A stretch of DNA of 63,283 bases, counting the filler, from Stramenopiles sp. TOSAG23-3 (lineage: Eukaryota): assembly GCA_900128585.1 (NCBI GenBank). It is 10 parts of 10 records of this genome, joined end to end, with 100 filler letters (N's around TTAATTAATTAA, not from the genome) between each part and the next. Parts side by side here need not be neighbours in the genome. Positions count along the whole stretch, not along the records: positions 38,120 to 44,340 come from LT643358.1; 9 more parts are not named here. The stretch is one strand, 5' to 3'. Both the position numbers and the translations under genes were made by a program. Below the pieces are notes generated by a model that did no database searches, was not told the origin of the DNA, and saw only the letters and a list, made by a program, of their open reading frames with translations. Below are positions 1-63,283 of the stretch, piece after piece. Position 1 is the stretch's first letter, and every line of letters starts with the position of its first letter.

Positions 1-1
1 A

Positions 2-1747
2 AAATTCACTTCCCCGACCTCGAATGAGCTGTTTACAGATTTGGATAGGGACGGCGTTTGGTTTTTCGGGCTTATGTTTGCGCTCTACTTTGCCTTGCTT
101 ATCTTTGTCTTGGTTATCTGGAAAAAAAGGGCCGTCGAATCGGCTCGAAATAAAGCCCGTGGGGCAAAACGTAATCGTAAACATACGGGGTGCATGAACA
201 ATATTATTGTCTTGCAACGACTGTATTCTTCCACGTGCGGTTTGAACGGAAGATATTACCTTTTAAAGTTGTACTTCTTTGAAATTTTGGAAGCGTTCGT
301 ACAGATACATAACTTGAGGACAATCTATTTGTGCATGCTGCCTGTCTTCGTCACGTCTATCTTTTCGGCTATTTTGATTATAGACTCAATGTATCGTGCT
401 CATACGTCATACCGTTTGCTCTCAAACGAGGGCGAACGAATGACTAGAAGCCGGAGAAATTTCATTATTTTCTCGGACCTGGTGGTTGACATTTTGTTTA
501 TCACCGTTCCGTTGCTGTTGATGTATTTTGGGTACAGCATATGGGTCACCGTTGAGGAAGCTGTGCAAATCGTGATTGTCCCAGCTTTTTCCTCGATAAT
601 TAAACTCAGAAGCTTGCTGCTGGACACGATCACCCGAAATTCTGAAAAACTTGCCGTAGAACTTGGTCTCGTTGCAAGGGCCAGTGGAAAATCGATAATG
701 ATGGAGCAGGTTAAGTCCGTTCCACGCTCGGTTAACATTTTCGTACTTGTTTTGAGTGTTATTTTTTCTCTGGGGTTATTTATAGTGTTGTTGATTCAAG
801 CCTTCGCAGACGTAAGCTCTTGCGCGCTCTACGTAGAAAAGAATGGCACGACCAATTATTTTAGCACAGGGTGCAACATAAAAGTGCCGTTTTGCAAGGA
901 CACTTTGCAGCCCAATTGCGACTGCGCCGTCATCAACATAGATGAACATGACATGGTAGAATTGTCAGATAAAATGTCGACGATGACTTCGTTGCAATCA
1001 GTGAAAATTAACAATGGCCCGTTGGCGAAGCTCCCACCCAGCCTGAAGGAACTTGCCCGGATTCGACGGTTCGATTTTGAAAATAATAGATTGAAATCTT
1101 TTGACATCGATGTCTGCAGTCTTTCGGAGTTGTTGGACATGAGGCTAAGCTTCAATCAAATCAAAACTGTGCATAAATGTCTATGGAAACATGAAAGTGT
1201 ACGATTTATCTCTCTGTCAAGTAACGTAGGACTCGAGATTCCGTCTCAAAAAGACAGCATTTACTTACCAAAGCTGCAGTACATACATGTTGGTAACAAC
1301 AGCGTCCTTATACCGCCAACGATGGGTGCTGAACAATTTCCAGGGCTCAAGTACATGTATCTAAATGGGAATCGATTTGTGGACGGAAAACTCCCTGATT
1401 CATTTCAGGGGCTGGTAAATTCTCTTCAACAATTGGGCGTGGGGCGTTGTGGATTGCATAATTTAGGAATGCAGTTTAAATGGGAAGAATCTTCCTTGAA
1501 ATATTTAGACGCACGAGAAAATAAACTGTTCAATGTGAGCGGTAGCCTTGAAAAGCAAATTGCGAAAAAGAAAATGGAAAATTATTTCGCTCTGAACCCT
1601 GTATGCAATGGCGAGAAAACATTATCGTTGAATTGCAAAGCATTGTGTTCGCCCTACTGTTGGTCGGAGTACAGCGGGGGCAACAGTATTTGCGATATTA
1701 CATGCAACTCTGAGATTTGCGACTATGATAGCGGGGATTGTTTGTAG
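2..1747 (+). CDS. Multi-pass membrane protein with leucine-rich repeats and a C-terminal LNR/Notch-like Cys repeat (5'-partial)
   Basis: Frame is open to the contig start. Several hydrophobic segments precede LxxLxLxxNxL-type repeats (LLDMRLSFNQI, LKYMYLNGNRF, LKYLDARENKL). Ends in CWSEYSGGNSICDITCNSEICDYDSGDC, an LNR-like Cys/Asp pattern. Confidence 0.8.
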   Translation, partial: KFTSPTSNELFTDLDRDGVWFFGLMFALYFALLIFVLVIWKKRAVESARNKARGAKRNRKHTGCMNNIIVLQRLYSSTCGLNGRYYLLKLYFFEILEAFVQIHNLRTIYLCMLPVFVTSIFSAILIIDSMYRAHTSYRLLSNEGERMTRSRRNFIIFSDLVVDILFITVPLLLMYFGYSIWVTVEEAVQIVIVPAFSSIIKLRSLLLDTITRNSEKLAVELGLVARASGKSIMMEQVKSVPRSVNIFVLVLSVIFSLGLFIVLLIQAFADVSSCALYVEKNGTTNYFSTGCNIKVPFCKDTLQPNCDCAVINIDEHDMVELSDKMSTMTSLQSVKINNGPLAKLPPSLKELARIRRFDFENNRLKSFDIDVCSLSELLDMRLSFNQIKTVHKCLWKHESVRFISLSSNVGLEIPSQKDSIYLPKLQYIHVGNNSVLIPPTMGAEQFPGLKYMYLNGNRFVDGKLPDSFQGLVNSLQQLGVGRCGLHNLGMQFKWEESSLKYLDARENKLFNVSGSLEKQIAKKKMENYFALNPVCNGEKTLSLNCKALCSPYCWSEYSGGNSICDITCNSEICDYDSGDCL

Positions 1748-1850
1748 ACAACGTGTAAAGGCACGTACTTCAAACGCATTATTTTGGGTTATGGCTTAAT
1801 ATGCGCAAAAGGGAGTTATATGTGTATAAAAATTATATATTTTATATATT

Positions 1851-1924
1851 TGAGAGTCTTAAAACATACTATATATTTTGTTTTTTTATATATTTAAAAT
1901 GAGAGTCTTAAAACATACTATATA
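1851..1924. repeat. Short direct repeat, TGAGAGTCTTAAAACATACTATATA x2 (~49-bp period)
   Basis: Copies at 1851-1875 and 1900-1924 in the spacer between convergent genes. Confidence 0.85.
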
Positions 1925-2044
1925 ATTTGTTTTTAAAAAAATAACCACTTCTTGTCTTCACAGAATACAAACCCGCTTTTACTCGTAAAACTTGAGAGTA
2001 CTTTTAAATTGAAAGATTAGGAGAGTTGCGTGCTCGGTGTTGAT

Positions 2045-2821
2045 TTAAGAACCACCGTTGCTGTTCTGAAGCAGTTTTCTCCCCCTCCTCAGTTCCCTCC
2101 CCCCCTTTCCCAAGCGCGCCCGTCCACCATACTTGAGATCGGCAGATACTGCCCTGAATCTCTCATGAATGGCCAGCGGGACTGTGACGTGGGGTGTGAC
2201 GCGTGTTATTTTTTTTACATCATCTTCAGTAGCCCATTCATTTCTCACTTTACGTATTCCATGATTTCTGTTATATTTTTTAAAAATCCTGAACTCGTTG
2301 CCGCCATCCACCATGAAATCAATATCCTCACCCTCACTCTCAGGGGCTAGGGTAAAAGGTCGTTTCAAATGTCGTTTCGATAACTGGGTTTCCATAATCT
2401 CCAATAATGATGCAGAATGCCTGGGCCCTTGGTCTTCGAACTTAAACTTTATCGCTGTGGTCACGTGTTGGCCTGTTACTGATTTATAATTTACTTCTGC
2501 TTGTTCAATCCTCACTCCGCTTCCGCTTCCACGACCACACTTAAGCTCGCACAGATTGTCTGGAGCGAGTCCAGTGTCGAGTGACGAGTTCCCAATAAAA
2601 TCACAGCAGCAATGTATATCGAGATGAACTTTTTTCGGGTTACCAGTGTCCTTAAAGTGACCCCTTTCCAACCCAAGGGGTGATGTAGGGAAGGTCACAG
2701 TATCGATTGCATAACCCAGTTGAAAGTGCAAAATCTGATGTATAGCTTCATCGCAACTTGCAGAACTGCCCGTAGCAAACAGTGCCAGCAGCAAAACAAC
2801 AGCTGTGGTCGAAGAATGCAT
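2045..2821 (-). CDS. Hypothetical secreted protein (258 aa)
   Basis: ATG start, signal-peptide-like MHSSTTAVVLLLALFATGSSA, basic RRGRKLLQ tail. No recognisable domain. Confidence 0.6.
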   Translation of the reverse strand: MHSSTTAVVLLLALFATGSSASCDEAIHQILHFQLGYAIDTVTFPTSPLGLERGHFKDTGNPKKVHLDIHCCCDFIGNSSLDTGLAPDNLCELKCGRGSGSGVRIEQAEVNYKSVTGQHVTTAIKFKFEDQGPRHSASLLEIMETQLSKRHLKRPFTLAPESEGEDIDFMVDGGNEFRIFKKYNRNHGIRKVRNEWATEDDVKKITRVTPHVTVPLAIHERFRAVSADLKYGGRARLGKGGRELRRGRKLLQNSNGGS

Positions 2822-3395
2822 AATTTGTGTTGTATTCTGATAGACACAGTTAGAACAAGCAAACTATAATTTACTATTTCTCTAGTGATACTTCCGTTCA
2901 ATGCTTTTGTTTGAAGTTGGTGTCCAATTGATCCGTCTATACTCTTTCTTACCAGGAATGGCGACTTCTGAGCAATCCTGTAACTGTAAACCAGTCGAAG
3001 CAAAACAAACGCAGAAGGCAGTGGCACTACTACACTATTTGATATTCCAGTTATTTAACACTGTTACGCCACCCTCTGTGCTTTTCTTGTTTGACTCTCT
3101 CGTGTTGCTAATGCTACATGCAGCCTATTGTAACATAGATTCTGATGAACCCCCCCCTTTAATTTCTGAGGATTTAAATCCAGACTTTTCTCCTCCTCAT
3201 TTTTATTACATAATATATAATAACATAACAATAACACTGGTGCTGTGTAGTCTATCAATCAGATGGAATTATTTTATAGGATAATAATAAAGTATTCTAA
3301 TAAGTACGAATAATAAAAGCTATTGCCGGACCCTGGCCCCTGGCCTTCTAGAGTTTGTGTCACATCACACAAATACATTTTCTAAAAATGGTCTT

Positions 3396-3427
3396 TTACT
3401 TAAATAACAGCCAATTTTCTTGAGTTT
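3396..3427 (-). terminator. Conserved ~30-bp post-stop element, near-perfect copy
   Basis: + strand TTACTTAAATAACAGCCAATTTTCTTGAGTTT, ~90 bp downstream of the minus-strand CDS ending at 3520. Function is inferred only. Confidence 0.5.
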
Positions 3428-3519
3428 AAATATTATATAAAATATAGTAGCCCGTAAACCCCAAGCGAACGGGCAAATTCTTTCTTGGCTGCACCAAGAA
3501 CTTAAGATGATTTGATCCT

Positions 3520-6259
3520 TTACCCAAATCTGCGCATCATGACGTCCCCTTCTGGGCCACCCCATACGGGCCCCTCCATCACGTCCGTGTACATCTTAAT
3601 CAAACGCCCCTTTACGTGCTTTTTTGCCTCATTGCTCTGGCCTTTCTTATCGTGCCATTCGACAATTGAATTCCCTAGCCGTTGCACAGCCTTCTTCAAC
3701 GTCACCGTTGAGGTCGCGTTGTTGTGAGCGCTTGTCCAGGCAGAGGCGGCCTGCATGTACAAACTTCCAATGCTGTGCCCAGATATACGTTCAACGTGCC
3801 TAGATTCAACACCAGCCATGATCGTCTCGTAAGCGTCCACCAGGATAGTTTCGGTATCTTTGTCTACCCCTTTCATTTCGCCATCTTTCAACATGCCGTA
3901 CAAACGAAATATAATGCCAGATGAGTCCCGCAAACAGTCGCTCTTTTTGTTTGCAACGGCATCAAACAGGGCATGTTGAAAGCGTTCGTCTGTAGCAATT
4001 AATTTGCCAACGCGGCAAATGGTGCCTGGGGACGACGCATGGCACATTTCAAACACTTGCCATCGTTCCACAACTGCTGCTCGGAAGTCCGCTGAGCGAT
4101 TTTTTGCCTCCGAAAACGTGTCGGTGAGCTGGTCGATAAACTCTACAGTCTCCTGGTCTAACTTAAATTCCTCCGTATCGTTGTAGCTGTCGTGGCGCTC
4201 GAGCATCTTGGACGGGGGCTTGCTTGGCTGTTGGGGCGCAGACTTTATTTCCGCAGCACCATCCTCCTCCGGGATGGGGTTTTGCCTGTCCTTGTACTTG
4301 GCGTTAAGGGCACTTCGCTCTGCCATCAGCAGTCGAATGCTGGACGTGTCTCTTGACCTCATCGCTTCTTGAAGTTCCCCTGCAATTTCTACCAAGCGTT
4401 CTTCCGCTTCTAGCTCGCTTTCTGACCTTTTCAGCATTGGTCCAGGCGATTTTCCCTGTTTCTTTGACTCCTTCTGGCGCTTTTGGAGGGCGTTTCGCTC
4501 TGTTATAAGAGAACGGATGGCAGACGTGTTCCTTGACTGTATGGCATCGCCTATTTTTTTGTTCAATGCCTGGATTTCAACTTCGAACTGCGTCTGAGTC
4601 TCGAGTGCAGCGATTTCAGGGGCTGCCTTGGTCTCTTGCGCGGCAGCATCCTTGTTCTTATTTTCCACCTTGTCTGGGTTCATTGTGTACACCTCATCGT
4701 CTGGTTTTACAATTCCAAGCCACACAAAAAATTTAGCTGCGTGCTTCACATTGAATTCCATGTACATGTCGTCGTCGTAAAAGTATTCGAGATAACTTTC
4801 TTTGCGACTGTCTATGCCTTGCTCGGTTCGAAAGACGTTGTACAGCGTCTGGCAACTTTTTCGAAAGCCGGCATGTTCAGGCTTTTCTTCGGAATTCAGT
4901 TTATTGAAGCATTTGGTGACAAAAAAGTCACGACGAAAAAACGCTGCAAACCTCTCTAAATATATCGCCAGTGCTGCTCGGTGAGCTGCGTTTCCCCTCG
5001 GGTTCACGTTGTTGTTCGCAAACTCCTTCGCTGGGGGCGGCCGGGAGCCTTTTGGGAACTGGGCCCTGGGGATGCCGCCGTCATTGACGAACTTTTTCCC
5101 TCCTCGCTTCAGGGAGGCGATGCCCTGCCAACTCATGCCAAAATGCGATGGGTCTGAAAACTCAGCCCAGCACTTGTCGTTCAGGCCTTTCCAAAAATCA
5201 ACTACCGTCTCGGGCCAGTTTTCCCAGTATGCAGGAAGCAACGGCAAGTGAACTCCAAGCGCCGCATTGATGAACGTGAGATAGTAGTTGATGGCGTGGG
5301 TGTCGACGTTGTCCGCTGTCCAGCCTTCTCTGTGATTCCTAAACTCAAAATAAAACCGATTGGGCTCCATGAAGGAGCTCTTGAACGCGTTTTCTTTGTG
5401 GTCATCCAAGTAGTCTTCTACGATTTCAAATATTCGCAACAGCGCACCACCGTAATCATCGAGCCCGACGGATACCTGCTTGGCCTGGTTCTTCGCCCCC
5501 AGCTGATATTTCAGCGACAAAATGAGGCGGTAGCTGTGCGACATCACTAGATTGAAGGATTTTACTTGGACTTGCCGGCAATGCAACGAGCGGTCTACCA
5601 CCTCGGTGAGCTTGGCTGTAATTGCAGCAGTATCGTTGTCCATCTCGGCCATTATCTTCATTGCGTGCGCCATGTAAGGCTTTTTCCATGCTTCTAGCGT
5701 GTTGTATACTTGTTTGCACTTGTGAAACACAACTTGGCCGCTTAAAATGTCCTTTTGCTTTTTTGCCTTTTCCCTCGACCCTAGCTTGTAAGCCTTCTGG
5801 ATGGCTTTAAGGCACTCGTTGTCAAATGCAGCGTCAGATTTCATGTCCTTCAAATCCTCCCCAAACAATGACGTGGCGTCTCTGATCTGGCGCAAAAGAA
5901 TGGTATCACTCATCCACTCCTTTTCTACGCATATCATGTCAGCAGCAGCTTGGTACTCTGGTAGAGGTGTGTGCGGTATCGTCCAATGCTTTTGCGCATC
6001 TTTGTCACTGATTCCATGAATGTTTTCAATGTAAGCGCTTTTGGAAAAGGAAAAATCCAACGATTTGGCCCGTTCTCGAATTTGGTTTATCCGGGATACG
6101 AACCGTTTCGATGCAAGATCAGCGCTCTGGTCCATCAAGTAGAACACGTGCTTGTTAAATTCCGACGACAGCCCATCGATTTCTTTAGCAAACCCTTTGA
6201 ACAAAGTTCTCACTTGGTCAACGTTCAGGGAAGGCAGGGCACCGGCGGGCGGCTTCTTG
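3520..6259 (-). CDS. Large hypothetical protein (>897 aa, 5'-partial) with an internal helical repeat
   Basis: Long ORF open to the contig edge. Duplicated motif IQSRNTSAIRSLITERNAL / MRSRDTSSIRLLMAERSAL. Confidence 0.75.
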
Positions 6260-6359
6260 NNNNNNNNNNNNNNNNNNNNNNNNNNNNNNNNNNNNNNNNN
6301 NNNTTAATTAATTAANNNNNNNNNNNNNNNNNNNNNNNNNNNNNNNNNNNNNNNNNNNN
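6260..6359. other. Artificial contig linker N44-TTAATTAATTAA-N44
   Basis: Identical 100-bp spacer occurs nine times; its core has stops in all six frames. Confidence 0.98.
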
Positions 6360-6402
6360 AAAGAAAGAAAGAAAGAGTCGAAAGAAAGAAAGAAAGAGTC
6401 GA

Positions 6403-6437
<35 letters not shown>
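6360..6437. repeat. (AAAG)n microsatellite at contig edge
   Basis: AAAG tandem with two AGAGTCG interruptions. Confidence 0.9.
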
Positions 6438-6438
<1 letters not shown>

Positions 6439-6745
6439 CAGAATAATTATAAATTTATAAGTACTTATATTAATACAATATATAGATAGTGATATATGAT
6501 AAATAACAATATACAAATTATATTAATTTAATATAGTATATAAGTATAATATATTCCTATTTAATATATAGATAGAATACTAACAATCCCCAGCTCTTCT
6601 CTTCTTCGCATTTTTTTGCTTATTTAAGTTTATTATAAGAAGAAGAAAAATAAATGATGAATGTATAGATAGATCGAATGCATGGTGGAGGAAGAAAAAT
6701 GGCGATAATTTAAAAATAAACTGTTGGTTCAGTTCTCTTATTGTT

Positions 6746-8560
6746 CTAGACAGTGCTTGCAAACGTTTTTTTTTCTTCTACTGCGACAACGGTCGTGGAC
6801 TCATCTTCGTCCCCTTCCATTCCTTTGCTTTCACCGCCATCAAGGCTTAGGCTGTCCGTGGCATCGATGATCCCCAAGGAATCGCCGTCTATCATGTCAC
6901 TCCCACCTTCTACGTAGCCTTCGCTGCCCTCTTCCCCGACCATGCCGTCGTCGTAAAACTCGCTGGCGTTCTCCGCCGGGCCGTCCCCCCCGTCTTCCCC
7001 GACGACGTCCTCTTCCACACCACCCTCCCGGTCACTTCCCTCCTCCTCCGCTTCTTCCCCCTCCTCGCCGTCCACGATCCCGTTGGCCTCCTTCCACGCC
7101 CGCTCCTCCTCCTCCAAATCCCTCTGCTCCTGCTCCAGCTTCTCCTGGTACCTCACGGTGCGCCGGATTTCGTTCATGTCGTGGCTGAACGTTTTCCTCG
7201 GCGTGAGGGAGTGGATGATCGTCTTCTTCTGGTACACCCTGTTCTTGTTTTCCGTGCCCGCGCTTTTGAAGATTCGAGTCTCAATGTCACGCGCTTCCAG
7301 CATGTCCGAGTACTGGCGCTCTTCGCACACCGGGGTGATGATCGCCCCGGCGCTAAGCTTGGTGTACTTACGGATACGGTCCTTCGAGGACAGGCCGGCA
7401 ATGTCGTCCTGGAGCAGCTCGCTCTTGAAGGCTCGCTGGGGCGGGGGGTAGTAGATCTTGTTGTCAAAGTTTGGCTTCTCCGGAGTCTTCTTCTTCGGCC
7501 GCCTCTTGTCCTCCTTCCTCCCGTTGAACAGACTGCGCCCGCCGCCCACCGCGTAGACCCCGCCGAGCCACGACGGGGCCTTCACCTGCTCGAACTCGTT
7601 CGGGTTTACCAAGCTAGTCGCAGACGCAAACCCACCGGGGCCCAGGACCGGCTGGCTCGCAGACATGCGTAACTTGCTCGGGGTCATGCCCGTCGCAAGG
7701 CTCATCGTTGTACTATTTGCATCCAGGCCACCGTTTGCCGCGGCGTACTCGGAGTTTGTCGTCAGCTTTGGCGTCTCCATCTGGGCCGTCACCGTTGTTT
7801 CTATGTTCACCGCGGACTGGGATTGCCCCATCTGCTTGCGCCGCGCCGCCGGGCCGCCGGTGCTGTCTTCGCTGTCCTCTGCCCTCGACCGGCTCCCTCT
7901 CTTAAAGTCCGCCGCCGCCTGCCCCAGCATGGCATGGAGGTCGTGGCTGCTCAAGAGCCCGACCCTCGGCAAGCGCTTCCCCTTCCGTTTGTATTGTACA
8001 TTGCTGGAGGACATGGTCAGCGGGTCGAAGTGCCGGGACGCGGACCCCGGCCGGTGCCCGAACGTTATCACCCGAGCGTCTACTTTTGGGACGTGCCGGA
8101 CGAACTCTTGTTCTACTTCCGGCGGCTTGTACTCTTCCCTGTCGTCTTCGTCGTTGTCTTGCCCCGGCAACGTCCACGCCTCCAATTCATCCTTCGGGCC
8201 CGTGCTCAGCGTCGCCTTCAGCACATGCTCCAAATCGCTCGGCACCTCGCTAATTTTTTGCCCTGCCCACCGCCTCTCTAGAATCTCCCGCTCTGGCGCG
8301 AACACACTGGTCGGCAGGATAAATTTCGGGTCGATCGGCGGCGGCTTTGAGTCTAAATCTTCTACCATCTTTGGTTTTCCCGTAATTTCAGAAAAAATGT
8401 CCTCAATCTGCCTCTCCGCGCAGAACGGGTTCCCGTCCGGGTCTGGCAAGCGCAACACGCGGGTTCGTTTCTTCTTTATCCTAGTCATCGGCCCATGCTG
8501 CGACTGCAGCATTTGCTGCAGGCCACTCTCACCCAGGGCTTTGCTCTTGCGACGCGGCAT
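6746..8560 (-). CDS. Hypothetical protein (604 aa) with basic N-terminus and acidic C-terminal tail
   Basis: ATG start MPRRKSK, GC-rich codon usage, coiled-coil QEKLEQEQRDLEEEER, E/D/G-rich tail. Confidence 0.75.
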   Translation of the reverse strand: MPRRKSKALGESGLQQMLQSQHGPMTRIKKKRTRVLRLPDPDGNPFCAERQIEDIFSEITGKPKMVEDLDSKPPPIDPKFILPTSVFAPEREILERRWAGQKISEVPSDLEHVLKATLSTGPKDELEAWTLPGQDNDEDDREEYKPPEVEQEFVRHVPKVDARVITFGHRPGSASRHFDPLTMSSSNVQYKRKGKRLPRVGLLSSHDLHAMLGQAAADFKRGSRSRAEDSEDSTGGPAARRKQMGQSQSAVNIETTVTAQMETPKLTTNSEYAAANGGLDANSTTMSLATGMTPSKLRMSASQPVLGPGGFASATSLVNPNEFEQVKAPSWLGGVYAVGGGRSLFNGRKEDKRRPKKKTPEKPNFDNKIYYPPPQRAFKSELLQDDIAGLSSKDRIRKYTKLSAGAIITPVCEERQYSDMLEARDIETRIFKSAGTENKNRVYQKKTIIHSLTPRKTFSHDMNEIRRTVRYQEKLEQEQRDLEEEERAWKEANGIVDGEEGEEAEEEGSDREGGVEEDVVGEDGGDGPAENASEFYDDGMVGEEGSEGYVEGGSDMIDGDSLGIIDATDSLSLDGGESKGMEGDEDESTTVVAVEEKKTFASTV

Positions 8561-9185
8561 TGTTTATACAACCACGGACACTAACTATTCAAAGTGGCAT
8601 ACAAAAATCAAACAGCAGCAACGATTGAACTTAATAATAGAAAACATCTAACTCCCCCCATTTTCCCCCACTTTCTTTCCCATTTCCTTCCTGTAATAAA
8701 ATAAAAAGGAAAGGGCGAACTATGCATATTATTATTAAAAAAAAAAGAGAAGAAGAAGAAGAGTTATTATTATTATTAGAAGAAGAGATTATAATAATAA
8801 ATAAAATAATAACATAATAATAAGATGAATGAAGAACAACAAAAAATTAAAAAAAATAAAAAATAATAATTTGAAGAAGAAAAAAAAAGGGAAGAAGCGC
8901 TTCATTTCTGATGCTGTGTCTATTATAAAATAATATCAAATTAAATATCTCATCATCTAACATAACAACGGATTAAATTTAAAAAAAAACAAACAATAAA
9001 TTCCATTTTTGTATACTGTTATTCTATCTGTAATTGTACTTGTACATTGGCGGAGAAGTTCAGTAGTTGATAGTGGCTGTTGTTGTTATTTCTTTTAATT
9101 AATGTTTTATTAACTATAAATTATATATATAATAATATAGATTAATTATCAATATATAATTTGGTAAAATCTATTTTAAGTAAAT

Positions 9186-9218
9186 AAACAAGAAAATTGG
9201 CTGTTGTTATTTAAGTAA
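9186..9218 (+). terminator. Conserved ~30-bp element, copy antisense to the adjacent gene
   Basis: AAACAAGAAAATTGGCTGTTGTTATTTAAGTAA (one extra GTT), ~95 bp from the stop at 9314. Confidence 0.45.
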
Positions 9219-9313
9219 TTAAAATTAATATATGTTGATATAATATACGTGCAACTGAACGACCCCGTTCTTCCTTTTCCTTCTCACGTTTTGGGCACCA
9301 AAGCATTGAGCAT

Positions 9314-12019
9314 TTAAGCCTTTACGCTGCCAAAGTGAAAGCTGACCCATTTGTCAAAATTGCGATCGTGAATCTTTGGGTGCCCCTTTTCCCTGTCAGG
9401 CTTAACCCTTCGGTCGTAGGCGTGGAAGGCTGCGAGGACGTCTTTTGCGCGATCACTGCGGCAGAACTCTCGGACATGGCGCAATTTAGACGTCCCTCGT
9501 GCGGGGTGCTGTTTCCCGTAGTTTCTGTCGCTGAACATGCCCTGTGAACGTGTACGTTTAGCTATGTTGGCCGAAGTGTGCTCTTTCCCCAGTCGCATGA
9601 AACGGCTCGGGGAGGTCACTCCAGCAGAATAGATGCCTTTGGCTTGCGCCCCCGTTCCAAACCCAGGGCTGGGCGCGTGGGCCGGCCCGTCCCGTGCCAT
9701 CGCATTTTCTCGCGCGACCGCCCGGTTCTTCATACGTTGCGCCAGCGGCAGGGCAGCAGTGGTCCCGCGAACCTTTGCCCACTCCATTCGATCGTGCCGT
9801 TCATCGTCCAGCTGCCGCTCCTCTTCGATTTTTCGGTGCTTCGCCAGAAACGCTTCCTCTTTCTTTGCGATGATCTCGGCCTCCAGCAAGACCTCGACGA
9901 CTTCTGGGGTGGCAATGTCCAGCGGAGTTTGCCCAAGGTTGTTCTTAACTGCCAGGCTTTCTTTGCCGCCCATGTCATGCAAGTACCGGGCCGCCTCAAC
10001 GTGGCCGTAGACGCACGCCAAATGCAAGGGGGTCATCCCGTACTTGTTCGTCAGTTGGAGGTCTATGCCGTGGTGCTCGTACAGGTAACGGAGCCTGACG
10101 TCGTCTCCCTCTTTCGCCGCCGCGTGGACGCTCGTGCTTTTCAACAGGCACGTGATCATTCTGCAACGGTCTATGTTGGTCTTGTGAAACGATATGCTCC
10201 GCTTCAAGTTTTTTTTCGCGCAGTCTAAGGGAGTGCCGTGGGTTGGGGCGGATATTTTCTTGTTGGCCCCTTGCATCAGCAGGTCCTTCACAATCTCCAG
10301 CTCCCCAGTGTCTGCTGCGTGGTGGAGCGCCGTCGTGCCGTCTTCACAGCGAGAATTCACCCAGCCTTTGTTATGCTTGTGCTGGACGAGGAGGGCGTTC
10401 ACCGACGTTCGGTCCCCAAGCCTCGCGGCGCGCGATAAGTTCCGTGCGAATGCGGTAGACGTGATCGCCGCGATCGCCTTCTGCTTCGCTAGCTTTTCCT
10501 TGATGTGCTTCGGGGGGTACCTCTCTCTAAATTGTTTCTGGGCAGCTTTTTCCGGCCACAGCACCGCTTTTTGCAAGTCTGGTTCCACTTCCTTCAGCGA
10601 GACAGGGCACGGCGCCGGCAGCGTCTCGGCTATTTTCTTCAAATCTTTCGACAGTTCCAGTTTCTCCGCCCTCTTCTCCGGGCTCATGTGGACCAACGTG
10701 GGCGGAATGTACCCCCCGTCGTCGGCTTTCTTGGCCTTCCCACCCATCAGCGTTTTCAATATATCTTTTGCCCCCTGCTTTCCGGCCGCCTGCGTGCTGC
10801 TTTCCCAGAGCACGGCCGGGCCGTTCATTTCTACCGGCCCGCCGCTGCCGAGCAAAAGGCTGGGCTCGCTTGGAATTTTATCGCCAATCAGATGCGGGGG
10901 TAACTGCTCAGGCACGGTTTTCATCGTTAGCTTCATGGTGACGCCACTGTCCAGCGACTGCAGTGCGGACATCAAGCGGTGCAGCTGGGAAGATTGGACC
11001 AGCAATTGAACGTTTACCCCACCACTGTTCACTTGGTCGCTTCTGCCGTAGTCGTAATCCTTTGTCTGCATGGACTCGCAAAACCGTTTTGCAAGCATCG
11101 TGACCGCTCCAACATTTTCATGCGGCACCAACATCGTCCCCTCCACGAAGACCCCGGGGGTTTGAAAAACTTGGTGATCGTAACCGCCGGGCTGGCTGGC
11201 GCTGCTCAGTACAGAATTTAAAATTGTACCGCCGGCCTCTGAAATGACCGCCTCCTTGGCAGTCTTGTACGGAACCTCGTTTCGGGGCTTGGGGGACATG
11301 TTAGGGGTGTCTTGCAAACGGCGACGAATATGGTACGGGTTGCTACTGGTCCGTTGCGATTTCGTACCGATGGGGACGACTACCTTCTTCGAGGACTGGT
11401 CGTATTTGTTTAAGTTGTTGTAGCTTCTAGCCCTCCCCGCGCTGCTCGGGCGATTCCTTCGCGACGCCACGGGCCTGTTGTTCTGCTTATGGTCCATGTG
11501 CTGTACCTTGTGCTGGACGGCGTTCGTTTTGGGCTTCCCCTTGTCCTCCTCCACTTTCCGTGCCACGTAAAAAGGATCGTCTTTGTTCACCTTCTTCTTA
11601 GTACCGCACATTTTTGGCCGGAACGGAAGCGGCCGTTCCGAATATTCAGACTTGTACGGCGGCGGCGGTATTTTGTACAGGCTTCTCAAGCCGTCGCCGT
11701 TCTTTTTGTTCCCTCGCCGCGACGCGCCCGCCGTGTGCGGCCGTTTCTGATTCCGGCGCCGCGGTTTCCCCCCGTTGATTGCGAACTGTTCGAACCAGGT
11801 CGCAGAGTACGGCACCTTTTGCCGTTTTCGCTCCAACTGCTTTGCCGACTGCGGTCGTAAGCTAATGGTTTGGTATTTCCGCACCGGCGTGGCGTTCCCC
11901 GAGGTCGTTACCCCACTGCTGCTGTACAAAAGGTCCTGTATTTCTCGCTGGTACAAGGGAATGTGCCGATCCTTCATTTTGTAGTGCCCCTTCACGGTAG
12001 AAGGTTTGAACCGAGGCAT
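9314..12019 (-). CDS. Ankyrin-repeat protein
   Basis: Ankyrin motifs DGTTALHHAADTGELEIVKDLL, YGMTPLHLACVYGHVEAARYL and LGQTPLDIA. First ATG (MPRFKPS) is at 12019; the ORF track extends to 12103 via a non-ATG start. Confidence 0.85.
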   Translation of the reverse strand: MPRFKPSTVKGHYKMKDRHIPLYQREIQDLLYSSSGVTTSGNATPVRKYQTISLRPQSAKQLERKRQKVPYSATWFEQFAINGGKPRRRNQKRPHTAGASRRGNKKNGDGLRSLYKIPPPPYKSEYSERPLPFRPKMCGTKKKVNKDDPFYVARKVEEDKGKPKTNAVQHKVQHMDHKQNNRPVASRRNRPSSAGRARSYNNLNKYDQSSKKVVVPIGTKSQRTSSNPYHIRRRLQDTPNMSPKPRNEVPYKTAKEAVISEAGGTILNSVLSSASQPGGYDHQVFQTPGVFVEGTMLVPHENVGAVTMLAKRFCESMQTKDYDYGRSDQVNSGGVNVQLLVQSSQLHRLMSALQSLDSGVTMKLTMKTVPEQLPPHLIGDKIPSEPSLLLGSGGPVEMNGPAVLWESSTQAAGKQGAKDILKTLMGGKAKKADDGGYIPPTLVHMSPEKRAEKLELSKDLKKIAETLPAPCPVSLKEVEPDLQKAVLWPEKAAQKQFRERYPPKHIKEKLAKQKAIAAITSTAFARNLSRAARLGDRTSVNALLVQHKHNKGWVNSRCEDGTTALHHAADTGELEIVKDLLMQGANKKISAPTHGTPLDCAKKNLKRSISFHKTNIDRCRMITCLLKSTSVHAAAKEGDDVRLRYLYEHHGIDLQLTNKYGMTPLHLACVYGHVEAARYLHDMGGKESLAVKNNLGQTPLDIATPEVVEVLLEAEIIAKKEEAFLAKHRKIEEERQLDDERHDRMEWAKVRGTTAALPLAQRMKNRAVARENAMARDGPAHAPSPGFGTGAQAKGIYSAGVTSPSRFMRLGKEHTSANIAKRTRSQGMFSDRNYGKQHPARGTSKLRHVREFCRSDRAKDVLAAFHAYDRRVKPDREKGHPKIHDRNFDKWVSFHFGSVKA

Positions 12020-12556
12020 TTTCAGAACGTTCGCCCCGTGCGTAGACCCCTCGGTGCAAATAAATGTATCTACGACCAGCAGCAAACCGCGGCGTTCCAC
12101 CAAGGCCCGGCGGCACGGGGCGTGTATATATAGGTAGGCAAAGCCTTCCTTCCTCTTCGCGTTTACTTAACTGTGATTGCTCAGTTCCATAACTTCAAAC
12201 GCTAAATCTCTTTCACCAATTGGGTTTTCAAAATAAAAAACAAAGAAATCGAATTCTTTAATTATTTCTTTTGCTTTCTCATTGAACCTATAACTCTACG
12301 ATCATGTCCGTTACATATAAAATAAAAAAAACGCGCGCGAGAGTAAGTAGTCCAGCAGAGTCGAGAGAGAGAAGAAGATAAAAGCACAACAAAGGAGGAA
12401 GAAGGAAGAAGGAAGAAGGAGAGACAAGATTGATGATTAAAAATATAATTAAAAAAAAGAGGTAATTATAATACTAATTCCTTATACTAAGATATACTGA
12501 TGACCTATGTTTAGAAGTAATATATAGGTACAACAGGTACAAAACCGTTGTTCATC

Positions 12557-12589
12557 CTAAAACTAAAACTAAAACTAAAACTAAAACTA
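12557..12589. repeat. (CTAAAA)5 microsatellite
   Basis: Read directly from the sequence. Confidence 0.85.
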
Positions 12590-12617
12590 TAAATTGTAAT
12601 CCTCCCGTTTGTTTATT

Positions 12618-12717
12618 NNNNNNNNNNNNNNNNNNNNNNNNNNNNNNNNNNNNNNNNNNNNTTAATTAATTAANNNNNNNNNNNNNNNNNNNNNNNNNNN
12701 NNNNNNNNNNNNNNNNN
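12618..12717. other. Artificial contig linker
   Basis: N44-TTAATTAATTAA-N44. Confidence 0.98.
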
Positions 12718-12754
12718 CCCCACAAATACCCGCACGTCTTACAAAGCTCCATCG

Positions 12755-15700
12755 GTGCATTTTGTGTCGTATGATGTGCCAGCATCTTCAGGTTTGGATA
12801 CCAGAGGATATGTAGCAAATTCTATTTACCCACGTGTCATTGTTACTGGGAGCAGCTTTGGGCTGGGGGTGGTGGAGTGGAATGGGTGCGGATCTCCAGA
12901 GAAGTATGTGGCCGCGCCAAAACTAAAATTTTACTACAAAAATGAAGATGCGGCCAATATCACGTATGAGGCCATAAATTGTGAACTGACCGTTCCGCAC
13001 CAGAAGGCGCTATGTGAAGCAGCACCTGGGGCTGGGAAAGGGCATTATTGGTTTGCAAGCATTGCAGGGGTCCGAGGGGGTAGCTCTAGCAACTCGACAT
13101 CGTACAAGGAACCTGTCATTTTCGGGATAAGCGGTCCGGGGGCAACCCAAGGTAATACCATCGGCGGGCAAAATGTCTACGTCAGTGGGGACTTTTTCGG
13201 CCCCTCCGGTTTTAATTTATCAATAGAAATGAGCTATGGCCAATATCCCAACGCATGGAAGAAAACGGGTAAATATTACCCCCCATACATAGCTGTATGT
13301 GCGGTAACTGTAAACCACGTAGAAATGACCTGTAAAACGGACCAAGGAACCGGGGCAAACCATTCTTGGCTAGTGAGTGTTGCACGCCAAACGCCCTTGC
13401 TGGGATATTTTCACGCCGGGACTTCCTATGGCCCACCGATAATTTATGAAATTGTGAATGAAAACAATTTCCCGTTGTTGCAAGCACGTACACAAGGTCG
13501 ACGCCGATTTCTTATCAAAGGAAATAACTTTGGCCCCCCTAGTCGTGGTCACCACGCCACAGTTTCATATTCTCGGGATAGCATTGAGTACACTGCAACG
13601 GGTTGCAACATAAGCAAGCCTCATGTAGAAATTCAGTGCCGAACCGTGCCAGGAGCAGGGACTTCCTATGCGTTAACACTGTACATTGATGAACAAAAAA
13701 GTGTCGTTGCATCCACTAGCTATGGTCTTCCAGAAATTACAAATATATATGGGGCTGCGAGCAACGGCATAGAAGATGGAAACGAAACGGTTTTCCTTGA
13801 GGGAAAAAATTTTGGGCCGTCAACAAATTTTATTGATGCAGTTACTTATGGAGAAACAGGAAAAGAGTATAAAGCTGAGTGCATTAATCTCGGGCACTCT
13901 TTGTTAACCTGCAAAACTGCGGCTGGGGTAGGGCAAAACTTGCTTTGGAGTGTCATGATTATGGGCCAAAGCAACATAGTGAGCAATACAACCTCCTCCT
14001 ACGCCCTCCCAAACATACTCCACTCGGTTCCTACTGTTTTGGGAACCCAGGGACCATTTATAGTGGAGCTTCATGGTTCAAATTTTGGATTGCTGGACTC
14101 CGCACCAAAGCCGGCCTCCATCCTCGTGGAGATCAGTCATGCAAATTCTGTAGAAGATGTTGAGATCATCAGGTGGGACGGCAATCAGCATTTGTCCTAC
14201 GTTGAAACTTTCGGTCGCCAAGTCGTGTCGTTCCAGGCCCCACCTCTGCAGTGCGCAGAATGCCTGGCGCACATCAAAGTGCGGATGAAGCTTGTCTCTT
14301 ATTCTGGCGTTGAAATGTTTTCAAATTATCTAGAAATACCGTTTGAACCCCCTGTCATTGAAACTATTTACGTTATCGGTGGAATTACTGCCACATCTAG
14401 ACGATTGCAAGTAAGGGGAATGGGGTTTGGGGCAGCGGGAGACGTTTTTGTGCGCGTTCACAACCAATCTGAAAGTAAGTTGCCCCAGCACGGTGCTAGT
14501 CCTCTTGCAACGGGGTCATATGTAGTCTCATATGGCCACAAAGCAGTAGACGTAGAATTTGCGGGTTTCCAAGGCGCTTTGCTAATTAGACGGGCCGGGG
14601 AATCTTCAGCGCTAATGGAATTTTCTCAAATGTCGCCCGAAATACTTTCAGATCATGAAGGGACGCTTTTCATGAAGTCAGACCTTATGTTTTCAGACCA
14701 AGAAACTTTAGGATTCGAATCCCTTGGTTACATACCCTCCCAATGCCGATACATTGGATTTGAAAGTGATCCCGCCTGTTTGTTCTTTGACGTAACTTAC
14801 AACAGTAGATCCGAAGATTTAAATGCGCCCAACGTCGCTGCGCACCCATTGGTGTTCCCAACAGGTGGGTACAACAACGATTCAAGCACGGGGCACATCA
14901 TCTTTCTTTGCAGAAACTGCGGTGCAGGCTTCACCGAATCCCAGACTATTGACCTGCGGGTATTTGTGGGGGAAGATAATTCCAATAGGAAAGAGTGCAT
15001 CATTGTCCCCCCCACAATTTACGATACTCAAACGGACACTCTACAGGTGCGATGCCAGGTACCGCCGGGGGAAACTGGGAATGTGCCGATTCAATTACGA
15101 TGGGGGTCTGACTTAAGTCCTACCTACCCAATCGCTTACCGCCAACCTTCCATTGATGAGGTTACCCTGGTAGGAAGGAACTCATCTACTCAACGCTTTG
15201 CTAAACCTCTCAGCAAAGAAGACATGAAGGTATGTACCATGGATGCCTCAAAAGGAACGCAGTGCGCTTGCCGATTGTACAAAATGGATTGCGAGGGTAA
15301 ACAGTGGAAAGTACCATGTGTATGGAGCCCCATATCTTCGGTAGGGTGCGTCATTTCACTTTTTAGTACAGGACAAAATGTTTCTGTGTTAGGGAAAAAC
15401 TTTGGGACCAGCATCGAGTTTATTTCCCTCTTTTGGGGCGACATTGCGCTGCCGGTGTACTCATACATGAATCGGAACGATGGGACCTACGAGGTCCTGG
15501 GAGGTCTTCCCGAGGGCATGGACCACACGGTTCGGTACATCGCCATTACAGTTGCCGGGCAATCTTCTGAACCGTCTGAGACAAATCTTGGTTCCAAAAT
15601 ATTTCCCATACGATACGGGAGCGCTGAAATTAGCCGTCTTGACCTTGGACAAAATACCAGAACTGCAGGAGGTTCCCTCGCTTATGTTCAAGGGATAAAT

Positions 15701-18700
15701 TTCGGCAATGTGTTTTCATATGTGCAAGTGCTGATCGGAGGTAGGCGGGCGGAAGTAAAAAGCGTACACCATGAATCGATAACTCTTTTGGTAACAGAGG
15801 GACAAGGCAAAGGGCGTCAAATTGTTGTTGTCGTTCTGAACGAAACTACCAAGCCATCCGAACAAACATTTGATTACAGCCCCCCCTCGATTGATGGCAT
15901 TTTGAACGAAGATATACAAAATTTTCCAACATCGGGGCGAAACATTGCAACGAACGAACCTGTGAAAGTACTAATATTTGGAGACAACTTTGGAACAGGG
16001 GAAGAGATCGAAGTATTATTTGGCGACCGAAGTTTCGGTATGGTCGCAGTTCCAACTGAAGTCGGGCATACTCAAGTAAACTTTAGCCTCCCGGCTGGAG
16101 ATGGAGTAAATTTGACAGTGTTTATTCGCGTATCTAATCAAACAGGCTGGAGTTCAAATTTCAATGTGAGCTATGCACCTCCCCAGATATACTTTGTTTC
16201 ATCCAGCAGCGGAAGTTTTCCTCCAAGTGGGTGCAATAAGTTTCACGACAATGTTGTGCCCCCGGCTGTTGGATTGGTGTGCCGCGACCCCACATTTGTG
16301 CTAATTTCGGGGGTAAATTTTGGACGAAAACACGAGATATTTTTTCATAACACAATGACAGGCCAATCGTCCGCCGCAGAAATAGTGAATTCGTCCCATG
16401 TCCAGGCTGTCGTAAAACTTTTCCCGGGGGTCGCCAAAGCAGCTGTGGCGCTAGCAACTATTGGATCCAATAGAGGTACATTTAGCCGGGTGTCAAATGC
16501 AATTACATTCAACTACTTGAGACCGAGGTTGGACGGTGTTGTATTTGGGCAAAGCATCGATACTGCAGTTGCATCAAACACGTATGATGCCCAAGGAGGC
16601 GAGCTGTCTGGGGGGCTTCGCCTGTACTTTTTAGGGGAACACTTCGGGGAAAGAGAGACAGCTCTACAAATAGTTCTTGGGGGGCAAGAATGCATGGACC
16701 CCGTCCATCATGGATGGTCTCAGCCGTATACGCTGAAGCACCAATCGATTAATCCAGGCAGGCCGTACCTGTCTTGCATTCCACAAGAAACCGACGTGGG
16801 CCCAAAGGAGATCATAATCCATGTGGCGTATGTAGTAGGTTTGCACGAAAGTCCCAGTCATAGGAGTAGAGCATCCCGGCTCTTCGCCAGATGTTTCCCT
16901 AATTACTACGGTTTAATTGGAGAGCATTGTGTGGAATGCTGGAACTATGAGTCGCCAACAAAATATAGGCAAACAATAGGAGGAAATCTGAAAACGTACG
17001 CTGCCGTCTGCGACGGTATGTTTGATGGGGCCGTTGGGAATACAGAACCTAATGCAAAGCCAGGGTTTTCCTTGTTGCCCCCCCCGGCTTGTATGTTTAA
17101 AAAAGGATGTTTGTATGACGGGGTTTTGTTAGGGCAGGACCCATCGTGGATACCTGATGCGTGCGTTCCTATTTTAGTGTCGAACATATACGAGTCTGGG
17201 GGGTTTGTTGTCTTTTCGACAGAAGAGCCCCACACTCTGGCTGAAGAAGACGTTGTAGAGGTCATTTTAGCATTGAAAAGCATCGATTTCCTTGGTGGTT
17301 TCAACAATAGTGCCAACAAAATTCAACATTTCTCCTATCGGGCAAATATTATTGACAGTCAAACGTTGAGACTGCTGCTTTCAAATTCTGGCTTTTTTGA
17401 AACTAACTACGCCAAATTGGCAACTTCCCCGTTTGCTTACATCGCTCAGCCTAGCTGCTTACAAGCGCTAGGGCCAGGGAAAATATGCCACCCAGAGAGG
17501 TTCAACGGCACGCTGACGAAACATCCAATCGAGGGGACCCCCCACCGCTACGCTTGCCCGTATGTGATGCCGTGTGAACCTCGTTCCGCTTGTGGAATAA
17601 ATGGTTCCTGTGATTTTGGTTACACTTCGTACTACGAAGCCTACAGAAACGGCAAGTGCGACCGGCTTCATTTCACACTCCCCAGCGGAGAATGTTTTGC
17701 TCCTAGATGCGGTTTGTGCGATGTATCGGAGGAAAACCCACATTTTCGACTGGAGGGGATTTGCGTCGCATGTCCAGCTATTCCATGGTTGCTGCCCGCT
17801 ATAATGGTTTTTGTGGCGATATGCGGCTGCGTTTTCATGGTTGTAATGTCTCGCTCCAAAGTGAGCAGGAACGTCCTGCGCATTGGCATCGATTATTTTC
17901 AAGTCCTTGCAATGTTTCGTACTGCCAAAGTTGCATGGCCAATGGAAATCAATTTTTTGCTCCAGTATTTCCAATTTTTCCAAATGGACATTGATCTGAC
18001 TGCTCCTGAATGCGCTTTTAGGGGTCTCGTTACTTTCGAAGGAAAATTTATTTTGAAGGTCACGTTGCCGTTTTTGGCAGGAGTTTTCGTGTCCGTTATC
18101 TACGTAATTGTATTCGTTTTGCAAAGTGCGCGTTTAGTAGTTAAAAAAATTTGCACAAAGCGAGCCGCGACTTCGTCGGGGGCTGCCGGAGAAAAGAGGC
18201 CATTGTCGATTTTAATCGTGGTCAACTTGGTCTTAACATTGGTGTATTTTCTGTACTTGACTGTGTGCAGGGCAGCGTTTGACATTTTGAATTGCCAAGA
18301 CACGATTCCTTCCACGGGCCGCTGGTACATGGTGTCTCGACCTCTTGAAGAATGCTACGTCGAAGGAGGGCTTCAGAATAGATTGATGCCCCTTGCGGTT
18401 CTAGTCATAATCGTGTATGGAGCTGGATTGCCCATCGGAATCGCTGCTGTATTTGTAATATTGAGGAAGAGGATAGTTGCGGACCAATTGCTCCGTGTGC
18501 ATGACAAAGGAGACACCCATGGTTCTAACCCAAACTATGCATTGCGGCGGGGCTGTGGACAAATGTATTCTATGTATCAACCAAAATTTTACTTGTGGTC
18601 TTGCACGATTATGTTTCGGAAGCTGCTGCTTTGTGCCGTCGCTGTGATGTTTAAAGAAAACCCAACGTTTCAGTTGGCTGGAACATTAGCGATAATGTTT

Positions 18701-18943
18701 GGCGCGTTCATATTACAAATAAAAGCGAACCCCTACTTAGATATACAAGAGCGTTCGCGCATAATGCGCGAGGAAGCTGAGAAGAATATATTAGCGGAAG
18801 TTTTACGATTGGAGCGACAATCAATGTTGGCAAGAGCGCAATCCGGGTCGTCGTATGCCCAACTGATGCATGATATGCGATCACAAATCGATGTCCAGGA
18901 CAAAATTATGAGTAAGCATAAGCACGACATTCTGAACCTGTAA
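12755..18943 (+). CDS. Giant IPT/TIG-repeat cell-surface protein with Cys-rich stalk and multi-TM C-terminus (partial at both ends)
   Basis: Many IPT-like units (GGQNVYVSGDFFG, LIKGNNFG, FLEGKNFG, YVQGINFG) ending in xY-xxP-xI, then a Cys-rich region and about 7 hydrophobic segments. The apparent stop overlaps a GTAAGT splice-donor consensus at 18940. Confidence 0.85.
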   Translation: MHFVSYDVPASSGLDTRGYVANSIYPRVIVTGSSFGLGVVEWNGCGSPEKYVAAPKLKFYYKNEDAANITYEAINCELTVPHQKALCEAAPGAGKGHYWFASIAGVRGGSSSNSTSYKEPVIFGISGPGATQGNTIGGQNVYVSGDFFGPSGFNLSIEMSYGQYPNAWKKTGKYYPPYIAVCAVTVNHVEMTCKTDQGTGANHSWLVSVARQTPLLGYFHAGTSYGPPIIYEIVNENNFPLLQARTQGRRRFLIKGNNFGPPSRGHHATVSYSRDSIEYTATGCNISKPHVEIQCRTVPGAGTSYALTLYIDEQKSVVASTSYGLPEITNIYGAASNGIEDGNETVFLEGKNFGPSTNFIDAVTYGETGKEYKAECINLGHSLLTCKTAAGVGQNLLWSVMIMGQSNIVSNTTSSYALPNILHSVPTVLGTQGPFIVELHGSNFGLLDSAPKPASILVEISHANSVEDVEIIRWDGNQHLSYVETFGRQVVSFQAPPLQCAECLAHIKVRMKLVSYSGVEMFSNYLEIPFEPPVIETIYVIGGITATSRRLQVRGMGFGAAGDVFVRVHNQSESKLPQHGASPLATGSYVVSYGHKAVDVEFAGFQGALLIRRAGESSALMEFSQMSPEILSDHEGTLFMKSDLMFSDQETLGFESLGYIPSQCRYIGFESDPACLFFDVTYNSRSEDLNAPNVAAHPLVFPTGGYNNDSSTGHIIFLCRNCGAGFTESQTIDLRVFVGEDNSNRKECIIVPPTIYDTQTDTLQVRCQVPPGETGNVPIQLRWGSDLSPTYPIAYRQPSIDEVTLVGRNSSTQRFAKPLSKEDMKVCTMDASKGTQCACRLYKMDCEGKQWKVPCVWSPISSVGCVISLFSTGQNVSVLGKNFGTSIEFISLFWGDIALPVYSYMNRNDGTYEVLGGLPEGMDHTVRYIAITVAGQSSEPSETNLGSKIFPIRYGSAEISRLDLGQNTRTAGGSLAYVQGINFGNVFSYVQVLIGGRRAEVKSVHHESITLLVTEGQGKGRQIVVVVLNETTKPSEQTFDYSPPSIDGILNEDIQNFPTSGRNIATNEPVKVLIFGDNFGTGEEIEVLFGDRSFGMVAVPTEVGHTQVNFSLPAGDGVNLTVFIRVSNQTGWSSNFNVSYAPPQIYFVSSSSGSFPPSGCNKFHDNVVPPAVGLVCRDPTFVLISGVNFGRKHEIFFHNTMTGQSSAAEIVNSSHVQAVVKLFPGVAKAAVALATIGSNRGTFSRVSNAITFNYLRPRLDGVVFGQSIDTAVASNTYDAQGGELSGGLRLYFLGEHFGERETALQIVLGGQECMDPVHHGWSQPYTLKHQSINPGRPYLSCIPQETDVGPKEIIIHVAYVVGLHESPSHRSRASRLFARCFPNYYGLIGEHCVECWNYESPTKYRQTIGGNLKTYAAVCDGMFDGAVGNTEPNAKPGFSLLPPPACMFKKGCLYDGVLLGQDPSWIPDACVPILVSNIYESGGFVVFSTEEPHTLAEEDVVEVILALKSIDFLGGFNNSANKIQHFSYRANIIDSQTLRLLLSNSGFFETNYAKLATSPFAYIAQPSCLQALGPGKICHPERFNGTLTKHPIEGTPHRYACPYVMPCEPRSACGINGSCDFGYTSYYEAYRNGKCDRLHFTLPSGECFAPRCGLCDVSEENPHFRLEGICVACPAIPWLLPAIMVFVAICGCVFMVVMSRSKVSRNVLRIGIDYFQVLAMFRTAKVAWPMEINFLLQYFQFFQMDIDLTAPECAFRGLVTFEGKFILKVTLPFLAGVFVSVIYVIVFVLQSARLVVKKICTKRAATSSGAAGEKRPLSILIVVNLVLTLVYFLYLTVCRAAFDILNCQDTIPSTGRWYMVSRPLEECYVEGGLQNRLMPLAVLVIIVYGAGLPIGIAAVFVILRKRIVADQLLRVHDKGDTHGSNPNYALRRGCGQMYSMYQPKFYLWSCTIMFRKLLLCAVAVMFKENPTFQLAGTLAIMFGAFILQIKANPYLDIQERSRIMREEAEKNILAEVLRLERQSMLARAQSGSSYAQLMHDMRSQIDVQDKIMSKHKHDILNL

Positions 18944-18975
18944 GTATATGGCATAACCCCCCCCCCCCCCCCCCC

Positions 18976-19075
18976 NNNNNNNNNNNNNNNNNNNNNNNNN
19001 NNNNNNNNNNNNNNNNNNNTTAATTAATTAANNNNNNNNNNNNNNNNNNNNNNNNNNNNNNNNNNNNNNNNNNNN
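18976..19075. other. Artificial contig linker
   Basis: N44-TTAATTAATTAA-N44, preceded by a poly-C contig end. Confidence 0.98.
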
Positions 19076-19491
19076 AACCCTAATATTAACACGACACCAA
19101 GACGAATGATCTCACACAATCCAGGACTGAGGAGGATCTCATCGGGTACAGAACAGAGCAACAAATAATGGAGGAGGAGGAAGACAACGAAGGAAGAAAG
19201 AACAACACAGAACACAAAATAATAAAAAAGAAGAAGAAGAAAGAAGTAGTAAAGAAGTAGTAATAAAAAATAATATAAAATTGAATGAAGAAGAAGAATT
19301 GAGAATAAAAATACACATTGTATATATAGTTAGTAACAAACATAACACGATCTATATGTGTGTGTGCATATGCTAATTAATTATAGTGGAAAGTATTTCA
19401 GCAACGCATTTTGTATCTCTTAAATCAAACAACTTCACACAAACAACTTCACACAACCTTACTCTTTATTTACTAAACGATACATACAATC

Positions 19492-19854
19492 ATGGCAGAC
19501 TCTTGGAAACAAACGGTAGGAGCACTCGAAGAGGGCGAGATTTTTACGAAAGCAGCGCCAGGAAAATGGGCTGGCAAAGAAGGCGGGCACACCCCGGCCA
19601 TCACCAAGAACGACGATGGTTCTTACACCGTCGTCGTCAGCCATGGGATGACCCCAGGGGATGACGACAAAGACGACCACTGGATTGAGTACGTTTACGC
19701 ACGAAATGCAGCTGGCGCCATAGTAGGTATTCAGAAGTTTGTCCCAACGGACGAGAAGCCGACCATTTCCTTCACTGCACCAGAAGGCTCAGGCGCGATC
19801 ACCCCGTTCAGTTACTGCAACTTGCACGGCATGTGGAAAGGCGACAGCATCTAA
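19492..19854 (+). CDS. sor: Superoxide reductase (1Fe neelaredoxin/desulfoferrodoxin catalytic domain)
   Basis: Four-His plus one-Cys iron ligand set in the expected order: GGHTP, SHGM, DHWIE, YCNLHGMW. 120 aa, with no N-terminal desulforedoxin Cys4 domain. Confidence 0.85.
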   Translation: MADSWKQTVGALEEGEIFTKAAPGKWAGKEGGHTPAITKNDDGSYTVVVSHGMTPGDDDKDDHWIEYVYARNAAGAIVGIQKFVPTDEKPTISFTAPEGSGAITPFSYCNLHGMWKGDSI

Positions 19855-20701
19855 AGCGACAAAGTTTTTATGCATACAGAAATCAGAGGTGCGCGTTTGG
19901 CATTCTAATGGTTACTTGGTTCGTTTCGCGCGGTTCTTCTTCGTCACCGTTTTTTGATCTTAAAAAAAGTGCCTCAAGCTCTTTCAACTCGGGGGGGGTA
20001 CGACAGAAGTTATGGAAACAAGCGACGATACATGCGTGCACGTAAATACGTGTATACACGCTGGGGTTCTTTCAACGTTGTGCATGTTTGTTTATGCATT
20101 GCCTATTTATTATCTTTCTTTCGGTCATATATATGCTTATTTACTTAAAATTCCTACGAGTAATTCCAATAATAAACACGATAAAAATTTAGAACACATT
20201 TCCTATTATTTGCAAATATGTTGTGTCCTACTAAATTTTCATCCTTCCTTCGTTCGGGTTTGTTGGATCTCTCTGAAACCATTTTTTAAAAATAATTAAT
20301 TAAAATAATGTTAATTTCATAATCAATCATTATAAAATCATCGTTCAGATTGATTTAAAAAAACCAATTATTAAGAATAATTTATTACCATTTAAAAAGA
20401 AAAGATATTCTTTTATTAATTAGAATAGAATATAAAAAGCATATTACATTGAATATAAAAATATCTTTTTCTCACTAATCCTCATCCATCAAGGTCAGCG
20501 GTCAGCCCGCCCCATTTGGTACCTTATTACAATCAAAAGCCCACGTGGCCCACACAGAAGAAACCCACAGCATTTTTAATCTATTTTCTCCTTCAAGGTG
20601 GTGCTCACGGTATCTTTTTCAATAAAGTCCATTCTTTCAAACACACAACAAATCGTTTGTATCAACCACCACGCAAAACGAAACAAGAAACAATTCGAAT
20701 A

Positions 20702-22768
20702 ATGAAAACTGCCCTCGCTCTTGCCGTTACTTTGGTCTCGGTTGCCTTGGCAGACAAGCCTTGGATGGACACTTCAAAGAGCCCGAAACAGCGTGCACAA
20801 ATTTTAGTATCTAAAATGACACCCAGCGAAAAGCGTGGTATGCTCTACGGCTATGGCTGCCAGTCGAAGGAATGGCCATACGTCGGCAACGTAGCTGGCA
20901 TCGAACGCTTAGGTATCCCACCCCTAAAGTACAACGACGGCCCCCAAGGCTTTCGGGACGACGCTCTACCCGGAACCACGACCGCGTGGCCGTCTGGCCT
21001 GACTGCCGCTGCGAGCTGGGACCACAAGACGATGTTTAACTGGGGGACTGGCATGGGAAAAGAGTTCTACAGAAAGGGCGCTAACGTGCAGTTAGGACCC
21101 GGCGTGTGCGTGGCACGTATCCCGCGCAACGGGCGCAATTTCGAATACCTGTCTGGCGAGGACCCTTACCTCGGTTACACCTTGGTCCAGCCGGCGGTCC
21201 AAGGCATACAAAGCCAGGGCGTCGTGGCGAACGTGAAGCACTACGTCAACAACAACCAAGAGACGAACCGGGGCAGCGTAAGCGAAAACGTGGACGAGCG
21301 GACAAGGTTTGAAATGTACTACCCGCCGTTCCAGGGAGGTGTGGACGCGAGCGTGGGTTCCATGATGTGCAGCTACAACAAGATCAACCATGTTTACAGC
21401 TGCGAGAACCCGGAAACACTTGCGCATGACCTGAAGCAAGTCATGGGGTTCGAAGGCTATGTCATGTCCGACTGGGGGGCGACCCACAGCTTATCGATTG
21501 CACAGGGATTGGACCAAGAAATGCCCTCGAGCAACTATTTCAACCAGTCTTCCCTCCAGCACGTAGACATGGGCCGGGTGGACGACAGCGTGACGCGCAT
21601 ACTGACCCCACTATTCCAGGTCGGCATAATGGACAAGCCCAACGAAAATTCAATATCAAACAATGCGACCGACGAGGTTCAAAACAGCCTATGCCGGCAG
21701 ATTTCGGAAAATTCCACTATCCTCTTGCAAAACAAAGACGACGTTCTCCCGTTGCCGAAATCAAACGTTCACATTGCCGTCGTTGGGAATCAGGCATGGA
21801 ATGCGGTTGTTCACGGAGGTGGTTCAGGGCAAGTCATAGCCGCATGGGTCGAGCCACCCCTGTGGGCAATATGCGACGAGCTTGGAATTGAGCGCGTGAA
21901 CGGGAACGACGGAGAGTCCAAGTGCAACAGTGCGACCGGGGCGTGCGTGACCTATTACGACGGAAAATCACAGCCGCCGAGCGACTTCAAGTTTACGAAA
22001 GCGTTGGTTTTTATACAAACCTCCTCCCACGAGGGCGCAGACCGGACCAACTTGACATTTGGGAACGGGCAGGACGCCATGGTTGACTCGTGGAGTAAGT
22101 TGGCGGGCGTGAGCACGGTCGTGGTCATGAGCACCCCGGGGGCCGTATTGACTCCATGGTCGGACCGGGTGGAAAGCTTGCTGTTGAATTTTATGCCCGG
22201 CCAAGCGTTTGCTGGAGCGATCTCCAACGTTCTGTTTGGCAACGTCAGCCCAAGTGGAAAGCTTCCTCTAACCTTTCCGAACTCGGAGAACGAGCAGAAA
22301 ATGACGACCGAGCAGTACCCTGGGCTGAACAATGGCGAAAACGCAACCTACAGCGAAACCTTCTACTTTGGCTACCGGTGGTACGATAAGCACCAAGTTG
22401 AACCTAAATTCCCGTTTGGGCATGGACTGTCGTACACAAAGTTTTCCTACTCCAAGGACCTGAAAGTCTCTGGAAGGTCGGTGGAGATCGAAGTGGAAAA
22501 CAGCGGTCAGCGAGACGGGGCAGAAGTCGTCCAACTGTACCTTGGTTTCCCCTCCAGCGCGGGGGAACCATTGCGCCAGCTGAAAGGCTTTCGCAAGGTT
22601 CACCTTTCACCGGGACAGAAGGAATCGGTCGTTTTCAACCTTACGGATCGTGATGTATCTATTTGGGATGTGGAAACACACTCATTTACGGTCGTGAAAG
22701 GCACATTCGAAGTGTTCGTTGGAAGCTCGTCGAGGCAGTTCGAAGCAAGTGGAAAAATTGAGGTGTGA
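20702..22768 (+). CDS. Secreted GH3 beta-glucosidase
   Basis: Signal peptide MKTALALAVTLVSVALA; DGPQG, GRNFEYLSGEDP, KHY, SMMCSYNKIN, catalytic YVMSDWGA, PFGHGLSYT and a C-terminal Fn3-like domain (LRQLKGFRKV). Confidence 0.93.
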   Translation: MKTALALAVTLVSVALADKPWMDTSKSPKQRAQILVSKMTPSEKRGMLYGYGCQSKEWPYVGNVAGIERLGIPPLKYNDGPQGFRDDALPGTTTAWPSGLTAAASWDHKTMFNWGTGMGKEFYRKGANVQLGPGVCVARIPRNGRNFEYLSGEDPYLGYTLVQPAVQGIQSQGVVANVKHYVNNNQETNRGSVSENVDERTRFEMYYPPFQGGVDASVGSMMCSYNKINHVYSCENPETLAHDLKQVMGFEGYVMSDWGATHSLSIAQGLDQEMPSSNYFNQSSLQHVDMGRVDDSVTRILTPLFQVGIMDKPNENSISNNATDEVQNSLCRQISENSTILLQNKDDVLPLPKSNVHIAVVGNQAWNAVVHGGGSGQVIAAWVEPPLWAICDELGIERVNGNDGESKCNSATGACVTYYDGKSQPPSDFKFTKALVFIQTSSHEGADRTNLTFGNGQDAMVDSWSKLAGVSTVVVMSTPGAVLTPWSDRVESLLLNFMPGQAFAGAISNVLFGNVSPSGKLPLTFPNSENEQKMTTEQYPGLNNGENATYSETFYFGYRWYDKHQVEPKFPFGHGLSYTKFSYSKDLKVSGRSVEIEVENSGQRDGAEVVQLYLGFPSSAGEPLRQLKGFRKVHLSPGQKESVVFNLTDRDVSIWDVETHSFTVVKGTFEVFVGSSSRQFEASGKIEV

Positions 22769-22965
22769 GTTAAAAAAAAAGAAAAACAATTTTAAAACAG
22801 CGAAAAGAGGAGCGTAAAAAACTGCGCAAAATTTCTAACTCACAGAGAAAAAGTTTCACTTCCCTCCATTTTACGATTATAAAATAAAACGTTTAGTCTA
22901 AAAAGAAGTAAAATATTTTTATGTGTGTTGAGATTTATTAAAGCGTTAAATTTAATGTTCGGATC

Positions 22966-25328
22966 TTAGTGCAAAGTGGAGATGTAGGGAGATGTGAACG
23001 TCCCGAACCTCTCAGACGCGTGCGTGCATTTTCTCTCCTCTCTGTGCGATCCTGACAACACACTGTTGCCTTCCTTTTCTTTCGTTTTTGTGGGTACGGC
23101 CACTTCTTTTTTTTTCATTGTTGCAGAATGTTTTTTGAAATACGACGCAACCTTGCTTTCAGCGTCTGAAATGTAAACTTCTCCAAAACATAACTTAATT
23201 CTGTACATGTCGTCGTCCTCAATGAACGCCAAAACTTCCCCTAGGCCATAAGGGGTTTCCACCAAATCACCTTTCTCCGGTATGGCGCAGGCCTTATTCA
23301 GGCTGCCACATTCCTCAGCCCTTTGTAACTTCTGAATCAAACGGTACAATCGCTTAGCAAGACCCAATTTTGTGATACCAATTGCTTTCATCTCTTCCAA
23401 CGATAGAGACGGTTTTGCCAGCAAATCGTCTTTTGTTTTAATATCAGCGGATTCCAAAGATTCTGAAACGGTCTTTTCCAGGTCTCCGACATCGTTACGC
23501 AACGCTTTGTAAACCCAGTGCGTAGGTGGGCGGGTGGGGCTGGGAGGCTTTTCTTTTGGGGGCACACGCGTTTTTAACAAAACGCTTTTACAATTTTTTA
23601 GTGCGTCTTCGAACTTTTCACTGTGTGCCTTGAAGTATTTCTTTAATTCGATAGTGGACACTGTCGATCGGCCGTACACATCGCACACTTGTTTCGAAAA
23701 GAACGACGCCGCTCCAACCAATTCATGTTTCCCGCCGCACAGCTCCCCATATTTGTCGGCATAGTGAGACCAAAACATGTTTGCCACGTGAGACTTATAC
23801 GGCCTTAAGATTCCACTTGTCTGAGACCTGTGCTCCTCTTTGTTCTTGATTAGCTTCATGATGAACGCTCTGTCGTCCGGTGAGATTCGTATTTTTCTCA
23901 ACATACCATCGCCCTCCGCCAAGCTTTCCTTGACGCTTTCGTAGGTACTCATCCCCCCCTTTTCTTCAAAGTGGTGGATGTATTTTGTCATACCGATCCA
24001 TTTCAGCCATTTCCGTGTGCTCAACGTCTCAACATGAAACGATTCCAGGGGGCGCGGGGAGCAAATGTTCTTTGCTGCAAGGATCAGGTCGTCTGGGTTA
24101 TCGAATTGGCTCAACAACCAGCGCAGCTGCCACAGCGAAATTTCTACTTTACCATTTCTACTGACGGCCTCTATCAGATCTTGTGCCAGCGTTTGAATGT
24201 GTCTGGACAATTCCATGGCCAAGAATTCGTTACGGATACAATTGTTCTTGTTGCTGGCTGCCCCCTCGTTTCGTTTTGCTGGGGTCAGTATTAAGTTGGA
24301 GGATTTTAATTCGTCGGTGTTCAAGCGTCGCAATTTTGGGGCTGTCATCATATTCCCTTCCTCTGCCAGGGGGCTTGTTCCCACACTGCTCGCTTCGTTG
24401 CCCTCATCTTTGCACATGCTGCTAAAGTCATTGCTGGTTTCAACCATTCGATTCACTGCAAACTGCGCTAGAAAGGCATCACGGATCGTTGCAATGGTGG
24501 CCGTCTGGTACTCTTCTTTCATTGCTGGATCGTTACACAGCAAACGTTTCAAGCGTTTGAAAGCTCTGTCATCGTATTCCAATTCCCAACACCACGACTT
24601 GCACAATTTAACATCGTCCAATCGCTTCAAATCGTGCTGGAACCTGTAATGGTTTGCCTCGAAATACGGTGTCAGGTGTTCCAAGCCGACGCGGCGAAAA
24701 TGCTCATATATACTTTTGTTTGTCAGGATCTGCTTCTCTTGTGAGACTTGCAGCAATTCCTGTATGTTCTTTACTGCAAGAGCATCTTCTGGCGTCTCCT
24801 GCTGCATCAAGTACCCGCTGAGTTTGGCCATGGACAATTCGTTTTCAGGCAACATCATGGAAAATGTTTTCCCAAGCTTGAGCAAGCGCGGGGACACGTA
24901 CACTCGCCTGCTGCCGCCGCCACCGTGAATTTTATTCGCGCGCCCTGTCCCACCGTTCATTCTTTCTCGTTCTTTCATTGAAAACGTTTGGGTTTGATCG
25001 TTTGCTTCGTCTCTCTCGGCCTTGGCATAAAATCGTGTGAAGAGTCGTACCATTTGAGAGCGTGAAGCAAAGTCTAGCTTTACCGTAACGTCGCATCTTC
25101 CCGGGCGTTTCAACGCATTGTCAAGTTTTTCAATATGGTTTGTCGTCATTATGAATATTCTTCCTTCCTGCGACGCCACTCCATCAATCGCATTCAACAA
25201 ACCACTGAACGAGACACCGTTGGAATTTTTCTTCTCACCTGCGTCTTGCCGATCTACAAACACGGCATCGACGTCCTCTAGCAATATAATTGAACCTCGC
25301 GGTGCTTCCCTCATTGATTCTGCCAGCC
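22966..25328 (-). CDS. BCS1-clade AAA ATPase (C-terminal part, 5'-partial) fused to SAM-like repeats and an SH3-like end domain
   Basis: Walker B IILLEDVDAVF, SFSGLLNAIDGVASQEGRIFIMTTNH, second-region motif DNALKRPGRCD. SAM-like segments WLKWIGMTKYIHHFEE and LEEMKAIGITKLGLAKRL. Confidence 0.8.
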
Positions 25329-25428
25329 NNNNNNNNNNNNNNNNNNNNNNNNNNNNNNNNNNNNNNNNNNNNTTAATTAATTAANNNNNNNNNNNNNNNN
25401 NNNNNNNNNNNNNNNNNNNNNNNNNNNN
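25329..25428. other. Artificial contig linker
   Basis: N44-TTAATTAATTAA-N44. Confidence 0.98.
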
Positions 25429-25499
25429 CCCAATAAACCTAATACTATTCCTTTGTGTACTATTTATTACGTGTTTTCTAACAACTAAAATAAACATTG

Positions 25500-25704
25500 T
25501 TCTTCAGCAGCTGCATTGCAATTTTTATTTAATACTGTGTAAGGGAATAATAAAGGCATTCTTCTTCAGCAGCTGTAACATCTAATTTATATTCGGGATT
25601 ACTTATTCCTATACTAACATTACCTTGAACCATTGCAATTTTTATTTCTTCAGCAGCTGCATTGCAATTTTTATTTAATACTGTGTAAGGGAATAATAAA
25701 GGCA
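25500..25704. repeat. 59-bp exact direct repeat
   Basis: TTCTTCAGCAGCTGCATTGCAATTTTTATTTAATACTGTGTAAGGGAATAATAAAGGCA at 25500-25558 and 25646-25704, with partial copies between. Confidence 0.88.
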
Positions 25705-26086
25705 CACTACTATTGATAATGACTATAGTTGATCAACACGCTATTTATATGTTTGTATAAAATATAAAACATTCGTGTGATGATGATTGATAAACAGTTT
25801 TTCAACATTCCAGTGCTCTGCAGTGTACAATATAATAGATTTTTTTCCTTTATTGCTTCATTTGTATAGTAACCGGGCACAATACTGTTTAATTTTGTGT
25901 TGTTACATGGAAATGCAGTAAAACATGATTCCGGCATTTCTTTTACGTGTGGAATAAATTCTATATACAAAGATGTTTTAACGTTTACATTTTAAACAGA
26001 TTCACATGAATTATCCTTTTTCGTTACTCAAATACTGCACCACTTAAATTGTTGTGAAGTCAACCCAAAAGCAAATATTATTTTCT

Positions 26087-27919
26087 ATGGCGAAGGAAAA
26101 ATTACAGGACCTAATCAGAGAAGGGATTGTGACGTTAGGTGTATCCAATCTCTTGTTGAAAGTAAAAGATAAGAAACATTTTGCAAGCATTATAAAAAAG
26201 GAAGGCCATCTAATATTCTGCCGAACGCTGAAGAAATCTTTCCGTTCTCTTTCAGCATGGGCTTTAACGTTGATTCGAAAACTTTATAACCCAGAGCGGG
26301 CAAGCATCAATGGGTGGTCGACTGTGTACTACTCAGGAGAAAATGTCATGAAAAAATCAGTCAAGATGATTACCCTAAGAAAGTCGATGGAAGAGAAAAG
26401 GAAAACGATGCCGCTGAAACATAAGAAGGGGCATTTATTAAAACCCAAAAAGAAGGGGCGTCTGTTTCGACCGAAAAGCGTAGAATCAAGCGCGGAATCT
26501 ACCATGGCCAGTTTGTCAAAACACAAGAAGAAGCGCTCATCAAAACCCAAGAAGGGGAGTCCGTCACAACCGAAAAGTGTGGAATCCAGCGAGGAATCCA
26601 GCGAGGAATCCAGCGATGAATCCAGCGTGGAGGAATCCAGCGAGGAATCTAGCGTGGTGGAATCCAGCGAGGAATCCAGCGAGGAATCCAGCGAGGAATA
26701 TGGCAAAGAGAAAGCCAATACTCCACGCCATGCACTAAAGATGAAAGCCAATTCGTTGAAAAGTGAGACGGCGCGGCCTTCAAAAATCTCCGCAGGCGCA
26801 CCGAAAACGGTTACTGCAACACCAGGACAACCAAGAAAGTTAACATGGGAGGATACAACTGTCTTGCACGAAATGGTGCGGAGAGGTTTGGTGAACTATG
26901 GCGCGTCGAACCTGTTGTTTTTTACACGTGGCACGAATCATTTCGCAGACATTGTGAAGTACAAACAGTACCCTATATTTTGTAGGACTTTGAATAGAGC
27001 TTTCGATTCAATTGTCGCTTGGGCTTTGGCCATTGTTCGAGGGTGTTATAACCCTAACATAAGCGTGTTCAGAGGTTCAGAGTCCCTATATTATACCGAG
27101 GAAAACTTCTTGGGCGGCGATGTTCGAGAAAAATTGTACAAAGGCGTTAGGATAAAAATCAACTTGCTGAAGTATAAATTGCGCGAGAAGGAAACCACCC
27201 CGAATCGTCCGCCGAAGACCTCGAATTCGCCCATGTCTCACTTGGCCCGCCAAATCGGCTCGTCAAAAGGAAAGTGTGAGCGGCCGTCAAAGAACCCCCC
27301 ATCGTTTGATGCCGAAGATAGTCCAGGATACTGTCACACTCCAAGAGGTAAGCGTAAACCCACTTCTAGCAGTAGTTCGTCGCCTGCAAAAAGGATAAAA
27401 CATGAGCATCCTCGATCAGTAACGGTCCAACGAAAATACGTTAACGAGATGAAGAGTTTGTTTGCATTCGGTTTAAAGCCAGACTTCGATTGGCTTGGTG
27501 GGAATGTGTTGCGTGTGGACTACCGAAATGACAAGAATACAAATTGCCGGGGGAAAAAATCGTACTTCGCCATCTTATTGAAGTCTGGCATGGTCAAGTG
27601 CGTGTGCCTTGTAAAGGACCGGTCTGATGAGAAATGCAAGCCATACGTTGACCGCAAAATGGTTGATTATTTTGCAACGAAAAATCAGCAAAACATTTTC
27701 GGGTCAGTTTCGGGGTTTACAAAATTCGTTGCCGAGTACCATTTTGAGAGGCCGAGAAACCAGGGTGGCTGGCATAGGATCTATTACAAAGACGATACGG
27801 AAGCGATTTGCCATTATCGCAAATTGAGGAAGGCAGGCCAAGGATCTTACTTCAGCGCCTCTAACATCGAAGAGGCTAAAGATGAAGGAAGCGAACCATC
27901 TGGCAGCGAAGAGGCCTAG
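26087..27919 (+). CDS. Nuclear protein with three RAMA-like domains and an ESSE low-complexity tract
   Basis: Three units fitting L-x2-L-x3-G...F-x-S-x-S-x-W/F...NGW-x2-V-x-Y (FRSLSAWA...INGWSTVYY; FDSIVAWA...SESLYY; FGSVSGFT...GGWHRIYY), plus K-rich NLS-like runs. First ATG at 26087. Confidence 0.65.
   Translation: MAKEKLQDLIREGIVTLGVSNLLLKVKDKKHFASIIKKEGHLIFCRTLKKSFRSLSAWALTLIRKLYNPERASINGWSTVYYSGENVMKKSVKMITLRKSMEEKRKTMPLKHKKGHLLKPKKKGRLFRPKSVESSAESTMASLSKHKKKRSSKPKKGSPSQPKSVESSEESSEESSDESSVEESSEESSVVESSEESSEESSEEYGKEKANTPRHALKMKANSLKSETARPSKISAGAPKTVTATPGQPRKLTWEDTTVLHEMVRRGLVNYGASNLLFFTRGTNHFADIVKYKQYPIFCRTLNRAFDSIVAWALAIVRGCYNPNISVFRGSESLYYTEENFLGGDVREKLYKGVRIKINLLKYKLREKETTPNRPPKTSNSPMSHLARQIGSSKGKCERPSKNPPSFDAEDSPGYCHTPRGKRKPTSSSSSSPAKRIKHEHPRSVTVQRKYVNEMKSLFAFGLKPDFDWLGGNVLRVDYRNDKNTNCRGKKSYFAILLKSGMVKCVCLVKDRSDEKCKPYVDRKMVDYFATKNQQNIFGSVSGFTKFVAEYHFERPRNQGGWHRIYYKDDTEAICHYRKLRKAGQGSYFSASNIEEAKDEGSEPSGSEEA
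26580..26699 (+). repeat. Coding 12-bp minisatellite (GAATCCAGCGAG)n encoding ESSE
   Basis: About 9 imperfect in-frame copies. Confidence 0.9.
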
Positions 27920-28056
27920 CCTGGAGACGATGTGACCGGGCTGGCCATGGAAGTTTTATTTAACAAAAAACTAAAATTAATACCAAACACCATGTGATCT
28001 AAACACTGCAGACTGAATTCAGATCTATTAGCAGTGTTTTTTTTTTTATTTAGCTC

Positions 28057-28077
28057 ATAACAGCCAATTTTCTTGTT
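28057..28077 (-). terminator. Conserved post-stop element, core copy
   Basis: ATAACAGCCAATTTTCTTGTT, 47 bp downstream of the sulfotransferase stop. Confidence 0.45.
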
Positions 28078-28124
28078 AAATTTACCTCTTGTGCTTAACA
28101 AAACAAGTGCTTCTGTCCCGACAT

Positions 28125-29867
28125 TCACGGCAGGTTTGCCTCGTCCGCCCTTAGGTACCCAAGGCACTTCAACACCCCCCCGTTGTGCCGCATAAAGTGT
28201 TCCAAGGTTGGCTCATCGTACGCACTTCTCCAGGAAGACTTGTTATGAACCATCTGGAACGCTTTGTTTCGCTTTTGGTACCGTTTTGCGAAAAATCCAG
28301 CACCCCGTCGGCTCTCAAGCTTTTGCATGGCTTCTCTGGACGATAAGAGCGCCGCTCGGCGAATTCCATCGTCAGATATATTGGGGAACTTCAAAAATGA
28401 GGCCAACTGCCGCATGGTTGCCTCTGGGTCTTTTAGTATACTCTCGTACCGTAGCCACAGGTAGTCTCCTTTGTCAAACTCCTCCAATCGTTTTTTCCAC
28501 GACAGAACATGGTCGGCCCACGTCGGCCCAGGATAGTGATTTTTTGACTGCAGCCATTTCCCGAAAGACATGCCTTTTGGCACATGGTTTAACTCCTTCC
28601 TAAACTTAAAGTACGACTTCATGACGGCCCGCCCATCGCGCACTATGTAAATCACGCGATTGAACTTGAGGGCACAGTTTGGGCAAGCACACTGCCATGT
28701 CGCCTGGTTACCCAGGAAATTTCGACACGGTCGTACCTCGCAGTTATATGGCTGGTGCGACTTGAATATGCGGGGGTTCTCTTTGGTCAAAAATTGCGTT
28801 GCAACGGGGCCAACGGACCGGTCTTCCAAGAACGGGATCAGACGGTCCACTTCATCAAACGTCGCCGCCCCAGGGGCTGCGCCGGACGATACATTGGTAA
28901 AATTGATTAAGCTCGTGAAATTTTCAAAAATAGACTGGTGATAAAGGTTCGTTATCATGTGCCGCACCCATGTACTCCCGCTCTTTGGGTAGCTCACGAC
29001 CCAGACGTCATTCGCCCGTGGCTCCAGCGGGCGGTGAGACCGCCGTGAAGCCAGTCGATTGTGCAAACGTTCGAAAAGGTTACTACTCCCAGACGACTCT
29101 TTCGACTTCTCCCCAAGCAAAACGCTTTTCGACTCTCGGTTGCACATATCGGTGCATATATTGGGGTCACCTTTGCGGAGCCGGGTACAAAATTGGTCCG
29201 ATGGGCAGTTCATGGAAGTCTTGCAAAACTTACCCCTGCGTATGTTCGAAGCGGCAGGCCGGCAAGAGTGCGACGGCTGGGATGAAACTGCCGGCAACGT
29301 ACTCGTTGTCGACTCTGCACCCCCTGCTGATCCCACCCCCACCTCGGTGGTGCTACTCATGCTTTCGCTGCGGCTTTTGAACCCGGGAGTTGCCCGAACT
29401 ACGGGTGCCCCCGTCGTCGCTACACCGGCGGATGCCCTCGATACGAATTTCGGACGAGCAGTCGGATGCTCAGACGAGCTCTCCCCCGCGTCCGTGGAGG
29501 AAGGTTCGCCAAGGCCTGTCGAGCCCACTTCTAGTAGTGGGTTGATCGTTGTAGAGGGTTTAGCGGTTTCCACGACAGAGGCATCGGGAACCTGAACCTG
29601 GGAATCGGTACGGCCCTTTGTTGGGCTATCTCTAACCGCTTTTGGTGTGCCCACCTTTGCAACATGCTCAGGCAGTTCCGTGTTTGCCTTGCGGAAAACT
29701 ACTCTTGTCACGGTCGAGGCCTGCCGATCTCTCGCAGGACCTTCACGAACGACCTCAATTCTTATGTTAATTTTCGGCAAGAGTAGCATGATGGAACTGG
29801 ACAAAATAACCACCAAGCCAAAAAAAAAGAGGTACAACCACCGGCTACCGAATGAAAACAAACGCAT
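28125..29867 (-). CDS. Type II membrane PAPS-dependent sulfotransferase
   Basis: N-terminal TM, S/T-rich stem, 5'-PSB loop VVSYPKSGSTW, KSH, 3'-PB motif IYIVRDGRAVMKSY, LRYESI. Confidence 0.9.
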   Translation of the reverse strand: MRLFSFGSRWLYLFFFGLVVILSSSIMLLLPKINIRIEVVREGPARDRQASTVTRVVFRKANTELPEHVAKVGTPKAVRDSPTKGRTDSQVQVPDASVVETAKPSTTINPLLEVGSTGLGEPSSTDAGESSSEHPTARPKFVSRASAGVATTGAPVVRATPGFKSRSESMSSTTEVGVGSAGGAESTTSTLPAVSSQPSHSCRPAASNIRRGKFCKTSMNCPSDQFCTRLRKGDPNICTDMCNRESKSVLLGEKSKESSGSSNLFERLHNRLASRRSHRPLEPRANDVWVVSYPKSGSTWVRHMITNLYHQSIFENFTSLINFTNVSSGAAPGAATFDEVDRLIPFLEDRSVGPVATQFLTKENPRIFKSHQPYNCEVRPCRNFLGNQATWQCACPNCALKFNRVIYIVRDGRAVMKSYFKFRKELNHVPKGMSFGKWLQSKNHYPGPTWADHVLSWKKRLEEFDKGDYLWLRYESILKDPEATMRQLASFLKFPNISDDGIRRAALLSSREAMQKLESRRGAGFFAKRYQKRNKAFQMVHNKSSWRSAYDEPTLEHFMRHNGGVLKCLGYLRADEANLP

Positions 29868-30598
29868 TATCCAACCACAAAATTCAAAAATTCAAAAACA
29901 AAAGTTTCGTTCTCCCCAGCCTAGCCTCCACACCGTATCAATACGGAGTGGTCCAACAGACGGATGGACGAGGGAGGGGTTGGAACGGACAACCCGTGGT
30001 TATTTCCGAAACCCTTTCGCTATAAACAATATTGATCCTCCTAAAAGAATGTAAACGGAGCGGAATCATATACGGATTCCCAGATTCCCAAAGAAAAAGA
30101 AAACAAATCAATTAATCAGGTCAAGGATGTTAATGTGTAGTAATATCTTGATAAATGCGTTACATAATACAATACGATAATTAATTATTATTATTTTTGT
30201 ATTATTTTTTTAATATTTTTATTATATTATTCGTCTTCTTCTTCTCTCTGTTGTTGTGAGTGACTGAAGGTAATAATAATAATATATATTAATACGTAGT
30301 ATAATAATTAATATAGTCGTCTAATAGAACGACTAACAGAAAAGAGAAGAAGAAGAAGAAAAGAACAAAAAAAATGATGCGTCGTATTTTTAATACAGTA
30401 CTGTACAGTATTTTAAAAAATAAAAAAAGTTATTATATGGCATAACATATTAATATAATAGTGTCAATAATTGTTTTATAGTACATTATATAGTAGGGTA
30501 ATATAATAGCTAAATATTTGGAAAAAGGCACTGTACCCGGAAGGAAAATATTATTTTCTTTTTCTAATAAATTGTTTGTTACCACCTGCATTTTAAGA

Positions 30599-31681
30599 TT
30601 AGCACTTATAAATATACCACTGCGGCATGGGCCCGCCAAGCTCTGGTTTTGTGTCCTTCCACATCACGTTCACTCGTAGATTATATAATGCAGTAAACTC
30701 GTCAACGGCGTCTTTCACACCAAATCTATAGCCTGCTGCTTCAACATTACCATTGATATAATCGTCGCCAGCAAATATTCCGCCCTTTTTTAGCTTTGCG
30801 TACCAGATTTGTAGGTCCCTTCTTGCTTCAAAGTACGTGTGCGTCGCGTCGAGATACAAAAAATCGAAATAGCCATCAGGGTAAAGCCCTGCAGCATGGG
30901 TAGTTAAGTTTCTGACAATTTTGTACCGCTTTGAGCCAAACTTCGAGACGCGATTGATTGCTTGGTTCAAGTCATCATTTCTGTCATATAAATAATGATC
31001 CACGGCCCCCCAGACATCGACCATGTGTAATCGTCCCTTCTTCCAAATCGATAAAATCCTTTCAGAAAACTCTCCTCTGTGAACCCCAAGTTCAGCGGCT
31101 TCCCCGTTCAACTGCAACTGGTTCAAAAGCACCAAGAGCTCTTCGCGCGACGTGAGCTGCTTAAGCATGGGCACCGGCTCATGTGCCCGGTCGAAATTCA
31201 AAATGGGTTCTAAAACTTCCTTTGGCAATGCTTTGATTGCATCGTGGCAAAAATGGTGCCTTACGGATTGGACGCCAATGGACGAAAGCCCACTTTCGTA
31301 CTCGAGAATGGCTTCGTTGTTCTTTCGAATTCCAGCATTATGCTCCTTTTCACAAACTTTATTGTTGTCTTCCTTGTTCGTCTTTATTTCTTTCAGGAGT
31401 ATGAAATTCTGTTGTATTAAATCAATGTTTTTTCGGTTCTGAAAAAGGAAATTGCTGTACAGACTTTCAAGCTTCAAAATCCTTTCAAGCCCTTTTTTTT
31501 CAAACGCATCGGCGCACTCATCAGTAGGAAGAATTTGATGCCCGCGGCATACCGCCAAATACGACTCGCGAGTGCCGTATGGAATGAGTTGTTCTACACC
31601 GTTTATTACTACTTGAAAGCCTTCCTCCGTTCTTACCAGAACGAACAACGAACAAAGCAGCAGAAGAAGCACTTGGACGCT
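30599..31681 (-). CDS. Class I SAM-dependent methyltransferase (Methyltransf_24-like), likely secretory, start at or beyond contig edge
   Basis: Motif I AAELGVHRGEFS, FDFLYLDATHTY, LKKGGIFAGDDY, GVKDAVDEF; hydrophobic N-terminus. Confidence 0.85.
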   Translation of the reverse strand, partial: SVQVLLLLLCSLFVLVRTEEGFQVVINGVEQLIPYGTRESYLAVCRGHQILPTDECADAFEKKGLERILKLESLYSNFLFQNRKNIDLIQQNFILLKEIKTNKEDNNKVCEKEHNAGIRKNNEAILEYESGLSSIGVQSVRHHFCHDAIKALPKEVLEPILNFDRAHEPVPMLKQLTSREELLVLLNQLQLNGEAAELGVHRGEFSERILSIWKKGRLHMVDVWGAVDHYLYDRNDDLNQAINRVSKFGSKRYKIVRNLTTHAAGLYPDGYFDFLYLDATHTYFEARRDLQIWYAKLKKGGIFAGDDYINGNVEAAGYRFGVKDAVDEFTALYNLRVNVMWKDTKPELGGPMPQWYIYKC

Positions 31682-31781
31682 NNNNNNNNNNNNNNNNNNN
31701 NNNNNNNNNNNNNNNNNNNNNNNNNTTAATTAATTAANNNNNNNNNNNNNNNNNNNNNNNNNNNNNNNNNNNNNNNNNNNN
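31682..31781. other. Artificial contig linker
   Basis: N44-TTAATTAATTAA-N44. Confidence 0.98.
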
Positions 31782-32799
31782 ATGATAATCAACATTTTCT
31801 TTAACGCACAATTTTGCTTTTTATCTCTCCCCCCCCCATCACTGTGTCGTGTTATTTGGCCAAATTAAGGTAAGAATACCCCATCCATATCACCAAGACG
31901 ACATTTCTTATGTTTTTATACTAGTCTAATATAACTCACATACTCGTACATCTGCAATCAGCTCATTAGTATAAATAATTGTATTCTTGTATTATATAAT
32001 CTACCTATTGTATTTTTCTCTAATTTAAAGTTGATCCTCTCTCTCCTCCTCCTTTCGTTTTCTTTCTTTTTTTCCTTTTTTTTTTTCAGGAAGTAATGAT
32101 TTGTTTCCCTCGTGTTATTTATTATAAGACCTACTACTGTTATGTTGTTATATTTTATTCATATTTATTTCTTAATTTATAAAATTATGAAACGATCTTC
32201 TATTTTTAGCAAATATAAACTCCAACAAAAAATGTTCGTTTCATTTCACATATTTCGCTTCCATCGATGCCTTTGTTGTTTTTTCTTTTGGCTGCTGTTC
32301 TCGCTGCTTCTATATAAAATGAATTGTTGTAACGAATGATAATTATAGCGACACAAATATGAAGCATTCGTTATACCGGTTTAATTCTGTTTTTATCTTG
32401 TGTTACTCTTTTATAATACTGTACTATTGGTATATTTCATCCATAGAACTGTTTCAGTTTATTACATTATTATGGAGAAAAATGTCTTCGTGGCTTTCCG
32501 ATGATTAAAAACTTTTTTCCCATTGTGTGTCATTGTATTATAAAAGAGAATGATGGAAGGTGGTAGGCGATAGGCGATAGGCGATAGGCGGCGGTGGCAC
32601 GCGATGAAGGATAATGCAATCAATCCGTTTAGATGTACCGTATCAATCAATCCAACTATCCGAGTGATCCCTTATTGAAATTACATAATATTTGTTCATT
32701 ACGAGAGTAGTTTTCTGACCATCCGGAAACCCCATATATTCGTTTGAAATTTTTCTTCCTTTTGAGCCACATACCTTGTAGCCACGAATTTAAATTTCC

Positions 32800-35700
32800 A
32801 TGAGTAAGGTCACGCCCGTAGCTCCAGGGCAGGAAATTGTGCCCCATGACGACTTAAAAGACAATGAGCATAACTACGACTTGGCGGAGCGAAAGAGCGC
32901 GAGGGCGAAGGTGAGGATTCTTTGCGAAGAGCCAAATTCGTCCAAATTAGCCGAAGTCTACCACACGGTCTTTTCGCTCATTATTGTTGTCAGTATTTGC
33001 TGTTACATGTTTTCCTCTTTGAACGATGCCGGCAAGGCGGACCCGAAGAACTTTGCACCAGAGACCTACAAGGCTTTAGAGGTTTCGTTCACGGTCTTGT
33101 TTACGATAGACCTAATCGTCCGCGGCCTTACTGCGGACACTTGCATCCGACGGCGGAAACATTTGCGAAAGAACGAGGAGCCGCACCCGCCGTTCCTTTT
33201 GGACGTCCTGAACCTGTTCGATCTGCTGTCGGTCCTTCCGCTGCCAATCGAGGAAGTGTTCTCAACCACCCCGGGCCTGGAAGCGACCGTGAGTGCAGCA
33301 GACTTGAAGCTGCTTGGGGTATTTCGAGTCATGCGCGTCTTTAAAATCGCCCGGCACTTCGACGGGACAAGGGTCCTAGCGACCACGCTGAAGAGGAGTG
33401 TCAAGCCCCTGGTCGTTTCGATCTTTATGCTCGTCGCCTTCGGCTGCATTGTAGCCGGGCTTCTCTTCTTCTTTGAGCCGTGTTATTCGACTTCTTGCGT
33501 CCTCCGCGACTGCTACAATACTGGGTACTACATTGCGATTACGCTGACGACGGTCGGCTACGGGGACCAGATCCCCACCACGGTGATGGGACGAATGATC
33601 GGCGTGTTCTGTATGCTGATCGGGTCCTTCTACATGGCCATGCCCCTTGCCGTTATTGGGAGCAGGTTCGAAGAAGCGTTCCAAGAGCGAGAGAAAGAAA
33701 AGGCCGCGCTCAGCGAGGAGTACGAGAAACTGGTCCTTCGGTCTTTGCAGGGGGTGACCCGCCGCCAGCGAAGGGATCGGATCTGTCGGTTGGGGTACCA
33801 AGTGGCCGAGTCCCTGGACGAGCTGCAGGACAACATCAACGACCTGGATGGCTCCGTCTCGACAAAGAAGAAGATGTTCGATACGTTGCACACTCGGTTG
33901 CTGCAGTTTAGTATGGACCTTCGCGTCCTCTTCAAGCTGAAGGCCCCCATAAGCCTGACCGCTTCGACGGGGAAACCAGACGTGGATTCGTTCTGGGACG
34001 CCGACCTGTACACTGGGGACGACATGAGCTTGGAGGATGTTGGCGTCGACAAGTTGGAAGATATCCACCGCGAGCACAGGCTCTACTACGAGGAAATTAT
34101 GGAACAGCTCGACAATGCCCGCAACAAGAAAAGCATTCGCTCAAAAATTTGGCTACTCATGGAAGTCAAAGACTCCTCGAAGTGGGCCAGGCGGTTGCAC
34201 AACCTTCGCTTGCTCGTAACGGCGCTGAGTATCCTGGTTTGCTTTGCCGAGACCATGCCAGAAATGAACGACTTTGGAGAGGAATCCCGCGTATGCTCTC
34301 AAGTCGTGGGGTACTACTGTGAAAGAAACATTTCCACTCCAATCGCTCCGGCCGTCTTCGATGACGACCAAGAGGCGCTGAACAAACAAAATAACCGAGG
34401 GTGCTTCCCCTCAACTGACATGTACATGGTGAACCATGTCAATGCGTACTTGAAGGCCAATGGCGATAATCTGATTGAACCATATGGAGGATGCATGGTG
34501 GAGGATCTCAACAAACCGTCCGACTGCAAATTTCCCTCCCCAGGCTTCACTTGCAGCCAACCGGACGTTCCCGAAGGAAACAGTACCGTCGACAAAGCGA
34601 ACTATGTGCTTGCGATGTACTACGGAAGGGGCCTGAACGGCACCGAGAGTGTCGACGCGCTGTTTACAAAATGGTCACGCGAATATGCAATGTCAAGCGC
34701 TTTGTGGAGGATCCCGTTCGACCCTGCCCTAAGGCATCTCCAATACCCAGAAGACTTTACGGCAATATGCGAACGTATCCAGTGCACGGAAACGTACAAC
34801 CCCATCAACAAAGACTCGTTTGCCAATTACACGGACAAAGGGGAGTTCTTTATGCTGTGCGAGTCTTTCTTTGCGCTGTTTTTTATCATGGAACTGATAC
34901 TTCGTCTGTTTACGGTACGGAATTACCGTCATTGGTTATCGTTAAAAGCAAACATTGTGGACGTCGTCGCCATTATGACGACCGTGTTTGAAGTTCTTTA
35001 CGTGCCGTACGCGGCGGGGAAATTCACGTACGAAGTGTGGGGCAATGGTGCATTGTTTGACCCGGCAACCTTCCGCGTGTTTCGAGTACTGGTCTCTATC
35101 CGCTTCATAACGATGCAACGCCACTTCAGCGGCCTGCAAGTTATCATAAAGACGGTAGAGCTGGTCAAAGGGAAAATGGCTATACCGCTCTTCTTTCTCT
35201 TTATTTTCGTAACGCTCTTTGCTTCAGTGTTCAATTTCTTTGAGCGCGGTGCCCTGTACGAATGTCCAACTTTCAACCCCGACGTTGGAAGCGTTGATAA
35301 AAGCAAATGCACGCGTTGCACGCACGAGTCCCATGGGAAGTTACAGAAAGGATTTGGAAACAATAAAACCGTCACAAACCGCCTGTACGACGGATCGTGC
35401 TCACTAATGGTTGAAATTTACACCGGCGATGGGCCAGAAGTCTTAGCCCCTACTGCAATTGAAAATGTGTTCGACGCTTGGTGGACCACGGCTGTCACAA
35501 TGACAACCGTAGGATACGGTGGGAAATACCCGGTCAGGGCGGCGGGGAAATTTGTTGCAATTGCAGCGGCAATGGTTGGTACATTTTACTTGGCGATGCC
35601 TTTGACAATTATTGGTACACAGTTTTACGACGTGTACACCCAAGTCGAAGAGGAAGATGCGGAAGACGCTGTTAAGCGTGAAATGCTGTTCCATCCGGAA

Positions 35701-36036
35701 CGGTTTGAGAACGAGGACCAAGATGATGGAAACATCTCCGATGTTCAGAGAAAGGATTCATTTGGTCATGTAAGTCTGGGCACGCTTTCCAGAATCAAAA
35801 AAATGTCATTGAGGAGAAAAAAGAGAAACAAAGAAGATCTAACTGACGTTGAACGGAGACGGTGCGAAGAGTACGTCACCGCGGCCGGATCTGTCCGGGC
35901 CAGCGCAGAAGACCACTCGGTTGAGGAATTTGACAAATTTTTCAAACAACACATAAAGCTTATGGTAATAATCAGTGCAAAGTTCTACCGAGACTTCGAC
36001 CAAGGTGGCATCAAAATGATTGGCTCCCGTGACTAG
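32800..36036 (+). CDS. Two-repeat (2 x 6TM) voltage-gated potassium channel
   Basis: Two S4 segments (FRVMRVFKIARH; FRVFRVLVSIRFITMQRH), two filters TTVGYGD (33547-33567) and TTVGYGG (35503-35523), two S6 segments (AMPLAVIG; AMPLTIIG). Confidence 0.92.
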   Translation: MSKVTPVAPGQEIVPHDDLKDNEHNYDLAERKSARAKVRILCEEPNSSKLAEVYHTVFSLIIVVSICCYMFSSLNDAGKADPKNFAPETYKALEVSFTVLFTIDLIVRGLTADTCIRRRKHLRKNEEPHPPFLLDVLNLFDLLSVLPLPIEEVFSTTPGLEATVSAADLKLLGVFRVMRVFKIARHFDGTRVLATTLKRSVKPLVVSIFMLVAFGCIVAGLLFFFEPCYSTSCVLRDCYNTGYYIAITLTTVGYGDQIPTTVMGRMIGVFCMLIGSFYMAMPLAVIGSRFEEAFQEREKEKAALSEEYEKLVLRSLQGVTRRQRRDRICRLGYQVAESLDELQDNINDLDGSVSTKKKMFDTLHTRLLQFSMDLRVLFKLKAPISLTASTGKPDVDSFWDADLYTGDDMSLEDVGVDKLEDIHREHRLYYEEIMEQLDNARNKKSIRSKIWLLMEVKDSSKWARRLHNLRLLVTALSILVCFAETMPEMNDFGEESRVCSQVVGYYCERNISTPIAPAVFDDDQEALNKQNNRGCFPSTDMYMVNHVNAYLKANGDNLIEPYGGCMVEDLNKPSDCKFPSPGFTCSQPDVPEGNSTVDKANYVLAMYYGRGLNGTESVDALFTKWSREYAMSSALWRIPFDPALRHLQYPEDFTAICERIQCTETYNPINKDSFANYTDKGEFFMLCESFFALFFIMELILRLFTVRNYRHWLSLKANIVDVVAIMTTVFEVLYVPYAAGKFTYEVWGNGALFDPATFRVFRVLVSIRFITMQRHFSGLQVIIKTVELVKGKMAIPLFFLFIFVTLFASVFNFFERGALYECPTFNPDVGSVDKSKCTRCTHESHGKLQKGFGNNKTVTNRLYDGSCSLMVEIYTGDGPEVLAPTAIENVFDAWWTTAVTMTTVGYGGKYPVRAAGKFVAIAAAMVGTFYLAMPLTIIGTQFYDVYTQVEEEDAEDAVKREMLFHPERFENEDQDDGNISDVQRKDSFGHVSLGTLSRIKKMSLRRKKRNKEDLTDVERRRCEEYVTAAGSVRASAEDHSVEEFDKFFKQHIKLMVIISAKFYRDFDQGGIKMIGSRD

Positions 36037-36282
36037 AAGAAGAGAAGAGTAGGGAAGGTAACTTTTACCAATTCGTGACTGGGTTTTCATCAAAATTGGC
36101 GGTCTCATTTTTAAAAACAAACAAAAATATTAAAAAATAATTAATACATATATTATACTAACTTAATGCATAATTTTAGTTCAGCAAACTGTCTTAAGTA
36201 AGTTTTAAAAACCAATTTTTTGTTTTTAAAAAATGTACACACTAAGTTTACACTAAATTCTGACTTAATTTTAATTATACTT

Positions 36283-36308
36283 TTAAATAACAGCCACGTT
36301 TCTTGTTT
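36283..36308 (-). terminator. Conserved post-stop element, variant copy
   Basis: TTAAATAACAGCCACGTTTCTTGTTT, 38 bp downstream of the DRG stop. Confidence 0.45.
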
Positions 36309-36346
36309 AATTTATGACTAAAGGTCTGTTTTATGAATATGCGGTC

Positions 36347-37456
36347 TTAACCTTTCACAATCTGCACAACGTCCTCGTCATCGAGCTCGTGAGTCAGACC
36401 ACATTTCTGGGGCTGGTGCTTTACAGACGAGCCCCACACCCACGCGTACTTGAATTTCTTTCGAATTTCCTTGTGCAAAGAATCGCACAAATCGGAAATT
36501 AACTTCTTGTCGCGAGACAAAATGACGGGTTCGTCGTAATCGGGAATTGCTCCTTTCGGTTTTGTATAAATGCGAACCATATTGCAGTACTCCCAGGTTT
36601 TTTGCAATAGCTCGTCGAAATTCCACTCTTTGTGTGCACTAATGGGCACGTAGTGTGGTACCTTGTCCAATAGATCAAGCTCTTCGATGGTGATGGAATC
36701 AATTTTATTTAACACGTATAAACATGGGGTGTACACGACTCCGCCTTGTATGACATCGACCAAATCGTCGATCGTGCATTTATCGTCACGAATAGAGATG
36801 TGAGCGCTATTAATTCGGTATTCTTTGCAAACTGCCGTGACCGTTGGCATGTTCCATTCGTCTTGATTTAGCGTTATAGTAGATGTCAGGTTAATGCCAC
36901 CGGAACCTTTCTGCTGAAACACAATGTTTGGCTTTTTCTTGTTCAAACGGATTCCAAACCCCTCCAACTCGCGCTGGATAAGACGCCGGTGCGTCAAAGG
37001 CTTCAACGCGTCAAGAACGATCATAATCATGTGGCACGTGCGCGCAACGCCGATTACCTGCCGCCCTCTACCCTTTCCGTCCTTGGCCCCTTCGATGATT
37101 CCCGGCAGGTCCAGGAGCTGGATCTTTGCGCCGTTGTAACGAATTGTCCCAGGGACGCACGTAAGGGTGGTAAACTCGTAGCCGGCGGCCTCGGAGAACG
37201 TCCCCGTGAGTTTGGTGAGCAGCGTGCTTTTCCCAACGGAGGGAAACCCAATGAGCCCGACTCTAGCGTTCCCAGACGCCCTTACGTCGAAACCTTCCCC
37301 GCCGCCCCCGCCCCCAGATTTGGTTCCATCCACTAGCTCGCGCTTCAACTTCGCAAGTTTCGCCTTCAAAAGCCCCAAGTGGGCGTTCGTTGCCTTGTTT
37401 TTCTGCGTCCGAGCCATTTCGGCCTCAATATCTTGGATTTTCTGAACAGTGGTCAT
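36347..37456 (-). CDS. DRG1: Developmentally regulated GTP-binding protein (DRG1/Rbg1-like, OBG family)
   Basis: [58 protein letters not shown], and TGS domain [14 protein letters not shown]...DEDVVQIVK. Confidence 0.93.
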
Positions 37457-37884
37457 GATGGCGTGGTGTCCTGTCTACGTAAAGTTTCAAAATATATATT
37501 TATAAACCCACAGTCTCGGTTGTCGGTGCTTTCGTGTGAAAAGATTGTATTAATTTGAAAGAAAAATAATAAACCGATAGATATCTTTTCGTTTGTTAAA
37601 AGTATTTCATTAATCGTTCTAATTCATAGATACAATTATTTGTTGAGTTTATTATTTATTAATAATAATAATAATAAAATTTAAAGAAGGAGAGGAGGAA
37701 ATCATAAACGGGCGCACCACCGCTTTTATATCACTTAAATATGAACACAACAGTATAAATATAATAGATCAACTATCAGATCAATTGAATAGAATATAAA
37801 AAAAGAAGAAGAAGATTGGATGGACGGACTCTTCCAAGAAGAAAGACTATATATAAATATTATAAATAAATTAAATGAAAGAAA

Positions 37885-38019
37885 TAGGAAGAAAGAAGAG
37901 AGAAAAGAGAAAAGAGAAAAGAGAAAAGAGAAGAGAGAAGAGAGAAAAGAGAAAAGAGAAAAGAGAAGAGAGAAAAGAGAAGAGAGAAGAGAGAAGAGAG
38001 AAAAGAGAAGAGAGAAGAG
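37885..38019. repeat. Polypurine (GAGAA/GAAAA)n low-complexity tract at contig edge
   Basis: Read directly from the sequence. Confidence 0.9.
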
Positions 38020-38119
38020 NNNNNNNNNNNNNNNNNNNNNNNNNNNNNNNNNNNNNNNNNNNNTTAATTAATTAANNNNNNNNNNNNNNNNNNNNNNNNN
38101 NNNNNNNNNNNNNNNNNNN
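38020..38119. other. Artificial contig linker
   Basis: N44-TTAATTAATTAA-N44. Confidence 0.98.
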
Positions 38120-38198
38120 CGTCTAGCTCTTGTTTGGCTCAATTATGATTAATACTTCATGTTTAAGATTTAGCTCGTCTAGCTCTGTTTGACTTTAT
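38120..38198 (-). repeat. 79-bp inverted copy of 42500-42578
   Basis: Its reverse complement (ATAAAGTCAAACAGAGCTAGACGAGCTAAATC...CCAAACAAGAGCTAGACG) matches 42500-42578 exactly. Confidence 0.9.
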
Positions 38199-38268
38199 AT
38201 CGCAGGAAGAACTTGGCGTATATTTAAGCAATTGCCTGATAGCCTCAGAACCTACAGGGAAGGTTCGT

Positions 38269-41200
38269 GTGGCACGGCAATATTTTGATATTCACAGTAA
38301 TGATGACGTAATGATTGAGGTTGAGAAGCGAATCAGGGTACCCGCAGGGACGCGGATTGCTCAGGTCGAGACCATATCACAGGAGGAACGGGCGGCGCGG
38401 ATATGTCCAGAGGAAATTATTCGAGAGGTTGTCGCAGCAGTGCAGGTAGAACAACAGGATCCCTGTGACACTGGGACACAGCATAGACAACCGGCAGACG
38501 GTGATGATGGAGAGCAGTTCGATTATCCTCAAGGACCGGCGAGGGCGCGCCAGCCACAGCCTACGTGGCGATCCCTGCTGGGCCGGGATCCTAGTAAAGA
38601 CCCGGGGTACGAACCAGCCACAGGCGAGCGTATGAAACAACTTAGAGAGGAACTACAGCTGGATCAAAAGACATACTTTAGTAAGATTTTTTCACCACGG
38701 CAACGGGTGAGGGCGATGAGTATAATACAGAGGTATAGTCATGTATGGAAAACTATTGTTACGCCAATACCACGCAGTGTTGCGGAACATGTAATCGACA
38801 CAGGAGACCAGCCACCGCCATACACCCGACAGTACCCCCTTAACCCATGGCAAAAGGAAGGGGTGCGCCAAATGGTCAAGGAATTGCTATCGCAAGGGCT
38901 AATCCAGGAGTCGACGTCACCGTATTGTAGTCCTCTTTTGGTGGTGCCAAAACCCGATGGGTCACCACGCGTATGCTTTGACGCAAGAAAGCTAAATGCA
39001 ATTACGAAGAAGGATCGGTACCCTGTCCCAAACGTCACGGAATGCTTGAATCGATTGAGTGGAGCTTGCATTTTCTCCACGGGAGACGCTTTGTCTGGGT
39101 TTTGGCAAATTTTACTACGAATAGAAGACAGGATCAAAACTGCATTTGCAACGGAGGATGGACTTTTCGAATTTGTGGTGATGCCGTTTGGGTTGTGTAA
39201 TGCTCCGTCGACGTTCTGCAGGGCAATGGACAAAATCATGGGAGATCTACGCACGCTGTTCGTAGTTCTGTACGTAGACGATTGGATGATTCCTACAAAG
39301 GCGGAACGAGGAATCGATGTTATTGATTTACACCTAGATCAGCTGGAGGCAACATTAGCAAAATTTTCGATAGCGGGCATGTCTTTGAAAGCAAAGAAGA
39401 CATACTTATTCGAACTACGTGTTAAATTCTTGGGGCACATCGTGTCAGAAAAAGGCAGGGAGCCCGCACCTGACACAGTCTCGGTCATCAAAGAAGCACA
39501 ACCACCCCGAACGAAGAGCGCTATCAAGAGCTGGACTGGAGCAGTGGGATACTATCGACACTTCGTCCCACAGTTGGCCAAGAAACTCAAGCCAATTAAC
39601 GACCTGACAAGGGATGGCGTCCGGTTTGGCCAATCTACAGCAAACCGGCTGTGGACGAAGCAACATCAAAAGCTATTTCAAGAAATCAAAGATGCGCTGA
39701 CTTCCAATCCTATTTTATGCCATCCAGATTTTGCCAAACCATTCGAAATACATACGGATGGGTCGGTCAGTGGTATCGGGGCGACACTGATACAGCATGA
39801 TAATGAAGGACGAGAGCGGGTCGTCGAATATGCGTCACGCGGGCTTACGCCCGCGGAGTCAAGATACGAAACGAGAGAGTTAGAGTGTTTAGCACTAATA
39901 TTTGCCATTCGAAAATTTCACAGATACTTGGGTCAAAGTTTCACAGCGGTAGTGGACCACAAAAATCTACTCAGCTTACAATCATACGTAAAGCACAATC
40001 GACGTTTACAACGATGGGCTATCGAACTAAGCCAATACGGAATTACGATGAAACATAAGAAGGGCGAAGAGCATGTAATGGCGGATTTGTGCTCACGATT
40101 ACCAGAGTTTAATACAGAACGGTTACAGGCAACACCGGCTCCAGTGATAAGACAGGTGCTAACGGGCAAGATCACGACGGAAATGGCTAGACAACAGGAG
40201 GCAAACGAAATTTTCAAGGAGTTAGAAGGGATGCTAGACGAGCTAGCACCGGACGACAACGTTGCAATACGAGTGGTATCATCTAAAATGGAAGGGAAGG
40301 AGACGGAGGAGACGGACCTTACATCAAAAAGCCAAGAGGAAGAAGCGGACGTGGTACCAGGGGTACAACTGCAAACGCTTCCAACCCGGATTAAATTCTC
40401 AAATCCAGTGGTAACACTGGACGAACTCCGTCAAGCCCAGATCGAGGACGATGCGTGGAACAGAATACGCGTCGACATTTCATCAAAACGTCGCCAATGC
40501 AAGCATTCATATTTATACGACTTGGACGAGAACGACATATTGGTATTCACAGGAACATACATATATCACAAAACCAGGGAGGAAAGAAAACATGGAAGAC
40601 GGATTGTAGTGCCAAAACGTGTTAGGAGAAGGCTAATTTGGAATTTCCACAACACAATAGAGGCGGGGCACACCGGACACATGAACGTTTTCGAAAAAAT
40701 AAGCGAACGTTTTTGCTGGCCGGGAATGTTTGGTGACATAAAAAGAGAGATACAAAGCTGCCCACAATGCCGCAAGGCAAAGCTAACTAATTCATCACGT
40801 TTAGACAGATTGAAGACGATTCTAACACAACTGCCGTTCGAAATTCTATATGTTGATCACGTAGAAATACCGGCGAAAAATAGTGGAAATTATACGCATA
40901 TAATCACGATGATGGACGGATTTTCTCGTTTTCTGGTAGCAGAGGTGGTACGGTCCACAGAGTCCCGTGTAGCTTGCAAGGTGGTCTGGGATAGAATTGT
41001 GTGTGGCCTAGGACGAATCCCGGGCGTAATAGTGTGCGATAACGGATTCGACAGCGATGAATGGAAAGCATTCTGCAGAGATTTAGGTTCGAAACCGGCC
41101 GTAACAGCACCATACAACCCAAGAGCGAATAGGGTGGAACGTACACACCGTTTCCTTAAAGCACTACTGAGAATAGCGGCGGAGAATATGGGCCAGGCAA

Positions 41201-42426
41201 CATGGCCACAGTTAGTGCAGACAGCAGTCAGAGCATATAATGCACAACGAGGTAAAAAAGGTTTGTCCCCTTTCGAAATACTGTTTGGCTTTCAGCCAGA
41301 CTTTCCTATTGAGAACATACTTTTTAGAGTAAAACGTTGGGGCAAACTCTGGGATGAAAACAAATATTTCAGTGAGTTGGTACATCAAATCAGAAATAAC
41401 CACAGGAAAGCTAAAATTTTGGATACTAAACATGCGGACGAAAGAATATATCGAGAAATAAGGAACCCTAAACGTTTTGCTCCGGGGTTTGAAATAAACG
41501 ATCTAGTACTATGGCGACAGTCTCGGGTGGGGTCGAGAAGGCAAGGAACGGCCACAAAACTATACTACCAGTGTACGGGACCTCATAGGATAGTCGGAAA
41601 GAAAGAAAATCACGACTTGTACGCCATCGAACTGGGAAATTCGGGTATTCGCAAGGAATGGATACCAGGAGAACATTTAGCGGCAATCCCAGCTCGTATC
41701 GAATCTACAGTAACAAAGCCAAGAAACACTAATTGGATGATCGACGGTGATAACCGTATTATGACTGAACACAATGTAGGAGACATTGTGGCGATTAAAT
41801 TCAAACAGCGGCCGGGGCTAGAACCAAAAATGAATGTTAGAGTGGGCGAAATAGTCAAGATTTCCCCACAAAATGAAAGAAAACCCGTAACGATTCATAT
41901 ATATGGGCCGTTTCCCCGAAGGAATTTAACAGGTAGCGCACATACAGCAGGCTGGAGCCCTCTGATTGCAACGGAGGAAGGAGAACAGTTGGCGAAAGAC
42001 ATAAGAGGCACGAGACGATCGCGAAAAGGAAAACGGGTCTTGCTGGAACAAGAATTTTCGGATTTAATGCCAATCCCGCCGTTAGAACTAAATCAGGGAC
42101 ACATCAGTGCGGAAGGAAAACGGAACATACGACGGTTTATAAAACAAGAACAAGAAAACAGAGTTGGAAAAAGAAGCACCGGAACGGATACCATACGAGC
42201 GGTATGTACATCAACTCAGCATGAAATAAACGAAAGAGCCCGGGAGAAAACAAAGCGATGGGCACAGTGGCTAGCACACCAAATCCGAGCCGGAATTGAG
42301 GATGGGAAGGAGATATACGATAACGAGTACTATATCCGTACAGCGTTCAGCTGGAAGGGCGAACAGTATGTCGTTCCAAAACAACAGCAACAACGTCGAA
42401 ACAAAACAAAACAAAAGAAAACGTAG
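38269..42426 (+). CDS. pol: Gypsy pol polyprotein (RT, RNase H, integrase), N-terminally incomplete
   Basis: RT: SPYCSPLLVVPKPDG, MPFGLCNAP, YVDD, FLGHIVS. RNase H: HTDGS, ELECLA, DHKNL, ADLCSR. Integrase: H-x6-H...CPQC, YVDH/CDNG/VER (DDE), GPHRI. Uninterrupted for 1385 codons. Confidence 0.95.
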   Translation: MARQYFDIHSNDDVMIEVEKRIRVPAGTRIAQVETISQEERAARICPEEIIREVVAAVQVEQQDPCDTGTQHRQPADGDDGEQFDYPQGPARARQPQPTWRSLLGRDPSKDPGYEPATGERMKQLREELQLDQKTYFSKIFSPRQRVRAMSIIQRYSHVWKTIVTPIPRSVAEHVIDTGDQPPPYTRQYPLNPWQKEGVRQMVKELLSQGLIQESTSPYCSPLLVVPKPDGSPRVCFDARKLNAITKKDRYPVPNVTECLNRLSGACIFSTGDALSGFWQILLRIEDRIKTAFATEDGLFEFVVMPFGLCNAPSTFCRAMDKIMGDLRTLFVVLYVDDWMIPTKAERGIDVIDLHLDQLEATLAKFSIAGMSLKAKKTYLFELRVKFLGHIVSEKGREPAPDTVSVIKEAQPPRTKSAIKSWTGAVGYYRHFVPQLAKKLKPINDLTRDGVRFGQSTANRLWTKQHQKLFQEIKDALTSNPILCHPDFAKPFEIHTDGSVSGIGATLIQHDNEGRERVVEYASRGLTPAESRYETRELECLALIFAIRKFHRYLGQSFTAVVDHKNLLSLQSYVKHNRRLQRWAIELSQYGITMKHKKGEEHVMADLCSRLPEFNTERLQATPAPVIRQVLTGKITTEMARQQEANEIFKELEGMLDELAPDDNVAIRVVSSKMEGKETEETDLTSKSQEEEADVVPGVQLQTLPTRIKFSNPVVTLDELRQAQIEDDAWNRIRVDISSKRRQCKHSYLYDLDENDILVFTGTYIYHKTREERKHGRRIVVPKRVRRRLIWNFHNTIEAGHTGHMNVFEKISERFCWPGMFGDIKREIQSCPQCRKAKLTNSSRLDRLKTILTQLPFEILYVDHVEIPAKNSGNYTHIITMMDGFSRFLVAEVVRSTESRVACKVVWDRIVCGLGRIPGVIVCDNGFDSDEWKAFCRDLGSKPAVTAPYNPRANRVERTHRFLKALLRIAAENMGQATWPQLVQTAVRAYNAQRGKKGLSPFEILFGFQPDFPIENILFRVKRWGKLWDENKYFSELVHQIRNNHRKAKILDTKHADERIYREIRNPKRFAPGFEINDLVLWRQSRVGSRRQGTATKLYYQCTGPHRIVGKKENHDLYAIELGNSGIRKEWIPGEHLAAIPARIESTVTKPRNTNWMIDGDNRIMTEHNVGDIVAIKFKQRPGLEPKMNVRVGEIVKISPQNERKPVTIHIYGPFPRRNLTGSAHTAGWSPLIATEEGEQLAKDIRGTRRSRKGKRVLLEQEFSDLMPIPPLELNQGHISAEGKRNIRRFIKQEQENRVGKRSTGTDTIRAVCTSTQHEINERAREKTKRWAQWLAHQIRAGIEDGKEIYDNEYYIRTAFSWKGEQYVVPKQQQQRRNKTKQKKT

Positions 42427-42459
42427 GCTATACGAGCCGAAGCCACATCAAATTGAATA

Positions 42460-42580
42460 GCTAGACGAGCTAAATCTTAAATACGAAGTATTAATCATCA
42501 TAAAGTCAAACAGAGCTAGACGAGCTAAATCTTAAACATGAAGTATTAATCATAATTGAGCCAAACAAGAGCTAGACGAG
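42460..42580 (+). repeat. Tandem ~55-bp repeat (2.2 copies) in the retroelement 3' UTR
   Basis: Units beginning GCTAGACGAG at 42460, 42515 and 42571. Confidence 0.88.
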
Positions 42581-42864
42581 TTTTAGTGAGTATTGGTCAA
42601 GCAATAACCTTTTATTTTTTTTGGTTAAGCCGAGTCTCACACTACCGTAAGGTGTTCGTAAAGGAATCACTTCGCACCTATGCTTGAAATTGAAAAGAGT
42701 GTTTAGAAAATGTTGAAAAGAGAGGATCGAAAAGCCTAAACATAAAAGAAAGAGGGCAGTAACCCTAAAATTATCATGAGTGTGGAAAAGAAACCCTGAG
42801 AACACATTTAAGAAACCCTGAGAGTAACCCTAAGAGCTTAGCGAAAAAATTAGGTGAGATGGAA

Positions 42865-43257
42865 TGTAGTAATCTAACCATGAGCTATCTGAACGTTAAG
42901 GAAATGTATGCAAAAGAAAAGGAAAAGATACAGTTGAGGAAGCCGAATGAATGGCTGTCAGAGGTCAGATACAACGAATGGCTGGCAGCGTGGAAGTTAT
43001 TCTAGTTTGGCTAGAAGTCACGAGGGTATACTCTCAGGACTCGTGGACTTGTGTGAATTATTTCAGAGAGAAAAGATCTTCTAGATCTTCGACGTTTAGC
43101 TTTAAGCTTTTATCTAGCGAACTACAACCTTATTCTATTATTCTAGTTTTCTACACAAGTACCAAATAATATATATAAGAGATATTATTGTACTTCTTCT
43201 TGCGTCAAAGCTCTTGACGGCATCGGGCCACTTTTGATCTCTAAGGTCGCTACTACG
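42865..43257 (+). repeat. Putative 3' LTR (~390 bp)
   Basis: Preceded by PPT-like AGGTGAGATGGAA. Starts TGTAGTA and ends TACTACG (one mismatch from the inverted end TACTACA). Contains TATATAA. No second LTR in the window to confirm. Confidence 0.5.
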
Positions 43258-43393
43258 AGAAATCCTTGTGTAACCAAAGCGAGCATTTCTTGGAGAGGTT
43301 GTGTATATACGGTCAAAACTAAATCAAAACGAGAATTTCTTTGAGCATAAATTGATCCCTTCACTTCATTGGGTACACACAAAAAAGTCTACA

Positions 43394-44110
43394 ATGGCGG
43401 CAGTAGTTTCTTCAGAGAAAAAGTTCCAGCTGTACTATTTTCCTCTGAAAGCAAAAGGGCTCGGCGTTGCCCTGATTGCTCAGTTTTCAGGTCTGCCATG
43501 GGATGGCCCCGCTTCATTAAACTATGATGTTAGAAAGAACTGGAAGGAGTTAAAATCAAGCGGCGACTGCGTGTTTGGGCAATTGCCTTACTTAAAGACC
43601 GCCCAAGGGGTTGGTATAAATCAGACCACAGCGATTGTACAATATATTTCCAAGCTTGCAGGCTCAACACTTGAGGGGGCGAACGAGGAAGACTGGATAA
43701 TGAACCAAATGCTTATTGCCGAAGCGGAAGATTTGTATACAGCTTTGCAAAAGTACCAACCGACCCTTTATGTTAGTTTGGGACGCCCTGATCGCTTCAA
43801 GGCTGACCTTGAAGGGCACAGATTTTACTGGGCGACCTGGGTTCCGAAACAATTTAAAATGGTTGAAGCGCTATTTCGGGGGAAACCGCATTTGACGACG
43901 ACAGGGTTTACTGCCGGGGAACTGCTTCTGTTTTCCTATGTGCATCAAATGGTGCTCGTTCAGCCTGCAGATATGCTAGAAGGATTTCCTGCATTGTCTT
44001 CCTGGTACAAAATTGTTCTCAACGATGAAAACACCCAAGCTGTGTTGAACGGCAAATCCAATTTTGGAAATTTGGAAAATTACTTTGTAAAAGTGGAGGG
44101 GGAGAACTAG
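43394..44110 (+). CDS. Glutathione S-transferase
   Basis: FQLYYFPLKAKG (Tyr-type N-terminus), FGQLPYL, INQTTAIVQYI, C-domain FTAGELLLF and FPALSSWY. First ATG at 43394. Confidence 0.88.
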   Translation: MAAVVSSEKKFQLYYFPLKAKGLGVALIAQFSGLPWDGPASLNYDVRKNWKELKSSGDCVFGQLPYLKTAQGVGINQTTAIVQYISKLAGSTLEGANEEDWIMNQMLIAEAEDLYTALQKYQPTLYVSLGRPDRFKADLEGHRFYWATWVPKQFKMVEALFRGKPHLTTTGFTAGELLLFSYVHQMVLVQPADMLEGFPALSSWYKIVLNDENTQAVLNGKSNFGNLENYFVKVEGEN

Positions 44111-44120
44111 CTAGTATTTT

Positions 44121-44150
44121 AAACAAGAAAATTGGCTGTTATTTAAGTAA
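44121..44150 (+). terminator. Conserved 30-bp post-stop element, consensus copy
   Basis: AAACAAGAAAATTGGCTGTTATTTAAGTAA, 10 bp after the GST stop; exact reverse complement of 45947-45976 on another contig. Confidence 0.55.
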
Positions 44151-44340
44151 TTTTTGTATTAAATTATCTTTGCTCTTTTGGTTTTACTAATCGATATATA
44201 CCCTTGTCACTTAGTCTTGACTATCATTCTCAGATTTATATTATGAGGAAGCTAAAATTTAATCTCTGAGTGAGATATCGGATGAGGACGTTAATGGACA
44301 AATGGAATCAAATCGTTCATTGGAAAATATATCATCCCCT

Positions 44341-44440
44341 NNNNNNNNNNNNNNNNNNNNNNNNNNNNNNNNNNNNNNNNNNNNTTAATTAATTAANNNN
44401 NNNNNNNNNNNNNNNNNNNNNNNNNNNNNNNNNNNNNNNN
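44341..44440. other. Artificial contig linker
   Basis: N44-TTAATTAATTAA-N44. Confidence 0.98.
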
Positions 44441-44512
44441 CCCCTCCACCTTCACCTGTACAAAATTCACCGTGGCGCGCCAACGTGTAAAAAAAAAGAG
44501 CGCAGAAAACGA

Positions 44513-45717
44513 AATGCCCAATAGTTTAACGGGTGCTTCGACGCCGCACCACCGCCCCAGGCGAAATCTTGCGGCGAAATCATTCTGGAAGAAAACGTGG
44601 CCGAGCCTGAAAGACCAAGGTTGGGATTACGATGGGAAGCGTTTTTTTTACCCGCCTGATGGTTACAAAGAGTACGTCCAAAAGCAAAGGCGCTCTGGAA
44701 AAGACGTAAAAGAATTCTTTGACGGGATTGCAGAAGTCGGGGAGTACGTTCGGCAGAACCCCGGGATAAATTTCGTCAAAGAGGAAGCGGTGGCGAAAGG
44801 TGTAAAGTCCGCGAGCGCGCAATCGGGAGGCGCCACGGAGGAAGAGCACAAAACGGCCTCCAACGAAGATTCCAAATCAATAGCAAAGGGGAAGGACTCA
44901 AAAAAGCCGGCCGCGGAGAACGAAAAAGGCGAGGCGGTAGTGCTGCGAACGCCGTGCAGCTCTCCAAAGGAAGAGCCCAGCGGCCCCGACCCAAAGACCG
45001 AATTTCGGCTGGCGGCGGCCTCTGGCCGTGGGTCCCCCCCCCTCCACCGTTAAAAAAGAAAGGAAGAAAGCCACGATCAAGCTGAGGCGGGTGAAACCTC
45101 CGCGACGAATGCACAGCCAGTCGCTGGACAGTGGCCCAAAGGTGTACATTTGCGACCGCTGCGGGCGGGATAACTTCATAAACGGCCATGCTCTCGGCGG
45201 GCACAAGAAATACTGCAGCAAGCCGGAGTACGACGAAGCGCGAGCACGCTCCAGCAATAGAGCGCAGCGCGCCATCGACGGGCGGCACAAGAGAAAACGC
45301 TCGTCCTCTTTCCCGGCGGAGGGTTCCTCCCAGAATGGCCTTGCTGGCCTCACCAGCAATAGTGTCAGTCGAACTTCCAGCAGCTCGTCCTCTGGATTCA
45401 ACCTGCAAGGCATCACGAACTCGATTCGTGACTTTGCGGACCGAGTGGACGATTTGGACGACATCGAACTGGACGAAGCGTTGAACACCAGCGATTTGTT
45501 TGAGCTGCAAGTGATCCAGACGGTGTTGCGGGAAGAACGCGCGCGCCTGACAGGGCGTTTGGCTGGCCTTGAAGCCGCAGAACCGCACGACCCAATCCCA
45601 TTAGCTGACATTTTTGACGACGTCCCCGGTGTCGAGGAACAAAAATCAGGGGAGGTGGACGACGAGTATGAAACGGAACTGGTCGGGACGGAATTGGCGA
45701 TGAGCCTGGGGTTTTGA
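44513..45717 (+). CDS. C2H2/C2HC zinc-finger protein, apparently one gene split by a frameshift in a C9 run (45034-45042)
   Basis: ORFs 44472-45053 and 45028-45717 fuse if one C is removed. Zinc finger YICDRCGRDNFINGHALGGHKKYC; N-terminal aromatic domain WPSLKDQGW...FYPPDG...FFDG. Confidence 0.7.
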
Positions 45718-45946
45718 GAAGAGGATGCTTGTGGCCCTATCTAGCGCGACACGCTCAAATTAAAAACAAAAAATACACGGAACACCTGAGCGAATGGTTC
45801 TTGTGTTTCAGTTGGCGAGAGTAGGGTGCTGGTGTAGAGTTCCATTAAGTAAAAAAAAAAAAATGTGTGGAATTCGTAGTAGTCTGGTACGGTGCCTTTA
45901 AAGATCAAACTCTCTTTATTAGGAAATACAAAAATAAAAAAACAAA

Positions 45947-45976
45947 TTACTTAAATAACAGCCAATTTTCTTGTTT
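45947..45976 (-). terminator. Conserved 30-bp post-stop element, consensus copy
   Basis: TTACTTAAATAACAGCCAATTTTCTTGTTT, 190 bp downstream of the GH20 stop. Confidence 0.55.
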
Positions 45977-46166
45977 TAAATATTATAATACATGATGATG
46001 CCTGCTTTTTTCAAGTTCTTATTTACCGGCACCGTACTGGGGTACATTAATGTTAATTTACTAAACACAAAGTACTTCGTATTTTTTATGCCCCGATGTA
46101 TTTTAGAAATAAAACACACGCACTTTCGTAATTCTTACAGTACTTGTTTGAGTCCGAACGACATCC

Positions 46167-48515
46167 CTACTTCTGCCCGTCCCAGCCATGCTTCGCAAAG
46201 TACGACTCCCATGTCTCATCGCACCTATGTGTCATTGTGCAGGCGTTACAGTTGACCAAGGGGCACGTAGCCCTTTCCCCGCCTTTTAACGCAATAAACC
46301 CTTTCACACGCTCCTCAACCCTGTCGGACGCTGCAAAGTACCTTCTCAAGAACGCTTCGATCGGCAAGTCCTTTTTAAAGCGGTAAAAGGACCCAGCCGC
46401 CGCGGCAGCGCGAGGGAAAATTACGGACAGAAAGTTGTGACCAAACAGGTCGTCCTGCTTGCGTTTGAACAGCCACCCGATGTGCCCTCCCCAAGTTGGT
46501 GCATGCCCTACACACTTATCGTGAGGGCAATACTCGTCGGTCCACATGGTCGTCTCCCCCCCGAGCAGAAACTTTGTGTCCACTCCGTCTTCTACTATGT
46601 CGGTCCACATGCAGTCTTGGAAGGAAATGTCCACCATATTGCAGGCAGTGCTCGTGTGGTCCAAGTAGAACTTGTCGTACTTGGAATAGATGATAGGAAT
46701 GCGATTCAAAGTGGCCCTGGTTGCGTTGCATTTGAGACTCCAGCACTGCACAATCGTTCTTGCACTCTTGCTCAGCGCGTTTAAGATTTCATACGCTTCG
46801 TTCCAAACAACTGGCGTTCTGCCATACACCTGACTGACTTCCTCTTGGATGGCCTTGGACAGGTGCCCAAAGTTCCCCTGGTTGCACGGGCCCTTGTTTT
46901 CCGTTTCGTCTCCGCCAATATGCACGATCTTTGCCTTTGGGAAAAATGAGAGCATTTCCTTCAGCAGGATCTTTACACTGCTCAAGGTTTTGTTTTCTTT
47001 GTCGTGAAAAAGCTGCCACTCCTTGTTGTCACAGAAGAGCATCTTGTCTTTGGACAGGCCAGAGAAACTGTGGGCGTGGCCGGGAATGTCGATTTCTGGG
47101 TAAACTGCGATGCCCCTTTGCTCTGCAAAATCATTAATTATTTTAAAATCAGCTTTGCTGTAGAACCGTTTTTTCTGGTTCAATTTTGGGAACGTTTCCG
47201 ATTTCCACCGAATGGCGACCCAATCGTTGAGGTGAAAGTGGAACGCGTTCATTTTTAACGACGCCATCCCTTCTAAAATTGCTAAAATGGTCGGGACCGG
47301 GACAAAGCGACGGCCAACGTCGACCAACAGGCCTCGGTGCGGGTACATCGGCCTGTCCCTGATTTTGAACGACGACGCGATGCAGTAACCGCGGGAGCAT
47401 ATTTGGGAAAGGGTCTCTATTCCCATCAAAAAGCCATTCGTTGTCCTGGCAGATAAATACATGGTGTCTTGGTCCCCCTTCAATTCAATGGCATACCCAT
47501 CGTCACTGCTGTTTTGGGCATCACCTTGTGGCGTCGTCTGGAGGCGAACCGACATCACGGAACGAGTGGCATTCGCTGAATCTGCACCCGACAGGATTCG
47601 AGCTTTGGCCCTTTCAAACGCTCGTTCGACTATGGTTTTGGAGATTTGATCTCCAGGGGCGTCAAACTCCAGGGCCAGGCTTTTGCTAACTGGTCGAGCC
47701 CCCCCCCTCCAATTGTCTATGCTTTCCGGAAGCGGCCAGATCAACTCTTCGTGGGCTTTCATCGGCTCCTTTTCTATCCTCCTCATCGCTTCTTTGAACT
47801 CCAGCTGGTTTCCCACATTTTTGTTGTACATTACGACCGACATTCCTGAAATCAGCCCGACTTTGTTATTTACCATCTTGTTCGCACCAGACTTTAGCCA
47901 GCAGGTCCCATCGGCATGCGTCCATGCTTCACACTTTGGATTCTGTACACATTTGCTGCAGCATTCGTTCGTTGTGGCAGTTTTCTCGCTGCCGACATCC
48001 ATGCCGGGGATATCCGCCTGCATAAAGTAATAGTACAACATGGGCGCATGGTTTGGAGCATTGCAAGAGACGGGTTTTTTCGCGTGGATGTCAACTTGGT
48101 CAACGGAAACGGACCGAGAGTCTATCGGGGTCGTTGCCAGCCGCGCCAGTTGCGGCAGCGGGGGTCCCGCCCATAACGGCTCCGCTGCTGCCTTTTCTCT
48201 GATCTTTTTCAGTTCGGAGCGAAGCTGTGGGTCGTCCTCAGGTGTTACGTCAAATATTTTATTGATCCCTTTCGCTGCCTCGGCGTGAAGATCCGCGGCC
48301 CCTTCCTCGCTTTTGCTAAAAAACACGTCGGAAAGGAAAAACAGAAGAACTGTGAAGGTTACCAGTGTGCTATACAATACTACTCTGTGTAGGAGAGGAA
48401 ACGTATCCTTTTTGTACTTATCCTCAGTAGCATACCCAGCTTCATCCGCTTCAGGGCGGGAGGACGTTACGTGCAACCGTGCACCCCCTTGACGCGGCAG
48501 ACGTGGCCTCATCAC
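46167..48515 (-). CDS. Type II membrane GH20 beta-N-acetylhexosaminidase with a PAN/apple domain
   Basis: N-terminal TM; PAN pattern ECCSKCVQNPKCEAWTH...CWLK; DRPMYPHRGLLVDVGRRF, PEIDIPGHA, catalytic HIGGDE, LGGETTMWTDE. Confidence 0.92.
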   Translation of the reverse strand: MMRPRLPRQGGARLHVTSSRPEADEAGYATEDKYKKDTFPLLHRVVLYSTLVTFTVLLFFLSDVFFSKSEEGAADLHAEAAKGINKIFDVTPEDDPQLRSELKKIREKAAAEPLWAGPPLPQLARLATTPIDSRSVSVDQVDIHAKKPVSCNAPNHAPMLYYYFMQADIPGMDVGSEKTATTNECCSKCVQNPKCEAWTHADGTCWLKSGANKMVNNKVGLISGMSVVMYNKNVGNQLEFKEAMRRIEKEPMKAHEELIWPLPESIDNWRGGARPVSKSLALEFDAPGDQISKTIVERAFERAKARILSGADSANATRSVMSVRLQTTPQGDAQNSSDDGYAIELKGDQDTMYLSARTTNGFLMGIETLSQICSRGYCIASSFKIRDRPMYPHRGLLVDVGRRFVPVPTILAILEGMASLKMNAFHFHLNDWVAIRWKSETFPKLNQKKRFYSKADFKIINDFAEQRGIAVYPEIDIPGHAHSFSGLSKDKMLFCDNKEWQLFHDKENKTLSSVKILLKEMLSFFPKAKIVHIGGDETENKGPCNQGNFGHLSKAIQEEVSQVYGRTPVVWNEAYEILNALSKSARTIVQCWSLKCNATRATLNRIPIIYSKYDKFYLDHTSTACNMVDISFQDCMWTDIVEDGVDTKFLLGGETTMWTDEYCPHDKCVGHAPTWGGHIGWLFKRKQDDLFGHNFLSVIFPRAAAAAGSFYRFKKDLPIEAFLRRYFAASDRVEERVKGFIALKGGERATCPLVNCNACTMTHRCDETWESYFAKHGWDGQK

Positions 48516-49252
48516 TTAAAAATCTTCAAAAACCAAATGGTAAAGCCTCCCCCCGGTTCAAAAAGAAGCCAAACGAAGACCCACCCGCACCAGCACACAC
48601 TCTGAAAGAGAGAAGAAAAAACGAGACCTTTCCTTCCACTGCATGTAACGCCTCTACACACACTCACAACCAAAGTATCGTTCTTACGAAATAAGCCTGT
48701 TTGTCTATTGTTCTCTTTTATCGTGATGCTTTATCGTGATGCAACGACGAAGACACTATGTTTTTATATTAAAAACAACATTTGATCCAACAAAATTGAT
48801 CTTATTCTCATTTAAAAGATTTTGTCAATCAACAATAAAAATCTTTGTTGCAGGAGGCGGCATGCAGCTGTGGTGGTGGTGGTGTTTTTTTAATTTTTTT
48901 ATTATTTTTGTTAGAAGAAGAAGAGGGCTAGAAGAAGACTATAAAATATAAATAATAATAATAAAAAATAGCTTAAAATATATTATATACAGCAGAGTAG
49001 TAGTAAGGGAAAATAATTAATAATAATGTAATAAAAAAAGGTTATCTATAATAATAATATTTTATAGATGCTATTATTAAAAAATAGACGACTATTATAT
49101 TAGAAATATTATTTTACCGGTAGTGACGACTATTAAACCAAACCAAATAAAATAATAATCAAAATCTTAGTGTTATTATAAAAAAAGTGGCAGATGGCAT
49201 AACTTTAGAGGATTTGCCTGGGACGGTTGCCCCACTGCAGGTTTTGGAGTCG

Positions 49253-50251
49253 TCAAAAATCGTAAAATGCTTGTAGTATGTTCTCCGTGGCAATAGCTGG
49301 CGATGCTCTATTTTTTTCGTCCAGTAAAGGAATCGGCTGACCCATGTGCTTTGGTATCACCACGTTCGATTTTTTGATAATTGCTTGGATGCGCAACCTT
49401 TCTGATGGTTTCGGGGGTGGGAGAACTGTCATGGAATGGGCAATGCAATTGAGTATACCCTTCTTGTTTAGCGATGCTTGCATATTTTCTGGTACGCACA
49501 TTTTCACTAGTTCATTCTCGAGCCGTTGCACATTCCGACGCCTTCGCTCCCCCCTCTGCTTATTCTCCATGCGCTGGACACCTCGCTTGTCTTTTGCAAA
49601 ACCGCCCTTGGGAATTTGGAACCCATTTTCCGTCACACGACACCCGGGCGTGATAAAAGAGGCCGGCATTGCCCGAAAGTTACTGTCTTCTATCAGCAGA
49701 TTGGGTGGGAAAGGAGGCAGCCCTTTCGCTAGCCGAAGGCGCACCAAGACTATTTTTAAAGTCTGCTTCTCCGTAGGGCCACGGCGTGAAACCCTGTGCG
49801 CCGAATCAACAAACTCCCTGGTTAGTTCTTTCAGTTTGTCGAGCCCCACTTTAATCGCATCTCTGCGACTCTGCTCACATTCTTGCTTTGCTTTCTTATT
49901 CTTCATAACTTCTTTAAATAAAACGTAGTCAACATCAGTATTCCGTGAGCTACTGCTAATCGAAGCTTGCTTCCGCTTAGAGCCAACCGCCGAAAGGGCA
50001 GAATGCGAACTGATTTTGAATTTCCCACGTGCGTTCGCAAATCTTTTTACAGGGGCGTTGTTACGGCCGGCTTTTACCGAGCGACCGTTGGGGGCTTCGC
50101 TCTCACACACACTAATAAGCAAGTCAAGCCCCCCGACTTCCAGTTCTCCAAGGGCACTTTCGTGTTTTAGATTACCCCCGCGTGGCCGCCTAGACCCTCC
50201 AATCACAGCCCCGACAACCGCCCTACGCACGGCTGCGGATACGTTCTCCAT
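49253..50251 (-). CDS. Protein with two bHLH-like segments
   Basis: KQECEQSRRDAIKVGLDKLKEL...EKQTL and ERRRRNVQRLENELVKMCVP...NKKGIL resemble E-x-x-RR...L...K-x-x-IL. First ATG (MENVS) at 50251. Confidence 0.55.
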   Translation of the reverse strand: MENVSAAVRRAVVGAVIGGSRRPRGGNLKHESALGELEVGGLDLLISVCESEAPNGRSVKAGRNNAPVKRFANARGKFKISSHSALSAVGSKRKQASISSSSRNTDVDYVLFKEVMKNKKAKQECEQSRRDAIKVGLDKLKELTREFVDSAHRVSRRGPTEKQTLKIVLVRLRLAKGLPPFPPNLLIEDSNFRAMPASFITPGCRVTENGFQIPKGGFAKDKRGVQRMENKQRGERRRRNVQRLENELVKMCVPENMQASLNKKGILNCIAHSMTVLPPPKPSERLRIQAIIKKSNVVIPKHMGQPIPLLDEKNRASPAIATENILQAFYDF

Positions 50252-50660
50252 TTGGAGTGGTGTGTCGTTTCTACCGTTGTTTGTTTCCAAAAGGCGACGG
50301 GGCGGATAAACAAAAATGGAATCGAAACTGGGTGTAAATATACTTTGCGTGTGTGCTCGTTCTTCAAACGAATTCCATTTTACTAAACTCAACTTCTTCT
50401 TTCGTTGCTTTGTTGATTTCTTTGATAGACGACGACTACAAATACTGCACGCACACACAGAAGACAACACTGGCGGGGAAGAAATTTTTTCTCTCTCCTC
50501 CTCCCCTCCATCCCCCCATCATCCATAATAATACTATTTACCTGTATGTACGGTAGTAGTATTTAGCTCTTAAAAAATAAAAAGCATAATAATAATAATC
50601 GTGCCTCAGACCTCAGAGATAATATAATACCGGTATGTTACATACTTGTATTCATATATT

Positions 50661-50760
50661 NNNNNNNNNNNNNNNNNNNNNNNNNNNNNNNNNNNNNNNN
50701 NNNNTTAATTAATTAANNNNNNNNNNNNNNNNNNNNNNNNNNNNNNNNNNNNNNNNNNNN
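50661..50760. other. Artificial contig linker
   Basis: N44-TTAATTAATTAA-N44. Confidence 0.98.
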
Positions 50761-51218
50761 CAGCTTCGTACGAGGCGAAGGAAGGAAGGGGAAAAGGTTT
50801 AATTAAAATAATCTTATTTTAGGGCTTAGGTAGAACGGAGTATAGGATGAATTCAAAAAAATAGACGACTACTAGCTATTCCATCATCTATAAAAACTAA
50901 GTAATATATCAAGATAGCATCTAGATAGCTATACCATACCGGTATTATAACCTGGCCGAAGGCCGAAGGGCGGCGGGGGGGCGGCGGCGCGGAGGAGAAT
51001 AATAATAATAATTATTATTTTTAAATTGAATTTAAAAATAATATATTATTATTATTAGATTAGGATGGTTTATATACATACAGATGGAAAAGATTCAGGC
51101 ATTTCCGAACGAAGCAAAATATTTAGATTTTTCAGCTGAGAAGGCTAAGCAACGGAACATTTACCAGAGGAATTGTTTGTTTTAATTCTTAACTGTTCAC
51201 GCTGGGGGTTGAACGACC

Positions 51219-52300
51219 ATGAGCGAGCTTCGTCAACGGAAGAAGGGGGGGGGGCGAACAAGAGCCCTGCCAAAGGCAAGCGGTCAAAGAAGACAGTGCT
51301 GTCCCCGTGGGTTCTATACCTTCGGGAGAATTATGCGTTTATTGCGCTGTCGATCCTTGTAACGCTTGTCGCCTGCGGCAAGTTGCTAAGTGAGGAGCAG
51401 GCCAACCAGTTCCAGGCCTTTGCCCATATGCCGTACTACGGGGAGTCGGACGGGCTGTATGGGACAGGGTCAGACGACTTGAAGTTTGTGTTCTCGCTGA
51501 TGTTATCGCTAATGGTTTTGCGCTGGACAATCACGACGCTAGTCTTTAAAAACTTAGCAAACCTTACCGTTCCCGGAATGTCCAAGGGTGCAAAATATAA
51601 GTACACCGACATGGGCTGGCAGCTAGTGTGGTACACCGGGTCGTGGTTGGCAAGCGTATATTTTCTTTACACGCTCACCGGGTTTGACTTGGCCAAGTGC
51701 TTCAACACCCAAAACTATGCGCCGCCCAAAAACCCGCACACGCGGCACTCCTTTTGGTTTAAATTTTATTACCTGACCGAGCTGGCCTTTTGGCTGCAGA
51801 TGATCGTCATTACCCTGATTGAAGAGAAGCGAAAGGATTTCTCCGTGATGATGATGCATCATTTTCTCACCAGCGGCTTGATTGGCTCGTCGTATTACTG
51901 CAACCTCGCATGGTTCGGAACAGCGGTTCTGGCCGAACAAGATTTTGCCGACATCTTCCTCCCCCTTGCAAAACTGTTCAAGTACACCAAGCTCAACACC
52001 TTGGCCGACATAACCTTCGCTCTCTTTGCGGTGGCATGGATTCCTACTCGCCACGGGCTGTTCTTTGTGCTGTACAAGACTGCTGCAGATGCGCCCAATT
52101 ACGTCACAGACGAAAACCCTTACGACCCGTCAAAGGGTGCCTATTTGAGCAGGCGGACTATCGACATTTACTTGGTCGTTCTTGGCCTCTTTCAATGCCT
52201 GCTTCTTATTTGGCTGAAAGATATTCTGATAGCCGTGTACAAGGCGCTGACCTCCAGCGATGGGAACGTGGAAGACCACCGGAGCGATTCCGAAGATTGA
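51219..52300 (+). CDS. Ceramide synthase (Lag1/TLC family), with an apparent frameshift in a G10 run (51245-51254)
   Basis: Lag1 motif RKDFSVMMMHH...QDFADIFLPLAKLFKY and C-terminal EDHRSDSED. ATG at 51219 gives MSELRQRKKGGG, which joins the long frame if one G is added. Confidence 0.88.
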
Positions 52301-52344
52301 GGCAGCGGAGGCACGATGTGTTACGAATGTTTTATTTTAATCAG

Positions 52345-52423
52345 AAATAATCAGCCATTATTTTGTTTTCAACTAAGCGTACGTTATTTTAAAAATAATC
52401 AGCCATTATTTTGTTTTCAACTA
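52345..52423 (-). repeat. 31-bp direct repeat that is a degenerate form of the post-stop element
   Basis: AAATAATCAGCCATTATTTTGTTTTCAACTA at 52345-52375 and 52393-52423. Confidence 0.75.
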
Positions 52424-52517
52424 TGATAAGTTTAGAAATAATTTACCACCTACACACACAGTATCTCTACGTGAATACTTTTTTAATGAATCCGACGCCC
52501 CTGCCGGCACGGACATC

Positions 52518-55500
52518 TTACATGTGGCTTATTTTCTGCACAAAACCCTTCCCCAAGAGCATTATTTCACCCAAGAGTTCTTCCTGATTGGGCACGCATG
52601 TCCCGCTGGTGGCGCTCTTGTTTTTCTTTTTGAATTGGTGGGAGGGGGTAGTGACGCGTGCGGTGCTCACCTTAAAGGGCTGCGGGGCAAATGCCTGCGC
52701 GTTCCATACTATTCCAACTTTATCTCCATGAAGTGCATTCCGAAAAAACAGGGCCAGGTGCCCAAAATGGGAGCGCAGCGTTTCAACGTACTGTGCGAAA
52801 GGGTCAAAACCGAACATCAGCGTCTCTAGAGAATCTTTGGTGATTAGATTTTTGTAAGTTCTCACGCGAAAACGTTTTCCAATGCGCTTGCTGCTGTCCT
52901 CCATCCCTTTGCGCTTTTGCCCCACACTCTGCTTTAGGCGCTTGACCAGCGCGCTTTCGTACGAAAGGCACTCTGGCCTTATCGAAATGACAGCGTCGTA
53001 ATCTTTCAAGGGGCAAGACGAGAAGACTTTCCTCCAGAATTTCCCAGAAGTGATGTTCCCGCTTCCGCGGACAGCCATGTTGTCTTGAATGCTCTTTACT
53101 GCCCCCTTTGCCAGGGTGGTTGCTCTTTTCATGCAGACGGCGTCGATCTGCCCGTTCAATAGCCACGAGGGGACCCATTCCTGCTCCCGGTCGTACGGCG
53201 CAATGACAAAGCAGGGGGTTGTGTCCTTCTTGGCGTTGCCCTTGCTGGCGGCCTGCAAAGTTTCAAACTGTTTTTCTATCCGCAGAACCTCTGCATCAGT
53301 AATTCTCCCGTCCAAGTTGACTATTAACGGCTCAAAGTCCCACGAAAAGGTCGCCAACAAGTCTAAAAACCGAATCAACCCAACAATGGCGGAGACAGGA
53401 GGCTGGTGGGGCCTGCAGGAAGGCTCAAGGAACAAGGACGCGACCATCAGCTCTACCGTTTCGCACGGAAATACGTCCGACAACATCTTCGAGTGCAACC
53501 ATCGCTTTGCTAACCTCGCAACTTGGCCGTACACGCCGTTCTTCATATGCACGTTGTGGATCAAATGGGTGTGAAGCCGCGTCGTCTCCGTCTTCAGGCG
53601 AAGGGCCCGTAGCCTAGTCTCCCCTTCTTTCTGCTCTATGAGGACCCTGTCTTCGTAAATGAATTTTCGCTTGCCGGCAATCACGACAGGGACAGGGGAG
53701 CACGCAATCTTTAGCAACTCTTGCTCTCGGTCGCAGACTAGGTTCAAACGAAACAAGTACCCTTCGAAGGCTACGTCCAGCCACTCCCGGTTGGCAACGC
53801 TTTTGATGTCGAGCTTTCGAAGCGTTTGCCCCAAGTTGCAAAGAAACGCAGTTTTGACCTTCTTGATCGCGCCCAGGTCGTCGGGCCAGCGACCGCTTGT
53901 TTCAATCGTCATTGCAACGTTATACGGGGATACTATTTTTGACGCGACGCCCTCGTCTTCCATCCCAGGTTCAACCCCGCCCAACAGTGGGTGCAGCACA
54001 GGAGGAATTTCGCGGGTGTATCTGCCGCCGGGGCCAGTAAAGTGCAGGCCGGTGACGCGCAAGGGGAGGGTGTCGATGGCCAGGAGGGAAATCGAAAGCT
54101 TGTCCAAGGTCTGCGTCAGCCTTTTAAACATGTCGTCCGGGCTCATCGATGCCCCACCCGGAGTGTCCAGCAGCTGATCCACTTGGTGAGACAGCGTTCG
54201 GATGTTGACGTCCGAATCCATCGTTCCCACGTACGCGGCCATGTGCCTGGCCAGGGCGTACTTCACTACGTCCCCAACAATTCGGTGCTCTCTGCCGCTT
54301 TTGCAAGCCCACAGCACTGCCTCGATAATGGAGCCATCTCGAAATCGACGAAGCTCCGACCGTTTCCCCCAAAAATTGCGAAACTGCTTCGCCTTGGCCG
54401 CGTCGTCTGCTGGCGGACCCTTGTCCAGCGTGCGCCGGAACGTCCCAGGGTTCAACAGCAGAGAAATTACGGCCGACCGGGCCGCAGGCTTTCCGCCGGA
54501 GACATCCCACATGTTCGACTCCCTGCTCGACCACTGCACGCGCACTAGCGTGACCCGGTCCCCGAGCGCTTGTACAAGAATATCGTTCATCAGTTGCAGC
54601 GTCTCTTGGGTCCATGGAGCATGCTCCGCCTCTGCTGGGGGGGAGGCAATGACGTACTGGTCGTACCGCTTCCAGAACCCTAGCGCCGAGCCAAGAAACA
54701 GCGGGTCGAACGAATTGACGGTCGACCCGTGGTCTTTCTTCAAACATTTCTGGGTTAGTTTAGCCTGGTGGCGAAGCTCGTGGTAGGCATCCAGGGACAC
54801 CCGCGAGGCAACGTTCAAGTAACCCGTGGAGTCCAGCAGGACGACGTCGTGGTGCGCTACGTGCGCGGCCAACAGCGCGGCAACACTGTTCGCGTTCGTG
54901 GACCCGTCTACGTTCGGGCTGTCACGAAGTATCATGCCCTCCTTCCCAAAATCGTTTTTAACAATGAAGTTTATGGTCTTGTTGAAGATCTGCTTCGCCG
55001 AGGAGTTTCGGTTCACCTGGTTCATATTGATAAGGTGGGCCACTAACAGAGACATGAGAAATCCATTGAACGAGTCGGGCGCGCCGGTCATTCCCCGTCG
55101 CCGCAGCCATATTTTAAACAGCTGACATGCTTGTATAAAGCCCTTGCTCTGCGACGCCGCTGCGTGCAGTATTTGCAGGTGGCGCTTCAAGTAAGCGTCT
55201 TCTAGGATGGTACAGTTGTACCGTGGGGTTGCTTTTCGCTGCGTCGTTCCTGCAGTGATTTTGTGGGCTTTTAAATTCCCTTTAGTCGGGCCCAGCTTGA
55301 TTTGGTCAAACTCGTCGGCAGCAATGACGGGGAATATTCTGATCTGAAAGCCTTTCGTCCGCTTGTCCTTCGAGTTCAATATCACCACGAGGATGGGCTT
55401 GGTATCGTTCCCTTCCCTGAACCCCCGAATCTTTACCTCGGAAAATGCCTTTTTGTCTTTCAGCAAAGCGTGCGCGATTGCGGACAAGTACAGCAGGCGC

Positions 55501-56300
55501 TTGTCGTGGTACCGGTAATCTAAAAAGTCTTTCGGGACAAAGCAGCTGCTGGGCATCTCGACGGCGACGTCAACGTTCAGACTTGGCTTTACGAGAGTGT
55601 GCAGAAGGTAGCTGCCGACCAGGTCCACCCGGGCGGGCTTCGCGAACGACAGGGTGACGGGCTTTGTGTGGCCATCGTGAAGCTTCCCCAGGCCGGTGCA
55701 CAGCTGCATGCAAGTGCTATCTTTGGTCACTTCTTGCGACGGCATCTTGTCAAACGCGTTTTTCAGGGCAAACAAGCACTGCTCTAAATCCGTCAGCCCG
55801 TCGTAGCTCAGGGACGCCCGCTTCAGGAGCGTCTTCAGTTCTAGCTCGTACATGTTCGCCTTGGCGACTATATCTGCCTGCCGCAGTTGTTGCATTTCGT
55901 CCCTGGTTGGGAGTGCGTACATTTTATCACGACCACTTGATTTTTTTGCCCCGGGTGCACTCTCCTGCTGGACTTTGGGCGCCGCGCCGTTCGCTTTCGA
56001 GTCTGCTTCCAAGTAGTACCCTAAACCGTCGTCATCGTTCTTGAACACATACCCCGCCCTCGGCCCGTCGAAGGAGCTTGAAGGAATAAAAAGCGGCTGT
56101 TCTTCACCCTCATCCCCCGAGTCCGAGTCCGAGTCCGACGACGAGCTGCCCGAAGACGAGCCTTTACTATCACTATCTTCCTGCATCTTTTCAATCGCAA
56201 ACACATTGGCGTCAACGACGGTCTCTTTTGGCACTTCTTCGGCTTGTTCTTCAGCAGGAACGGCCGTCGACCGGCCCGCTTTTCTCTTTTTTCGTGGCAT
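52518..56300 (-). CDS. NOL6: Nucleolar protein 6 / Utp22 (Nrap family)
   Basis: VGSYLL, DVAVEMP, KDFLDYRYHDKRLLYL, TPRYNCTILED, KGPPAD...FRNFWGKRSELRRFRDGSIIEAVLW, SGRWPDDLGAIKKVKTAF. First ATG (MPRKKRK) at 56300. Confidence 0.93.
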   Translation of the reverse strand: MPRKKRKAGRSTAVPAEEQAEEVPKETVVDANVFAIEKMQEDSDSKGSSSGSSSSDSDSDSGDEGEEQPLFIPSSSFDGPRAGYVFKNDDDGLGYYLEADSKANGAAPKVQQESAPGAKKSSGRDKMYALPTRDEMQQLRQADIVAKANMYELELKTLLKRASLSYDGLTDLEQCLFALKNAFDKMPSQEVTKDSTCMQLCTGLGKLHDGHTKPVTLSFAKPARVDLVGSYLLHTLVKPSLNVDVAVEMPSSCFVPKDFLDYRYHDKRLLYLSAIAHALLKDKKAFSEVKIRGFREGNDTKPILVVILNSKDKRTKGFQIRIFPVIAADEFDQIKLGPTKGNLKAHKITAGTTQRKATPRYNCTILEDAYLKRHLQILHAAASQSKGFIQACQLFKIWLRRRGMTGAPDSFNGFLMSLLVAHLINMNQVNRNSSAKQIFNKTINFIVKNDFGKEGMILRDSPNVDGSTNANSVAALLAAHVAHHDVVLLDSTGYLNVASRVSLDAYHELRHQAKLTQKCLKKDHGSTVNSFDPLFLGSALGFWKRYDQYVIASPPAEAEHAPWTQETLQLMNDILVQALGDRVTLVRVQWSSRESNMWDVSGGKPAARSAVISLLLNPGTFRRTLDKGPPADDAAKAKQFRNFWGKRSELRRFRDGSIIEAVLWACKSGREHRIVGDVVKYALARHMAAYVGTMDSDVNIRTLSHQVDQLLDTPGGASMSPDDMFKRLTQTLDKLSISLLAIDTLPLRVTGLHFTGPGGRYTREIPPVLHPLLGGVEPGMEDEGVASKIVSPYNVAMTIETSGRWPDDLGAIKKVKTAFLCNLGQTLRKLDIKSVANREWLDVAFEGYLFRLNLVCDREQELLKIACSPVPVVIAGKRKFIYEDRVLIEQKEGETRLRALRLKTETTRLHTHLIHNVHMKNGVYGQVARLAKRWLHSKMLSDVFPCETVELMVASLFLEPSCRPHQPPVSAIVGLIRFLDLLATFSWDFEPLIVNLDGRITDAEVLRIEKQFETLQAASKGNAKKDTTPCFVIAPYDREQEWVPSWLLNGQIDAVCMKRATTLAKGAVKSIQDNMAVRGSGNITSGKFWRKVFSSCPLKDYDAVISIRPECLSYESALVKRLKQSVGQKRKGMEDSSKRIGKRFRVRTYKNLITKDSLETLMFGFDPFAQYVETLRSHFGHLALFFRNALHGDKVGIVWNAQAFAPQPFKVSTARVTTPSHQFKKKNKSATSGTCVPNQEELLGEIMLLGKGFVQKISHM

Positions 56301-56976
56301 AGGTTGTAGTGAGGAAGGAAGGTAGGAAAGCAACAGGCAAAACACTTGATAGAAAAACAAAAGCAATATTCAACTCATGCCTTGTTATATAAATGAACTT
56401 CAATGCATGTCCTTGGTCTTTCTTTGCTTCTTTTTGTTTTCTCTCTATTGGATTCATAAAATGATTGTAAAATACAAAAAAGATTGCCAATAATATAAAA
56501 TTAAAGTCAAAAAATAATATAATAATAATAATAATCGATGATATAAAAAAATGATGAACGAAGAAGAATGATCACCACATCATCAACAATAATTAATTCC
56601 CTTCTTCTCCTTTGCTCTGTTTATGGTGTGTTGTTGTTGTTATTGGACCTCCTCATCATCTTCTTCTTTTTCTTCTTCTCTTCGCACATTTTTTAATCAT
56701 TTTATTAAACTATGCAAACTGTTCGTAGTTGTTTACTACTACGGCGTATACGATATTTTGATAGCTACATAGAGACTAATAAATTTACTATTATTTCTAT
56801 GTATTAAATTATGGCTAATTATGGCTCTAATTATAATACTCTCGTACTTCATGCTGTGAATATATTATTTTAAACGACAATTGTATATGACATTATATAT
56901 AATAATAGCCTTACAATAAAAATATAAAAATATAGTAGATTCATCGCTCTCATCTCAGCTCCTCTCTGTGCTGTGC

Positions 56977-57076
56977 NNNNNNNNNNNNNNNNNNNNNNNN
57001 NNNNNNNNNNNNNNNNNNNNTTAATTAATTAANNNNNNNNNNNNNNNNNNNNNNNNNNNNNNNNNNNNNNNNNNNN
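56977..57076. other. Artificial contig linker
   Basis: N44-TTAATTAATTAA-N44. Confidence 0.98.
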
Positions 57077-57087
57077 CGGCTACACCA

Positions 57088-59817
57088 GTGGGATCGACCT
57101 TGCGAGTCCGGGTATGGACCTCATTAAACGAAGATTCGACTAACGAAGCGTTTGCGATCGACAATGTTGGAGTTTTCAAAAGCCTTGATGCGTGCGGGCG
57201 GTCGACGTTGATTGTTTCTGCGCTAACGGACACAGTAGTTCCTGGGCGTTGCTACAAATTTGACAACAGAAAAACACAGGTGGGCAGTGAAGGCCCACAC
57301 TATAGCCTTGGATGGAACTGCGGAACAGCCCTTAGGAAATGTCACAAACACAAACAAAAAATTACCGTATGCGGAAATTATTCTCCTCGTGAGACAATGA
57401 GTAGAGCAATTCGCTTGAGAGGAGGGGAGTACAGCTTCCTCGTTGATATATGGCTATCTGGGGAATGGAAAGGGAAGGCAATTACGCTAACAGTAGGTCA
57501 GAAGACATGCCACAAGAACGCTCCAGAGTCTAAGAACGGCCGGAAAATCTGTAAAGATGGTGAACATGTTTTAAGGTTGACGTGCGATTTTACCGTACAA
57601 CAATCAGAGTCGTTGGTTCATTTCGTGGTCCGATCAGCGCAGGCTGACAACAGTCATCGTAAGTTTGGAATGGCAGGTTTTCAAATACTCTTTAAAGGCC
57701 TTCTTTCTGGGAGAGTCTCCCTCCCCAGCGCCAAATACTCCTTGCTACCAGCCAAAAATAATTGCTGCCTCAAAAGTGACGGTTTTATTGCTTTTCACAA
57801 GGGCGTTACAGCCCAGGAAGGCTGCGAAGCGCTTTGCAGTCGCAATTCAAAATGCCACTTCTACAGTTTCACAACTGACCAAAAGTACTGTGTGTTATGC
57901 AAACATTGCCGGGTGCCACAGAGCAGTACCGGGCCGGTCTTGTTTCGCTCGTACGCAAAGAAGGCCACAGATGCCTCTTCTTCCCTTGTCGTCCCAGCAC
58001 CTCCACTGAATTCAATGCCCAAGGCAACCTACAATATCCAAAACGCGACCAAGAAAAATGGGTGGTACGAGTGGAAAAACCCGGTGCCACCAATGGAGCT
58101 GCAGTACAGGTTTAATTTGTTCGGACATGTTAGCGACAAATCTGTGTGTCAGAATTTTACTGCCCGGCTTTTGGGAAGAAGCGTTCACACATTTTTTGCT
58201 CGGCGTTCCCGTAGTTTTGACAATGCGTCATTGCATCTGGGAACAGAGTCGCTGTTCCCTGTACTATACGACGCGCCATCTCGGACGCTGCAGAATGGGG
58301 GGGAATGCTTGGAGGCAACGGGGGAATGGGGGAGGTTTGGCAAGATTGTCTCTGTATTTGCGTGCGCCCCAAACGAACCACAGCAGCAGTGGGCAGTTAA
58401 TGGAACAGTTCGTTTTGCCGCCAATACCAGCCAGTGCCTCTGGCGTGGCATGGACAGGGAAACAACGTACCTTCACAAAGGCAATATTGCCTGTCCTGGG
58501 CATTATTCTAGAGGGTACGATGGAAAGAGGTACTCGCTGTTGGAGTGCCAGGATAAATGCACAGACGAACTGTGGTGCGACTTTGTAGCATTTTCTGGGG
58601 CAGAAGGGGCGTGCTTTCGCTACTGGAACCGGACAGCGTTAAACGTGTCCTCTGTCCAAGGAGCCGAGCATGCAAAGGTTTGCAGATCGTTCAGCGCACC
58701 GTCCATTAAGGGAAGTGGGGAAAGTTACAGCCATTTGGCGGACGGGGCGTGCCCTGGGCATTACTTTCGAGGGTACGATGGGTTCCATGATTCCCTGGCC
58801 GAGTGCCAAAATAAATGCGATGAGGAAGGGAGCCAGTGCAAATACATTGCGTTTGCGCAAGGAAAGGCCTGCTTGCGCTACATTGCCCTCCCTACCGCAA
58901 GCAACAACAACCGTCTGCCATGCAATGGGACTGGGTATTGCAGCACCACAGCAGACTGCTACTCAAACTGCTACCTGGACGATCTCAGTTCACCGTGCAA
59001 AGGTGTTGCCTGCTGCCCCTCGGGCCACTCCAGTCGCTACGATGACCCTGGGTACGGCTTTTACGCCTGCAACAATGACGATTGCCAAAAAATGTGCAAC
59101 CTAATGGGCGTAGCCTCGGAAGGGAATTGTACTGCAAACACTGCCTACGGAATGTACACGCTCCTGCAGAAGCGCCCTTGGAAAACAGTGCAGCTTGAAC
59201 TGGCGCCATGCAATAGCACACCCAAAAACCGATCGATCCTTTACGGCAAGAACGGACTGAATAATGCCATTGTGGCAGTAGGCGATGCACTGGGCACTGA
59301 GCATATTTGGGTTGGGCGCGGGGTGGGGGAGGACCCCGCAAATGTGCCACTGTACACAATTAATGCAACTGCAGGGACGTGCTCCCCAATGAACAGTATT
59401 GACCTTGCGAACAATCAGACGATGAGTGTGTACCCGTTGGTTAAAAACTATTACCGAAAAGGGTTTGTTGTTGAATACACGGGCAAAACACAATTTTGTA
59501 AGGCGTCCGTGCCAAAGCGGTACGACAAGATGCGGACCATTTTTTACTGCAACCCGGGATCCGTTTTCAAGATTTTGAATGTGACAAAAGACGAATGCAT
59601 GCCTACAATCCATGTCGAGGACGAACGGGCGTGCACAACTACTAGAATCGCGGAAAAAGGCGTTTGCGAAAGGCCAGAGGAGGCAAACACGGCTACCCCT
59701 AACCAACCAACCGTCTACCACAATGAACAGTGCCATCAGAGTAATGCTGGTCGGTGTACAGCGGGCATCGTGGTGCTCTTTGCCTCACATGTCTGGTTAG
59801 CATTTCAGCTTTTGTAA
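57088..59817 (+). CDS. Extracellular Cys-rich multidomain protein: PAN/apple-like repeats, ricin-B-like segment, MRH-like domain, hydrophobic C-tail (5'-partial)
   Basis: PAN-like CEALCSRNSKCHFYSF, ECQDKC...CDFVAF, ECQNKC...CKYIAF; ricin-like CLEA...ACAPNEPQQQW; MRH-like RTIFYC...ILNV...EC...ERAC; terminal hydrophobic stretch. Confidence 0.7.
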   Translation: MGSTLRVRVWTSLNEDSTNEAFAIDNVGVFKSLDACGRSTLIVSALTDTVVPGRCYKFDNRKTQVGSEGPHYSLGWNCGTALRKCHKHKQKITVCGNYSPRETMSRAIRLRGGEYSFLVDIWLSGEWKGKAITLTVGQKTCHKNAPESKNGRKICKDGEHVLRLTCDFTVQQSESLVHFVVRSAQADNSHRKFGMAGFQILFKGLLSGRVSLPSAKYSLLPAKNNCCLKSDGFIAFHKGVTAQEGCEALCSRNSKCHFYSFTTDQKYCVLCKHCRVPQSSTGPVLFRSYAKKATDASSSLVVPAPPLNSMPKATYNIQNATKKNGWYEWKNPVPPMELQYRFNLFGHVSDKSVCQNFTARLLGRSVHTFFARRSRSFDNASLHLGTESLFPVLYDAPSRTLQNGGECLEATGEWGRFGKIVSVFACAPNEPQQQWAVNGTVRFAANTSQCLWRGMDRETTYLHKGNIACPGHYSRGYDGKRYSLLECQDKCTDELWCDFVAFSGAEGACFRYWNRTALNVSSVQGAEHAKVCRSFSAPSIKGSGESYSHLADGACPGHYFRGYDGFHDSLAECQNKCDEEGSQCKYIAFAQGKACLRYIALPTASNNNRLPCNGTGYCSTTADCYSNCYLDDLSSPCKGVACCPSGHSSRYDDPGYGFYACNNDDCQKMCNLMGVASEGNCTANTAYGMYTLLQKRPWKTVQLELAPCNSTPKNRSILYGKNGLNNAIVAVGDALGTEHIWVGRGVGEDPANVPLYTINATAGTCSPMNSIDLANNQTMSVYPLVKNYYRKGFVVEYTGKTQFCKASVPKRYDKMRTIFYCNPGSVFKILNVTKDECMPTIHVEDERACTTTRIAEKGVCERPEEANTATPNQPTVYHNEQCHQSNAGRCTAGIVVLFASHVWLAFQLL

Positions 59818-59851
59818 AAAGCAAAAAACAAAAGCTTTAAATTTTAAAAAC

Positions 59852-59882
59852 AAACAAAAAAAATTGGCTGTTGTTGTTATTT
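59852..59882 (+). terminator. Post-stop element, degenerate copy
   Basis: AAACAAAAAAAATTGGCTGTTGTTGTTATTT, ~35 bp after the stop at 59817. Confidence 0.4.
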
Positions 59883-60095
59883 ATTAATATAAGTAATTAA
59901 AATTTAGCTTTCTCATACCCTAATCCTAACTTCAGTGAATCAGCGCCTTTTGTCCATTAAAGGTTTACATGTTTACATTTTACATTCCCCTTCAAGCAGA
60001 ACTTATCTTTGCTCTTGTTGTGGGTTGTGGTTTAACTGATCAATCTTGTTGAAATACAACATTTTTTGTTTAATATAATCTCCTAGAAATTTTAA

Positions 60096-60126
60096 TTACT
60101 CTAAATAACAGAGCCAATTTGTGTTT
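60096..60126 (-). terminator. Post-stop element, degenerate copy
   Basis: TTACTCTAAATAACAGAGCCAATTTGTGTTT, ~70 bp after the minus-strand stop at 60199. Confidence 0.4.
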
Positions 60127-60198
60127 TTATTTTTTAAACCACATGTTTCAATGTGATGTTGAACCATTCAAACTTAATTTGATGTTAACCCATTCAGA

Positions 60199-62475
60199 TT
60201 AATTTTTGATTTTTGAGTCTGAAGAACGAAATTTTATCCCCCCTAAATGTTTAACTTTGTTTTTTGCCAAAAAACCCCGAGCAATCCTCTGAATTTCCGT
60301 ACTTGCCACGTCTAAAACAATGGACAGGCCTATGGTGTGCACTATCGATTGATCCGCTCCATGACCCTTTGCTCGGACCAGAAACCCCCTGGCTATGCGT
60401 TCGATCTGGATTGCCGCCTTTTCCCTCTGCCTCATTTCGCGACCGGGACGCTTCGTCGTCTTTGCCTTCCCAGAATTGATGCCAACCTCGCTTATTCGGC
60501 CGCCTGTCTTTCCAACGCCATAATTGGCAGGAAACAGTTGCCGTTTGCGGCATTCGTACTTCCACACTTGCTGGGGCGACCGCAGGCGAGTGCGGACAAC
60601 GACGTGCTTTAACCGGCGGTACCGCCGTCGCCTCTTTCCCATCGATGTTTTGACCCGGAAAATGCCCCGTGCCTTTAAGCCGTACCCGAGTCCCTTTCCC
60701 ATTCGGTGTTGAGGATCCTCCAGTCGTTTTCGACGGGAATCTTTCGACTCGGGCACATGGCAGAGCCGGAGACGATCGATCACGGCGCCGAGTTCGTCTT
60801 TGCAGGCCTGAAAGTCGCCGGCGACCTGTTCCATATTAAAGTGCTGCTTCATGAAATTAATCAGAAACAACGGGGAATTAATTTTGGCCGTGGTGACCCC
60901 GAGCGGCGGTCCAAGCTCCATGTCCACTGCCCGACCGTCAAGCATGTCGTCAGAGTCCCGCGATGCGGTCAGGGTCAGCTCGAACTCCGTGTCGTCGAGT
61001 ATGCGGCGCTTCGTGACCCCGATGGACTGCAGTTCGGTTTTGCACGCTTCCCACCATTGCCGTCGCCCTGCGTCGACTTTCCGCGCAAGGTACTGGCGCG
61101 ACGCCCGCTGCTTTTGCTCCTGCCTGGTCCTTCGCCTGCGCCGCACGGCAGTGATAAACCCGGACTGCCCTTCGCAGTACGCGCTCGACACCACCGCTTT
61201 GCAGAATGTTTTTAGTTTCGCTCCCCGGACAATCTCTGCAAGCTCCCGTCTTGCTCTTTCCCGGAACGGTTTGTTGGCAACAATTTTCTTTGCGCGCTCG
61301 TACCGAAGCTGCTTCTTCAGCTTCTTCGTGTTGGATTTCAGCAGGGCCTGCTGCGTCTCCTGCAAAGCTGCGATTCGCTCGCGCCCTTTCTCCCTCTGCT
61401 TCTTGTGGACATCCAACAACCGTTTTCTCTCCCGCTTGGTACCGCGCTTTCTCAACCGCCGCATCTGCTGCCTTCGTTTGGACTCCAACGCCGCCTCTGT
61501 CCTCACGGCACTCATGAGGTGCTCCGTGTGCATGGTCTCTTTTCGCCGAAACTGACGCACGGCGCCCAGTTCTTTCCCTGCTCGTTGCGGGGACTGGATC
61601 AACTGCTTTCTGCGTTTCCTTCGGAGCTTTTCGATGTTTGCCTCGTCCCTTGTCATGGGGGAGAAGTGCTTAGCAAGGATGTCTGCGGCAACCTGCACGC
61701 TCGGCCGCTCTTGGGGTAGCCCTCCGCCGTGCTCCCTGGAAAAGTCCAGTATGCGCCGCGTGTCTTCTTGGGAGTTTAGAATTTTCTCCCGAGCTAGGGC
61801 TCGCTCTTCGTTGTAGAACGTTGCAAGCCGCTCCCGCTCTGCCCTGGAGTTCGTAAGCCGAATGTTTCGCTGTCGGACCATCTCCCGCTGCCGTTCCCTC
61901 TCTATTAACTGCAGCAAGTGCTCGGTGTGCAACGCCTCCACCCTCTCGTGGCGTTCTGCGGGACTCAAGGCGGCCGTGTCGTCCTGGAGGCTCCACTTTG
62001 CCCGAGGCACTGGCAGCTGCGCCAAAGCCCCTGTTCTTCCACCATGGGCGACGGGCGGACGGTCGCCGTTTCCAAGGTCCAGGTAGTCGGCGATGATCGC
62101 CGAGGCCGGCGGGGCCGCGTGCACCGCTTGGGAAGGGGGGAGCGTCTCTAACAAGTCGTGTCTAGGGGAAGAGAAGGGGGACCGCCTGGCTTCTTTCTTG
62201 GCTTCGGTGGGGGACAAAATAAGGGAGTGGTCGATGGCATCGTCGTCGTTTGTGGCCAACGCGTTTAAATTGTCCATGTGCAACTGCGTTCGTCTGTAAA
62301 AGAGCGGTTTGACGTCCTTCAGCACGGATTCACTCCGTTTGATGCTGGTCGAGTGGCCCATGGTTTCGATTTTTAACTTTTCTATCAGCATTCGCCCTAG
62401 GATGATCGGTGGTAAGTACCGCTCGGCCCCTTCGTCCTTCGACGAACCGTTCCCACGAGATTGAGACTTCACCAT
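60199..62475 (-). CDS. Basic coiled-coil protein with two C-terminal IQ (calmodulin-binding) motifs
   Basis: AAIQIERIARGFLVR and TEIQRIARGFLAK. First ATG (MVKSQ) at 62475. Confidence 0.75.
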   Translation of the reverse strand: MVKSQSRGNGSSKDEGAERYLPPIILGRMLIEKLKIETMGHSTSIKRSESVLKDVKPLFYRRTQLHMDNLNALATNDDDAIDHSLILSPTEAKKEARRSPFSSPRHDLLETLPPSQAVHAAPPASAIIADYLDLGNGDRPPVAHGGRTGALAQLPVPRAKWSLQDDTAALSPAERHERVEALHTEHLLQLIERERQREMVRQRNIRLTNSRAERERLATFYNEERALAREKILNSQEDTRRILDFSREHGGGLPQERPSVQVAADILAKHFSPMTRDEANIEKLRRKRRKQLIQSPQRAGKELGAVRQFRRKETMHTEHLMSAVRTEAALESKRRQQMRRLRKRGTKRERKRLLDVHKKQREKGRERIAALQETQQALLKSNTKKLKKQLRYERAKKIVANKPFRERARRELAEIVRGAKLKTFCKAVVSSAYCEGQSGFITAVRRRRRTRQEQKQRASRQYLARKVDAGRRQWWEACKTELQSIGVTKRRILDDTEFELTLTASRDSDDMLDGRAVDMELGPPLGVTTAKINSPLFLINFMKQHFNMEQVAGDFQACKDELGAVIDRLRLCHVPESKDSRRKRLEDPQHRMGKGLGYGLKARGIFRVKTSMGKRRRRYRRLKHVVVRTRLRSPQQVWKYECRKRQLFPANYGVGKTGGRISEVGINSGKAKTTKRPGREMRQREKAAIQIERIARGFLVRAKGHGADQSIVHTIGLSIVLDVASTEIQRIARGFLAKNKVKHLGGIKFRSSDSKIKN

Positions 62476-63283
62476 CCCCCTTTGGTCAAGAGTCGGAGTT
62501 CTCTCCCGCACGCACAACGGGGGGGGGGGCAGAATGGCCGGTCTAGCAGAAGAAGAAATACAGTTTAAACGGTGCCTGGTCGTCGTCAAAATGAACAAGC
62601 GATCGTTTCTCCGATGTTTCCTTATAATAAATATTTCCTCTCCTCCTCCTCCAAGCCCCCTTTTTTTCCATCATCAATTCCATTTCTTCAATATATACAA
62701 ACAAATATATCTTCTTTCTCAAAATTATTTTTTTAGTTCCGTTACTTTTACATATTCTTCTTATTTATTTTACGCGATTTTTTTGGGAATAATCGTGAAA
62801 ACAAAGTAGAGCAGAAGAAGAAGAAGAAGAGAATCCATAAGGTAATTAATAATTGAATTATTTTATATTTAATTATTAGTTTTTCATTATTAAAATAGAA
62901 CAGAAAACGAAGAAAAGTGTCAACAATGTCTTCTATCTTCTATATCATTTATATACGCTTTATCCTATAAGTATACTTATGTTCTTCTTTCTTTCTCTTT
63001 TTTCCTAAATGATTTTACTTTCGTTTCACTCGTATTTACCGGTTTACCGATTTCCCAAAACGAAATTAATAGTTCTATACATAAGTATAGGATTGGTATT
63101 GTAATAATATATCAAAGATGTTTTGAGAAATATGAACGAAGAAATAGGAAGTTATAACGAATAGTTCATAAAATGAGAATGTAAGGATTTTATGTATTTT
63201 GGATAACAATTTGTTCATTTTGGAATAACTTGTTTGTCGATTTGCTATACTAAATAGATGTACAATTATATTGGTTTTTTATT

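Follow-up and report, generated by a model that had tools for sequence, protein, structure and literature searches.

Is the 30-mer that lies just past the stop codon of a gene at positions 44121-44150 a signal that ends transcripts, or was it left there by something mobile? The window, that is the whole stretch of 63,283 nt under analysis, consists of 10 contigs of 6207-6259 bp each from Stramenopiles sp. TOSAG23-3 (GenBank assembly GCA_900128585.1), joined by N/TTAATTAATTAA spacers. The motif, termed W1 (AAACAAGAAAATTGGCTGTTATTTAAGTAA), had been presented in a preliminary description as a strand-oriented element marking gene 3' ends across unrelated contigs. The analysis reported here points to another origin. 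In reverse complement, W1 most likely corresponds to the very 3' terminus of a family of non-LTR retrotransposons from an uncultured marine protist, and it is probably not a purpose-built stop signal.

Copies of W1 in the window

The search reproduces the two exact copies given in the preliminary description, at 44121-44150 (+) and 45947-45976 (-). When up to 3 mismatches are allowed, the full 30-mer has 3 matches in the window, the third at 3396 (-), versus 0.00 expected from 100 dinucleotide shuffles. The 20-nt core has 4 matches versus 0.02 expected. The near-exact and degenerate copies at the other seven positions were recognized by reading, and in total contigs 1, 2, 5, 6, 7, 8, 9 and 10 (8 of 10) carry W1, as had been claimed. 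Distances from stop codons were measured on a long-ORF map and agree with the range first described, 10-190 nt for all 10 copies. The copies and the related fragments in the window are as follows.

3396..3425 (-): W1 with 2 mismatches, in a tandem spacer, 94 nt past the stop of ORF 3520..6303 (-)
9186..9218 (+): W1 with a GTT insertion, in a tandem spacer, 95 nt from the stop of ORF 9314..12166 (-), to which it is antisense
28057..28080 (-): short W1, TTTAACAAGAAAATTGGCTGTTAT only, in a convergent spacer, 38 nt past the stop of the sulfotransferase-like ORF 28125..29891 (-)
36193..36233 (-): second, degenerate W1-like sequence in the same spacer as the 36283 copy, with 6 mismatches to the 21-nt core
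36283..36312 (-): W1 variant AAACAAGAAACGTGGCTGTTATTTAA, differing at 2-3 bases, 34 nt past the stop of the DRG gene
44117..44150 (+): exact W1, 10 nt past the stop of the GST-like ORF 43274..44110
44164..44235 (+): fragment of module W2b (TTATCTTTGCTCTTTTGGTTTTACTAATCGAT...CTCAGAT), by reading against type A copies
44245..44340 (+): by reading, a mosaic piece from this repeat family, reaching the contig end
45947..45976 (-): exact W1, 190 nt past the stop of ORF 46167..48515 (-)
52345..52374 (-): degenerate W1-like sequence (GAAAACAAAATAATGGCTGATTATTT), first of two tandem units, 143 nt past the stop of the NOL6 ORF 52518..56369 (-)
52393..52422 (-): degenerate W1-like sequence, second tandem unit, 95 nt past the stop of the same NOL6 ORF
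59845..59932 (+): degenerate W1 (AAAAACAAACAAAAAAAATTGGCTGTTGTTGTTATTTA) followed by module W3 (TAAGTAATTAAAATTTAGCTTTCTCATACCCTAATCCTAACTT), about 30 nt past the stop of ORF 57025..59817
60096..60125 (-): degenerate W1, 73 nt past the stop of ORF 60199..62670 (-)

The conserved core of W1 is about 26 nt long and sharply bounded (AAAAACAAGAAAATTGGCTGTTATTT), and copies occur in the window roughly once every 6-10 kb. In the copy at 28057 (-) the 21-nt core is exact and the 3' part differs; a near-identical version of this stretch is found at metagenome locus L013. The W1 part at 59852 (+) lies 34 nt past the stop, and the spacer with the 45947 copy is convergent, with ORF 44941..45717 (+) as the partner. 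ORF 46167..48515 (-) is the one named GH20 in the preliminary description. The fragments that follow the 44121 copy belong to a longer repeat: W2b comes after W1 and module W2 at other loci, and the mosaic at 44245..44340 consists of the reverse complement of the W3 start fused to a piece of an ORF tail (..SLSEISDED..).

The strand orientation holds in part. In the window, the copy at 9186 alone runs antisense to the gene end closest to it, but the orientation rule is not strict in the larger data set, and its appearance in the window carries less weight because 7 of the 10 copies lie in convergent spacers, where either strand is sense to one gene. Of the 21 window gene ends with enough flank, 8 have a sense W1 no more than 200 nt away. 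Folding W1 as RNA gives nothing beyond shuffles (z -0.25 to +0.53), and neither the window nor the 5 repeat-rich loci searched contain an Rfam family above threshold. The possibility that W1 is a promoter (inverted CCAAT plus the TATA-like TATTTAAG) was set aside; positions 36141-36292, downstream of the tag, are without RNA-contig cover, which proves nothing. The best named protein matches are 65-70% for DRG (various lineages) and 30% for NOL6 (an oomycete), with no close named relative.

The repeat, its insertion sites and its open reading frame

A scan of public metagenomes with the exact 19-mer yields at least 120 further loci. Five viral-contig matches and metagenome loci L054, L061, L081 and L100 are flanked by unrelated coding sequence and were discarded as chance matches; with these 9 loci left out, there are 149 usable W1 instances among the matches listed. 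The few overlapping locus pairs compared show no allelic presence or absence of a tag, and the 1354 nt by which L103 and L113 differ are within coding sequence.

W1 is the fixed end of a dispersed repeat whose copies are variably shortened on the far side. The copies share the W1 terminus and reach variably far along a single order, from W1 to W2/W2b or W3 and then to a reverse-complemented ORF tail. Among the matches listed, modules within 500 nt of W1 lie downstream of it and in the same orientation in 37 of 44 cases for W2, 21 of 22 for W3 and 12 of 14 for W2b. Along the longest copy, L023, BLAST depth reaches 91 at W1, drops to 13-24 in the following 250 nt and to 3-7 as far as about 850 nt, and past that is 0. 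The copies of the ORF begin at residues 150, 158, 358, 432, 520, 555, 641, 685, 710 and 740 of protein P0175. About 54% of the copies among the matches listed have no repeated sequence beyond 40 nt downstream. Inserts with a flanking duplication of at least 9 nt are 19-408 nt long, and the most frequent length is 22-25 nt (11/49). No full-length element was found at the loci examined: upstream of the ORF tail, the reading frames belong to unrelated host genes, and in the divergent L057 copy no ORF precedes about residue 150. A multicopy 0.9-kb segment (L065, L098, L002 and L096), met in the same search, is noncoding.

Many copies are bracketed by direct duplications, which begin immediately ahead of the short run of A's adjoining W1. 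For the 114 copies assessed among the matches listed, duplications of at least 9 nt occur in 49 (mean of 14.3 in 100 shuffled pairings), of at least 10 nt in 36 (mean 6.1), of at least 11 nt in 29 (mean 2.6, maximum 8) and of at least 12 nt in 18 (mean 1.4), leaving 65 with no duplication of at least 9 nt. Duplication length varies from 9 to 15 nt, and even copies of 22-25 nt are flanked in this way. At L016, L062, L120, L029, L084 and L057, for example, the second repeat copy sits at the point where similarity to the long element ends. Some flanking repeats are instead made by local tandem duplication of tag plus flank (L022, L099 and L010), and for the 10 window copies there are only mismatched candidate duplications and no clean, exact one. 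A second family, W4, behaves alike, with duplications of at least 10 nt in 5 of 22 copies versus 0.93 in shuffles.

The 49 reconstructed sites have A at position -1 in 38 cases, and their last 3 nt are nearly all A or T (C or G in at most 3 at -3, in 1 at -2 and in 0 at -1); they show no conserved target sequence beyond this A/T-rich end. The junction consists of 0-7 A's on the W1 strand, which corresponds to oligo(T/U) in the sense of the element, and no poly(A) or simple-repeat 3' tail of the L1 type is found in the W1 family. An oligo(U) RNA end in place of poly(A) is unusual and counts against a retroelement, while a poly(A) tail is not required by R2-type elements.

Target-primed reverse transcription would produce such copies. 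A nick would yield a DNA 3' end finishing in A's, and this end would pair with a U-rich RNA end (...CUUG(U)n); the 3' UTR of the element, written as DNA, would be expected to end in ...TTAAATAACAGCCAATTTTCTTG(T)n. The cDNA synthesized from the paired A-ending primer would be the W1 strand. Synthesis would mostly abort after 20-60 nt, most commonly after 22-25 nt, and would leave a tiny tag bracketed by a duplication.

The ORF tail of the repeat is the end of P0175, a protein of 776 aa in a cluster of 116 sequences. Its C-terminal part models, with moderate scores, as a Cys/His knuckle followed by a restriction-like endonuclease (RLE) fold. The blocks kept in the family alignment are C-x-C...C...H...C, PHN, Q(A/P)DG, DVHF and K..KY, and these Cys/His and acidic/lysine blocks are presumably RLE motifs. 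In the full model, residues 350-560 make up the confidently modeled core. A Foldseek search with this model places R2 proteins at ranks 1-5 (best 9nl2_A, E 3.7e-3, probability 0.99), with E-values that are above 0.001. VIA-align ranks R2Tg 9dou_A first of 48,161 chains (Z 8.9, rmsd 3.7, 173 aligned; model residues 314-607 against chain residues 1208-1390) and R2Bm 8ibw_C second (Z 8.4). The domain-only model is poorer (pLDDT 61.5); its structural search puts a Prp8 endonuclease-like domain first (Z 6.1), PA endonucleases among the top and R2Bm at rank 6 (Z 4.9), and Foldseek places Bse634I on top. PD-(D/E)xK nucleases lead all four fold searches, with moderate scores (Z 4.9-8.9). Since R2 proteins appear to be the nearest solved relatives, as top matches of the full model and lower-ranked ones of the domain alone, the family is probably a LINE of the R2 superfamily (RLE type).

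Sequence-based searches add little to this assignment. A sequence profile search of the PDB returns no R2 protein and nothing relevant, and Pfam has no family in P0175, P0178 or P0254 beyond a sub-threshold zf-primase match. The ESM Atlas offers no more than a lead, zf-RVT (0.85), seen in 17% of cluster members. All 265 relatives in the representative library are short fragments, and a crude reverse transcriptase (RT) regex finds no match across about 850 kb. The only RT encountered is a Ty3/gypsy-type pol in window contig 7.

A mobile-element footprint at gene ends was among the origins offered in the preliminary description. It is now backed by the target-site duplications, the nested copies with a common terminus and the attached putative endonuclease ORF.

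Placement at gene ends and rival explanations

Strong copies among the matches listed number 104 in 49.7 kb of convergent spacers (2.09 per kb; 68 of 99 spacers occupied), 29 in 76.4 kb of tandem spacers (0.38 per kb; 21 of 111) and 1 in 47.9 kb of divergent spacers (0.02 per kb; 1 of 54), densities that are ascertained because the motif itself was used to gather the loci, with freedom from bias only in spacers beyond the seeded one. The count inside called genes is 0/202, and the chi-square for the distribution of strong copies is 163. The three spacer types are alike in AT content (0.66-0.68) and in TAAAA density. The originally described association with gene 3' ends is real and strong in the metagenome loci, and it reflects either targeting of termination zones or selective removal elsewhere. 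The preliminary description had also named the end of a known, randomly inserted MITE or SINE as an outcome that would speak against its proposal. W1 does appear to be the end of a retroelement, but one that is inserted or retained in a markedly non-random way. A SINE would have a head derived from tRNA, 7SL or 5S with a Pol III promoter; Rfam gives no family above threshold for the window and the 5 repeat-rich loci, and the longer copies bear an ORF instead.

Orientation is mixed. Tandem spacers hold 12 sense and 17 antisense copies. All exact copies among the matches listed show a modest sense bias (87 to 45, p 0.0003), and recent copies with intact duplications are divided 19 sense to 15 antisense; a bias present overall but not in recent copies fits orientation-dependent retention. 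Of 350 3' flanks, taken from the loci and the window contigs, about 85 have W1 7-mers in sense and about 51 in antisense. Among 62 tag-bearing convergent spacers, 39 have a single copy, 15 have same-strand tandems and 8 have a facing pair (+-, -+-, +-- or ++--+), with the +- pair in 6 or 7 of the 62. In L098, one 88-nt spacer places a single tag between two stops.

RNA contigs bear on the DRG tag. One of them, from the DRG gene (X6 record 18), ends at 36293 inside the tag with no loose end, and another from a second study (X7 record 25), which has the canonical W1 allele, ends within 2 nt of 36293. The contigs of the convergent partner gene stop at least 150 nt before the tag. Such ends in one copy are a weak hint that some copies may also serve as 3'-end sites. 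Like the sense bias of the exact copies, they suggest that orientation has a bearing on retention or function, a point that counts against the retrotransposon explanation.

It is conceivable, although on balance rather unlikely, that many W1 tags are derived from the retroelement and also act as compact poly(A)/termination sites, in which an A-rich stretch precedes a cleavage point near UUGGC and a U-rich stretch follows it, and that such sites may work both ways for convergent pairs. This idea supplements the retrotransposon explanation and does not replace it. The ends of the DRG contigs from two studies hint weakly at such a role, but they come from one locus and from assembled contigs of RNA runs, which can break at repeats, and the partner-gene contigs stop short of the tag. 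The sense bias of the exact copies also favors it, though recent ones do not show it (19 to 15), as does the single copy in most convergent spacers (39 of 62), to be set against a sense motif at only 8 of 21 window gene ends, no stable RNA fold and no Rfam family. A stronger version, which we regard as unlikely, holds that an R2-like lineage actively homes to termination zones, chiefly convergent ones, and that the host has adopted its 25-40 nt tags as possibly bidirectional poly(A)/termination cassettes. If this were true, a mobile element would have written a large share of the 3'-end signals in a compact protist genome.

The other proposals in the preliminary description were a dedicated cleavage/termination signal, a terminator or insulator bound by protein, and a site in the 3' UTR for an RNA-binding factor. 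None of them is supported as the way in which W1 arose, because a sense W1 is found at so few window gene ends (8 of 21), because neither the tandem-spacer copies (12 sense, 17 antisense) nor the recent copies (19 to 15) follow the gene strand, and because most convergent spacers have one copy and not one per gene. In the form of an immobile, host-encoded motif kept identical by selection, with longer repeats containing it by chance, this explanation is very improbable. It draws on the strong confinement to gene 3' flanks, the sharp bounds of the roughly 26-nt core, the RNA contigs that end in one copy and the 54% or so of copies without repeated sequence past 40 nt downstream, but it is opposed by target-site duplications around copies of only 22-25 nt, by a truncation series of a single longer element with a putative endonuclease ORF, by both orientations in tandem spacers and by the lack of W1 at most gene ends. 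A terminal inverted repeat of a MITE or DNA transposon, with convergent W1 pairs as the two ends of cut-and-paste elements, could account for the order W1-W2...rcW2-rcW1 at some loci and for the 10-nt direct repeat that flanks the L045 pair. Facing pairs in only 8 of 62 tag-bearing convergent spacers, a variable far end and duplications of no fixed length (9-15 nt) leave this reading highly improbable. Yeast origin consensus elements favor convergent spacers, and the enrichment of W1 in such spacers whatever its strand would suit a protein-binding site that acts on DNA apart from transcripts, such as a boundary element or the consensus of a replication origin. Given the duplications, the truncation series and a density of roughly one copy every 6-10 kb in the window, such a site is scarcely credible.

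Relation to known elements

A literature search of limited breadth found no LINE that targets 3' ends and no long 3' motif in protists. The RLE-type elements compared with the retrotransposon family proposed here are R2, R4/Dong, NeSL, CRE, HERO and Utopia; the EhLINEs of Entamoeba are of the RLE type as well. The W1 family resembles the R2 superfamily in its modeled Cys/His knuckle and PD-(D/E)xK fold, with R2 on top for the full model, and in its 5'-truncated copies, fixed 3' end, flanking duplications and absence of a poly(A) tail. Most RLE-type elements are described as having one repetitive target each, such as rRNA genes, microsatellites or snRNA genes (PMC4640811), and R2-like elements without site specificity have also been reported (PMC7650587). 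The W1 family differs from the superfamily in having no conserved target beyond an A/T-rich end, in inserting into the 3' flanks of unrelated protein-coding genes, mostly as pieces of 20-60 nt, and in being known here without its RT and N-terminal parts.

Retroposon pieces that cluster at gene 3' ends have their nearest precedent in the SIDERs of Leishmania, which are about 0.5 kb long and have a signature at their 5' end. SIDER1 and SIDER2 are described as numerous short retroposon remnants, nearly all in 3' UTRs and reused for post-transcriptional control, and as extinct elements recognized by a 79-bp signature common to trypanosomatid retroposons (PMC2323293). In contrast, W1 tags are 3'-anchored, often 25-60 nt long and in many cases flanked by intact duplications, and their function is putative. 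Dictyostelium TRE5-A and yeast Ty1/Ty3 are reported as retroelements of compact genomes that occupy a narrow, harmless class of sites by tRNA genes (PMC5391098, PMC5006619, PMC3159450). The W1 family likewise occupies a narrow gene-adjacent class of sites in a compact genome, but theirs are RNA polymerase III genes reached via TFIIIB/C, whereas W1 sites are Pol II gene 3' flanks that may owe their tags to targeting or to selection. EhLINE/EhSINE elements are described as non-LTR elements without a single specific target in the A+T-rich, gene-dense genome of the protist Entamoeba, with an EhLINE1 endonuclease that prefers GCATT (PMC1635306). The W1 family would also be of non-LTR type in an A+T-rich, gene-dense protist and without a single target, but neither GCATT nor any other motif is seen at its sites, and the EhLINE abstract mentions no restriction to 3' flanks (PMC1635306).

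Like poly(A) signals and bidirectional terminators, W1 lies just past stops, reads as A-rich, then GC-containing, then U-rich in either direction (by reading) and has RNA contigs ending in one of its copies. Unlike them, it is much longer, far more uniform, flanked by insertion duplications, in sense at 8 of 21 window gene ends only and not strand-specific.

RLE-type LINEs are described as a model of site-specific retrotransposition and are under development as gene-insertion tools. The W1 family would depart from them in lacking a sequence-specific target, in its confinement to gene 3' flanks and in consisting mostly of tags of 25-60 nt, and it would offer a natural case of safe-site choice in gene-dense genomes and of abortive reverse transcription shaping intergenic DNA. 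Should some tags determine where mRNAs end, the W1 family would join the Leishmania SIDERs as a second retroposon family recycled at gene 3' ends. In the annotation of marine eukaryote MAGs, W1 would be a handy marker of lineage and of gene ends, to be masked as a repeat and not taken as a regulatory signal.

W1 in the window and its longer copies

The window holds ten contigs of 6207-6259 bp each, joined by artificial spacers, which carry long ORFs in the standard code, almost without introns, and A+T-rich spacers between genes. The best named match is 65-70% identical for DRG, among scattered lineages, and 30% identical for NOL6, from an oomycete; neither search returned a close named relative, and near-identical and 57-90% identical proteins occur in environmental data only. 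The host is an uncultured marine eukaryote. A (AAAG)n-type microsatellite begins contig 2 (6360-6440). A Ty3/gypsy-type LTR retrotransposon pol ORF (38167-42426, +; Pfam RVT_1, RT_RNaseH, Integrase_H2C2 and rve) bears no relation to the tags.

The preliminary description of W1, a 30-mer near gene ends, is a real finding by its matches, shuffled controls and placement. W1 is exact at 44121 (+) and 45947 (-), as claimed, and has 2 mismatches at 3396 (-), while shuffled sequences give none. Likewise, W1 is near-exact at 9186, 28057 and 36283, and degenerate yet recognisable at 52345, 52393, 59852 and 60096.

The 19-nt core of W1 was then scanned against public metagenome contigs and matches at least 120 stretches, of which most belong to two WGS sets and to several marine metagenomes. 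Five viral-contig matches and four metagenome loci were dropped as chance matches because their flanks are unrelated coding sequence, and 149 instances were kept from the at least 120 matched stretches. In the viral contigs L121-L125 and in loci L061 and L081, the 19-mer occurs once each, always in the same conserved stretch of coding sequence (..CCAGGCCCCAAGAAAATTGGCTGTTATTATACTTACAG..) from large viral contigs.

Sequence 5' of W1 is unique except for a short A-run (TTAAAAA). On the 3' side, about half of the copies continue into more repeated sequence, which forms two alternative series of modules, W1-W2-W2b and W1-W3, both leading to a coding-like tail, present as its reverse complement. 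Modules keep a fixed order and orientation relative to W1 (W2 in 37/44, W3 in 21/22 and W2b in 12/14). Measured along the longest copy, Blast depth is highest at W1 (91), drops to 13-24 and then to 3-7, and reaches 0 at ~850 nt. W1 copies are a nested set with one common end.

Module W3 carries a telomere-like stretch, CCCTAATCCTAAC (TTAGGATTAGGG in the element sense), at 59915-59932 in the window and at many loci. At five metagenome loci (L029, L093, L108, L110 and L120), partial tags of either orientation lie jumbled together in clusters, with back-to-back palindromic pairs among them; in these clusters a 20-nt reverse tag lies inside another copy, flanked by the 5-nt repeat AATGT, and tags appear to insert into tags. 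Loci L103 and L113 are 99.9% identical apart from a 1354-nt coding-like stretch (L103 2997-4350) missing from L113, a deletion or assembly difference unrelated to the tags.

Insertion signatures and the element protein

Long exact direct repeats between the 30 nt before and the 400 nt after W1 are far commoner than in shuffled pairings. The test counts repeats adjoining the A-run and leaves out 5 near-duplicate loci and copies too near a locus end.

Direct repeats flanking W1 in 114 copies, with the mean of 100 shuffled pairings
At least 9 nt: 49/114 observed, shuffled mean 14.3
At least 10 nt: 36/114 observed, shuffled mean 6.1
At least 11 nt: 29/114 observed, shuffled mean 2.6 (maximum 8)
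At least 12 nt: 18/114 observed, shuffled mean 1.4

The excess at 11 nt and above confirms the target-site duplications that the preliminary description had proposed to seek. No repeat of at least 9 nt was found in 65/114 copies, and the ten window copies have flanking repeats only as mismatched candidates. The first repeat stops 0-7 nt 5' of CAAG, and the second starts where similarity to the long element ends. Duplications are 9-15 nt long and inserts 19-408 nt, with a mode of 22-25 nt (11/49). The insertion site has a final A in 38/49 and no other conserved feature. At locus L016 the duplication GAGGTAAAATA includes the upstream gene's stop codon, and at L022, L099 and L010 the flanking repeats are a local tandem duplication of tag and flank.

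The combination of one constant end, a far end that varies and duplications of unequal length points to target-primed reverse transcription, and the same three features argue against a cut-and-paste element. Of the four readings offered initially, a mobile element at gene ends is backed by the duplications and nested copies and is most likely the origin of W1; those invoking a dedicated signal are not supported as its origin.

P0175, a multicopy protein of 776 aa from a cluster of 116 sequences, has the coding-like tail as its C-terminus. Its copies in the loci begin at many different residues, forming a 5'-truncation ladder. Pfam gives nothing above threshold for P0175, and its 265 relatives among 1.84 billion representative proteins are all short environmental fragments. 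Overall confidence of the AlphaFold model is low (pLDDT 52.6), with a confident stretch at residues 350-560. With the full model, the five best Foldseek matches are R2 retrotransposon proteins (best E 3.7e-3, probability 0.99), followed by type II restriction enzymes and influenza PA endonuclease. The independent VIA-align search of 48,161 chains places R2Tg first (Z 8.9 over 173 residues, model 314-607 versus chain 1208-1390), R2Bm second (Z 8.4) and the Prp8 endonuclease-like domain next. A domain-only model (pLDDT 61.5) scores more weakly, with Prp8 En-like at Z 6.1, PA endonuclease at 5.1 and R2Bm at rank 6 (Z 4.9), and its top Foldseek match is Bse634I. A sequence profile searched against the PDB found no R2. 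Across the aligned family, a C-x-C...C...H...C block and acidic/lysine blocks are retained, and we take these to be RLE motifs. We conclude that P0175 ends in a predicted knuckle and restriction-like endonuclease, and that an R2-superfamily LINE is the likely element class. The reverse transcriptase part of the element was sought and not found.

Placement and orientation at gene ends

All ten window copies lie 10-190 nt after the stop codon of a long ORF, as first described. For the larger set, genes were called by codon usage and strong W1 copies were counted.

Strong W1 copies by spacer type; because W1 itself was used to gather the loci, absolute densities are inflated, but the contrast from one spacer type to another is unaffected
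Convergent spacers: 104 copies, 49.7 kb, 2.09 per kb, copy in 68/99 spacers
Tandem spacers: 29 copies, 76.4 kb, 0.38 per kb, copy in 21/111 spacers
Divergent spacers: 1 copy, 47.9 kb, 0.02 per kb, copy in 1/54 spacers
Within called genes: 0/202

These densities bear out the proposed 3'-end enrichment. Placement tested against spacer length gives a chi-square of 163, the picture is unchanged with ORF-length gene calls, and tandem-spacer copies lie near the 3' end of the upstream gene. Site supply does not explain the placement, since convergent, tandem and divergent spacers have similar A+T content and a similar density of TAAAA. The restriction to 3' flanks may come from targeting or from selection.

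The accompanying strand rule holds only in part. In the window 9/10 copies are sense to the nearest gene end, which is weaker evidence than it appears because 7/10 lie in convergent-gene spacers, where a copy is always sense to one gene. W1 is not strictly strand-oriented in the larger set, given 12 sense and 17 antisense copies in tandem spacers, 28/44 single copies in convergent spacers closer to the gene they are sense to (p 0.10), 19 sense and 15 antisense among copies with duplications of at least 10 nt (0 in divergent spacers), and 87 sense and 45 antisense among all exact copies (p 0.0003). A modest sense excess in all copies that is absent in recent-looking ones fits orientation-dependent retention. 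Tag-bearing convergent spacers mostly hold a single copy or same-strand tandems, with facing-pair patterns in 8/62.

Within the paper collection searched, neither a description of the W1 motif nor a report of a LINE confined to protein-coding 3' flanks turned up. Most RLE-type LINEs are described as tied to a single repetitive target (PMC4640811); in the W1 family no target is conserved. Dictyostelium TRE5-A and yeast Ty are described as using safe sites in dense genomes at tRNA genes, unlike the W1 tags in 3' flanks of protein-coding genes. Entamoeba EhLINE/EhSINE are presented as lacking targeted insertion, with an endonuclease preferring GCATT (PMC1635306). The nearest precedent is the Leishmania SIDERs (PMC2323293): these short remnants of retroposons are described as lying almost entirely within 3' UTRs and as having been put to use in mRNA control.

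RNA ends and a second repeat family

Contig 6 is matched by 20 public runs from nine studies, 12 of them recorded as RNA. Among assembled contigs on this one window contig, a DRG RNA contig ends at 36293 without a loose end, and one of another study (run X7), carrying the canonical W1 allele, ends at most 2 nt from there. Both end mid-tag, after ..AAAATTGG(C). Some tags may act as 3'-end sites, although the tool rated this pattern a weak hint and contigs may be broken at repeats during assembly. Neither a stable RNA fold nor an Rfam family was found.

Across 208 nt in the 3' region of DRG, the X7 contig and the window are identical. Within the tag (36293-36307) they differ, the RNA contig reading canonical W1 (AAAAACAAGAAAATTG) and the window AAACAAGAAACGTGG; strain differences cluster in the repeat, and either ectopic conversion or the assembly itself could account for this. 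At 36091-36118 (+), ~55 nt past the stop of ORF 32794..36036, there is a weakly W1-like stretch (CAAAATTGGCGGTCTCATTTTTAAAAAC). Among the RNA contigs of this ORF, one ends at 36101 and others at 36121-36140, which may be chance.

A second repeat family, W4, has the form (A)n-CAAATTATATAGTATGTTTTAAGACTCTCA... and occurs at 24 more places in the loci besides the window:
1848-1940 (-): two tandem W4 copies, downstream of ORF 2045..2863 (-)

Duplications of at least 10 nt flank 5/22 W4 copies, against 0.93 in shuffles. Like W1, W4 starts with an A-run and CAA and has alternative downstream extensions and flanking duplications.
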